Assembly: GCF_030815255.1 (NCBI RefSeq)
Contig: NZ_JAUSWN010000001.1
Span: 7,045-39,044, forward strand
Direction of reading: 5' to 3'
DNA length: 32,000 nucleotides
Origin: Hathewaya limosa
GTDB lineage: Bacteria > Bacillota > Clostridia > Clostridiales > Clostridiaceae
Shown in pieces: positions 1 to 32,000 of this stretch. Numbering within the stretch: position 1 is the stretch's first letter; each line of letters begins with the position of its first letter. Both the position numbers and the translations under genes were made by a program. Below the pieces are notes generated by a model. That model was not told where the DNA came from and made no database searches. It was given only the letters and a program-made list of their open reading frames with translations.

Positions 1-173
1 TTTATTTAGGACTTACAGTAATCTTATATGCATTAGGAATTTATGTATATATAAAAGCTAAAAAGGAAAATGGTAAGGAAATTACATCAGGGGAAAAAAT
101 ATGGATGGCTATTATTTTAATTATATCTATTTTAATGATAATAGGATTGGCCACAGGTAAGGTAGCTATATAA
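1..173 (+). CDS. 3' end of a membrane transporter gene, with a tail resembling APC-superfamily amino-acid permeases/antiporters. The 5' part lies outside the window.
   Basis: Frame 3 is open from the window edge to TAA at 171-173. It translates to YLGLTVILYALGIYVYIKAKKENGKEITSGEKIWMAIILIISILMIIGLATGKVAI, which is two hydrophobic helices separated by a short basic loop. A rho-independent terminator follows. The family call rests only on resemblance to ArcD/APA-type permease tails. Confidence 0.5.
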   Translation, partial: YLGLTVILYALGIYVYIKAKKENGKEITSGEKIWMAIILIISILMIIGLATGKVAI

Positions 174-210
174 AATAAAAAAGTATATATAAATTATTAT
201 ACAAAGATTA

Positions 211-244
211 AGGGTTATACTAATAAGGATGTATAACCCTTTTT
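211..244 (+). terminator. Rho-independent terminator of the upstream permease gene
   Basis: There is a perfect 10-bp stem, AGGGTTATAC (211-220) with GTATAACCCT (231-240), followed by TTTT. Confidence 0.8.
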
Positions 245-684
245 ATAAAGATTTGTTCATAAAATATTAATTAATATTTTTATGAGATATATAATTTTTT
301 AACAAGGTAATAAATAAATTTATAAAAGGAATAATAATAAAATGTGAACAAATTTAATGATAATGAAATAAATTTTACACACATAAACAAATAAACTATA
401 TAATATACATATAATAAGAGAAGAATTATAAAAAAAAGAAAGTACATAGCACGAAAAAATATTCTGAATTGTTTAAAAAATAACACTAAAAATAGTTGAA
501 TATTAGTTGTATATATAATATACTATATATAAATTAAAGATGAAAATGAAAATAATGAATATTTAAGATAAATAAAAAACAAAATTTATTTAGTAGTAAG
601 GTTATATGTATTTAAATGTAAAATTCATTAAAATGAAAAAAAGTTGTTTGCTATGAAAATTAAAAGCTTTTTAATTAGGTGATT

Positions 685-720
685 AAGTTATATAAATTTT
701 TATATAACTTGTATATAACT
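685..720. promoter_or_regulatory. Candidate operator: 12-bp inverted repeat plus a third half-site upstream of the P5C dehydrogenase gene
   Basis: AAGTTATATAAA-tt-TTTATATAACTT at 685-710 is a perfect inverted repeat. It is followed immediately by a third copy, TATATAACT, at 712-720. The site lies 40-75 nt upstream of the ATG at 760. No binding protein can be assigned. Confidence 0.3.
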
Positions 721-759
721 TTAAGAGGGTTAAAAAATTTTGAAATGGGGGAAGTATAA

Positions 760-2307
760 ATGTTAGTGCCTTACAAGAATGAACCATTAACTAATTTTAA
801 TTTACCAGAAAATAAAAAAGCTATGGAAGAAGCTTTAAATTTAATTGATAGCCAAAAAGGAAGACACTTTCCATTGATAATTAATGGAGAAAAAATAGAT
901 ACTGAAGCAAGAATAACTTCTTATAATCCTTCAAAATCAGCTGAGATTATAGGAACAACAGCTAAAGCTAATAAAGAATTAGCTGAAAAAGCTGTACAAG
1001 CAGCTTTAAAAGCTTTTGAAGGCTGGAAAAATGTTTGTCCAGCACAAAGAGCTAATTATTTATTCAATGCAGCCGCTATTTTAAGAAAAAGAAAAAATGA
1101 ATTTTCGGCTTTACTTGTTGAAGAGGCAGGTAAGATATGGGTTGAGGCTGATGCCGATGTAGCAGAGGCAATAGACTTTTTAGAATACTATGGAAGACAA
1201 ATGCTTAAGTATGCTAAAGGAATGGAATTAATACCACTTAAAAATTCAATAAATGTGTGCAAATATATTCCGCTTGGAGTAGGCTTAGTTGTTGCACCTT
1301 GGAATTTCCCATTAGCTATTTTAGTTGGTATGACTTCAGCTGCTATAGTTTCAGGAAATACTGTAATAATGAAACCAGCTAGTACAACACCAATTATTGC
1401 TGCTAAATTTATGGGAGTATTAGAAGAAATAGGACTTCCAAAAGGCGTTGTTAACTATTTACCAGGACCAGGAGGAGAAGTTGGAGATTATTTAACTTCA
1501 CATCCACAAATTAGATTTATAAACTTTACTGGTTCTAAGGATGTAGGATTAAGAATAAATAAAATGGCTGCTGATTTAGCTCCAGGACAAAAATGGATTA
1601 AACGTGTTATAGCTGAAATGGGAGGAAAAGATTTTATAGTTGTAGATAGTGAAGCAGATGTAGATTTAGCTGCTCAAGCTATTGTAACTTCAGCTTTTGG
1701 TTTCCAAGGACAAAAATGTTCAGCTTGTTCAAGAGCTATTATAGATGAAACAGTTTATGATGAAATAGTTGAAAAAGTTGTTGCTAAGACTAAAGAATTA
1801 AAAATTGGTCCAGCTAGAGAATTTGGAGTAAATGTATCTCCTGTAATAGATCAAAATTCAGTAGATAAAATTTTAAAATATGTTGAAATAGGTAAAAAAG
1901 AAGGTAAATTACTTACTGGAGGCGTAAGAACAAGTGAAGAAGGATTCTTTGTTGCTCCAACAGTTTTTGCCGATGTTGATAGAAATGCTAGAATAGCACA
2001 AGAAGAAGTATTTGGACCTTTTGTAGCATTAATAAAATCTAAGGGATTAGAAGATGCAATAGAAATTGCTAATGGAACAGTTTATGGATTGACAGGTGCA
2101 TTTATTTCTAAAAATAGAACTAAAATTGAAATTGCTAAGAGAGAATTACATGCAGGAAATCTTTATATAAATAGAAAATGTACAGGTGCACTTGTTGGTG
2201 CAGAACCTTTTGGAGGATTTAATTTATCAGGTACGGACTCTAAAGCAGGTGGTGCAGATTATTTATTATTATTCATGCAAGCAAAATCAATTTCTGAACA
2301 ATTGTAA
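760..2307 (+). CDS. rocA: L-glutamate gamma-semialdehyde (1-pyrroline-5-carboxylate) dehydrogenase, RocA/PruA type
   Basis: The ORF is 515 aa with RBS GGGGGAAG 5 nt upstream of the ATG. Aldehyde dehydrogenase motifs are present: VIAEMGGKDFIVVD (catalytic Glu region) and FGFQGQKCSACSRAII (catalytic Cys). It appears near-colinear with my recollection of Bacillus RocA, which has the same 515-aa length and shares blocks such as EADADVAEAIDFLEYY, QKWIKRVIAEMGGKD and GNLYINRKCTGALVGAEPFGGFNLSGTDSKAGG. Confidence 0.9.
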   Translation: MLVPYKNEPLTNFNLPENKKAMEEALNLIDSQKGRHFPLIINGEKIDTEARITSYNPSKSAEIIGTTAKANKELAEKAVQAALKAFEGWKNVCPAQRANYLFNAAAILRKRKNEFSALLVEEAGKIWVEADADVAEAIDFLEYYGRQMLKYAKGMELIPLKNSINVCKYIPLGVGLVVAPWNFPLAILVGMTSAAIVSGNTVIMKPASTTPIIAAKFMGVLEEIGLPKGVVNYLPGPGGEVGDYLTSHPQIRFINFTGSKDVGLRINKMAADLAPGQKWIKRVIAEMGGKDFIVVDSEADVDLAAQAIVTSAFGFQGQKCSACSRAIIDETVYDEIVEKVVAKTKELKIGPAREFGVNVSPVIDQNSVDKILKYVEIGKKEGKLLTGGVRTSEEGFFVAPTVFADVDRNARIAQEEVFGPFVALIKSKGLEDAIEIANGTVYGLTGAFISKNRTKIEIAKRELHAGNLYINRKCTGALVGAEPFGGFNLSGTDSKAGGADYLLLFMQAKSISEQL

Positions 2308-2349
2308 TCCTTATAAAAAATTAAATATATAAAGAAATATTTTAAAAAA

Positions 2350-2378
2350 AGTGTCGATAAAATCGGCACTTTTTTTTT
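2350..2378 (+). terminator. Rho-independent terminator after rocA
   Basis: The stem is AGTGTCGAT with ATCGGCACT (one G-U pair), followed by a run of eight T. Confidence 0.8.
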
Positions 2379-2400
2379 CACAATATGTGTAAATATTTTA

Positions 2401-2429
2401 TTGTTTTTGGTATAAGTAAGTGTTACAAT
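2401..2429 (+). promoter_or_regulatory. Candidate sigma-A promoter for the YitT-family gene
   Basis: TTGTTT (2401-2406), a 17-nt spacer and TACAAT (2424-2429), about 95 nt upstream of the ATG at 2524. Confidence 0.35.
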
Positions 2430-2523
2430 ATGAAATGATTAAAAGTTTTTAAAAAAATTCAGACAATTAAAGGGGAGCAATTATATTTATTATAAATTTT
2501 TAAAATTAGTGGGGGGAGCTTCT

Positions 2524-3390
2524 ATGGTTAAAGTAACTGAACAAAATAAGAAAAAACTTATTGAAGACTATGTACTTATAGTTTTAGGCTGTACTTTGGT
2601 TGCAATATCAGTGCAAAAGTTTTTAGCAGAGGGAAACTTAGTAATTGGAGGGTTAGCAGGTATAGCAGTAATTTTAAAATATTTTACGGGTATTAGTATA
2701 GCTACTACTAATCTTTTAGTAAATGGACCTTTGTTTTTATTATGGATAAAACAAAGAGGAATTAAAGCAACTATTAGGATAGTAATTACTGTGGTATATC
2801 TTTCATTTGCATTATGGTATGTAGAATTTTTGCCATCTATGTTACCTAAAAATAATTTATTTTTAGCAAGTATCTATGGAGCACTGACCTTAGGTGGTGG
2901 AATAGGATTAATACTAAGAGCTTCTTCTAGTAGTGGAGGAACTGATTTAGCTGCTAACCTATTGCATTTTAGATTTAAATCTATTCCAATATCTGTTTTT
3001 ATGCAAACACTTGATTCTACTATTATAGTCATTGGAGCTGTTGTATTTGGAAAAGAAAAGGCTATGTATGCATTGATATCTGCTTTTATAGTATCGAGGG
3101 TTGCAGGGTACATATTAGAAGGAGGACATTCTGCTAAGGCAGTATTAGTTATATCAGAAAAAATTGATGAAATTGCACCTAAATTACAGGATTCAATGAA
3201 AAGGGGAGGTACATTTGTCAATGGTACAGGTATGTATACTAATAATGAAAAGAAAATGTTATATATGGTTGTATCAAGTAAACAAATATTTAAATTTCAA
3301 AAGTTGGTTAATAAATTAGATTCGAATGCATTTATTACTATAACTGATGTAAAAGAGGCTTATGGTAATGGATTTAAGCAATTAGTGTAG
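2524..3390 (+). CDS. YitT-family membrane protein with a C-terminal DUF2179-like domain
   Basis: The protein is multi-pass hydrophobic, with a soluble C-terminal domain ending GTGMYTNNEKKMLYMVVSSKQIFKFQKLVNKLDSNAFITITDVKEAYGNGF. I prefer the ATG at 2524 (RBS GGGGGGAG at 2511-2518) over the in-frame GTG at 2509 used in the ORF track. Confidence 0.8.
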   Translation: MVKVTEQNKKKLIEDYVLIVLGCTLVAISVQKFLAEGNLVIGGLAGIAVILKYFTGISIATTNLLVNGPLFLLWIKQRGIKATIRIVITVVYLSFALWYVEFLPSMLPKNNLFLASIYGALTLGGGIGLILRASSSSGGTDLAANLLHFRFKSIPISVFMQTLDSTIIVIGAVVFGKEKAMYALISAFIVSRVAGYILEGGHSAKAVLVISEKIDEIAPKLQDSMKRGGTFVNGTGMYTNNEKKMLYMVVSSKQIFKFQKLVNKLDSNAFITITDVKEAYGNGFKQLV

Positions 3391-3413
3391 TTAAATTAAA
3401 TAATATTAAATAA

Positions 3414-3455
3414 TAAAAAAAGTCATCGAATTAATGAATAGTTCGATGACTTTTA
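3414..3455. terminator. Bidirectional terminator between convergent genes
   Basis: The stem AGTCATCGAA (3421-3430) with TTCGATGACT (3442-3451) is flanked by an A-run on the left and a T-run on the right. It can therefore terminate transcription from both strands. Confidence 0.8.
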
Positions 3456-3698
3456 ATTTGTAAAAAATTTTGATGGTAATATTAATTCTTCATTTCTAAA
3501 ATAAGGGGCTGAAAATGCAAATACTTTTTCGTTTCCACATTTACTACAAGTACATATACATAGGTGATGTGGATAGCCCTCTATAAATTCTACATATAAT
3601 TCATCTATAATAAGATTACTTCCGCAAAATTCACAAGGAGTGCTGTTGATAATAGAGTATTCACTTTCTATATAAAGCATTGTTTCTTTTGAAATCAT
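3453..3698 (-). CDS. Small zinc-ribbon protein (two CxxC pairs), function unknown
   Basis: The motifs CEFCGS and CSKCGN (with HHLCICTC between them) are separated by about 28 residues. I prefer the start at the internal ATG (3698) because it is preceded by AGGAGA on the minus strand. The ORF-track start at 3728 lacks an RBS. Confidence 0.55.
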   Translation of the reverse strand: MISKETMLYIESEYSIINSTPCEFCGSNLIIDELYVEFIEGYPHHLCICTCSKCGNEKVFAFSAPYFRNEELILPSKFFTN

Positions 3699-3825
3699 TA
3701 ACTTTCTCCTAATTGATATTTTCAACATATTTTATGGTATCACTAAAATAACATAAACACAAGGAAAAAATTAAGGAAATCATTCATATACATTAATGTA
3801 GTAATTATATTTAAGGGGTGATTTC

Positions 3826-4401
3826 TTGATAAATGGAATTTGGTTTTTACTTATTATTGTAGGTATAATAGTAGGCGTTTTTACGGGAAAAGGAGACGCA
3901 TTAACAAAAGTCATAGTTTCTTCAGCAGGTTCTACTGTAGAACTTATGATAGCCCTAGTAGGATTAATGTGCCTATGGTGTGGTGTTATTAAAATATTGC
4001 AAGAAAGTGGGGCAATGAAATTTATTGCAAAAATATTGCAACCTATTTTAAAGCTTTTGTTTAAAAAAGAAGGCAGAAGTGAAAAGGCTATGGAATCTAT
4101 TGTAATGAATTTGACTGCTAATAGTATGGGAATATCCAATGCAGCTACTCCAGCAGGAATTAAAGCTATGGAGGAAATGCAAAAGTTAAATACTAATAAA
4201 GATTATGCTACTAATGACATGATATTGTTTTTAGTTCTTAATTCTACATGTATACAATTTATTCCTTCTACTATTATTTCTGTAAGGGCAGCGTGTAATT
4301 CTAAAAATCCAGCAGTAATAATATTGCCAGCTATACTATCTACAGCTATAGCATCCTTAGCAGGAATTATATTTTGCAAAGTTTTAGAAAAATATTTTTA
4401 G
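3826..4401 (+). CDS. spmA: Spore maturation protein A (nucleoside-recognition/Gate domain membrane protein)
   Basis: The ORF is 191 aa with a TTG start preceded by AAGGGGTGA. It is colinear with Bacillus SpmA, sharing for example MNLTANSMGISNAATPAGIKAMEEMQKLN and NSTCIQFIPSTIISVR. It is paired with spmB. A CATATACA element at 3785-3792 resembles a mother-cell sigma -10 box, but this is weak evidence. Confidence 0.85.
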   Translation: MINGIWFLLIIVGIIVGVFTGKGDALTKVIVSSAGSTVELMIALVGLMCLWCGVIKILQESGAMKFIAKILQPILKLLFKKEGRSEKAMESIVMNLTANSMGISNAATPAGIKAMEEMQKLNTNKDYATNDMILFLVLNSTCIQFIPSTIISVRAACNSKNPAVIILPAILSTAIASLAGIIFCKVLEKYF

Positions 4402-4413
4402 GAGGAGCTTAAT

Positions 4414-4935
4414 ATGAATTTTACTAAATCTATTATTCCAGTAATAATATTACTTATTATTTTGCTTGGGATGTCTAAGGGAGTAAAAGTGTATGAATGT
4501 TTTGTGGAAGGAGCTAAGGAGGGAATAAGTATTTGTATTAGAATATTTCCTTATTTGTTAGCAATGCTTTTAGCAGTAGGGATAATTAGAGAATCAGGAG
4601 TGCTTAATTATATTATAGGTGGGGTTGGAAAGGTTACATCTGCGGTAGATTTACCTTCGGAGGTGTTACCTTTAGTCTTAATTAAACCATTATCAGGTAG
4701 TGGTGCATTAGGAGTTTTTACAGAAATAATAAAAACATATGGACCAGATACATATGTAGGGGTTTTAGCTTCTATTATTATGGGAACAACTGAAACAATT
4801 TTTTATACAGTTTCAGTATATTATGGTTCAGTTAAAATAAAAAAAATTAGACATACATTATGGGCAGCATTACTTGCAGATATGGTAGCAATAATAAGTG
4901 CTGTATGCTTTACTAAGTTAATTTTAGTTAGATAG
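4414..4935 (+). CDS. spmB: Spore maturation protein B
   Basis: The 173-aa membrane protein has RBS AGGAGGAG and starts 12 nt after the spmA stop. It carries the typical SpmB blocks LIKPLSGSGALGV and GTTETIFYTVSVYYG. Confidence 0.85.
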   Translation: MNFTKSIIPVIILLIILLGMSKGVKVYECFVEGAKEGISICIRIFPYLLAMLLAVGIIRESGVLNYIIGGVGKVTSAVDLPSEVLPLVLIKPLSGSGALGVFTEIIKTYGPDTYVGVLASIIMGTTETIFYTVSVYYGSVKIKKIRHTLWAALLADMVAIISAVCFTKLILVR

Positions 4936-4951
4936 AATTAGAAAATATAAA

Positions 4952-4992
4952 AACCAGTTACTTTTTAGTATAGTTTTAAAAAGTAACTGGTT
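4952..4992. terminator. Strong 15-bp hairpin between spmB and the convergent small ORF
   Basis: AACCAGTTACTTTTT (4952-4966) pairs perfectly with AAAAAGTAACTGGTT (4978-4992). The flanks are A/T-rich on both sides, and there is no clean T-run on the + side. Confidence 0.6.
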
Positions 4993-5038
4993 AAATATAT
5001 ATATAAGGCGGTTTTAAAAATTTAATTAATTATATAGG

Positions 5039-5239
5039 CTATTTATTTTTATCTAAAGAGTCAGTGACTAGATTTTCTACATTTTCTTTAAATTTGCCTA
5101 ATGATTTTTTGCTATAATCAGAAGCATTTATTTTATCCACTTCTTTTTTTAATTTATATAGTAATTCAGAATATAACTTCTTATAATTTTTCTTATAATT
5201 ATTCTTTTGATTATCTTTTTTTATCCACAAAATGCTCAC
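5039..5239 (-). CDS. Small Lys-rich hypothetical protein (63-66 aa)
   Basis: The ORF begins with GTG at 5239 or an in-frame TTG at 5230. The TTG lies 6 nt downstream of GAGGTG. The product is highly charged and predicted helical, with no recognisable family. AT-rich DNA yields such ORFs by chance, so confidence is low. Confidence 0.3.
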   Translation of the reverse strand: MSILWIKKDNQKNNYKKNYKKLYSELLYKLKKEVDKINASDYSKKSLGKFKENVENLVTDSLDKNK

Positions 5240-5417
5240 CTCAAATTAAAAAGAATACTATACTTTATATAGTATGAAAAAAATCATAGAAGTGATAATT
5301 TATTAAGGTAAGATAGAGATATGAAGTATAAAAAAATTTAAAAAAATTTCATGAACAAAAATATATTCTATAAAATTTCATATACATAAAATAAATTTTC
5401 ATGATAGAAAAATAATT

Positions 5418-5446
5418 TTGAAAATTAGTAGCTTTTTAATTATTAT
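5418..5446 (+). promoter_or_regulatory. Candidate sigma-A promoter of the XRE-cupin regulator / glycyl-radical operon
   Basis: TTGAAA (5418-5423), a 17-nt spacer and TATTAT (5441-5446), with further TATAAT copies just downstream. The site is about 85 nt upstream of the ATG at 5529. Confidence 0.35.
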
Positions 5447-5528
5447 AATAGTATAATAATATTAAGTAAACAATAACTTTTATTATTGTGAAGATATAAA
5501 AGAATTTAAATGTGGAAGGGATTTTATT

Positions 5529-6092
5529 ATGACTGGAGATATAGGAAGTAAAATTAAAGAACTTAGAAATAATAGAAAATTAACACTAAAGGAACTTAGT
5601 GCTCAAACTAACTTATCTATAGGTTTTTTATCACAATTAGAAAGAGGACTAACTACTATAGCTATAGATTCTTTGGAGAAAATAGCTACAGTATTAGGTG
5701 TTGATTTATCATACTTTTTTAATATACCAAGAGAAAATAAAGGAAGTATATTAAGAAGTTATGAAAAAGAAGTTTTTCAAATAGTTCAATCAAAATTTAT
5801 TGTATATCACCTTTCTAATGATATAGAAAATAGAGATCTATTGCCAAGAATTTACGAAATTTTACCTGAAGAAGGAACTGAAAATTTAACATCTTATCAG
5901 CATGATGGTGAAGAATTTGTATATGTTCTTGAAGGAATTTTAACATTATATTTAGATAATACTAAATATGAGTTATATCCAGGAGATAGCTCTCATTATG
6001 AATCTAAGTTTATTCACAATTGGGCAAATCATACAAATAAAATAGTAAAAATATTAACGGTTCATACCCCAAATGCATTTAAAAATAAATAG
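5529..6092 (+). CDS. XRE-family HTH transcriptional regulator with a C-terminal cupin sensor domain
   Basis: The N-terminal HTH is IKELRNNRKLTLKELSAQTNLSIGFLSQLERG. The C-terminal cupin signature is HDGEEFVYVLEGILTLYLDN...YELYPGDSSHYESKFIHNW. The gene sits directly upstream of the activase/GRE pair. Confidence 0.85.
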   Translation: MTGDIGSKIKELRNNRKLTLKELSAQTNLSIGFLSQLERGLTTIAIDSLEKIATVLGVDLSYFFNIPRENKGSILRSYEKEVFQIVQSKFIVYHLSNDIENRDLLPRIYEILPEEGTENLTSYQHDGEEFVYVLEGILTLYLDNTKYELYPGDSSHYESKFIHNWANHTNKIVKILTVHTPNAFKNK

Positions 6093-6123
6093 AAACTAGA
6101 GTTTTTTAAAAGGGGATGATATT

Positions 6124-7026
6124 TTGAACAAGGGGATAATTTTTAATATACAAAAGTATTCCATTCATGATGGTCCAGGAATTAGAACTACTGTGTTTTT
6201 AAAAGGGTGTCCTTTAAATTGTTGGTGGTGTCATAATCCTGAAAGTCAAAAAAAAGAGCCACAGTTAATGCATTTTAATTCGAAGTGTATTAAATGTGGA
6301 AGATGTGAAAATAAATGTAATCAGAATGCTATTTCTATAGTAGATAATAAGTTTTATTTAGATAAAAGTAAATGCACATTATGTGGACAGTGTGCTGATG
6401 TATGTGTACAAGCAGCCCTAGAGTTGTCAGGTAAAGAAGTTACAGTAGAGCAAGTGGTTAAGGAAGTTAAGAAAGATGAGATATTTTATGAGGAATCTAA
6501 TGGTGGAGTAACTTTTTCAGGTGGAGAACCTATGGCACAAATTGATTTTTTAGAGAAAGCACTTAAGGCCTGTAGTAATTCTGGAATTCACACTACAGTA
6601 GATACTTGTGCATTTACAACATGGAGTAATTTTGAAAGAATTCTAGATTATACAGATTTATTTTTAGTAGATTTGAAACACATCGATAGTAATGAGCATA
6701 AAAAATATACAGGTGTTCCTAATGAAACAATATTAGAAAATATTAAAAAACTTTCAGATTTAGGAAAAAAAATATATATAAGAATTCCCATAATTCCTGG
6801 TATCAATGATTCTAATGAAATCATTGATAGAACTATAAGTTTCTTAAGGGATATAAAAATGGATCAGTTAAATCTTTTGCCATATCATAAAATTGGTATG
6901 GATAAATATAAAAGACTTCAAGAAAATTATAAATTAGAAGGATTACAAGAGCCTTCACAAAAATATATGCAACAATTGGTAGAATATTTTAAGAAGAATG
7001 GGTTTAATGTCAAGATAGGGGGGTAA
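6124..7026 (+). CDS. Glycyl-radical enzyme activating enzyme (radical SAM, with two auxiliary ferredoxin-like 4Fe-4S motifs)
   Basis: The start is TTG after AAGGGGATGA. The N-terminus GIIFNIQKYSIHDGPGIRTTVFLKGCPLNCWWCHNPE contains the CxxxCxxC motif (C29, C33, C36). It is followed by CIKCGRCENKC and CTLCGQCADVC. The stop overlaps the RBS of the GRE gene. Confidence 0.92.
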   Translation: MNKGIIFNIQKYSIHDGPGIRTTVFLKGCPLNCWWCHNPESQKKEPQLMHFNSKCIKCGRCENKCNQNAISIVDNKFYLDKSKCTLCGQCADVCVQAALELSGKEVTVEQVVKEVKKDEIFYEESNGGVTFSGGEPMAQIDFLEKALKACSNSGIHTTVDTCAFTTWSNFERILDYTDLFLVDLKHIDSNEHKKYTGVPNETILENIKKLSDLGKKIYIRIPIIPGINDSNEIIDRTISFLRDIKMDQLNLLPYHKIGMDKYKRLQENYKLEGLQEPSQKYMQQLVEYFKKNGFNVKIGG

Positions 7027-7030
7027 TTTT

Positions 7031-9397
7031 ATGAAAACAAAAAGAGTAGAAAAATTAAGAGCTCAAAGTGTAAATGCAGTTCCATATATTTCTATGGAAA
7101 GAGCTAATCTCGTTACAGAGATTTACAAAAAATACCAAGGAGCAGTTCCAACTCCGATTTTAAGAGCATTAGCTTTTAAAAATATTATGGAAAATAAAAA
7201 ACTTTGTATTAATGATGGAGAATTAATTGTAGGAGAAAGAGGAGAGGCACCAGCCGCAACTCCAACTTATCCTGAACTTTGTTGTCATACTTTAAGCGAT
7301 TTTGATATTATGGATCAACGTGAAAAAATTTCTTTTAAAGTTTCTGAACATTCTAAGAAGTTCCAAGAGGAAACTATAATTCCGTTTTGGGAAAACAGGG
7401 CTATGAGACACATTCTTTTAGAAAATATGACTAAAGAATGGATGGATGCATATGAGGCCGGTATAATAACAGAATTTATGGAACAAAGGGCACCAGGACA
7501 TGCTGCTTTAGATGATAAAATATATCATAGGGGATTTGGTGATTTTAAAGCTCAAATTCAAAATGAAATAGATAAATTAGATTGTTTTAATGATACTATG
7601 TTTTTTGAGAAAAAGGCAGAACTTGAAGCTATGGCTATTGCTTGTGATGCATTAATAATTTATGGTAAGAGATATTCTGAATATGCTAGGGAATTAGCAG
7701 ACAAAGAAGAAGATTTAAATAGAAAAAAAGAATTAATGGAAATTTCAGAAAGATGTGCGTGGGTACCAGAACATGCACCAAGAAATTTTGCAGAAGCTCT
7801 TCAAATGTATTGGTTTGTACATTTAGGTGTAATAACTGAATTAAATACTTGGGATTCATTCTGTCCAGGAAGATTGGATCAACACTTATATCCATTCTAT
7901 AAACGTGAAGTTGACGAGGGAACTTTAACTAAAGAAAATGCTATGGAATTATTGGAATGTTTCTGGGTTAAGTTCAATAATCAACCAGCTCCACCTAAGG
8001 TTGGTATTACACTTGAGGAAAGTGGAACTTACACAGATTTTTGTAATATTAATATTGGTGGGGTTACTAAGGACGGCAAAGATGGTGTTAATGAGTTAAG
8101 TTATATGCTTCTTGATGTAATTGAAGAAATGAGATTATTACAACCAAGTTCAAATGTTCAAATTAGTAGATTAAATCCTGATAAGTTTATTAAAAGAGCG
8201 GCCAAAATCGTTAGAACAGGATTTGGACAACCATCTATGTTTAATGTAGAAACAGTTATTGAAGAAATGTTAAGAGTAGGAAAATCTATTGAAGATGCTA
8301 GATGTGGTGGAACAACAGGATGTGTTGAAACTGGTGCATTTGGTAAAGAACGTTATTCATTAACTGGTTACTTTAATTTGCCTAAGATTCTTGAAGTTAC
8401 TTTAAATAATGGTGTTGATCCTATGACAGGAAAGCAAATAGGATTAAAGACTGGTGATGTAACAGAATTTAAGTCTTATGATGAATTATTTGATGCATAT
8501 AAGAAACAAATAAAATATTTTGCTGATGTTAAAATTGAAGGAAATCAAATTATTGAAAAATTATATGCAATAACAATGCCATCACCATTTATGTCAGTTA
8601 TTATTGATGATTGTATCACTAAGGCTGTTGATTATAATGCAGGTGGGGCAAGATATAATACAAGATATATTCAAGGTGTTGGTATAGGAACTATTTCAGA
8701 TGCTTTATCATCTATTAAATATAATGTATTTGACAATAAGAAATTTACAATGAAAGAATTAATGGGAGCTTTAAAAGATAATTTTGAAGGTCATGAAGAT
8801 ATATACAATATTGTAAACAATAGAACTCCTAAGTATGGAAATGATGATGATTATGCAGATGATGTTATGAAATCTATATTTGATGCATACTATGATTCAA
8901 TAAATGGAAGATTAGCTCCAACTGGAGCGACTTATAGAATAGATATGTTGCCAACAACTTGCCATGTTTACTTTGGTAAAGTTATGGGTGCAAGTGCAGA
9001 TGGTAGACTATCTAGAAAGCCATTATCAGAGGGTATATCTCCATCAAAGGGAGCTGATAAAAATGGACCAACATCTGTAGTTAAATCTGCATCTAAAATG
9101 GATCATGTAAAAACTGGTGGTACATTGTTAAATCAAAAATTTACTCCAGATGTAATTGCAGGGGATGAAGGATTAGAAAATGTGAAAAATTTAGTAAGGG
9201 CTTACTTCAAGATGGGAGGACATCACATTCAATTTAATGTTGTAGATAAACAAACATTATTAAATGCACAAAAACATCCGGAAGAATACAAAGATTTAAT
9301 AGTTCGTGTTGCTGGATATAGTGATTATTTCTGTAACTTAAATAAAGTTCTTCAAGATGAAATAATTGAAAGAACAGAGCAAAGTTTTAACTGTTAA
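7031..9397 (+). CDS. hypD: Glycyl radical enzyme, most likely trans-4-hydroxy-L-proline dehydratase
   Basis: The ORF is 788 aa. The glycyl radical motif RVAGYS has Gly762 at codon 9314-9316. The Cys loop GCVETG has Cys431 at 8321-8323. His157, Asp275, Ser331, Phe337, Cys431, Glu433, Tyr447 and Gly762 all lie at a constant -3 offset from the C. difficile HypD residues as I recall them (H160, D278, S334, F340, C434, E436, Y450, G765). The cluster also includes proC, which is the published genomic signature of HypD. Confidence 0.8.
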   Translation: MKTKRVEKLRAQSVNAVPYISMERANLVTEIYKKYQGAVPTPILRALAFKNIMENKKLCINDGELIVGERGEAPAATPTYPELCCHTLSDFDIMDQREKISFKVSEHSKKFQEETIIPFWENRAMRHILLENMTKEWMDAYEAGIITEFMEQRAPGHAALDDKIYHRGFGDFKAQIQNEIDKLDCFNDTMFFEKKAELEAMAIACDALIIYGKRYSEYARELADKEEDLNRKKELMEISERCAWVPEHAPRNFAEALQMYWFVHLGVITELNTWDSFCPGRLDQHLYPFYKREVDEGTLTKENAMELLECFWVKFNNQPAPPKVGITLEESGTYTDFCNINIGGVTKDGKDGVNELSYMLLDVIEEMRLLQPSSNVQISRLNPDKFIKRAAKIVRTGFGQPSMFNVETVIEEMLRVGKSIEDARCGGTTGCVETGAFGKERYSLTGYFNLPKILEVTLNNGVDPMTGKQIGLKTGDVTEFKSYDELFDAYKKQIKYFADVKIEGNQIIEKLYAITMPSPFMSVIIDDCITKAVDYNAGGARYNTRYIQGVGIGTISDALSSIKYNVFDNKKFTMKELMGALKDNFEGHEDIYNIVNNRTPKYGNDDDYADDVMKSIFDAYYDSINGRLAPTGATYRIDMLPTTCHVYFGKVMGASADGRLSRKPLSEGISPSKGADKNGPTSVVKSASKMDHVKTGGTLLNQKFTPDVIAGDEGLENVKNLVRAYFKMGGHHIQFNVVDKQTLLNAQKHPEEYKDLIVRVAGYSDYFCNLNKVLQDEIIERTEQSFNC

Positions 9398-9519
9398 TTT
9401 TTCTTTGATGAAAATTAAACAAGAATTTATAAAAAAAATAGAAAATAGTCTCTCTAATTTGATAAATATTATGCAAAGTTTTACTAAATAGTAGTATAAT
9501 ATTTGTATAGTTAAATATA

Positions 9520-9550
9520 GGCATTAAGAAAAAATGATTTTCTTAATGCC
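9520..9550 (+). other. 13-bp hairpin in the hypD-proC spacer, with no U-tract
   Basis: GGCATTAAGAAAA (9520-9532) pairs with TTTTCTTAATGCC (9538-9550) and ends 30 nt before the proC ATG. A TATAAT lies at 9495-9500. The hairpin could be a weak terminator, a processing or stabiliser element, or leader structure. Confidence 0.4.
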
Positions 9551-9579
9551 TAGTAATAAATAAGTGGGGAGGCTAAGTA

Positions 9580-10386
9580 ATGAGTTTTAATATTAGTTTT
9601 ATTGGATGCGGTAATATGGGAAGAGCAATGATAGGTGGAATAATAAATTCAGGAATTGTTAAACCACAAGAAATATTTGTTGCTGATTTATTTGTACCAA
9701 GTTTAGAAAAGGTAAAAGAAAAATATGGGGCAAATACTACTGTAGATAATATAGAAGTATCAAAAAAAGCAGATGTTTTAATTTTAGCAGTTAAACCTAA
9801 CATATTATCAAGTGTAGCAAGTGAAATTAAGAACTCTATTAAAAAAGATACAATTATTATTAGTATTGTTGCAGGGAAAACCATTGCAAATTTAGAAGAA
9901 TATTTTGGAAATGAACATAAAATAGTTAGAACTATGCCTAATACACCAGCATTAGTAGGTGAAGGTATGGCTGCAGTATGTGGAAATAAGAATATTAATG
10001 ATGATGATTTAAATAAAGTTAAAAGTATTTTTTCAAGTTTTGGAAAGGTAGAAGTTATTCCAGAAAAATTAATTGATGCATTTGTTTCTTTAAGTGGTTC
10101 ATCACCGGCGTATATTTTTATGCTAATAGAAGCTATGGCAGATGCTGCTGTATATGATGGTATGCCAAGAGATAAAGCGTATAAAATTGCTGCTCAAGCA
10201 GTATTAGGTTCTGCAAAAATGGTTTTAGAAACAGGTAAGCATCCAGCACAATTAAAAGATATGGTGTGCTCACCAGCGGGTACAACTATAGAAGCTGTAG
10301 AAGTGTTAGAAGAAAATGGATTTAGGAGTTCTATTATGAAGGCAATGAAGGCTTGTACTAATAAATGTAAAGATATGAGCAAATAG
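9580..10386 (+). CDS. proC: Pyrroline-5-carboxylate reductase
   Basis: The ORF is 268 aa. The N-terminal Rossmann motif is ISFIGCGNMGRAMIGG, and the ProC C-terminal dimerisation block is SSPAYIFMLIEAMADAAV...VCSPAGTTIEAV. The RBS is GGGGAGG. Confidence 0.92.
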   Translation: MSFNISFIGCGNMGRAMIGGIINSGIVKPQEIFVADLFVPSLEKVKEKYGANTTVDNIEVSKKADVLILAVKPNILSSVASEIKNSIKKDTIIISIVAGKTIANLEEYFGNEHKIVRTMPNTPALVGEGMAAVCGNKNINDDDLNKVKSIFSSFGKVEVIPEKLIDAFVSLSGSSPAYIFMLIEAMADAAVYDGMPRDKAYKIAAQAVLGSAKMVLETGKHPAQLKDMVCSPAGTTIEAVEVLEENGFRSSIMKAMKACTNKCKDMSK

Positions 10387-10441
10387 TAGTTACAATGTTG
10401 CAAAAATTGCTTTTAATAACACAGATTAAACATATTTCTAA

Positions 10442-10477
10442 AAAACAGCTTAAAGTCATGTACTAAGCTGTTTTTTT
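10442..10477 (+). terminator. Rho-independent terminator after proC
   Basis: AAAACAGCTTA pairs with TAAGCTGTTTT, followed by a T-run. Confidence 0.8.
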
Positions 10478-10512
10478 GTGTGTTAATTTATAAAAATGTG
10501 AGGAGGAATTAT

Positions 10513-11484
10513 ATGAAGTGTAAAAGTAGAAAATTTTGGGCTAATTTATGTTTATTTATTTGTGCTATTATTTGGGGAGGGGGATTTCCTGCAACAGATA
10601 TAGCTTTAAGAGGAGGACTTAGACCATTTTATGGTATGGGATTCCGTTTTTCAATAGCATTTGTTTTATTAAGTATAGTCTTTTATAAAAAGCTTAAGAA
10701 TATAAACAAGCAAGACATAAAAGGCGGATTGGTGGTTGGATTTGTTGTATTTTTAGCCTTTGCAGTTCAAACAATAGGTCTTCAGTATACGACTCCTGGA
10801 AAACAAGCATTTTTGACAGGATTATATGTGGTTATTGTACCATTTCTTTATTGGATGCTTACAAAACATGCACCAGATAAGTATCAATTTATAGGAACTG
10901 CGTTATGTCTAATTGGTACATGTCTATTGACTCTTAATAAAGGGTTTTGTATTACAAAGGGAGATACTTTAAGTATCCTAGGTGCTGTATTTTTTGCACT
11001 TAATATTGTGGTAGCGGAATATTATAATAAAAAATCAGATCCTGTAGTTATAACTATACTACAAATGGGCGTATCAGCGGTATGTTCGTTTTTGGCAGCT
11101 ATTATATGTAAAGAAACTTCACCAGCATTTGCTACGTTACACGGATGGTTAGGAGTAATTTATTTAGGTATTTTTAGTACAATGATTGCATACATAATTC
11201 AAAATGTAGCCTTAAAGTATACATCATCTACTGAGGCGGCTATTATTTTAAGTTTGGAAACAGTTTTTGGATCTTTATTTTCTGCAATATTATTAGGAGA
11301 ACAATTTACGCTAAAAATGATAGTTGGCTGTTTAATTATATTTATAGCTTTAATTACTGCAGAAACTAAATGGAGTTTTTTAAAAAAATCTGAAAAAGAT
11401 CAAAAAAATACTGATAAAATGAACTTAAATGAAGAAAGCAAAGAAGAAGAGGTTAAAAATCAAAGCATTAATAATGAATTTTAA
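10513..11484 (+). CDS. EamA/DMT-family transporter (10-TM) with a hydrophilic Glu/Lys-rich tail
   Basis: Two EamA-like halves are visible, and the protein is hydrophobic throughout. I prefer the ATG at 10513 (RBS AGGAGGA at 10501-10507) over the upstream start at 10480 in the ORF track, which lies immediately after the proC terminator. Confidence 0.8.
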   Translation: MKCKSRKFWANLCLFICAIIWGGGFPATDIALRGGLRPFYGMGFRFSIAFVLLSIVFYKKLKNINKQDIKGGLVVGFVVFLAFAVQTIGLQYTTPGKQAFLTGLYVVIVPFLYWMLTKHAPDKYQFIGTALCLIGTCLLTLNKGFCITKGDTLSILGAVFFALNIVVAEYYNKKSDPVVITILQMGVSAVCSFLAAIICKETSPAFATLHGWLGVIYLGIFSTMIAYIIQNVALKYTSSTEAAIILSLETVFGSLFSAILLGEQFTLKMIVGCLIIFIALITAETKWSFLKKSEKDQKNTDKMNLNEESKEEEVKNQSINNEF

Positions 11485-11536
11485 GTAATATTATTAAAGT
11501 TGAAGCAAAATAATATGAATTTTTAGACGAATAAGA

Positions 11537-11566
11537 AAAAGACCATAATTATAATTATGGTCTTTT
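11537..11566 (+). terminator. Rho-independent terminator after the EamA gene
   Basis: AAAAGACCATAATT pairs with AATTATGGTCTTTT in a near-perfect palindromic hairpin ending in TTTT. Confidence 0.75.
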
Positions 11567-11764
11567 AGCACGTTTGTGCCATATGGGGGATACATATATA
11601 ATTAGGGGGATCATATATGTATTAATAGTATTAACAGAATTTTAGATTTTAAACACATATTTTAAAATTTTATATATTTTTATTTTAAAATTGTTTTATT
11701 AATTAATAGTATAATAATAAGAGTAATATATTTCCAGACATTATAGTTATTTAAAAAAGGTAAC

Positions 11765-11793
11765 TTGACATAATAGAATGTATATACTATCAT
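11765..11793 (+). promoter_or_regulatory. Candidate sigma-A promoter of the metG T-box leader
   Basis: TTGACA (11765-11770), a 17-nt spacer and TATCAT (11788-11793), about 30 nt upstream of the start of Stem I. Confidence 0.5.
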
Positions 11794-11820
11794 TAATATA
11801 AATATTAATAAATGTTTTTA

Positions 11821-12099
11821 AAAGACTATGAAGAGAAGAGTAGTAAATTAAAGTATTTAAAGAGAGCCAGGTTAGGTGAAAGCTGGTGATATGGAGATTT
11901 ATGAATATGGCCTCTGAGTTGATTATTCGAGCTTTTATAAAGTAAGGGTAATACGGTAATGACCGTTATATTATAGGGTGATAAGTTTCTAAATTTGTTG
12001 AAGCCGTCACTTAGTGAGATATTTATGAAGACATAAATATGAAATAGAGTGGTAACGCGTATATAACGCCTCTAAGCAATTGTGCTTAGAGGTTTTTTT
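11821..12099 (+). promoter_or_regulatory. T-box riboswitch leader (Met specifier) controlling metG
   Basis: The Stem I elements are ATGAAGAG/AAGAGTA (GA/K-turn and S-turn), the AGAGAG bulge and the distal loop GGTGAAAG. The specifier loop GAATATGGC has AUG at 11906-11908 followed by a purine. The T-box sequence AAATAGAGTGGTAACGCG lies at 12042-12059. The terminator CCTCTAAGCA/TGCTTAGAGG plus seven T lies at 12069-12099. Confidence 0.88.
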
Positions 12100-12166
12100 A
12101 TTTTATAAAAACATTAATAAAAAAGAAATTGATTATTATAATAAACATTGAAGGAGGAACGGTATT

Positions 12167-14128
12167 ATGTGTAATAAAAAACCATTTTATATTACAACGC
12201 CAATATATTATCCATCAGCAAAACTTCATATAGGTAATACTTATACTACAATTGCTGCTGATGCTGTAGCTAGATTTAAAAGATTAACAGGTTATGATGT
12301 AATGTTTTTAACTGGTTCTGATGAACATGGTCAAAAAATTCAAAGACTTGCAGAAAAAAAAGGTGTAACACCTAAAGAATATGTAGATGAAATAGTTGCA
12401 GGAATTAAAAGTTTGTGGGAACTAATGGATGTTAGCTATGATAAATTTATAAGAACTACAGATGAATATCATGTAGAAACTGTATCAAAAATATTTAAGA
12501 GATTATATGATCAAGGCGATATTTATAAGAGTTCTTATGAAGGATTATATTGTACTCCTTGTGAATCTTTCTGGACAGAAACACAAGCAGTAGGTGAAAA
12601 ATGTCCTGATTGTGGAAGACCAGTTGAAAAGACTAAGGAAGAAGCTTATTTCTTTAAAATGTCTAAGTATGCTCCAAAACTTATTGAATATATTGAAAAT
12701 CATCCAGAATTTATTCAACCTGAATCAAGAAAAAATGAAATGTTAAATAACTTCTTAAAACCAGGATTACAAGATTTATGTATTTCAAGAACAAGTTTTG
12801 ATTGGGGTATTCCAGTAGAGTTTGACAAAGGGCATGTAGTATATGTTTGGATAGATGCATTATCTAATTATATTTCAGCGTTAGGATATGAAAATTCACA
12901 AGAAAATTTAATGGAAAAATTTTGGCCAGCAGATGTACATTTAGTTGGTAAAGATATTATAAGATTCCATACAATTTATTGGCCAATTATGCTAATGGCT
13001 TTAGATTTACCACTTCCAAAGCAGGTATTCGGACATGGATGGTTAATGCTTGAAGATGGTAAAATGTCAAAATCTAAAGGAAATGTAGTACATCCTGAAA
13101 CATTAGTTAATCATTTTGGTGTAGATGCTGTTAGATATTATTTATTACATGAAATTCCATTTGGAGCTGATGGTATTTTTAGTAATGAAATTTTTATTAA
13201 GAAGACAAATTCAGATTTAGCTAATGATTTAGGAAATCTAGTATCTAGAACAGTTACTATGATAGATAAATATTTTGATGGTGAAATTCAAGCACCAATA
13301 GAAAGTGGAGAGTTTGATGATGAAGTTATAAAACTTGCATTAGAAACTCCTAAGAAAGTTGAAGATGCAATTAATGCATTAAGAATTCCAGCTGCCTTAG
13401 ACAGTATTTGGGCTCTTATTAGAAGAACAAATAAATATATAGATGAAACTCAACCATGGGTACTTGGAAAGGATGAAACTAAAAAAGAAAGACTTTCAAC
13501 AGTTCTTTATGTTTTAACAGAATCTTTAAGATTTACTTCAGTTTTATTAAGTGCATTTTTACCAGAAACAAGTAAAAAAATTAATGCTCAATTAGGTATT
13601 ACAAATACTACATTTGAAAGTTTAAAAGAATTTGATGGTACAATTCCTGGAGTTAAAGTAAATAAAACAGGAGTTATATTCCCAAGAATAGATGTAGATG
13701 CTAAGTTGGCTGAACTTGAAAAGGTTGCCGAAGAGCAAAGAAAAATTGCAGCAGAAATGAATGGCACAGAAAAAACTCAAGAAATGCTTCCAATTAAAGA
13801 AGAAATAACAATCGAAGATTTTGAAAAAATAGATTTAAGAATAGCCAAGGTTTTAGAGTGCGAACCTGTTAAAAAAGCAAATAAGCTTTTAAAACTTAAG
13901 GTTGATTTAGGTGGAGAAGTTAGACAGGTAATATCAGGTATTGCTAAGTTCTATAAACCTGAGGAATTAGTAGGACAAAAAGTTATAATGGTTGTTAATT
14001 TAAAGCCAGTTAAATTAAGAGGAGAATTATCCCAAGGAATGATTTTAGCTGCATCAACAAATGATGATAGTGAACTTACTTTAGCAACTATTACTAAAAA
14101 TCTGCCAACAGGAAGTGTTGTAAGATAA
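12167..14128 (+). CDS. metG: Methionine--tRNA ligase with a C-terminal tRNA-binding (EMAP/Trbp111-like) domain
   Basis: The ORF is 653 aa. The HIGH motif is KLHIGN and the KMSKS motif is GKMSKSKG. A zinc knuckle is present (CTPCESFW...CPDCGRP). The C-terminal block is IDLRIAKVLECEPVKKANKLLKLKVDLGGEVRQVISGIA. Confidence 0.97.
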   Translation: MCNKKPFYITTPIYYPSAKLHIGNTYTTIAADAVARFKRLTGYDVMFLTGSDEHGQKIQRLAEKKGVTPKEYVDEIVAGIKSLWELMDVSYDKFIRTTDEYHVETVSKIFKRLYDQGDIYKSSYEGLYCTPCESFWTETQAVGEKCPDCGRPVEKTKEEAYFFKMSKYAPKLIEYIENHPEFIQPESRKNEMLNNFLKPGLQDLCISRTSFDWGIPVEFDKGHVVYVWIDALSNYISALGYENSQENLMEKFWPADVHLVGKDIIRFHTIYWPIMLMALDLPLPKQVFGHGWLMLEDGKMSKSKGNVVHPETLVNHFGVDAVRYYLLHEIPFGADGIFSNEIFIKKTNSDLANDLGNLVSRTVTMIDKYFDGEIQAPIESGEFDDEVIKLALETPKKVEDAINALRIPAALDSIWALIRRTNKYIDETQPWVLGKDETKKERLSTVLYVLTESLRFTSVLLSAFLPETSKKINAQLGITNTTFESLKEFDGTIPGVKVNKTGVIFPRIDVDAKLAELEKVAEEQRKIAAEMNGTEKTQEMLPIKEEITIEDFEKIDLRIAKVLECEPVKKANKLLKLKVDLGGEVRQVISGIAKFYKPEELVGQKVIMVVNLKPVKLRGELSQGMILAASTNDDSELTLATITKNLPTGSVVR

Positions 14129-14165
14129 TAAAATTTTAAAACTATTTCATATAGTTTTATGAAAC

Positions 14166-14227
14166 AAATGACACTAAAATAATTTGGAGATGGAAATCTG
14201 TAAATTATTAGTGTCATTTTGTTTTGT
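14166..14227 (+). terminator. Long hairpin terminator after metG
   Basis: AAATGACACTAAAATAATTT pairs with AAATTATTAGTGTCATTT (with a 2-nt bulge), followed by TTGTTTTG. Confidence 0.7.
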
Positions 14228-14439
14228 ATAATACATAATAAATTTTTAGAAAATAGTATAAGAATATAATTGACTATTATTTTAAAACATAGTAAAACAT
14301 AAATAAGTGTAAATACATATTCTATATAAGAGAAGAAATAATTACTTAAGATCATTAAGGGATTTTAAGTAATTTAAATCAACTATAATTAATAAAGAAA
14401 ATAACTTTAAGATTAATAAAATGATGTAGAGGTGAAGAT

Positions 14440-15951
14440 ATGAAATATTTGATTTCAATTTTAATAGGAGCTATTATTGGATATCTAACCAATTGGCTAG
14501 CTATAAAAATGTTATTTAGACCTTATGAAGAAAAAAGAATTTTTAATATTAAGATTCCATTTACCCCAGGACTTATACCAAAAGAGAGATATAGAATTTC
14601 TAAAAGTGTTGGAAAAGCAGTAGGAGAACATTTACTTACAGAAGAAACATTGACTAAGTCCTTGGAAAGAAAAGAAGTTAGAGATAAAGTTTATGAAATT
14701 ATTACAGATAAAATAGATAAAGTTTTTAATGGAGAAAAACCTATCGGGGAGCTAACTAAAAAAATCTTTAAAGAAAACAATGACCAAGTTATTTTAAATT
14801 ATGAAGATAAACTTTCTAAAGCTTTAATGGAATATGTAAAAAAAGAAGAATTTAAAAAAGAAAGTTATCCCTTAGTAAAGGAAGGAATAGATAAGGTCTT
14901 TTCTTATCCATTAAATAAAATCATAAAAGATAAGTATAGAAGTAATATAAAAAATACTATATTTAATCTAATTAATAACTATAAGAGTTCAAAGGAATTT
15001 AATGATAAAGTTATAAATTATTTTCAAAATAAATTAGAGAAAAAAATTGAAGAGGGCACAAAGCTAAATGAAATTGTTCCCGATTTTATACAAGATGGTG
15101 CTCAAGATTATGTTTTTGATCATAGAGAAGAAATTGCTAATGAAATTAAAGACTTTTTAAAACAAGATCAATCTAAAGAAAGTATAAGAAATATAATAGA
15201 TGATATTATAAAAAATAAACTTAATCCTATGATGGCTATGTTTTTAAATACTGATTCTATATATGATAAATTTACATCTATAATTTCTGAGATTCTAGAT
15301 GAAGAGAAAAATAAAATAGGAATAGCTAGATTTATAAACAATGAACTTGAAAAAGTTATGCAAAATCATTTAGAAACAGTAGTTAATGGATTTAACGAAG
15401 AAGATAGAAAAGGTGTTATAGTTGATATTGCAAATTTATTTGAAAATAAAGTTTTAAGTGAAGATTTCTTAGTTGAAATTTTAAATAATATAGAAGAAAA
15501 AATGGATGATAAGAAATTAACATTAAATACTTTAATAGAAGAGGTTGGTAGTTCAAAGGAAAAGATTATAACCTTCTTTTATAATAAGATTATAGTAAGT
15601 AATTCATTTGAAAGTGTAATTAAAAGTTTAAGCAAAAAAGTTATACACTATGTTTTGAATAAGAAAATAATGGATATAATTTCAATAGAGAGTATAGGTG
15701 GGGCTATAAATAAAGAAGAAATTGTAAATAAAATATATAATAAAATTATCAAAGGAAGTAGTGAAGATATAATTAAATCCTTAGATATATCTAATATAGT
15801 TGAAGAAAAAATCAATGAACTAGATGTAAGATTTACTGAAGATATAATTATAGAAATAGCTAATAAAGAATTAAAAGCTATTACATGGCTTGGTGCACTT
15901 TTGGGTGGAATACTTGGTATTTTAACACCATTTATAAGTAGCTTGCTTTAA
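14440..15951 (+). CDS. DUF445-family membrane-associated protein
   Basis: The ORF is 503 aa. The N-terminal block IGAIIGYLTNWLAIKMLFRPYEEK...IPFTPGLIPKERYRISKSVG and a C-terminal TM helix (ITWLGALLGGILGILTPFI) are typical of DUF445. The long central region is charged and helical. Confidence 0.8.
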   Translation: MKYLISILIGAIIGYLTNWLAIKMLFRPYEEKRIFNIKIPFTPGLIPKERYRISKSVGKAVGEHLLTEETLTKSLERKEVRDKVYEIITDKIDKVFNGEKPIGELTKKIFKENNDQVILNYEDKLSKALMEYVKKEEFKKESYPLVKEGIDKVFSYPLNKIIKDKYRSNIKNTIFNLINNYKSSKEFNDKVINYFQNKLEKKIEEGTKLNEIVPDFIQDGAQDYVFDHREEIANEIKDFLKQDQSKESIRNIIDDIIKNKLNPMMAMFLNTDSIYDKFTSIISEILDEEKNKIGIARFINNELEKVMQNHLETVVNGFNEEDRKGVIVDIANLFENKVLSEDFLVEILNNIEEKMDDKKLTLNTLIEEVGSSKEKIITFFYNKIIVSNSFESVIKSLSKKVIHYVLNKKIMDIISIESIGGAINKEEIVNKIYNKIIKGSSEDIIKSLDISNIVEEKINELDVRFTEDIIIEIANKELKAITWLGALLGGILGILTPFISSLL

Positions 15952-15982
15952 ATCACTAATATTAATATGAGGGGGAAATTTT

Positions 15983-16750
15983 ATGATATTTGATTCACAT
16001 GCACATTATGATGATGAAAGTTTTAATAGTGATAGATATAGTCTTATAGAGGGACTTCACAATGAAAAAGGAATAGTGGGTATTTTAAACTGTGGAGTTT
16101 CTCTTGAAACTTCAAAAACTTCTGTTCAACTTGCTGAAAAGTATGATTTTATTTATGCAGCAATAGGAGTTCATCCAGAAGAGGCCGAAGAGTTTAATGA
16201 AGATATAGTAAACGAATTAAAAATATTAGCTAAAAATGATAAGGTTAAGGCTATAGGAGAAATTGGACTAGATTATTATTGGGATGAAAATCCTAGTAAA
16301 GAAGTGCAAAAAAAAGTTTTTATAAGACAAATGGAGTTAGCTAAAGAATTAAATTTACCAGTAGTAATTCATGATAGAGATGCACATGGGGATACCTTAG
16401 AAATAATTAAAATGTTTCCAGAAGTTAAGGGGGTTGTACACTGCTTTTCAGGATCAGTAGAATTTGCTAGAGAATGTTTAAAAGCTGATTATTATATAGG
16501 AATTACAGGTGTTGTAACTTTTAAAAACGCTAAAAAGATTATTGATGTTGTAAAGGAAGTACCGATGGATAAGCTTTTGGTAGAAACAGATTGCCCTTAT
16601 ATGACTCCAGTACCTTTTAGGGGAAAAAGAAATCAATCAAATTATATTGAATATGTTATTGAAAAGATTGCAGAAATAAAAGAAATGCAAAAAGATGAGG
16701 TTGCAAATATAACAATACAAAATGCAAAAAAATTTCTTAAGATATGGTAA
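15983..16750 (+). CDS. tatD: TatD-family metal-dependent hydrolase/DNase (YabD)
   Basis: The ORF is 255 aa. Motifs present are IFDSHAHYDD, IGEIGLDYYW, PVVIHDRDAHGDT, GVVHCFSG and LLVETDCPYMTP. It occupies the conserved position after metG. Confidence 0.93.
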   Translation: MIFDSHAHYDDESFNSDRYSLIEGLHNEKGIVGILNCGVSLETSKTSVQLAEKYDFIYAAIGVHPEEAEEFNEDIVNELKILAKNDKVKAIGEIGLDYYWDENPSKEVQKKVFIRQMELAKELNLPVVIHDRDAHGDTLEIIKMFPEVKGVVHCFSGSVEFARECLKADYYIGITGVVTFKNAKKIIDVVKEVPMDKLLVETDCPYMTPVPFRGKRNQSNYIEYVIEKIAEIKEMQKDEVANITIQNAKKFLKIW

Positions 16751-17023
16751 AATAATAAATAATATGGTATAATGTTTGGATAAAAAAATGTGTAATTTAT
16801 ACCAATTTTCTAGAAAGATAGTTTTAGAATTAAAAGGAAGATTTGAATTAATATAGCATGAAAATAAGATGTTATTTGTATTCATAGTAATTATAAACAT
16901 AGTTGTTACATATAATTATTACAAGTCATAAAAATATAACCTTCTATTCATATAACTGGTAAATAAATATCAGTATATATTATGCAAATAATGCATTTAA
17001 TGTCAAAGTGCTATGACCCTTAT

Positions 17024-17052
17024 TTGACGCTAAAGAAGATTTAGGGTATAAT
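17024..17052 (+). promoter_or_regulatory. Near-consensus sigma-A promoter of yabE
   Basis: TTGACG (17024-17029), a spacer of exactly 17 nt and TATAAT (17047-17052), 33 nt upstream of the ATG at 17085. Confidence 0.6.
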
Positions 17053-17084
17053 ACACAAAGACTCTTTGAAGGAGGGAACCAAGT

Positions 17085-18122
17085 ATGAGTATGATGTCAA
17101 AAGGAAAATTAAAACATTACTTTTCCAGCATGCCCAAGACCCTTTTTATATTTGTTTTAGTTGTAACTTGTATGACGATGACGATTTTTTCTTTAAGAAA
17201 AACTATAACTATAACAATAGATGGACAAACTAAAACTATAACGACATTGAGCAGTAATTTGAAAAATATTTTAGACAACAATGGTATAGCCTTAGATAGA
17301 CATGATAAAATTTCTGTTAATGCGAACAGTAAAGTAAAAGATGGAGATAATATAAATATTAAAAGGGCTGTTAATGTAACTGTATCTGTTGATGGTAAAC
17401 AGTTGAATGTAAAATCTCCAGAGGATACTGTAAAAGAGTTACTTGTAGCTCAAAAGATTAAAGTTGAAAAATTAGACAAGTTATCTCTAGATCCTAAGAC
17501 TGCAATTAAAGAAGGGTTAAATGTTAAGATTACCAGAGTAAATGAAAAAATTGAAAAGAAATCAGAACCAATTCGATTTGCAAAAGAGGTTAGAGAAACT
17601 AAAGAGTATGAGACAGGAACTGAAAAAGTAATCCAAAATGGTAAAACTGGAGAAAAACTTATAGCTACTAAGGTAGTATATGAGGATGGAAAAGAAGTTT
17701 CAAGGCATGTAGTTGAAGAGAAAATTTTAAAACAACCTATAAATCAAATATTAGCTGTAGGAACTTTAAACGTGGTTAAGGCTTCTCGTGGTTCAAAAAT
17801 GAGTTATGCTAGAAAACTAAGAGTTAAAGCTACTGCGTATACAGCTGATTTTAATCCACAAGGGGTTAGAGATGACCCTTATGCAGGAAGGACAGCAAGT
17901 GGAACAAAAGCAAGAAGAAATTCAAGTGGATATAGTACCATAGCAGTAGATCCATCAATTATACCTTTAGGAACTAAGGTTTATGTAGAAGGTTATGGCT
18001 TAGCTATTGCTGAGGATACAGGTGGAGCAATAAAAGGGAATAAAATAGATCTTTATATGAATTCTTATTCTGAAGCTACCGATTGGGGTATGCAATATGT
18101 AGATTTATACATTCTAGAATAA
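17085..18122 (+). CDS. yabE: YabE-like cell-wall protein (TM anchor, DUF348 repeats, G5 domain, C-terminal 3D domain; RpfB-like architecture)
   Basis: There is an N-terminal TM helix. The DUF348-like segments are ITITIDGQTKTITT and VTVSVDGKQLNVKS. The G5-like block is VIQNGKTGEKLIATKVVYEDGKEV. The 3D domain is ATAYTADF...GRTASGTKARRN..STIAVDPSIIPLGTKVYVEGYGLAIAEDTGGAIKGNKIDLYM. Confidence 0.88.
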   Translation: MSMMSKGKLKHYFSSMPKTLFIFVLVVTCMTMTIFSLRKTITITIDGQTKTITTLSSNLKNILDNNGIALDRHDKISVNANSKVKDGDNINIKRAVNVTVSVDGKQLNVKSPEDTVKELLVAQKIKVEKLDKLSLDPKTAIKEGLNVKITRVNEKIEKKSEPIRFAKEVRETKEYETGTEKVIQNGKTGEKLIATKVVYEDGKEVSRHVVEEKILKQPINQILAVGTLNVVKASRGSKMSYARKLRVKATAYTADFNPQGVRDDPYAGRTASGTKARRNSSGYSTIAVDPSIIPLGTKVYVEGYGLAIAEDTGGAIKGNKIDLYMNSYSEATDWGMQYVDLYILE

Positions 18123-18140
18123 TATATAAAGAAATACTTA

Positions 18141-18167
18141 AAGGGAGCTAGTAAGCTTCCTTTTTTT
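18141..18167 (+). terminator. Rho-independent terminator after yabE
   Basis: AAGGGAGCT pairs with AGCTTCCTT (one mismatch), followed by seven T. Confidence 0.7.
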
Positions 18168-18241
18168 ATATTTACAATTAAAATTAGTGTATAATTAATA
18201 AGTAGAATAGGAAAATAATCAAAAAGAAAGAAGGAATGCAT

Positions 18242-19918
18242 ATGGAAGATAAATTTACGAATAAAAGAAAAAATCATATTATAGTTATTTTATTTATTAT
18301 AATAATTAGTTCTGTATGTATAAATGAAAAAGTTCATCTAATAAAAACTCCAAAACTAAAAGGAGCAACTATAGAAAAGAATAAACCTACATTTTCTTTA
18401 AGGAGTTATTTAAAGGGATCATATCAAAAAGATCTCGAGGAATGGTATAGTGGTAACTTTTCTTTAAGAAATAATTTTATTAAATTGTATTCAAAATTAA
18501 AATCTAATATATTTGATAAATCTGCATTACCAGGTGCAATAAAAGGTAAAGAAGGAATGCTGTTTGAACCAGATTATGTAGATGAATATTTAGGACTTAG
18601 AAAAACTACTTCTGATAAAGATTTAAAAAAATTAGTATATAATATAGATGAAATAAGAAGAATGTGTAATAAATCTGGAAAAGAATTTTATCTGATAATA
18701 ACTCCAAGTAAGGCTCATTTTTATCATGAATATTTACCAGAAAGGGCAGTGAGAGAAGGAACGTTACATAAAGACAGACAAGGAAAAAGTAGAGATTATT
18801 ATAGGTTTTTAAACATTTTAAACGATACAGATATTAAATACTTTGATAGTGTTAAGTATATAGAAGATAACAAGAAATTATTTAATACGCCTTTATATTC
18901 AAAATATGGAACTCATTGGACATTTGTGACAGCAGCGAAGGTAGTAAATGGATTTGTAGATTATGTTAATAAAACCTCAAAGTTAGATTTAACTAATATA
19001 TATGTAGATGATATATTAGAAAGTAATAAATCTTTTAATGAAGAAGATGTAGATATACAATCTGTTTTAAATTTTAAAAGTAAGGAAAAGTATAAATTTC
19101 AATCTCCTATAGTCAAATCGGAGAAAAAAGATACACGAAATATGCCTAATATATTTATTGAAGGTGGAAGTTTCAATTGGCAACTTATTAAATATTTAAG
19201 AATGAATAGAGTTGTTAATGAAATGGACTTCATGTTCTATAAAAAGTTTGTAAGAAGATATAAATTTCAACAAATGGTTAATGAGCAGGTTGCAATAGAT
19301 AAAAATAATAAGGAGTTAAGTAATGCATATTTAGATAGATATTTACCTAATAAGGATATGATTATTCTTGAAGTTAATCAAACGGCTCTTAATAATATGG
19401 GAGAAGGATTTATTGAAATTTTTAAAGATTATCTAAATACAAAGGGATTTCCTAAGTATGAATATATTAAAAATTTTGAGTCCGCTAGTACACCAGAAGA
19501 TTTAACTTACAAAAGTACAGGATTTTTCACAGTAAATAAAGATGAAAATGGATATTATAATTGGATGTCTGATGAAGGGATTGTACAATTAAAAAACAGG
19601 CAAATAGAAGATAGTGGAATTAGCATTAAGACCTATATTCCTTTAGACTATTTAAAGAAATCTTCTAATAATCCTCAATTAGATATTTATGTTAATGGAA
19701 AGTTGGTTTGTAAAGTTCCTATAAATAAGTCAGGAATTTATAATATAAATATTCCTAAGAATAAATTTAATATATCAAAAGATCATTTGTATAAGGTTGA
19801 TTTAAAAATGAATTCTGCTTTTAGATTTTGTGATGTTGATAACTCGCAGAATGAAGTTAATAAAAATAATAATCGTTGGTTTTCTATGAAAGTATATTAT
19901 ATAGGGGAAGGAAGATAG
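18242..19918 (+). CDS. Extracytoplasmic AlgX/AlgJ-like (DHHW-type, SGNH-like) putative O-acetyltransferase partner of the adjacent MBOAT protein, with a C-terminal beta-rich (CBM-like) extension
   Basis: There is an N-terminal signal-anchor (IIVILFIIIISSV). A THW motif (YGTHWT, codons 18908-18919) lies where AlgJ/AlgX/DHHW proteins carry D-x-H-W. A GGSF motif (19163-19174) lies where they carry G-D-S-F. The gene is translationally coupled to the downstream MBOAT gene. I prefer the ATG at 18242 over 18236 because the RBS AAGGAA overlaps the first ATG. Confidence 0.6.
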   Translation: MEDKFTNKRKNHIIVILFIIIISSVCINEKVHLIKTPKLKGATIEKNKPTFSLRSYLKGSYQKDLEEWYSGNFSLRNNFIKLYSKLKSNIFDKSALPGAIKGKEGMLFEPDYVDEYLGLRKTTSDKDLKKLVYNIDEIRRMCNKSGKEFYLIITPSKAHFYHEYLPERAVREGTLHKDRQGKSRDYYRFLNILNDTDIKYFDSVKYIEDNKKLFNTPLYSKYGTHWTFVTAAKVVNGFVDYVNKTSKLDLTNIYVDDILESNKSFNEEDVDIQSVLNFKSKEKYKFQSPIVKSEKKDTRNMPNIFIEGGSFNWQLIKYLRMNRVVNEMDFMFYKKFVRRYKFQQMVNEQVAIDKNNKELSNAYLDRYLPNKDMIILEVNQTALNNMGEGFIEIFKDYLNTKGFPKYEYIKNFESASTPEDLTYKSTGFFTVNKDENGYYNWMSDEGIVQLKNRQIEDSGISIKTYIPLDYLKKSSNNPQLDIYVNGKLVCKVPINKSGIYNINIPKNKFNISKDHLYKVDLKMNSAFRFCDVDNSQNEVNKNNNRWFSMKVYYIGEGR

Positions 19919-19927
19919 GGAGGAAGT

Positions 19928-21367
19928 ATGGTATTTAGTTCACCGATATTTTTATTCATATTTTTACCATTGATGTTAATCATTTATTTTTTTTCGGATA
20001 AAAAGTTTAAAAATTTCGTTTTACTCCTTGGTTCTTTAATATTTTATTCTTGGGGTGGTGCGAAATATCTTATTTTAATGCTTTTTTCTATTATAGTAAA
20101 TTATTTAATTGGTATTTTAATAGGAAAATATAAGAAAAATAATAATATAAAAAAATGTATACTTATATTAGGTGTATTATTTAATCTAAGCATATTAGGG
20201 TATTTTAAATATTTTAATTTTTTTATTCATAATGTTGAACATATAGGGAAAATATTCAATAATAATTTCAGTATTATGAATAACAAAATAGTATTACCTA
20301 TAGGAATTTCATTTTTTACATTCCAGATGATGTCTTATATAATTGATGTTTATAGGGAAGAGGTAACACCACAAAAAAGTATTATAAACCTTGGATTATA
20401 TATTATGCTATTCCCACAACTTATTGCAGGACCAATAGTTAGATATATAGATATAGAAGAACAAATTAATACTAGAAAAGTAAATCTATATAAATTTACA
20501 CATGGAATGGAAAGATTTATAATAGGCCTTTCAAAAAAAGTATTAATAGCAAATTCCAATGGTTTTATAGTAGATTATGTTTTTAAAGAGCCTTCTTTTT
20601 ATAGTAATACAGTATTGGTTTGGTTAGGGATAGTTTGTTATGCATTACAAATATACTATGATTTTTCAGGATATTCGGATATGGCAATAGGTCTCGGAAA
20701 AATGTTTGGTTTTGATTTTTTAGAGAATTTTAATTATCCATATATCTCTAAGAGTATAAAAGAATTTTGGAGAAGGTGGCATATTTCATTATCTACTTGG
20801 TTTAGAGATTATTTATATATTCCCTTAGGTGGAAGTAAAGTGGGGAAATTTAAAACTTATAGAAATTTAGTAATTGTATTTTTTGCTACAGGATTATGGC
20901 ACGGTGCTAGTTGGAATTTTATTATTTGGGGATTATTTCATGGAATGTTCCTTATTTTAGAGAGAGGAAAGTTTGGAGAATTATTGCAGAAAGTACCTAC
21001 TATACTACAAAGAATTTACACTATGCTTGTTGTTTTAGTCGGATGGGTATTTTTTAGGGCGAATAATTTTAAATTAGCATTAAAGTATATTAAGGGAATG
21101 TTTAAGGTTGATTTTACGAAAGTTAATCAAATATATGGGGTTATAGATAAAGAGTATATGTTTTTTATAATAATAGGAATAATATTTTCTACACCTTTAA
21201 TTAAAAAATTAAATTCCTTATTTAATAGTAAGATTAAGACTGAGAATAATTTAATTATAGTTATAACAGAAGGTATGTGGATAGCTATATTAATGAGTAT
21301 GTTTATTATTTCTATATTATACATAACAGGGTCAAACTTTAATCCATTTATATATTTTAGATTTTAG
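19928..21367 (+). CDS. MBOAT-family membrane-bound O-acyltransferase (AlgI/PatA/DltB-like)
   Basis: The 479-aa protein is polytopic. MBOAT signature blocks are present: FWRRWHISLSTWFRDYLYIPLGGS and GLWHGASWNFIIWGLFHG (conserved His). The RBS GGGAGGAAG overlaps the stop of the upstream gene. Confidence 0.92.
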   Translation: MVFSSPIFLFIFLPLMLIIYFFSDKKFKNFVLLLGSLIFYSWGGAKYLILMLFSIIVNYLIGILIGKYKKNNNIKKCILILGVLFNLSILGYFKYFNFFIHNVEHIGKIFNNNFSIMNNKIVLPIGISFFTFQMMSYIIDVYREEVTPQKSIINLGLYIMLFPQLIAGPIVRYIDIEEQINTRKVNLYKFTHGMERFIIGLSKKVLIANSNGFIVDYVFKEPSFYSNTVLVWLGIVCYALQIYYDFSGYSDMAIGLGKMFGFDFLENFNYPYISKSIKEFWRRWHISLSTWFRDYLYIPLGGSKVGKFKTYRNLVIVFFATGLWHGASWNFIIWGLFHGMFLILERGKFGELLQKVPTILQRIYTMLVVLVGWVFFRANNFKLALKYIKGMFKVDFTKVNQIYGVIDKEYMFFIIIGIIFSTPLIKKLNSLFNSKIKTENNLIIVITEGMWIAILMSMFIISILYITGSNFNPFIYFRF

Positions 21368-21453
21368 GCAAATATTATTAGATTTTATTTTATTTCTTAT
21401 TATAGTATAATTAAATAGTTTAATATTGAATAATAAACTTTGGAGGAAACTAA

Positions 21454-21996
21454 ATGATAAAAGAAGTTATTGTGGTTGAAGGCAGAGATGATATTACTGC
21501 TGTAAAAAAAGCAGTTGATGCTGAAATAATAGCCGTTGGTGGTTTTGGAATAAATAGAAAAGTAATAGAAAAAATAAAAGAAGCTCAAAAAAGATGTGGT
21601 GTTATTATTTTGACAGATCCTGATTTTGCAGGAGAAAAAATTAGAAAGATAATTTCTAAAAGAGTACCTAATGTTAAACATGCCTATATTGGAAGAGATG
21701 AAGGTACTAAAGATGGGGATATCGGAGTAGAAAATGCATGTCCAGAGGCTATTCTAAGAGCTCTTAAAAACACTAAATTTGAGGTTACCGAAAAAAGAGA
21801 ATTCTTTAATATAGAAGACATGATTTTTTGGGGGCTTACAGGAAAAGATGATTCTAAGAATAGAAGAGAGCTTTTAGGTAAGAAATTAGGAATTGGATAT
21901 GGAAATACAAATCAAATGATTACAAGATTAAATAATTATGGTATTAGTAGAGATGAATTTGTAGAAGCTATGAATAAAATAGAGAGTGAAATTTAA
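21454..21996 (+). CDS. rnmV: Ribonuclease M5 (Toprim domain, 5S rRNA maturation)
   Basis: The ORF is 180 aa. The Toprim blocks are VIVVEGRDDITAVKKA and VIILTDPDFAGEKIR. It occupies the conserved position upstream of rsmA/ksgA. Confidence 0.92.
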   Translation: MIKEVIVVEGRDDITAVKKAVDAEIIAVGGFGINRKVIEKIKEAQKRCGVIILTDPDFAGEKIRKIISKRVPNVKHAYIGRDEGTKDGDIGVENACPEAILRALKNTKFEVTEKREFFNIEDMIFWGLTGKDDSKNRRELLGKKLGIGYGNTNQMITRLNNYGISRDEFVEAMNKIESEI

Positions 21997-22014
21997 TTTA
22001 AAAGGAGATTACAT

Positions 22015-22851
22015 ATGGAAAAGTTAACTACTAGAGAAGTTGTTGAGAGACACGGGTTTAAATTTGCAAAGAGTTTGGGACAAAACTTTTTAGTAGATGA
22101 AAGTGTATTATTAGATATATTAGATTCAGCTGAAGTAACTAAAGAGGATTATGCAATAGAAATAGGTCCAGGAGTAGGGACTCTAACTAGAGAATTATTA
22201 AAAAGAGCTAAGGGAGTTACAGCTATTGAATTAGATACTAGATTAATTCCTATATTAGAAGAGGAATTAGCTTCTTTTGATAATTTTACCTTAATAAATA
22301 AGGATGCACTTAAAGTAGATTTTAATGAAATAATAGGGGAAGAAAATTCTATAAAGATAGTTGCAAACCTACCTTATTATGTTACAACTCCCATAATATC
22401 TAATTTACTTACAGGTGGTTACAATTTTAAATCTCTTACTATTATGATTCAAAAAGAAGTTGCAGAGAGAATGGATGCAGAACCAAGTACTAAAGAGTAT
22501 GGTGCATTATCTATTTTAGCTCAATATTATTGTAATACTAAAATAATAAGAAGGGTATCTCCTAATTGTTTTGTACCTAGACCAAAGGTAGAATCTATAG
22601 TAATAAAGTTAGAAAAATTAGAAGAACCAAGAGTGAAAACAGATGATGAAAAATTATTTTTCTCATTAGTTAGAGCGTCGTTTAATATGAGAAGAAAGAC
22701 ATTATGGAATGCCACTAAAACCCTAGGTTTCGATAAGGAAGTTATGGAAAGAATTTTTGAAGAAAGTGGAATTGATCAAAAAAGAAGAGGAGAAACTTTA
22801 AGCTTAGAGGAATTTGCTAAACTTGCTAATACTATGGCTAAATTCAAATAA
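22015..22851 (+). CDS. rsmA: 16S rRNA (adenine1518-N6/adenine1519-N6)-dimethyltransferase
   Basis: The ORF is 278 aa. Motifs present are the GQNFL box, the SAM-binding [20 protein letters not shown] and RRKTL. Confidence 0.95.
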
Positions 22852-22927
22852 ATTTACATAAATAGGTTCACTTTTCAGAAGTTCATTCATATATTATAAA
22901 GAATAAGTTGTATATGGAGGGACCAAA

Positions 22928-24355
22928 GTGGCTTCTAAGAAAAGTTATTCAAGATACTTTATAATATTACAGGAAGATGAAAAGGGGTACGCATTAGATA
23001 GAGATAAGAGTTCTTCTGGTTATGTGAAACTTGAAAAGAAAAATAATAAATGTAAAGTTTCTTTTTATGCCCAAAATATAAATCCAGGTATGGAACCATA
23101 TTATATGGTCTTAGTTTGCAAAGAAAAAAGCGTTAAAAAGCTATTAGTGCTTGGTAAACTAAGTATAAGTGAGCAAGGAAAAATTGACATGAGCTGTGAA
23201 TATGATGTAGATAACATTGCTGGTACTAAAATGTCAATGCAACATATAATAGGAGCAACTGTAAGTAAAGTTATTGAAAAGGACATAGTTTCATTAATGA
23301 GTGGTTTTATGGGTTCAGATATGCCTAAGGATTGGAAAAAATATGAACTTGTAAAAGTTACTAGGGAAGATGAAGTTGCAGAAAAAGAAGAAACTAAAAA
23401 TGTGGAACCAGATAAAACTAGAGAAGATCCTAAAATTGAACAAGAAGAAAAAGTGGAAGAACCAAAAAAACAGGAGTCTCCTAGAGGAACATTTGACGAG
23501 TATGAAAAGAAGATAGAGGAAAATGTAAAGGAAGAAGAAATACAAAGTTTACCTGAAGAAGAAGTAAGAAGTGAATCAGAATCAAATGATAGTACTAATC
23601 AGGATAAAAGTAAGGAAAATGAGATTTTATCTGAAGAGTCAACAGAGAAAGAAAATACAGAAATAGAAGAAGTATTAAATAGAGAAGAAACAGAAGAAAT
23701 ATTAGATAAAGAAGAAAGTCTAGAAAGATCACAAGAAGTTATAGGTGAAAAGGCAGAATCAGAAGACAATATAATTGATGAGGATGATGAATTTTGTAAT
23801 AGATATCTAGAAGAATTTATGGAAGAACCACAAATGGATTTTAGATATGATGAGAATTCAGAATATCATTCCTTTGAAGATATGTTACGCAAAAAGAAAA
23901 AATGTTGTTGTAAAAAATGTACTCATGAAGATATGCCAATAGGTAGACTAGGAGCTTATTTTAAAGGATTGATTTCTTGTTTTGACGAGATACAGGATAT
24001 GGGTGAAGAAATACCAATGTGTAAATGGTATAAGATACCTGTGGAAAAATTAGAAGATATGTATGATTGTTCGGATTTTGATAGATATACAATTATATAT
24101 TATCCTATGATTTGCTATTACTCCTATATAAGTAAACATAAACATTATTGTATAGGTTATAAATGTAACAAAGAAGGAAAACTACTATATATCCTTTATG
24201 CTATACCAGGTGGAAAGGATAGAATGTGTCAACCTTATGGTGGAAGAACAGGATTTGTAACTTGGATACCATATAAATGTCAAGAAAGTGGATATTGGTT
24301 AATGTTCTATGATTTTAGAAAATCAAGTGTAGTAGTGCCTATTAGAAAAAAATAA
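22928..24355 (+). CDS. Uncharacterised tripartite protein: ~135-aa N-terminal domain, ~170-aa Glu/Lys-rich acidic linker, ~180-aa Cys/Tyr-rich C-terminal domain
   Basis: The start is GTG, 5 nt after GGAGGGA. There is no signal peptide or TM segment. The linker (approx. 23340-23830) is low-complexity E/K/S. The C-terminal part begins KKKKCCCKKCTHEDMP and contains many Cys and aromatic residues (YYPMICYYSYISKHKHYCIGYKCNKEG...GYWLMFYDF). I recognise no family. Confidence 0.7.
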   Translation: MASKKSYSRYFIILQEDEKGYALDRDKSSSGYVKLEKKNNKCKVSFYAQNINPGMEPYYMVLVCKEKSVKKLLVLGKLSISEQGKIDMSCEYDVDNIAGTKMSMQHIIGATVSKVIEKDIVSLMSGFMGSDMPKDWKKYELVKVTREDEVAEKEETKNVEPDKTREDPKIEQEEKVEEPKKQESPRGTFDEYEKKIEENVKEEEIQSLPEEEVRSESESNDSTNQDKSKENEILSEESTEKENTEIEEVLNREETEEILDKEESLERSQEVIGEKAESEDNIIDEDDEFCNRYLEEFMEEPQMDFRYDENSEYHSFEDMLRKKKKCCCKKCTHEDMPIGRLGAYFKGLISCFDEIQDMGEEIPMCKWYKIPVEKLEDMYDCSDFDRYTIIYYPMICYYSYISKHKHYCIGYKCNKEGKLLYILYAIPGGKDRMCQPYGGRTGFVTWIPYKCQESGYWLMFYDFRKSSVVVPIRKK

Positions 24356-24366
24356 ATAATTACTAT

Positions 24367-24424
24367 AAAACGCTTTGTAAGAAATGATGTTATATTTATT
24401 TCTTAACAAGGTGTTTTATTTTTA
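24367..24424 (+). terminator. Imperfect long hairpin terminator after the 475-aa ORF
   Basis: AAAACGCTTTGTAAGAAAT pairs imperfectly with ATTTCTTAACAAGGTGTTTT, followed by a T-rich tract. Confidence 0.55.
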
Positions 24425-24490
24425 GTAATAAATTTATTAAAAGTCTCATATGTTTTACTATATCTAAAAAATGAAATTGGAGGGATACAT

Positions 24491-25081
24491 ATGAGGGATA
24501 AAGTGGAGAATAAAAAAGTTGTTGTAAATATTATTGTGCTGATAGTTTTAATGATGGTTTTAACAATTGGAGAATTAAAGTTAAATAGTAAACTAAAATT
24601 AACCGCTTTTTCTGAAAATAATATAAATGAGCTAAAGCAATATAAAAATCCTAATGGAAAATTAAGCTATTTCTTACCTAAAAATTGGGTTACGAATGAA
24701 GAAAAATTTAATGGTGGAGAAATAACATATCATAATGAATTTAAGTCTCCCGATAAAAAAATCTATGGATATGTACAACTGTGGAATAAGAAATCAGATT
24801 TAAAAGATTTTCTTTATAGTAGTAAAGAAATTTCATCAAAACAAAATGTTATTAATAATTATAAATTAGAAAAGTTTATTTTTAATAATAAAAAGGCCTA
24901 TAAGCTTATATACGATATGCAAATATCAGGGACTAATACTTTTAGGGTAGAAGAGTATTTTATAGACATTGGGGATCAATTTGTTAGGATATCTTTTTCA
25001 GTAAATAAGCAAAATTATAGGGAGCAAATGGGAAGAGTATTTAAAACAATAGTTGATACTATTAAAGTTAATAAAAAATAA
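24491..25081 (+). CDS. Membrane-anchored extracytoplasmic protein of unknown function
   Basis: The ORF is 196 aa with RBS GGAGGGA and one N-terminal TM helix (VVVNIIVLIVLMMVLTIG). The soluble domain that follows begins with a YFLPKNW motif reminiscent of PsbP/DcrB-like folds. That is resemblance only. Confidence 0.65.
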   Translation: MRDKVENKKVVVNIIVLIVLMMVLTIGELKLNSKLKLTAFSENNINELKQYKNPNGKLSYFLPKNWVTNEEKFNGGEITYHNEFKSPDKKIYGYVQLWNKKSDLKDFLYSSKEISSKQNVINNYKLEKFIFNNKKAYKLIYDMQISGTNTFRVEEYFIDIGDQFVRISFSVNKQNYREQMGRVFKTIVDTIKVNKK

Positions 25082-25256
25082 TTAATTCTAAACAAGGTTA
25101 TAAGTTTGAACATTTAATTAAAATTAATTAGAAAAACTTATATATTAAAGGATTTTAAGTAAAAGTGTAGAATTTTTAATATTGGAGTAGAATGTAGGGA
25201 AGGAGGATCTAATTAATTCTATATCTTTAATATTAATGTTTAGTATCTTTTAATAT

Positions 25257-25275
25257 TTAATCCCTTTACGCTTAA
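25257..25275 (+). promoter_or_regulatory. Conserved 19-nt box upstream of autolysin paralog 1
   Basis: TTAATCCCTTTACGCTTAA ends 60 nt before the ATG at 25336. It is 18/19 identical to the box at 28721-28739 upstream of paralog 2, although the surrounding intergenic DNA is poorly alignable. Confidence 0.55.
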
Positions 25276-25335
25276 TCGTAATCAATCTTATTACAACAAA
25301 AGAAAATAGATGATGATAAAGAGGGGTTTGATAAA

Positions 25336-28300
25336 ATGAAAATGAAGAATAGAAAGGTACTTTCGTTAATTTACAGTTTTATTTTTATAAGTTTTATTTT
25401 TAGTTCAAATATGGTATATGCTGAAGAAGTTATATCGGATATGAATGCCATTAAAATTAGTTTAAATAACTTACAGGATGAAGAAACATTAAGTATAGAA
25501 AAGGAAGTTAAAGCTTCAGTAATAAGTATTAATCCTGTGGACAATGTAGAGGTTTATTTCAATGACAAAAAAATGGATAATATACCTTTTCAAGTGATAC
25601 ATAAGGATGATGATGAAAAAACTTATGGAGAATTTTCGTATAAGTTAAATCCTAAAGACCTATCAGAAGGTAAACATGAAATAGATTTCATTGTTACAGA
25701 TATTAATGGTAATTCTAAAAAGGAATCAAGAAATATAACTATTGAAGGCATAAAACAAAATGTAGAGGATGAACAAATTACTGAAAAGCGTAGAGATATT
25801 AAGGCCTTTGTTGAAAGTGAAAAGACATCAATTAGGGGAAGGGCAGAAATAACAAAGGGGCAAGCGTTTTCGTATCTAAGACTTAGAAATTCTCAAAAAT
25901 CCGATGAATATATAAGCAATTTTGTTACTTGGGTTTGGGAAGAAGGAGAAGCTGAAGGTATTCGTTCAGACATAGCGTTTGCACAAATGATGAAAGAAAC
26001 AGGATTTCTAAAGTTTGGCGGAGATGTTAGTGAAGAACAAAATAACTTTGCCGGTATTGGAGCAGTAGGCGGAGGTGTAGCAGGGGCAAGCTTTCCAACT
26101 ATTCAAATAGGCATAAGGGCTGTAATTCAACATCTTAAGGCATATGCTTGTAAAGATCCACTAAATAAGGAATTAGTAGATCCTAGATTTAATTTAGTTA
26201 CAAGAGGATGTGCTCCATATGTAGAAGATTTATCTAATAAATGGGCTGCAGGAGATTCTAACTATGGACAGGATATAGTTAAAATGGTGGAGTATGCTAA
26301 GACCTTAGAAAGTAGAAATCCAAAAGCGATTCTAAAAAGCTTTAAGGTTTATGATAATGGTGCAGAGTGTAATATTGATAACAAGTTTGTTTATAATAAA
26401 AAGTATACTTTAGTTGCAGAAGCTGAAAGTATGAATACAATACTATATCAATTTTGGATTAAAGATAAAAGAACAAATCAATGGACTATGTTAAGAGATT
26501 ATAGTGAAGATAATATATTTACTTGGACTTCACCATCTGATGGAAAAGATTATTTAATAGGGGTGCATGTAAAAGATAAATGTAGTAAAGAAAGATTAGA
26601 TGACTTCAAATATACTCCAGTTCAATTTATTTTAGAAAAAGCCAAATTACAAAGTTTTGGTGTATATGATGGAAATACTGAAATAAAGGATTTTGTATTT
26701 AAAAAGGGAAAAACATATACATTAAGGTCAAATGCTATAGCTAATTCAAAAGTATTATATCAATTTTGGATTAAAGATAAGCGTACAGATAAGTGGACTA
26801 TGTTAAGAGATTATGAAGAAAATAATACATGTACTTGGACAGCACCGACCGACGGAAAAGACTATTTAATAGGAGTACATGTAAAAGATGAAAGTAGTAA
26901 ACAAAGGTTAGATGATTTTAAATATAACATTATGAAGCTAGAGTCAATGAAATCTTACGTTCAGAGTTTCGGTGTATATGATGGTAATAACGAAATAAAA
27001 AATTCAGTATTCAAAAAAGGAAAAACATATACATTAAAAGCAGTAGCTATAGCAGAATCAAAGCCATTATATCAATTTTGGATAAAGGACAAAAGAAATG
27101 GCCAATGGACTATGTTAAGAGACTTTGCAGAAAGTAATACATTTACATGGATAGCACCAATGAATGGTCAAGATTATTTAATAGGTGTACATGTAAAAGA
27201 TAATCATAGTATTGAAAGATTAGATGATTTTAAATACAATCCTATTCACTTGGAAGTAGAAAAATCTCATATTCAAAGTTTTAGTGTGTATGATGGAAAT
27301 ACTGAAATAAAGAATTATGTATTTAAAAAAGGAAAATCATATACATTAAAATCAACTGCTATAGCAGAGTCAAAAGCATTATATCAATTCTGGATTAAAG
27401 ACAAAAGCAATAATCAATGGACTATGTTAAGAGATTTCGAGGAAGGCAATACAATTACATGGACAGCACCAACAGAGGGGCAAGATTATTTACTTGGAGT
27501 ACATGTAAAAGATAAATATAGTGTAGAAAGATTAGACGATTTTAAGTATAGTTCTATGAAGGTAGAGTCTGGAACAGCCCAAGTTCAAAGCTTTAAAATG
27601 TATTATGGATCAAAAGAAATAACATCACATGTTTTTCAAAGGGGTAAAAAATATACGTTAAAAGCAACGGCTAATGGAGCTTCAAAGCCATTATATCAAT
27701 TCTGGATTAAAGACAAAAGTAATAATCAATGGACTATGTTAAGAGATTTTGCAGAAAGTAATACAGTCACTTGGACAGCACCTACAAAAAGTTGTCAAGA
27801 TTATTTATTAGGGGTTCACATAAAAGATAAATGTAGTCAACAGAGATTGGATAGTTTTAAGTATCAGCCAATAACACTTTATGGAACTATCATAAATAAT
27901 AATAGTAAGAATAAGAAGAAGATAGTCTTAGATGCTGGACATGGAAATAGAAATCTTACTTATGGCGGATATGATTCAGGCGCAGTTGGCGTTGGCGGTA
28001 TAAGGGAAAGTGATCTTACTCAAAGTTTGACATTAAAGTTAGGACAATATTTGCAAAGACAAAACTTTGACATAATTTATACAAGAGATTACTTAAAAGG
28101 TTATACACAAGTAAGGGAAGATTTAATACAAAGAGTTGATGTTGCTAATAGTAACAAAGCGGATTTATTTGTAAGTCTTCATTTCGATAGTAGCAATAAT
28201 CCAAGTGCTAATGGTATTAGTACGCACTATAGTAGCTATAAACCTAATTTAGATAATTCAGGGTTACAGACTATGAATGATATAGTCTATGATAGAACAC

Positions 28301-28551
28301 CTTGTACAGAGGCTATAAAAAGTAGGGAATTATCTAATTTAATAGGCAAAAGACTAGCTGAACTAGGTTTTGTTAATAGAGGATCTAATGATCATAATTT
28401 ATATGTAACAAAAAATACTAACATGCCATCTTTACTTATAGAGAATGGGTTTGTTACTAATCCTACTGAAGCAAATAAAATTAAAGATCCAAATATGCAG
28501 AATAAAATGGCTGAAAAAATTGGACAAGCAATTAATGATTTTTTTAAGTAA
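25336..28551 (+). CDS. Secreted bifunctional peptidoglycan hydrolase: signal peptide, Ig-like N-domain, GH73-type N-acetylglucosaminidase, 5 x 104-aa repeats, N-acetylmuramoyl-L-alanine amidase (Amidase_3)
   Basis: The signal peptide ends with a VYA/EE cleavage site. The glucosaminidase block is AFAQMMKETGFLKFGG...NNFAGIGA...IRAVIQHLKAY (approx. 25830-26300). Five repeats follow. The amidase block is KKIVLDAGHG...DLFVSLHFDS...NMPSLLIENGFVTNPTE (approx. 27913-28548). Confidence 0.9.
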   Translation: MKMKNRKVLSLIYSFIFISFIFSSNMVYAEEVISDMNAIKISLNNLQDEETLSIEKEVKASVISINPVDNVEVYFNDKKMDNIPFQVIHKDDDEKTYGEFSYKLNPKDLSEGKHEIDFIVTDINGNSKKESRNITIEGIKQNVEDEQITEKRRDIKAFVESEKTSIRGRAEITKGQAFSYLRLRNSQKSDEYISNFVTWVWEEGEAEGIRSDIAFAQMMKETGFLKFGGDVSEEQNNFAGIGAVGGGVAGASFPTIQIGIRAVIQHLKAYACKDPLNKELVDPRFNLVTRGCAPYVEDLSNKWAAGDSNYGQDIVKMVEYAKTLESRNPKAILKSFKVYDNGAECNIDNKFVYNKKYTLVAEAESMNTILYQFWIKDKRTNQWTMLRDYSEDNIFTWTSPSDGKDYLIGVHVKDKCSKERLDDFKYTPVQFILEKAKLQSFGVYDGNTEIKDFVFKKGKTYTLRSNAIANSKVLYQFWIKDKRTDKWTMLRDYEENNTCTWTAPTDGKDYLIGVHVKDESSKQRLDDFKYNIMKLESMKSYVQSFGVYDGNNEIKNSVFKKGKTYTLKAVAIAESKPLYQFWIKDKRNGQWTMLRDFAESNTFTWIAPMNGQDYLIGVHVKDNHSIERLDDFKYNPIHLEVEKSHIQSFSVYDGNTEIKNYVFKKGKSYTLKSTAIAESKALYQFWIKDKSNNQWTMLRDFEEGNTITWTAPTEGQDYLLGVHVKDKYSVERLDDFKYSSMKVESGTAQVQSFKMYYGSKEITSHVFQRGKKYTLKATANGASKPLYQFWIKDKSNNQWTMLRDFAESNTVTWTAPTKSCQDYLLGVHIKDKCSQQRLDSFKYQPITLYGTIINNNSKNKKKIVLDAGHGNRNLTYGGYDSGAVGVGGIRESDLTQSLTLKLGQYLQRQNFDIIYTRDYLKGYTQVREDLIQRVDVANSNKADLFVSLHFDSSNNPSANGISTHYSSYKPNLDNSGLQTMNDIVYDRTPCTEAIKSRELSNLIGKRLAELGFVNRGSNDHNLYVTKNTNMPSLLIENGFVTNPTEANKIKDPNMQNKMAEKIGQAINDFFK
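26329..27888 (+). repeat. Five in-frame tandem coding repeats with a period of exactly 312 nt (104 aa)
   Basis: The anchor string CAATT(T/C)TGG (from YQFW) occurs at 26449, 26761, 27073, 27385 and 27697, so all spacings are 312. The repeat consensus is xLYQFWIKDK(R/S)xxQWTMLRD(Y/F)xExNxxTWTAPxxGxDYL(I/L)GVHVKDxxSxxRLDDFKY. Confidence 0.95.
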
Positions 28552-28568
28552 CATAAGATTGATACAGA

Positions 28569-28577
28569 GGCGTAAAG
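28569..28577 (+). promoter_or_regulatory. Inverted partial copy of the box core in the 3' UTR of paralog 1
   Basis: GGCGTAAAG lies between the stop (28551) and the terminator (28596-28634). It is the reverse complement of CTTTACGCC and matches 8 of 9 positions of the upstream box core CTTTACGCT. Confidence 0.4.
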
Positions 28578-28595
28578 TAAGTTAAAAATCATTTT

Positions 28596-28634
28596 AAAAT
28601 AGGAAGAAGATAAAACTTCTTCCTATTTTTTATT
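28596..28634 (+). terminator. Rho-independent terminator after autolysin paralog 1
   Basis: AAAATAGGAAGAAG pairs with CTTCTTCCTATTTT in a perfect 14-bp stem, followed by a T-rich tail. Confidence 0.85.
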
Positions 28635-28720
28635 TTGTTTTTAAAAAAAGTCAAAAAATATAAATATTTTGGAGGAATTTATAGAATAATATAGAAGTTT
28701 AAATATTGAAACAGTTCATT

Positions 28721-28739
28721 TTAATCCTTTTACGCTTAA
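28721..28739 (+). promoter_or_regulatory. Conserved 19-nt box upstream of autolysin paralog 2
   Basis: TTAATCCTTTTACGCTTAA ends 54 nt before the ATG at 28794. See the box at 25257-25275. Confidence 0.55.
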
Positions 28740-28793
28740 AATAACAAATCATGTAAAGTTACTTTCTATTATGACATAAAGGGGATAGATAAA

Positions 28794-31391
28794 ATGAAGA
28801 ATGTCAACAAACGAATAAGGACTTTTATTTATAGTTTAATGTTTATTGGTTTTGTTTTTGGAATTCATGTAACTTATGCAGATGAAATATTGCAAGATAA
28901 AAATTCAACGAATCAAGTCGTAGATAAACAAGAATACAAGCAACATATCAGTTATTTAGATACGAAACAGGAAGATTGTACACTTATCATGGGACAGGCA
29001 GAAATGACAAAAGGACAGGCATTTACATATCTTAAACATAGAAATCACAATAAAGATACTAGATATATATATAATTTTGTTAATTATGTTTGGGAGGAAG
29101 GACAAAGGGAAGGGGTTCGTCCAGATATAGCTTTTGCCTTAATGATGAAAGAAACAGGGTTTTTAAATTTTGGTGGAGATGTAAGTGAAACACAAAATAA
29201 TTTTGGAGGTATTGGAGCTACTGGTGGTGGTGCTAAGGGAAATAGCTTTCCTAGTATTCAAATCGGTATAAGAGCTGTTATTCAACATCTTAAAGCCTAC
29301 GGAAGTAAAGAGAAATTAGTGAATGATGTTGTAGATCCAAGATTTGAAAAAGTTACAAGAGGAGTTGCACCTTATGTTGAATTATTAGCTAATAAGTGGG
29401 CTGTTGGTAATCCTAATTATGGCAGACAAATTGTAGCTATGGTTGAAAAAGGAAAAGAATTAAGTGATGAAAGTCCTAAAAGCATAGTAGAAGATTTTAA
29501 AATTTTAGATGGTAATTTAGATGTTACTAAAGAAAAACTTTTACGAGGAAAAACTTATACTTTAATGGCAGAGTCAAAGAGTGAAGAAAATACATTATAT
29601 CAATTTTGGCTTAAAGATAGAAGGACTAATAAATGGATTCTGTTAAGAGATTATGATACTAAAAATACAATAACATGGGTTGCACCTATGGATAATTGTG
29701 ATTATTTAATTGGAGTACATGTAAAAGGTCAATATAGTATGAAAAATTTAGATGACTTTTATTATGAATATATACAAGTTATCAAAGGTATAGCCAAGGT
29801 AAAAGGTTTATCAATATATGACGGGACTACAGTAATTTCTAATAGAAAATTAAAAAAGGGAAAAACTTATACAGTAAAGGCAGAAGTAGAAAAAAACTGT
29901 ATTCCAATGTATCAATTTTGGCTTAAGGATAAGAGAACAAATAAATGGATGATGCTAAAAGATTATGGAGAAAATAATACCATAGTATGGACATCACCTT
30001 TAGAAGGAAAAGATTATTTATTAGGAGTACATGTAAAAGATAAGTATAGTGATAAGAGATTGGATAGTTATAAATATGAAGGTATTCAATTAGTATCACA
30101 AAGTCCACAAAATACAATTTTAAATAGTTTTGAAGTGTATGATAGAAATAGCATTATAACAAATAATTTATTTAATAAAGGAAAGGCTTATACAATAAAA
30201 GTAAAGGCATTTTCTGCTACAAAGCCATTGTACCAATTTTGGCTTAAGGATAAAAGAACAAATAAGTGGACAATACTAAGGGATTATAGTGAAAGTGATA
30301 TGTTTAGTTGGATATCACCTAGTGACGGAGAAAATTATTTGTTAGGAGTGCATGTAAAAGATAAATATAGTGATAAAAGACTAGACCTATATCAATATAA
30401 ATCTATAAAAGTTATAGGAGAATCTATAATAGCCAATGTAAAGAATTTTAAAATATACCAAAATAGTAGTGAAATAACAGATGGTAGACTTAAACAAGGT
30501 GAACAATATAATTTAAAGGCATGTGCTATAGCAACTTCAAAACCATTGTATCAATTTTGGATTAAGGATAAAAGAAATGGTAAATGGACAATGTTAAAAG
30601 ATTATAGTGAAAAGGATACAATTACATGGATGTCACCAAATGAAGGAAAAGACTATTTGTTAGGAGTACATGTAAAAGATAAATACAGTATAAAAAGGTT
30701 AGATACTTTTAAGTATGTACCAATTACTATTTTAGGTGGAATTAATACTAAAAAGGCAAAAATAGTTTTAGATGCTGGTCATGGAAATAAAAATATTACT
30801 TACGGTGTTATTGATTCTGGATGCATAGGAGTAGGTGGCGTAAGAGAATGCGATTTAACTCAAATGTTAACAATGAAGGTAGGACAATATTTAAAAGAAC
30901 GTAATTTCGATGTTATTTATACACGAGATTATCTAAAAGGTTATAAAGAGGTTAAAAATGATTTACAACAAAGATGTGATATTGCTAATTATAATAAAGC
31001 AGATTTATTTGTAAGTTTTCATTTTGATTCAATTGGTAACCCTAAAGTTGAAGGAGTTAGTACACATTATAGTAGTTATAGGCCTAACTTAGATAATTCA
31101 GGATTACAAACTATAAATGATATAATATATGATAAAACACCTTGTATTCAGGCTATAAAAAGTAAAGAATTATCTGATATAATATGTAAAAGATTATCAG
31201 AATTGGGGTTTAAAAATAGAGGATCTAAAGATCATAATCTATATTTAACTAGAAATAGTAATATGATCTCTTTACTTATAGAATGTGGATTTATTACAAA
31301 TCCATCAGAGGTTAAAAAGGTGGAAAATCCAATAATACAAACTAAAATGGCCGAAAAAATTGGAGAGGCTATAAGTGATTTTTTAAAGTAA
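28794..31391 (+). CDS. Secreted bifunctional peptidoglycan hydrolase, paralog 2: signal peptide, GH73-type glucosaminidase, 4 x ~105-aa repeats, Amidase_3
   Basis: The signal peptide ends with a TYA/DE cleavage site. The glucosaminidase block is AFALMMKETGFLNFGG...NNFGGIGA...IRAVIQHLKAY. Four repeats follow. The amidase block is AKIVLDAGHG...DLFVSFHFDS...LLIECGFITNPSE. It lacks the ~120-aa Ig-like N-domain of paralog 1. Confidence 0.9.
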   Translation: MKNVNKRIRTFIYSLMFIGFVFGIHVTYADEILQDKNSTNQVVDKQEYKQHISYLDTKQEDCTLIMGQAEMTKGQAFTYLKHRNHNKDTRYIYNFVNYVWEEGQREGVRPDIAFALMMKETGFLNFGGDVSETQNNFGGIGATGGGAKGNSFPSIQIGIRAVIQHLKAYGSKEKLVNDVVDPRFEKVTRGVAPYVELLANKWAVGNPNYGRQIVAMVEKGKELSDESPKSIVEDFKILDGNLDVTKEKLLRGKTYTLMAESKSEENTLYQFWLKDRRTNKWILLRDYDTKNTITWVAPMDNCDYLIGVHVKGQYSMKNLDDFYYEYIQVIKGIAKVKGLSIYDGTTVISNRKLKKGKTYTVKAEVEKNCIPMYQFWLKDKRTNKWMMLKDYGENNTIVWTSPLEGKDYLLGVHVKDKYSDKRLDSYKYEGIQLVSQSPQNTILNSFEVYDRNSIITNNLFNKGKAYTIKVKAFSATKPLYQFWLKDKRTNKWTILRDYSESDMFSWISPSDGENYLLGVHVKDKYSDKRLDLYQYKSIKVIGESIIANVKNFKIYQNSSEITDGRLKQGEQYNLKACAIATSKPLYQFWIKDKRNGKWTMLKDYSEKDTITWMSPNEGKDYLLGVHVKDKYSIKRLDTFKYVPITILGGINTKKAKIVLDAGHGNKNITYGVIDSGCIGVGGVRECDLTQMLTMKVGQYLKERNFDVIYTRDYLKGYKEVKNDLQQRCDIANYNKADLFVSFHFDSIGNPKVEGVSTHYSSYRPNLDNSGLQTINDIIYDKTPCIQAIKSKELSDIICKRLSELGFKNRGSKDHNLYLTRNSNMISLLIECGFITNPSEVKKVENPIIQTKMAEKIGEAISDFLK
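29481..30743 (+). repeat. Four in-frame tandem coding repeats of the same module as in paralog 1
   Basis: The CAATTTT anchors lie at 29601, 29913, 30234 and 30552, giving spacings of 312, 321 and 318 nt. The consensus is YQFW(L/I)KDKRTNKWxxL(R/K)DYxExxxxxWxSPxxGxxYLLGVHVKDKYSxKRLDxYKY. Confidence 0.95.
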
Positions 31392-31405
31392 AATAAGGAT
31401 TTGAT

Positions 31406-31417
31406 TTAAGCGTAAAG
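31406..31417 (+). promoter_or_regulatory. Inverted copy of the box core in the 3' UTR of paralog 2
   Basis: TTAAGCGTAAAG is the exact reverse complement of CTTTACGCTTAA (25264-25275). It is complementary in 11 of 12 positions, plus one G-U pair, to TTTTACGCTTAA (28728-28739). It lies between the stop (31391) and the terminator (31447-31475). Confidence 0.5.
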
Positions 31418-31446
31418 TAGTATTATAATTAAATAAAGTCAAAATT

Positions 31447-31475
31447 GGGGGAGCCTTGGCTTCCCTTATTTGTTT
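31447..31475 (+). terminator. Rho-independent terminator after autolysin paralog 2
   Basis: GGGGAG-ccttgg-CTTCCC is a GC-rich hairpin followed by TTATTTGTTT. Confidence 0.7.
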
Positions 31476-31489
31476 AATTGGAGGGCTAT

Positions 31490-32000
31490 ATGAAAATAAC
31501 CTTATTTGAAATATTTGGAATAAAAATACGTAGTTACGGGCTAATGATAGCTATAGGAATAAGTGTGGCATTACTATTATTAGATAAACAAAGTAAAAAA
31601 ATGGGATATAATGAAGATGATATATGGGGATTATTTTTATGGTCTATATTAAGTGGAGTTTTAGGTGGTAAAATTTTATGGATTATTACTGAATTTAAAA
31701 CTGTTATGGAAAATCCTAAAGTTTTACTTAATATAGGATATGGTTTTGTTGTTTATGGAGCCATAGGTGGTGGAGCGCTTGCAATTTGTATATATTGTTT
31801 AAGAAAAAAATGGAATGTGTTAAAGGTATTTGATATGGTTGCACCATTAGTAGCCATTGCACAAGGATTTGGAAGAATAGGGTGTTTACTTGCGGGATGT
31901 TGTTATGGGGCGCCTACACATTCACATTTAGGAATAGTTTTCCCAGAGGGATCCATGGCACCTTCTGGAATAAGGCTGCATCCAACTCAAATTTATTCAT
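31490..32000 (+). CDS. lgt: Prolipoprotein diacylglyceryl transferase, 5' portion (runs off the window)
   Basis: This ORF is absent from the ORF track because no stop codon is reached. The ATG at 31490 follows GGAGGG. The translation is MKITLFEIFGIKIRSYGLMIAIGISVALLLL...FGRIGCLLAGCCYG...IRLHPTQIYS. It carries the Lgt signature blocks G-R-x-G-C/N and HPTQ(I/L)Y. Confidence 0.8.
   Translation, partial: MKITLFEIFGIKIRSYGLMIAIGISVALLLLDKQSKKMGYNEDDIWGLFLWSILSGVLGGKILWIITEFKTVMENPKVLLNIGYGFVVYGAIGGGALAICIYCLRKKWNVLKVFDMVAPLVAIAQGFGRIGCLLAGCCYGAPTHSHLGIVFPEGSMAPSGIRLHPTQIYS

Follow-up and report, generated by a model that had tools for sequence, protein, structure and literature searches.

Two long, adjacent genes on the chromosome of Hathewaya limosa raise the question of what a bacterium does with a tandem pair of proteins that each appear to join two wall-cutting enzymes, how unusual such proteins are, and how the pair arose. 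We analyzed a window of 32,000 nucleotides containing both genes, and all positions given here refer to it. Gene 1 (25336..28551, forward strand) encodes 1071 amino acids and gene 2 (28794..31391, forward strand) encodes 865, exactly as claimed in the original prediction. The two products, recognized here as bifunctional peptidoglycan hydrolases from their open reading frames and Pfam matches, are already in NCBI under a generic amidase name (WP_343749860.1 and WP_307354657.1, respectively). In both proteins, the modules stand in the predicted order of glucosaminidase, repeats, and amidase, and Pfam recognizes both catalytic modules. We consider it highly likely that the two products are autolysins, probably vegetative ones: modular, bifunctional peptidoglycan hydrolases that H. 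limosa exports by the Sec route, that belong to a family of fixed domain order, and whose genes arose by tandem duplication.

Both proteins carry a strongly diverged GH73-type glucosaminidase module on the N-terminal side. The Glucosaminidase family PF01832 matches gene 1 at aa 200-321 with 43.6 bits and gene 2 at aa 98-219 with 45.2 bits, above the gathering cut-off of 30.2 bits. The full module spans aa 160-331 in gene 1 (25813..26328, forward strand) and aa 58-230 in gene 2 (28965..29483, forward strand), as supported by Pfam and conservation in both and additionally by AlphaFold2 and Foldseek in gene 1. The glutamate of the MMKETGF motif (motif starting at aa 218 and 117, respectively), on which the predicted activity depends, is present in both proteins as the putative catalytic residue (E221 and E120). 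This glutamate, the QNNF motif (aa 235 and 134), and a W-A...YG motif are all invariant across 22 homologs, and the YG motif aligns with the GYATDPNY motif of FlgJ when a profile of the 22 sequences is compared with the PDB. The AlphaFold2 model of the gene 1 module (pLDDT 89.8) has a predicted lysozyme-like, alpha-rich GH73 fold. Its best 21 Foldseek matches in the PDB are all GH73 enzymes, among them AtlE, Ecd09610, LytB, TM0633, FlgJ, Acp, Auto, AtlA, Atl, and SagB, with probabilities of 0.63-1.0, TM-scores of at most 0.63, a best E-value of 7e-3, and 12-17% identity. PDB sequence searches with the module, either as a single sequence or as the 22-sequence profile, found no significant match, returning a chance match to MAP2K7 and a weak match to the tail of FlgJ (E=0.64). 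Because the module is so strongly diverged, by both its lack of a significant PDB sequence match and its Foldseek E-value, its bond specificity is taken from the family: it would cut glycan strands at the GlcNAc-beta-1,4-MurNAc bond.

The C-terminal module is a canonical Amidase_3 domain. PF01520 matches aa 863-1067 of gene 1 with 153.3 bits and aa 657-861 of gene 2 with 135.9 bits, against a gathering cut-off of 27 bits. The domain occupies aa 854-1071 (27895..28548, forward strand) and aa 652-865 (30747..31388, forward strand), respectively, with the motifs LDAGHG (aa 865 and 659), HFDS (aa 949 and 743), and LLIE(N/C)GF (aa 1033 and 827). The H/E/H zinc ligands are intact in both paralogs (H869, E891, and H949 in gene 1; H663, E685, and H743 in gene 2), as is the catalytic glutamate (E1036 and E830). 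All four residues align with those of CwlV (1jwq), and 13 family members share them. As a zinc-dependent enzyme of this family, the domain would cleave the MurNAc-L-Ala bond and thus strip the stem peptide from the glycan.

The amidase domain is interrupted by a family-specific insert of 29 amino acids, a feature that the first reading of the sequence had missed. In gene 1 it occupies aa 967-995 (28234..28320, forward strand; SYKPNLDNSGLQTMNDIVYDRTPCTEAIK), and gene 2 carries it likewise. Its consensus, SSY[KR]P.LDNSG...YD[RK]TPC, is found in 12 of 13 aligned family members, the C. chauvoei protein being diverged in this segment. The insert is absent from CwlV, 5emi, 4rn7, LytH, and the amidase-only paralogs of C. 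botulinum, while AmiA (8c2o) has approximately 40 unaligned residues at the same sequence position. The insert could keep the amidase inactive until activation.

Between the two enzymes lie five repeats in gene 1 (aa 332-853; 26329..27894, forward strand) and four in gene 2 (aa 231-651; 29484..30746, forward strand), the copy numbers originally counted. They follow a strict 104-amino-acid period anchored on YQFW[IL]KD...GVHVKD, with 43-71% identity among units, and in gene 1 the array is also visible in the DNA (26444-27864; period 312, 4.5 copies, 77% matches). Both arrays are basic (pI 9.0 and 9.35, respectively). We find that the repeats, which the original prediction had not assigned to a family, are diverged Y_Y_Y (PF07495) domains. 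PF07495 itself matches neither the whole H. limosa proteins nor their single repeat units; however, the alignable repeats of homologs score 98-193 bits on this family, 11 of 25 aligned repeat units match it individually (best E=8e-10), and the NCBIfam model PRK14081 ("triple tyrosine motif") is matched at E=1e-33. The modeled repeat (pLDDT 94.5) is a seven-stranded beta-sandwich whose structural matches are generic FN3/Ig domains only, with TM-scores of at most 0.75; searching the PDB with a repeat profile gave no significant match. Pfam detects no SH3 or GW family and no other recognizable wall-binding domain in either protein. Matches to Kinesin, AAA_22, Kelch_6, and DUF3472 all overlap the repeats and were dismissed as spurious, DUF3472 being the only one with a significant individual stretch.

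Both proteins also begin with the predicted leader peptides. Gene 1 has a Sec-type signal peptide at aa 1-29 (25336..25422, forward strand), in which MKMKNRK is followed by a hydrophobic core and by VYA directly before EE; that of gene 2, also aa 1-29 (28794..28880, forward strand), ends in TYA before DE. From these signal-peptide-like N-termini, as read from the sequence, we infer that both proteins are Sec-exported. The extra Ig-like N-domain proposed for gene 1 is likewise borne out: an acidic segment (aa 30-159, pI 4.6; 25423..25812, forward strand) has matches to Big_13, DUF4625, and Big_7, all below threshold, the best being Big_13 (E=1e-4, 23 bits against a cut-off of 27). It aligns over approximately 130 residues, with 23-31% identity, to the N-domains of the orthologs in H. 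histolytica and genome L007. Furthermore, Big_7 precedes GH73 in two more distant homologs, in one of which (P0110) it exceeds the cut-off at 30 bits.

The signals around the genes suggest that the two look like separate transcription units. Each has its own ribosome-binding site (AGAGGGG at 25320-25326 and AAAGGGG at 28778-28784) and its own terminator-like hairpin, as originally proposed. The hairpin after gene 1 has a 14-bp stem followed by a T-run (28596..28629, forward strand); the one after gene 2 is GC-rich, is also followed by a T-run, and lies inside the leader of the downstream gene lgt (31447..31466, forward strand). A putative extended -10 box, TGTAGAAT, precedes gene 1 (25166..25173, forward strand), implying a leader of approximately 155 nt, and is also found upstream of the orthologs in L002, L003, and L005. 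The corresponding candidate for gene 2 is TATAGAAT (28680..28687, forward strand). We found no Rfam match upstream of either gene, at the gathering threshold or at E<=1, to a riboswitch or other leader such as the c-di-AMP/ydaO type. The upstream regions of six orthologs have a mean column identity of 46%, an alignment too poor for covariation.

A short inverted motif flanks each gene, another feature missed by the first reading. On the 5' side it appears as CTTTACGCTTAA, 71 nt before the start codon of gene 1 (25264..25275, forward strand), and as TTTACGCTTAAA, 65 nt before that of gene 2 (28729..28740, forward strand), the latter being a perfect 12-nt reverse complement of 31405-31416. The 8-mer CTTTACGC has three exact matches in the window, where 0.18 would be expected, and CTTTACGCTTAA also occurs upstream of the ortholog in L005. 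On the 3' side, GCGTAAAG (31410-31417) sits in the spacer of the Sigma70-type promoter of lgt (TTGATT-N17-TATAAT; 31401..31429, forward strand), which is conserved in L002, L003, L005, and L007. Pairing between the 5' and 3' untranslated regions, or terminal inverted repeats of a mobile cassette, were considered for CTTTACGC and GCGTAAAG. Both ideas are weakened because the 3' copy belongs to a conserved lgt promoter spacer, and because H. histolytica, H. proteolytica, and C. botulinum have the motif in degenerate form or not at all.

The genes occupy a conserved chromosomal position. The neighborhood, metG-tatD-yabE-rnmV-ksgA...lgt, is chromosomal housekeeping, and the order conserved among Hathewaya is ksgA, two genes of unknown function, the autolysin gene, and lgt. 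This context, together with the signal peptides on both proteins, rules out an origin as prophage endolysins.

The pair is a tandem duplication specific to the H. limosa lineage. Other Hathewaya-type genomes have one gene at the same site, and in trees of the GH73 domain, the amidase, and the repeats the two H. limosa genes group with each other. Two tandem copies are found only in H. limosa and in the near-identical genome 14S0207. An ancient duplication would follow if gene 2 were orthologous to the short genes that L005 and H. proteolytica each carry in single copy. The repeat tree ruled this out, because the repeats of genes 1 and 2 form one clade, apart from the position-wise orthologous repeats of L005 and H. 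proteolytica. The duplicated unit included the 3' flank, because a decayed copy of the lgt promoter (TTGATA-N17-TTAAAA; 28559..28587, forward strand), with GCGTAAAG at 28570-28577, stands after gene 1. After the duplication, copy 2 shed its acidic Ig-like N-domain and evolved away more quickly, and copy 1 expanded its internal repeats. The original suggestion of sub-functionalization rather than a recent duplication holds only in part, with a division of functions as a mere possibility: the copies are down to 54-57% identity and copy 2 has no N-domain, but the duplication is lineage-specific. The pair also offers a natural comparison between a protein with an N-domain and five repeats and one with no N-domain and four.

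Far from being confined to this locus, the architecture is that of a large clostridial family in which C. botulinum and C. sporogenes are prominent. The same domain order, with 1 to 10 repeats, is found in C. botulinum, C. sporogenes, C. chauvoei, and others. Among the best 150 repeat-bearing representatives, GH73 precedes the amidase in all 21 two-enzyme proteins, and Pfam confirms the order GH73, repeats, Amidase_3 in seven homologs. The closest counterparts are uncharacterized clostridial proteins named "N-acetylmuramoyl-L-alanine amidase" by NCBI (for example P0018 and P0030 of C. botulinum, with ABS37491.1, and P0002 of H. histolytica), which share the domain order, the repeat type, and the 29-amino-acid insert. 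These counterparts show 38-47% identity over 59-85% of the protein, and those of Hathewaya species occupy the same chromosomal locus. A literature search found no experimental study or characterized member of the clostridial GH73 / Y_Y_Y / Amidase_3 family. The claim of an unusual architecture stands insofar as no characterized protein with it was found in the literature, although its novelty was overstated, the architecture being common in Clostridium species.

In C. botulinum, the family gene lies within a cluster of three hydrolase genes adjoining polysaccharide-synthesis genes, and the same repeat type is carried there by a GH73-only and an Amidase_3-only enzyme. Partner domains were surveyed by an exhaustive search of representatives followed by Pfam batches. 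Of the best 150 repeat-bearing representatives, 45 have GH73 and/or amidase domains of the H. limosa-type bifunctional family; in a Pfam analysis of 50 further representatives, 11 have other GH73 domains and 5 have SpoIID. The repeat is also paired with Cohesin, transglutaminase-like, and GH18 domains, and it occurs alongside SH3_3.

By analogy with Atl and LytC/LytD, the two proteins probably serve to turn over the vegetative wall or to separate daughter cells. They might instead act in sporulation or germination, as mother-cell lysins like CwlC and CwlH of B. subtilis or as cortex-modifying enzymes like CwlD. H. limosa is a spore-former, the same repeat type is fused to SpoIID in other organisms, and the amidase domains match the CwlD model TIGR02883 at E=4e-27 and 3e-25; however, their scores of 95.5 and 89.5 bits are far below the equivalog cut-off of 221.55. 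The architecture is also unlike that of CwlD, CwlC, or SleB, housekeeping genes lie on both flanks, and the upstream boxes, judged by their letters only, are sigma-A-like (extended -10 TGTAGAAT) and not sigma-E/-K/-G-like. We regard a sporulation role as quite unlikely. Secreted bacteriolysins directed at the walls of competitors, and not at that of the producer, would also be two-enzyme lytic proteins with signal peptides, and a duplicated locus with fast-diverging copies and rapid repeat turnover resembles the pattern of conflict-driven evolution. Yet the surroundings of the pair in the window contain neither an immunity gene nor a dedicated export gene, the position in the core chromosome is syntenic and conserved across Hathewaya, and the C. 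botulinum family gene stands beside cell-envelope polysaccharide genes, which points to self-wall targeting. It is therefore very unlikely that the proteins serve to attack other cells. Nor do we expect one of the catalytic modules to be a non-enzymatic binding or scaffolding domain that leaves the proteins effectively monofunctional. This has been suggested for the amidase of TftA, the closest named GH73 relative, in which two active-site positions are substituted (K81 and Q152; PMC10710843), and the insert in the H. limosa amidase is positioned like the regulatory insert of AmiA/B/C. All canonical catalytic and metal-binding residues are nevertheless present in both paralogs and family-wide, which makes the loss of one activity highly improbable.

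For vegetative autolysins of this kind, the four to five basic repeats would hold the two enzymes apart and, most likely, place the protein in the wall or keep it there. The repeats could be plain spacers, because their partners also include Cohesin, transglutaminase-like, and GH18 domains and because they occur beside SH3_3, itself a known wall binder. As inert stalks, they would set the distance between active sites or span an S-layer; the generic FN3/Ig beta-sandwich fold, the wide range in copy number, and the free expansion and homogenization of the arrays are consistent with this. The basic charge of the arrays, the enrichment of the repeat on several unrelated wall hydrolase classes, and the fact that the two H. 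limosa proteins have no other recognizable wall-binding domain argue against it, and we consider a pure spacer role possible without preferring it. A bolder proposal is that the Y_Y_Y repeat is a new wall-targeting module of Clostridium sensu stricto and Hathewaya and that the 29-amino-acid insert is an autoinhibitory element like that of AmiA/B/C; taken together, we find this doubtful. The ligand of such a repeat may be a secondary wall polysaccharide, as it is for CWB2 of C. difficile. The repeat would then be common to GH73-only, Amidase_3-only, SpoIID-type, and bifunctional wall hydrolases, and a targeting repeat combined with a regulatory insert would yield switchable two-step wall-cutting enzymes.

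Gram-positive bacteria use modular autolysins to control how cells separate, renew their walls, lyse, and release toxins and enzymes; the binding modules of these proteins also serve as diagnostic and enzybiotic tools. Among the bacteria that carry the family described here are major pathogens and spoilage organisms such as Group I C. botulinum, C. sporogenes, C. chauvoei, and collagen-degrading Hathewaya. If the Y_Y_Y repeats do target the wall, they would form a new class beside the LysM, SH3b, CWB1/2, SLH, and GW anchors and could provide a specific probe for these clostridia. The finding is an incremental and testable extension that does not overturn current understanding.

The original prediction described these proteins as a reversed version of the staphylococcal autolysins. 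Like Atl and AtlE, each is one secreted polypeptide in which a MurNAc-L-Ala amidase and a GH73 domain are joined by internal repeats, and the GH73 fold is common to both (4pi9, 6fxo), with only 12-15% identity. The order is indeed opposite; however, the amidase of Atl/AtlE is an Amidase_2 domain (PF01510), whose fold differs from that of Amidase_3, and these proteins have SH3b/GW-like repeats and a propeptide and are cleaved into two enzymes. Pfam finds no Amidase_2 match in either H. limosa protein. Because Atl uses Amidase_2 and SH3b-like repeats, where H. limosa has Amidase_3 and Y_Y_Y repeats, only the GH73 domains are homologous, and "reversed Atl" expresses an analogy rather than kinship.

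Among named proteins, the GH73 module is closest to cyanobacterial TftA of Nostoc punctiforme. Its model NF050040 is the best NCBIfam match of both paralogs (E=2e-54 and 5e-55; 185 and 187 bits, far below the equivalog cut-off of 500), and the best-matching stretch corresponds to TftA positions 277-442, the C-terminal GH73 region. TftA combines Amidase_3 with the same GH73 subtype, but in reversed order: its amidase, which has a degenerate active site, is N-terminal, and a beta-rich linker separates the two domains (PMC10710843). This linker is a single segment of 138 amino acids in place of the Y_Y_Y repeats, and TftA has a cyanobacterial morphogenetic role. LytC (CwlB) and LytD of B. subtilis and Cwp6 of C. 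difficile (5j72) are vegetative wall hydrolases that likewise join Amidase_3 or GH73 to a repeat array, and the Cwp6 amidase aligns with that of H. limosa over the whole domain. In contrast, they have one enzyme per protein, unrelated wall-binding repeats (CWB2, LytC-type), and no 29-amino-acid insert.

A parallel to that insert is found in the cell-separation amidases AmiA, AmiB, and AmiC of E. coli (8c2o, 8c0j, 3ne8, 4bin), in which the extra segment is an autoinhibitory helix that is released by LytM-domain activators. The E. coli segments are approximately 40-60 amino acids long, whereas the H. limosa insert has 29 with a conserved YD(R/K)TPC, and there is no sequence similarity between them. 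Nevertheless, both interrupt the Amidase_3 fold at the same site, immediately downstream of the strand after the second zinc-binding histidine.

The Hathewaya limosa hydrolase pair arose by duplication, within one lineage, of a member of a clostridial autolysin family that is widespread and carries automatic annotation. Both genes lie on the forward strand, gene 1 at window positions 25336-28551 (protein P1, 1071 aa) and gene 2 at 28794-31391 (P2, 865 aa). P1 matches WP_343749860.1 at 100% identity, and P2 is already in the database as WP_307354657.1; both are labelled "N-acetylmuramoyl-L-alanine amidase [Hathewaya limosa]". Shine-Dalgarno sequences stand 9 nt 5' of each ATG on the same strand (AGAGGGG, 25320-25326; AAAGGGG, 28778-28784). 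Both N-termini have a predicted Sec-type leader with a basic start and a hydrophobic core (sites VYA↓EE in P1 and TYA↓DE in P2), and a hairpin with a T-run follows each gene (28596-28629 and 31447-31466). The original prediction of two such ORFs, each with its own ribosome-binding site, leader and terminator, is therefore borne out.

The domain identities, modelled folds and residue conservation of P1 and P2 come from the analysis itself. Pfam scores all exceed the cut-offs (Glucosaminidase PF01832, 30.2 bits; Amidase_3 PF01520, 27 bits), as anticipated for both proteins: the glucosaminidase (GH73) domain reaches 43.6 bits in P1 (aa 200-321) and 45.2 bits in P2 (aa 98-219), and the amidase 153.3 bits in P1 (aa 863-1067) and 135.9 bits in P2 (aa 657-861). 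The amidases can be aligned with CwlV (1jwq), Cwp6 (5j72), AmiA/B/C, CwlD, and LytH. No zinc ligand is missing, nor is the catalytic glutamate (H869, E891, H949, and E1036 in P1; H663, E685, H743, and E830 in P2), at positions kept in 13 family members. The GH73 glutamate of MMKETGF (E221 in P1, E120 in P2) is invariant among 22 homologs, as are the QNNF and W-A...YG motifs.

In sequence terms, the GH73 domain is strongly diverged. PDB sequence searches with the single sequence and with a 22-member profile returned no significant relative; the sole trace was FlgJ (E=0.64), over the C-terminal GWA..NYG / GYATDPNY motif. We therefore compared folds. An AlphaFold2 model built from the 22-sequence alignment (pLDDT 89.8, pTM 0.88) was searched against the PDB with Foldseek, and the best 21 matches are all GH73 enzymes, including AtlE, the Ecd09610 glucosaminidase, LytB, TM0633, FlgJ, Acp, Auto, AtlA, Atl, and SagB; a type VI secretion effector follows at rank 22. 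The matches have probabilities of 0.63-1.0, TM-scores <=0.63 and identities of 12-17%, with a best E-value of only 7e-3.

The Amidase_3 domains contain a 29-aa insert (P1 aa 967-995, SYKPNLDNSGLQTMNDIVYDRTPCTEAIK) that is absent from CwlV, 5emi, CD2761 (4rn7), and LytH. It is kept in 12/13 aligned family members, the C. chauvoei protein having a diverged segment there. C. botulinum amidase-only paralogs with the same type of repeat lack it (Pfam span of 176 aa vs 203-205 aa). AmiA (8c2o, 8c0j) has 40-60 additional residues at this place, and the extra segment of AmiA/B/C is an autoinhibitory helix. By this analogy, a regulatory role for the insert can only be hypothesized.

The repeats between the two enzymes can be identified, through their homologs, as diverged Y_Y_Y domains. 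Units anchored on YQFW[IL]KD...GVHVKD number five in P1 (aa 332-853) and four in P2 (aa 231-651), the predicted counts, with a period of strictly 104 aa and pairwise identities of 43-71%. At the DNA level, Tandem Repeats Finder places the P1 array at 26444-27864 (period 312, 4.5 copies, 77% matches). H. limosa units score below threshold on Pfam Y_Y_Y (PF07495). The identification is made because homologs' repeats that align with them score 98-193 bits on PF07495, 11/25 aligned units match individually (best E=8e-10), and NCBIfam PRK14081, "triple tyrosine motif-containing protein", is matched at E=1e-33. The predicted model of a single unit (pLDDT 94.5) is a seven-strand beta-sandwich with generic structural neighbours: FN3, the C-terminal domain of a GH158 enzyme (TM 0.75), a Wzt domain, and phage structural Ig domains. 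Both arrays are basic (pI 9.0 in P1 and 9.35 in P2). Pfam matches to Kinesin, AAA_22, AAA_7, Kelch_6, and Microtub_bd on the repeat regions of C. botulinum proteins (P0101 and P0107, and 2626-9798 of the CP013857 locus) were treated as artefacts; almost all are without a significant individual stretch. The same names occur in the precomputed Pfam lists of these proteins and could mislead automated annotation.

P1 also carries the extra N-domain that had been predicted as Ig-like. This region (aa 30-159) is acidic (pI 4.6), has Ig-like matches in Pfam that are all sub-threshold, and aligns over ~130 residues with the N-domains of the H. histolytica ortholog and of another Hathewaya-type ortholog, L007 (23-31% identity). 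A Big_7 match lies N-terminal of GH73 in two more distant homologs, above threshold in one (P0110).

Domain trees, a tree of individual repeats and a decayed promoter copy argue that the tandem pair is a duplication specific to the H. limosa lineage. A single hydrolase gene occupies the same site in three relatives from metagenomes as well as in H. histolytica and H. proteolytica (ksgA, an unknown of 449-494 aa, an unknown of 192-200 aa, hydrolase, lgt, yhfM, parA); a second copy is confined to H. limosa and the near-identical genome 14S0207. Neighbour-joining trees of the GH73 and amidase domains place the two genes as sisters within the Hathewaya clade. All their repeats likewise form one clade, R1 grouping with R1 and R5 of gene 1 with R4 of gene 2; units of L005, another Hathewaya-type ortholog, and of H. 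proteolytica pair position-wise elsewhere. A decayed copy of the lgt promoter (TTGATA-N17-TTAAAA, 28559-28587) follows gene 1, so the duplicated unit included the 3' flank. The original prediction favoured sub-functionalisation over a recent duplication; the divergence is real (54-57% identity overall, 67% for GH73 and 70% for the amidase), but the duplication is confined to this lineage. Copy 2 has lost the N-domain and evolves faster, since its amidase is only 63% identical to that of L005, compared with 74% for gene 1. The GH73 domains have pI 5.6 and 8.6, and sub-functionalisation is possible. Repeats R2-R4 of gene 1 (26641-27576) are 71% identical mutually and only 45-57% identical to those of gene 2, and therefore point to internal expansion; R2-R5 of H. 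histolytica (10001-13483 of locus L002) are nearly identical, which points to ongoing homogenisation. This pattern indicates that the arrays evolve in concert.

A short motif flanks both genes. Its 5' copy (CTTTACGC(TTAA)) stands 65-71 nt 5' of the two start codons on the forward strand (CTTTACGCTTAA, 25264-25275; TTTACGCTTAAA, 28729-28740), and the reverse complement GCGTAAAG lies 19 nt past each stop codon, before the terminator (28570-28577 and 31410-31417). The 8-mer has 3 exact matches in the window, with 0.18 expected. Complementarity is perfect over 12 nt for gene 2 and is retained in L005 with one change, G-U-compatible in RNA; more distant orthologs have degenerate versions only. An Rfam search of both leaders matched no family. 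The 3' copy sits within the spacer of the near-consensus sigma70 promoter of lgt (TTGATT-N17-TATAAT, 31401-31429), which follows the gene 2 stop codon and precedes the terminator hairpin. The motif may serve as an operator or in pairing between the 5' and 3' UTRs, or its overlap with this spacer may be coincidental. Because the promoter precedes the hairpin, the latter, 24 nt upstream of the lgt start, lies within the lgt leader. This arrangement is kept in all Hathewaya-type loci (L002, L003, L005, L007) and may point to a hairpin with two uses or to attenuation.

The surrounding genes belong to the core chromosome. Gene order in the window is T-box, metG, a DUF445 gene, tatD, yabE, SGNH/AlgX-like, MBOAT, rnmV, ksgA, two unknowns, both hydrolases, and lgt; a prophage origin of the pair was rejected on the strength of these neighbours. 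The genes between ksgA and the autolysins encode a 475-aa protein, rich in Glu and Lys in its middle and in Cys at its C-terminus (22928-24355; no match in Pfam or NCBIfam) and a 196-aa membrane-anchored PsbP_2-like protein (24491-25081). Both are kept here in every Hathewaya-type locus examined and may be functionally linked to the hydrolase. The SGNH/AlgX-like (560 aa) and MBOAT/DltB-like O-acyltransferase (479 aa) genes (18236-21367, between yabE and rnmV) occur only in H. limosa; the corresponding interval of H. histolytica and L005 lacks them, as does the H. proteolytica locus. They may act together in O-acylation of a wall polymer or of peptidoglycan and could thereby influence susceptibility to autolysin. 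The T-box leader (Rfam RF00230, 98.9 bits; 11819-12076) upstream of metG (12167-14128) is ordinary. Further upstream, genes for a 300-aa radical-SAM activase, a 788-aa PFL-like glycyl-radical enzyme, and a 268-aa pyrroline-5-carboxylate reductase stand together (6124-10386), a layout like that of the trans-4-hydroxy-L-proline dehydratase (HypD) pathway, which would suit a collagen-degrading clostridium.

The architecture is widespread in clostridia. A word-indexed search returned 2,533 homologs at E<=1e-10, and the best 120 have 1 to 10 repeat copies per protein. Pfam recovers the order GH73, repeats, Amidase_3 in 7/9 diverse homologs, with 1-9 repeats scored (C. botulinum, Clostridium sp. KNHs214, C. 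chauvoei, oral taxon 876, H. histolytica, a metagenome); the remaining two are single-enzyme variants. An exhaustive repeat-profile search of 1.84 billion representatives found 4,109 repeat-bearing clusters at E<=1e-3 and 480 at E<=1e-30. Among the best 150 representatives, called with family-specific HMMs, 21 have both enzymes (GH73 before amidase in all), 8 the family GH73 only, 16 the family amidase only, and 105 neither. Pfam on 50 of these 105 detected other GH73 subtypes (11), SpoIID (5), SH3_3 (6), Cohesin (7), transglutaminase-like (3), and GH18 (2) domains. Given these partner domains, the repeat is enriched on wall hydrolases, though not exclusive to them. C. botulinum CP013857 has three consecutive repeat-bearing wall hydrolases (2626-12889 of its locus): repeats with a C-terminal GH73 (1257 aa), repeats with Amidase_3 (1070 aa), and a bifunctional protein (962 aa). 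Genes for nucleotide-sugar and polysaccharide biosynthesis lie on either side, a layout that resembles the C. difficile cwp/PSII arrangement and hints at a wall polysaccharide as a possible ligand of the repeats.

From their families, by analogy with Atl and LytC/LytD, we infer which bonds both proteins cut, that they are exported and bind the wall, and what physiological role they have. After Sec export, the GH73 module would cut GlcNAc-MurNAc bonds and the amidase would strip stem peptides, while the basic array would keep the two active sites apart and probably retain or position the enzyme in the wall. That the repeats act as spacers only is a weaker but serious contender, with the variable copy number and generic fold on one side and the enrichment on wall hydrolases on the other. 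That one catalytic domain is inactive is very improbable: in both proteins neither domain falls short in score or lacks its expected catalytic or metal-binding residues. The amidase insert and the degenerate amidase of TftA, a relative of the GH73 module, are the points in favour of this reading.

The most likely role, by the same analogy, is vegetative wall turnover or cell separation. Sporulation-specific lysis is unlikely; SpoIID does accompany the repeat in some proteins, and the pair itself sits among core genes. Use as bacteriolysins against competitors, which secretion would allow, seems less likely still.

The family is a variant of the well-known theme of bifunctional modular autolysins and no new kind of system. 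A full-text literature search, covering few subscription journals, found no experimental work on it; the supposed novelty of the architecture does not extend to its occurrence. A survey of autolysin architectures in eight pathogens, which left out Clostridium sensu stricto, lists Glucosaminidase->NLPC_P60, Glucosaminidase->CHAP, and others; Glucosaminidase->Y_Y_Y->Amidase_3 is absent from it (PMC8051824). Two features deserve attention: the conserved insert in the amidase, and the Y_Y_Y repeat, a candidate module for targeting to the wall. Among named proteins, the GH73 module is closest to Nostoc punctiforme TftA (E=2e-54 and 5e-55), although both proteins score far below the equivalog cut-off of its model. 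TftA also pairs such a GH73 with Amidase_3, but has an amidase-first order, one beta-rich linker and a degenerate amidase site (PMC10710843). The description of P1 and P2 as "reversed Atl-like" is apt in part: staphylococcal Atl/AtlE share the logic of amidase, repeats, and GH73 in one secreted chain, and the domain order is opposite. P1 and P2 are not members of that family, however, since their amidase is Amidase_3 rather than Amidase_2 and the repeats are unrelated; the GH73 half is the sole homologous part.

Follow-up and report, generated by a model that had tools for sequence, protein, structure and literature searches.

The window, a 32,000-nucleotide stretch of contig NZ_JAUSWN010000001.1 of Hathewaya limosa, carries a gene for a large hydrolase that is duplicated in tandem. 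By their domain content and predicted secretion signal, the two products (paralogs 1 and 2) appear to be bifunctional autolysins that combine GH73 and Amidase_3 domains, with an array of repeats in between. The features are listed below in window coordinates.

25336..28551, + strand: paralog 1, predicted secreted bifunctional autolysin, 1071 aa (open reading frame list; Pfam and NCBIfam domains)
25336..25422, + strand: predicted Sec signal peptide of paralog 1, MKMKNRKVLSLIYSFIFISFIFSSNMVYA followed by EE (sequence read by eye)
25504..25743, + strand: acidic N-terminal Ig-like domain of paralog 1, aa 57-136 (weak Big_7, Big_13 and DUF4625 matches)
25786..26328, + strand: GH73 N-acetylglucosaminidase domain of paralog 1 (PF01832, aa 200-321, 43.6 bits against a cut-off of 30.2)
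26329..26643, + strand: repeat 1, aa 332-436, 105 aa (HMM envelope 160.5 bits; alignment A1)
26644..26955, + strand: repeat 2, aa 437-540, 104 aa (169.9 bits; first half of the two-repeat model)
26956..27267, + strand: repeat 3, aa 541-644, 104 aa (172.5 bits; copy modelled singly by AlphaFold2)
27268..27579, + strand: repeat 4, aa 645-748, 104 aa (171.6 bits)
27580..27894, + strand: repeat 5, aa 749-853, 105 aa, with a one-residue insertion, TKSCQDY (163.1 bits; alignment A1)
27922..28536, + strand: Amidase_3 N-acetylmuramoyl-L-alanine amidase domain of paralog 1 (PF01520, 153 bits against 27)
28794..31391, + strand: paralog 2, 865 aa, with signal peptide, GH73, four repeats and Amidase_3 (open reading frame list; Pfam/NCBIfam; repeat HMM)
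29484..30746, + strand: the four repeats of paralog 2, aa 231-334, 335-438, 442-545 and 548-651 (HMM envelopes 158-165 bits)

Paralog 1 thus consists of a signal peptide, an N-terminal Ig-like domain, GH73, five repeats (aa 332-853) and Amidase_3, and an identical protein is present in NCBI assembly GCA_039521445.1 (contig BAAACJ010000024.1). The signal peptides of both paralogs were judged by eye, without a predictor. The N-terminal Ig-like domain has a pI of 4.45 and recurs in the ortholog from Hathewaya massiliensis (phmmer, 2.6e-17), but is missing from paralog 2, in which the repeat array is the sole non-catalytic domain in Pfam/NCBIfam scans. The GH73 part of paralog 1 scores 185 bits against the C-terminal region of TftA in NCBIfam, and a sequence search found no solved relative of it. 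The Amidase_3 domain aligns with CwlV (1JWQ) over DAGHG, a glutamate, SLHFDS and LIENGF, so that the DAGHG, E, H and E motifs are all covered; the alignment contains an insertion of about 30 aa. Both catalytic domains of paralog 2 also clear their cut-offs (PF01832, 45.2 against 30.2 bits; PF01520, 136 against 27), and the two peptidoglycan hydrolase domains between which the first-pass annotation had placed the repeat are therefore real. The closest syntenic ortholog, in H. massiliensis, is a single gene with four repeats, and its synteny extends to a PsbP_2-like protein and a 475-aa protein. Between the paralogs, identity is 66% in GH73 and 71% in the amidase but 52% in the repeats, which thus diverge more quickly than the enzymatic parts.

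A profile HMM of all nine copies in the window (five from paralog 1 and four from paralog 2) recovers each of the five paralog 1 domains at 160-172 bits. Since the envelopes run from aa 332 to 853, the extent first given to the array (26329-27888, equivalent to aa 332-851) is off by two residues at most. Its register agrees with the predicted domain boundaries, strand A beginning at residue 2 of the unit and strand G reaching residue 100. Tandem Repeats Finder reports 26444-27864 with a period of 312, 4.5 copies, 77% matches, 1% indels and a score of 1330. The YQFW motif of paralog 1 starts at aa 371, 475, 579, 683 and 787, a spacing of exactly 104 aa, so that the 312-nt period claimed for all five copies holds from YQFW to YQFW, but not for unit length, copies 1 and 5 being 105 aa long because each has a one-residue insertion. 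In paralog 2, the four copies are spaced by 104, 107 and 106 aa. Over the nine copies, 22 columns are invariant (Y..YQFW.KD..W..L.D..W..P..YL.GVH.K..S..LD..Y), eight of them polar; the conserved core as it had been read from the sequence is correct. Most repeats are basic (pI 9.0-9.6). With dN/dS values of 0.16-0.26 among copies 2-4, or about 0.2, the copies are under purifying selection.

The proposed likeness to the Y_Y_Y, or triple-tyrosine, family (PF07495) is supported, but indirectly, through relatives. A Pfam scan of the two whole proteins gave no PF07495 match at E<=1, and when single repeats were scanned, one of the nine matched (E=9e-4) and the other eight did not. Among homologous repeats, however, PF07495 matches 43 of 83 (best 7.8e-11), as well as 43 of 48 sampled family proteins (best 3.6e-70). 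Homologs were collected with the whole repeat region, which gave the useful set, whereas the repeat profile gave six short fragments; a scan of a collection of genome contigs by exact peptide patterns gave only nine loci. A phmmer search with the repeat region reaches PF07495-labelled proteins at E=1e-17 to 1e-30, nearly all relatives carry PF07495 as their precomputed Pfam label, and relatives bear the NCBI name “triple tyrosine motif-containing protein”. The NCBIfam model PRK14081, which has that name and consists of tandem Y_Y_Y-type repeats, is matched at about 1e-33 (1.1e-33 by paralog 1 and 1.5e-32 by paralog 2). The window proteins score only 116 and 113 bits against its equivalog cut-off of 842 and are therefore not that protein, and neither its name nor its model description includes hydrolase domains. 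In close relatives of the repeat, Y39 occurs in 100% and Y74 in 92%, and the middle position, F41, is F in 86% and otherwise Y. Y39, F41 and Y74 would correspond to the canonical three tyrosines of the Pfam consensus, the second “tyrosine” being a phenylalanine here. The repeats are thus best read as a “YQFW” branch of the family, and the window copies as probable divergent members. One other family, DUF3472/BPSS1860 (PF11958), is the sole Pfam family to pass its whole-protein cut-off on these repeats (45.7 against 24.8 bits, in five stretches) and matches eight of the nine copies (E<=1e-3 to 1e-4), but it was rejected as very improbable because the match is partial (each stretch spans only about 91-169 of 269 profile positions) and single copies fall below threshold (about 20 bits), and it matches just 5 of the 83 homologous repeats and is marked “faint” in the precomputed annotation.

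A beta-sandwich had been proposed for the repeat, and structure prediction bears this out. AlphaFold2 modelled repeat 3 with eight beta strands (pLDDT 95.8, pTM 0.85) and a pair of repeats with an ordered four-residue junction (pLDDT 95.5, pTM 0.76). The array is accordingly modelled as a head-to-tail series of Ig-like, roughly FN3-sized beta-sandwich domains. Foldseek neighbours of the single repeat are generic Ig/FN3-like domains, the best being an Ig-like domain at the C terminus of a GH158 enzyme (E=2e-3), with zero matches at E<=1e-3 in PDB and BFVD. The two-repeat model matches generic tandem Ig/FN3/macroglobulin arrays (titin, neogenin, complement C3) with low TM-scores. Neither a carbohydrate-binding module (CBM) nor an analogue of a known wall-binding family (SH3b, LysM, CWB, GW, SLH) is among the PDB matches listed for one or two repeats. 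A sequence search of the PDB with the nine-copy profile gave nothing meaningful (best, prolyl endopeptidase, E=0.52). With an 83-sequence profile, a marginal match appeared in a region flanking the CBM74 of Sas6 (7UWU aa 555-626, E=0.0025), outside the CBM itself, followed by antibody and 3C-protease matches at chance level.

To our knowledge, the only characterised Y_Y_Y domain is that of BT4663, one of the hybrid two-component sensors of Bacteroides. It belongs, transitively, to the same sequence family as the window repeats; each forms an Ig-like, all-beta sandwich about 100-120 residues long (the fold of the window repeat being a model), and they share the pattern Y-x-[YF] ... W ... G-x-Y-x(3)-V-x-[VA]-[KR]-D. 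The BT4663 structures 4A2L and related entries are absent among the 50 Foldseek matches listed for the window repeat. Sensors of the BT4663 type (4A2L/4A2M) have a single Y_Y_Y copy that adjoins the membrane and follows two beta-propellers, whereas the window proteins are secreted enzymes with four to five tandem copies and no propellers. The window repeats also differ in having Phe for the second Tyr and in the additional subfamily-conserved residues Q40, W42 and H79, and they mostly fall below the Pfam threshold. The first-pass annotation had argued for a wall-targeting role from the association of Y_Y_Y with carbohydrate sensing. This argument is not supported as given: the Y_Y_Y domain of BT4663 is not described as the ligand-binding part, but as a spacer and dimerisation element (PMC5121618). 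Cell-wall targeting by the repeat is nevertheless plausible on other grounds.

About 8,000 cluster representatives make up the family. The number of tandem copies reaches 21 in the family at large and ranges from one to six among close relatives. At present, these representatives are labelled only “Y_Y_Y” or “hypothetical”. Copies 2-5 of a Haloimpatiens protein are 98-100% identical, which suggests that amplification of the repeat can be recent. The commonest catalytic partners are peptidoglycan enzymes (GH73, Amidase_3, SpoIID, GH18 and Amidase_2): in a sample of 48 proteins, GH73 occurs in nine, Amidase_3 in five and SpoIID in three, and remote homologs also carry GH18 “YaaH” and Amidase_2. 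Other partners in the sample are beta-propellers, cohesins (3/48), PKD/filamin domains and non-wall enzymes. Some relatives (P0031, P0061) contain SH3_3 domains in addition, and anchoring in these does not have to depend on the repeat.

Homologous repeats with 38-50% identity are found in Clostridium botulinum and C. sporogenes proteins (for example P0035, P0040, P0007 and P0024), which belong to a different lineage. Many of these relatives have the same order of GH73, three to five repeats and Amidase_3. The architecture thus stands in the annotation of numerous proteins from these two species and is not new, and the sequence family is likewise in public databases. The annotations read “N-acetylmuramoyl-L-alanine amidase”, “glucosaminidase domain-containing protein” or “triple tyrosine motif-containing protein”. 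In the literature searched, no characterisation of these relatives was found, and no publication dealt with the repeat as part of a peptidoglycan hydrolase. Three hydrolase layouts occur in these species: an N-terminal region, repeats and Amidase_3; repeats and GH73; and GH73, repeats and Amidase_3. Differing layouts can lie on one contig (for example, P0026 with P0040, and P0008 with P0024). A module shared over several hydrolase layouts is the pattern of species-specific wall-binding repeat families.

The staphylococcal bifunctional autolysins Atl/AtlE consist of an amidase, the repeats R1-R3 and a glucosaminidase, and it is R1-R3 that target them to the wall or septum. A secreted enzyme in which a central repeat array between two peptidoglycan-cleaving domains provides the targeting is also the functional model proposed here for the window protein. 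Atl differs in its reversed domain order, in having Amidase_2 rather than Amidase_3 and in its GW/SH3b-like, not Ig-like, repeats, and neither a Pfam scan nor Foldseek found a sequence or fold relationship between the two kinds of repeat. A clostridial surface amidase, C. difficile Cwp6 (PDB 5J72), has an Amidase_3 that matches that of the window protein (E=4.9e-13), but its non-catalytic part consists of three CWB2 domains, which the window proteins lack. As had been noted from the letters alone, none of the usual Gram-positive wall-binding families is represented: Pfam/NCBIfam scans of the window proteins gave no match at E<=1 to SH3b/SH3_3, LysM, CWB1, CWB2, GW, SLH, SPOR, PG_binding_1 or ChW.

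The reading we prefer is that the array is a wall-association and positioning module that both binds and spaces, and we give it an even chance of being right; whether the repeat binds the wall is by itself about as evenly poised. According to this model, strands C, F and C' of every domain would carry a conserved patch on their outward face, made up of L38, Q40, W42, H/W79, K/R81 and R/Q55. The subfamily-conserved residues Q40, W42, H/W79, K/R81 and R/Q55 alternate with hydrophobic core positions on their strands and, judged by strand parity only, look surface-exposed. The patch might bind a wall glycan weakly, the candidates being peptidoglycan strands and an anionic secondary polymer, and four to six copies would supply avidity. 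Since about four ordered residues join successive domains, the array could also behave as a semi-rigid rod that holds the glycan-cutting and peptide-cutting domains apart in the thick Gram-positive wall. An Ig-like domain is typically about 4 nm long, and four to five of them would make a rod of roughly 15-20 nm. Wall binding and spacing are compatible and do not exclude each other. The support counted for this model comprises the array as the sole non-catalytic module in paralog 2 and many homologs, the absence of recognised wall-binding domains from the window proteins, the conserved polar and apparently outward-facing residues, the predominance of peptidoglycan enzymes among partners in distant lineages, the several hydrolase layouts, the basic pI, the variable copy number, the recent amplification and the purifying selection.

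Possible, but on our estimate only at about one chance in three, is that the array does nothing but space: an inert, protease-resistant Ig-like rod that sets reach, with wall association coming from the catalytic domains themselves. It would parallel the Ig/FN3 “linker” domains of many glycoside hydrolases as well as the Y_Y_Y domains of hybrid two-component sensors, including the spacer role reported for BT4663 (PMC5121618). The uniformly generic tandem arrays among the structural neighbours, with no CBM in the Foldseek results, the short ordered junctions of the di-repeat model and the position of the Sas6 match beside CBM74 all fit such a rod, as do the many unrelated partner domains in the family, some of them not wall-related, and the lower conservation of the repeats relative to the catalytic domains. 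The phage endolysins of the collection also lack the repeat (a tblastn search of 50,697 phage records with two repeats gave zero matches), and the modular logic of endolysins therefore cannot be used to argue for binding. However, it would be unusual for a secreted Gram-positive autolysin to lack any module that retains it at the wall, and in paralog 2 only the repeats could serve as one. A spacer would have no need for Q40, W42, H/W79 and K/R81, apparently outward-facing and conserved across phyla; the basic pI and the presence of one module in several different hydrolases of a genome also speak against it.

Improbable, though a conserved surface patch could equally be used to contact a protein or a glycan, is that the repeats serve protein-protein contacts, either di- or oligomerisation of the autolysin or docking to an envelope protein of the S-layer or division site. 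Dimerisation has been reported for the Y_Y_Y domain of BT4663 (PMC5121618), and the cohesins in 3 of 48 family members point the same way. However, no conserved partner gene is evident beyond the two neighbours that are syntenic with H. massiliensis, and variable copy number and recent amplification fit the tuning of avidity or length better than a fixed interface.

If the array is a spacer only, it is an ordinary case of Ig-like linker domains in a multidomain hydrolase. If, as in the wall-association model, the repeat does bind the wall, the few known families of Gram-positive wall-targeting modules would gain a new one, and thousands of “Y_Y_Y” annotations outside two-component sensors would acquire a functional meaning. 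Labelling and engineered lysins could then make use of the repeat as a targeting handle with specificity for the C. botulinum/C. sporogenes/Hathewaya group. More tentatively, and at somewhat less than an even chance, the “YQFW” branch as a whole may represent a class of multivalent module for cell-wall binding that has so far gone unrecognised, with a conserved Trp, His-or-Trp and Lys-or-Arg patch on one sheet as the binding site. Clostridium group I, Hathewaya, Haloimpatiens and many further lineages would then use it where other bacteria have CWB2, SH3b, LysM or choline-binding repeats.

The "YQFW" repeat, a unit of about 104 residues, is found in two adjoining genes of Hathewaya limosa, paralogs 1 and 2 (p1 and p2), that appear to encode secreted bifunctional autolysins. 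Both proteins start with typical predicted Sec signal peptides (by eye), and in both the repeats lie between two peptidoglycan hydrolase domains, as the first-pass annotation had proposed.

Features of the autolysin genes and their upstream neighbors (window positions; aa, protein positions)
22928-24355: 475-aa ORF with no Pfam match
24491-25081: PsbP_2-like membrane or secreted protein, 196 aa (E=2e-9), directly upstream of p1
25336-28551, + strand: p1, ORF of 1071 aa
p1 aa 200-321, + strand: GH73 Glucosaminidase (PF01832), Pfam, above curated cut-off
p1 aa 332-436, 437-540, 541-644, 645-748 and 749-853, + strand: repeats 1-5 (nine-copy HMM)
p1 aa 863-1067, + strand: Amidase_3 (PF01520), Pfam, above curated cut-off
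28794-31391, + strand: p2, ORF of 865 aa, adjoining p1
p2 aa 98-219, + strand: GH73 Glucosaminidase (PF01832), Pfam, above curated cut-off
p2 aa 231-334, 335-438, 442-545 and 548-651, + strand: repeats 1-4 (nine-copy HMM)
p2 aa 657-861, + strand: Amidase_3 (PF01520), Pfam, above curated cut-off

The p1 amidase domain (window 27901-28548) can be aligned to that of CwlV, for which a structure is solved (1JWQ), over the DAGHG, Glu, SLHFDS and LIENGF segments. Relative to CwlV it carries some 30 inserted residues (…SSYKPNLDNSGLQTMNDIVYDRTPCTEAIK…) between two aligned blocks, and p2 shares this insertion. The domain also matches C. difficile Cwp6 (5J72). For the GH73 region (window 25786-26328), no sequence relative was found in the PDB at E<=1e-3; among NCBIfam models it comes closest to the C-terminal part of TftA, a hormogonium morphoprotein of cyanobacteria (185 bits, below cut-off). 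An additional acidic Ig-like domain (pI 4.45) at p1 aa 57-136 (window 25504-25743) has weak Pfam matches alone (Big_7, Big_13, DUF4625). Pfam and NCBIfam scans of p1, p2 and the repeats returned none of SH3b, LysM, CWB1/2, GW, SLH, SPOR, PG_binding or ChW at E<=1, which bears out the earlier view that the repeat is unlike the usual Gram-positive wall-binding repeats. The array is thus the sole non-catalytic part of these proteins, barring the p1 N-terminal domain.

Tandem Repeats Finder reports a period of 312 nt at 26444-27864 (4.5 copies, 77% matches, score 1330). The YQFW motifs start at aa 371, 475, 579, 683 and 787 in p1 and at aa 269, 373, 480 and 586 in p2. A profile HMM built from the nine window copies (five from p1, four from p2) was used to delimit the domains and scores each at 158-172 bits. 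The coordinates (26329-27888) and register first assigned to the p1 repeats are therefore right. The period said to be exactly 312 nt for all five copies holds for the motif spacing, 104 residues throughout, but not for copies 1 and 5, which are 105 aa long with a one-residue insertion apiece. Twenty-two alignment columns do not vary among the nine copies, and a dN/dS of 0.16-0.26 among p1 copies 2-4 shows that purifying selection acts on the repeats.

The likeness to the Y_Y_Y family (PF07495) emerges through relatives rather than directly: scanned singly, just one of the nine window copies matches PF07495 (E=9e-4). However, the NCBIfam model PRK14081, "triple tyrosine motif-containing protein", matches at E=1e-33, and nearly all of the 177 proteins retrieved with the repeat region carry a precomputed PF07495 label, some bearing the triple tyrosine name at NCBI. 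PF07495 also matches 43 of 83 homologous repeats taken singly (best E=7.8e-11) and 43 of 48 sampled family proteins (best E=3.6e-70). The indirect but strong case from these comparisons is that the repeat is a divergent Y_Y_Y member. DUF3472/BPSS1860 passes its whole-protein cut-off, yet over about positions 91-169 of 269 only, with single copies at about 20 bits, and was rejected.

When 1.84 billion cluster representatives were searched exhaustively with a profile, 7,996 proteins matched at E<=1e-3 and 1,911 at E<=1e-30; tandem copies number up to 21. Y39, F41, W51, W65 and Y74 (numbered within one unit) are near-invariant across the family, and the hydrolase-linked set adds W42, D82 and S85. 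Weak matches to coronavirus 3C-like protease (Peptidase_C30; PDB 3CLpro chains, E~0.3) recur among GC-rich members, most likely a chance likeness of beta-strand-rich segments.

The close relatives, at 38-50% identity, come from C. botulinum and C. sporogenes and show three layouts, different ones of which can share a contig: GH73, 3-4 repeats and Amidase_3; an N-terminal region of about 170 aa, 3-5 repeats and Amidase_3; and repeats followed by GH73. Remote relatives (21-30%) combine the repeat with GH18 ("YaaH"), Amidase_2, CAP, phosphoesterase or beta-propeller domains. In 48 proteins sampled from the top-scoring family hits, the enzymes most often paired with the repeat are Glucosaminidase (9), Amidase_3 (5) and SpoIID (3), alongside BiPBP_C (5), cohesin (3), SH3_3 (2) and various Ig-like domains. 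No match to two repeats was found by tblastn in 50,697 phage records.

The autolysin locus is chromosomal and of a housekeeping type, not a prophage, with the order Toprim/DUF4093, rRNA adenine dimethyltransferase, 475-aa protein, PsbP_2-like protein, autolysin(s) and Lgt. The middle of the 475-aa ORF is a long stretch of acidic low-complexity sequence that contains a 27-nt tandem repeat at 23659-23717, and its C-terminus (…KKKKCCCKKC…) is rich in Cys and Tyr. Hathewaya massiliensis has the same arrangement, judging from the sizes and order of its ORFs, those at the positions of the 475-aa and PsbP_2-like genes being 554 and 193 aa long; a functional tie between the latter and the autolysin is possible. 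The H. massiliensis ortholog is a single 969-aa protein (N-terminal domain, GH73, four repeats, Amidase_3), and since only one gene occupies the syntenic position, p2 is a lineage-specific tandem duplicate. Between p1 and p2, the GH73 domains are 66% identical, the repeats 52% and the amidases 71%. An identical p1 protein is present in assembly GCA_039521445.1 (contig BAAACJ010000024.1). The Haloimpatiens lingqiaonensis ortholog (locus L003, 4375-7506; 1043 aa) has six repeats. Its copies 2-5 share 98-100% protein identity, which indicates that the array underwent amplification or gene conversion very recently. This ortholog lacks the N-terminal Ig-like domain, as does p2; p1 and the H. massiliensis ortholog have it.

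Farther upstream, an envelope cluster (17085-21367) encodes a YabE-like protein (DUF348-G5-3D), a weak AlgX-like SGNH protein (560 aa) and an MBOAT O-acyltransferase (479 aa). The SGNH and MBOAT proteins resemble a pair for polymer acylation of the PatA/PatB or Dlt type and could modify the autolysins' wall substrate. A PFL-like glycyl-radical enzyme (788 aa) and its radical-SAM activase (300 aa), preceded by an HTH-cupin regulator (6124-9397), are unrelated to the autolysins.

The beta-sandwich initially proposed for the repeat is upheld by a model of p1 repeat 3 from an 83-sequence alignment of homologous repeats (mean pLDDT 95.8, pTM 0.85, eight strands). Foldseek against the PDB gave only generic Ig/FN3-type sandwiches, nothing at E<=1e-3 and, among the hits listed, no known wall-binding family; a GH158 enzyme ranks first with its Ig-like C-terminal domain (E=2e-3, TM 0.72). 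Among viral models, Ig-like domains from proteins of Bacillus phage G score best. In a model of p1 copies 2-3 (pLDDT 95.5, pTM 0.76), about four well-ordered residues join strand G to strand A of the next domain, and its neighbors are tandem FN3/Ig/macroglobulin arrays. The best picture of the array is therefore a semi-rigid chain of Ig-like beads.

Model strands and column statistics assign a core-facing hydrophobic parity to V37, Y39, F41 and I43 (strand C), Y74, I76, V78 and V80 (F), F63 and W65 (E), and Y25, L27, A29 and A31 (B). The alternating conserved positions are presumably solvent-facing: L38, Q40, W42 and K44 on strand C, H79 (Trp in GC-rich lineages) and K/R81 on F, and R/Q55 on C'. 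Strands C, F and C' are normally adjacent in an Ig-like sandwich, and from this parity their outward residues could form a single conserved aromatic/basic patch of the glycan-binding kind. Most repeats are basic (pI 9.0-9.6). The possible patch, this charge, the lack of another wall-binding module, the sharing of the repeat among different hydrolases and its recurrence with peptidoglycan enzymes favor a multivalent wall-association and positioning module, which is given an even chance of being correct.

The main rival, an inert stalk, is somewhat doubtful, if a serious contender. We know of no characterized Y_Y_Y domain besides that of the Bacteroides hybrid two-component sensor BT4663. That domain is a spacer and dimerization element (PMC5121618). 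The generic structural neighbors, the faster evolution of the repeats than of the catalytic domains (52% versus 66-71% between p1 and p2) and the SH3_3 domains in some relatives also speak for a stalk. That the array is instead a protein-protein docking module is unlikely.

For the whole protein, the working analogy is staphylococcal Atl/AtlE, in which targeting repeats lie between two murein hydrolase domains. Unlike in Atl/AtlE, the domain order is reversed, the amidase is Amidase_3 instead of Amidase_2, and the repeat fold is unrelated. The GH73-repeats-Amidase_3 architecture is itself already known, being annotated in many public clostridial proteins; a literature search found no paper on the role of the repeat in a peptidoglycan hydrolase. 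The point of interest is that the large "YQFW" branch of Y_Y_Y may be an unrecognized wall-binding module, a proposal that can be tested.
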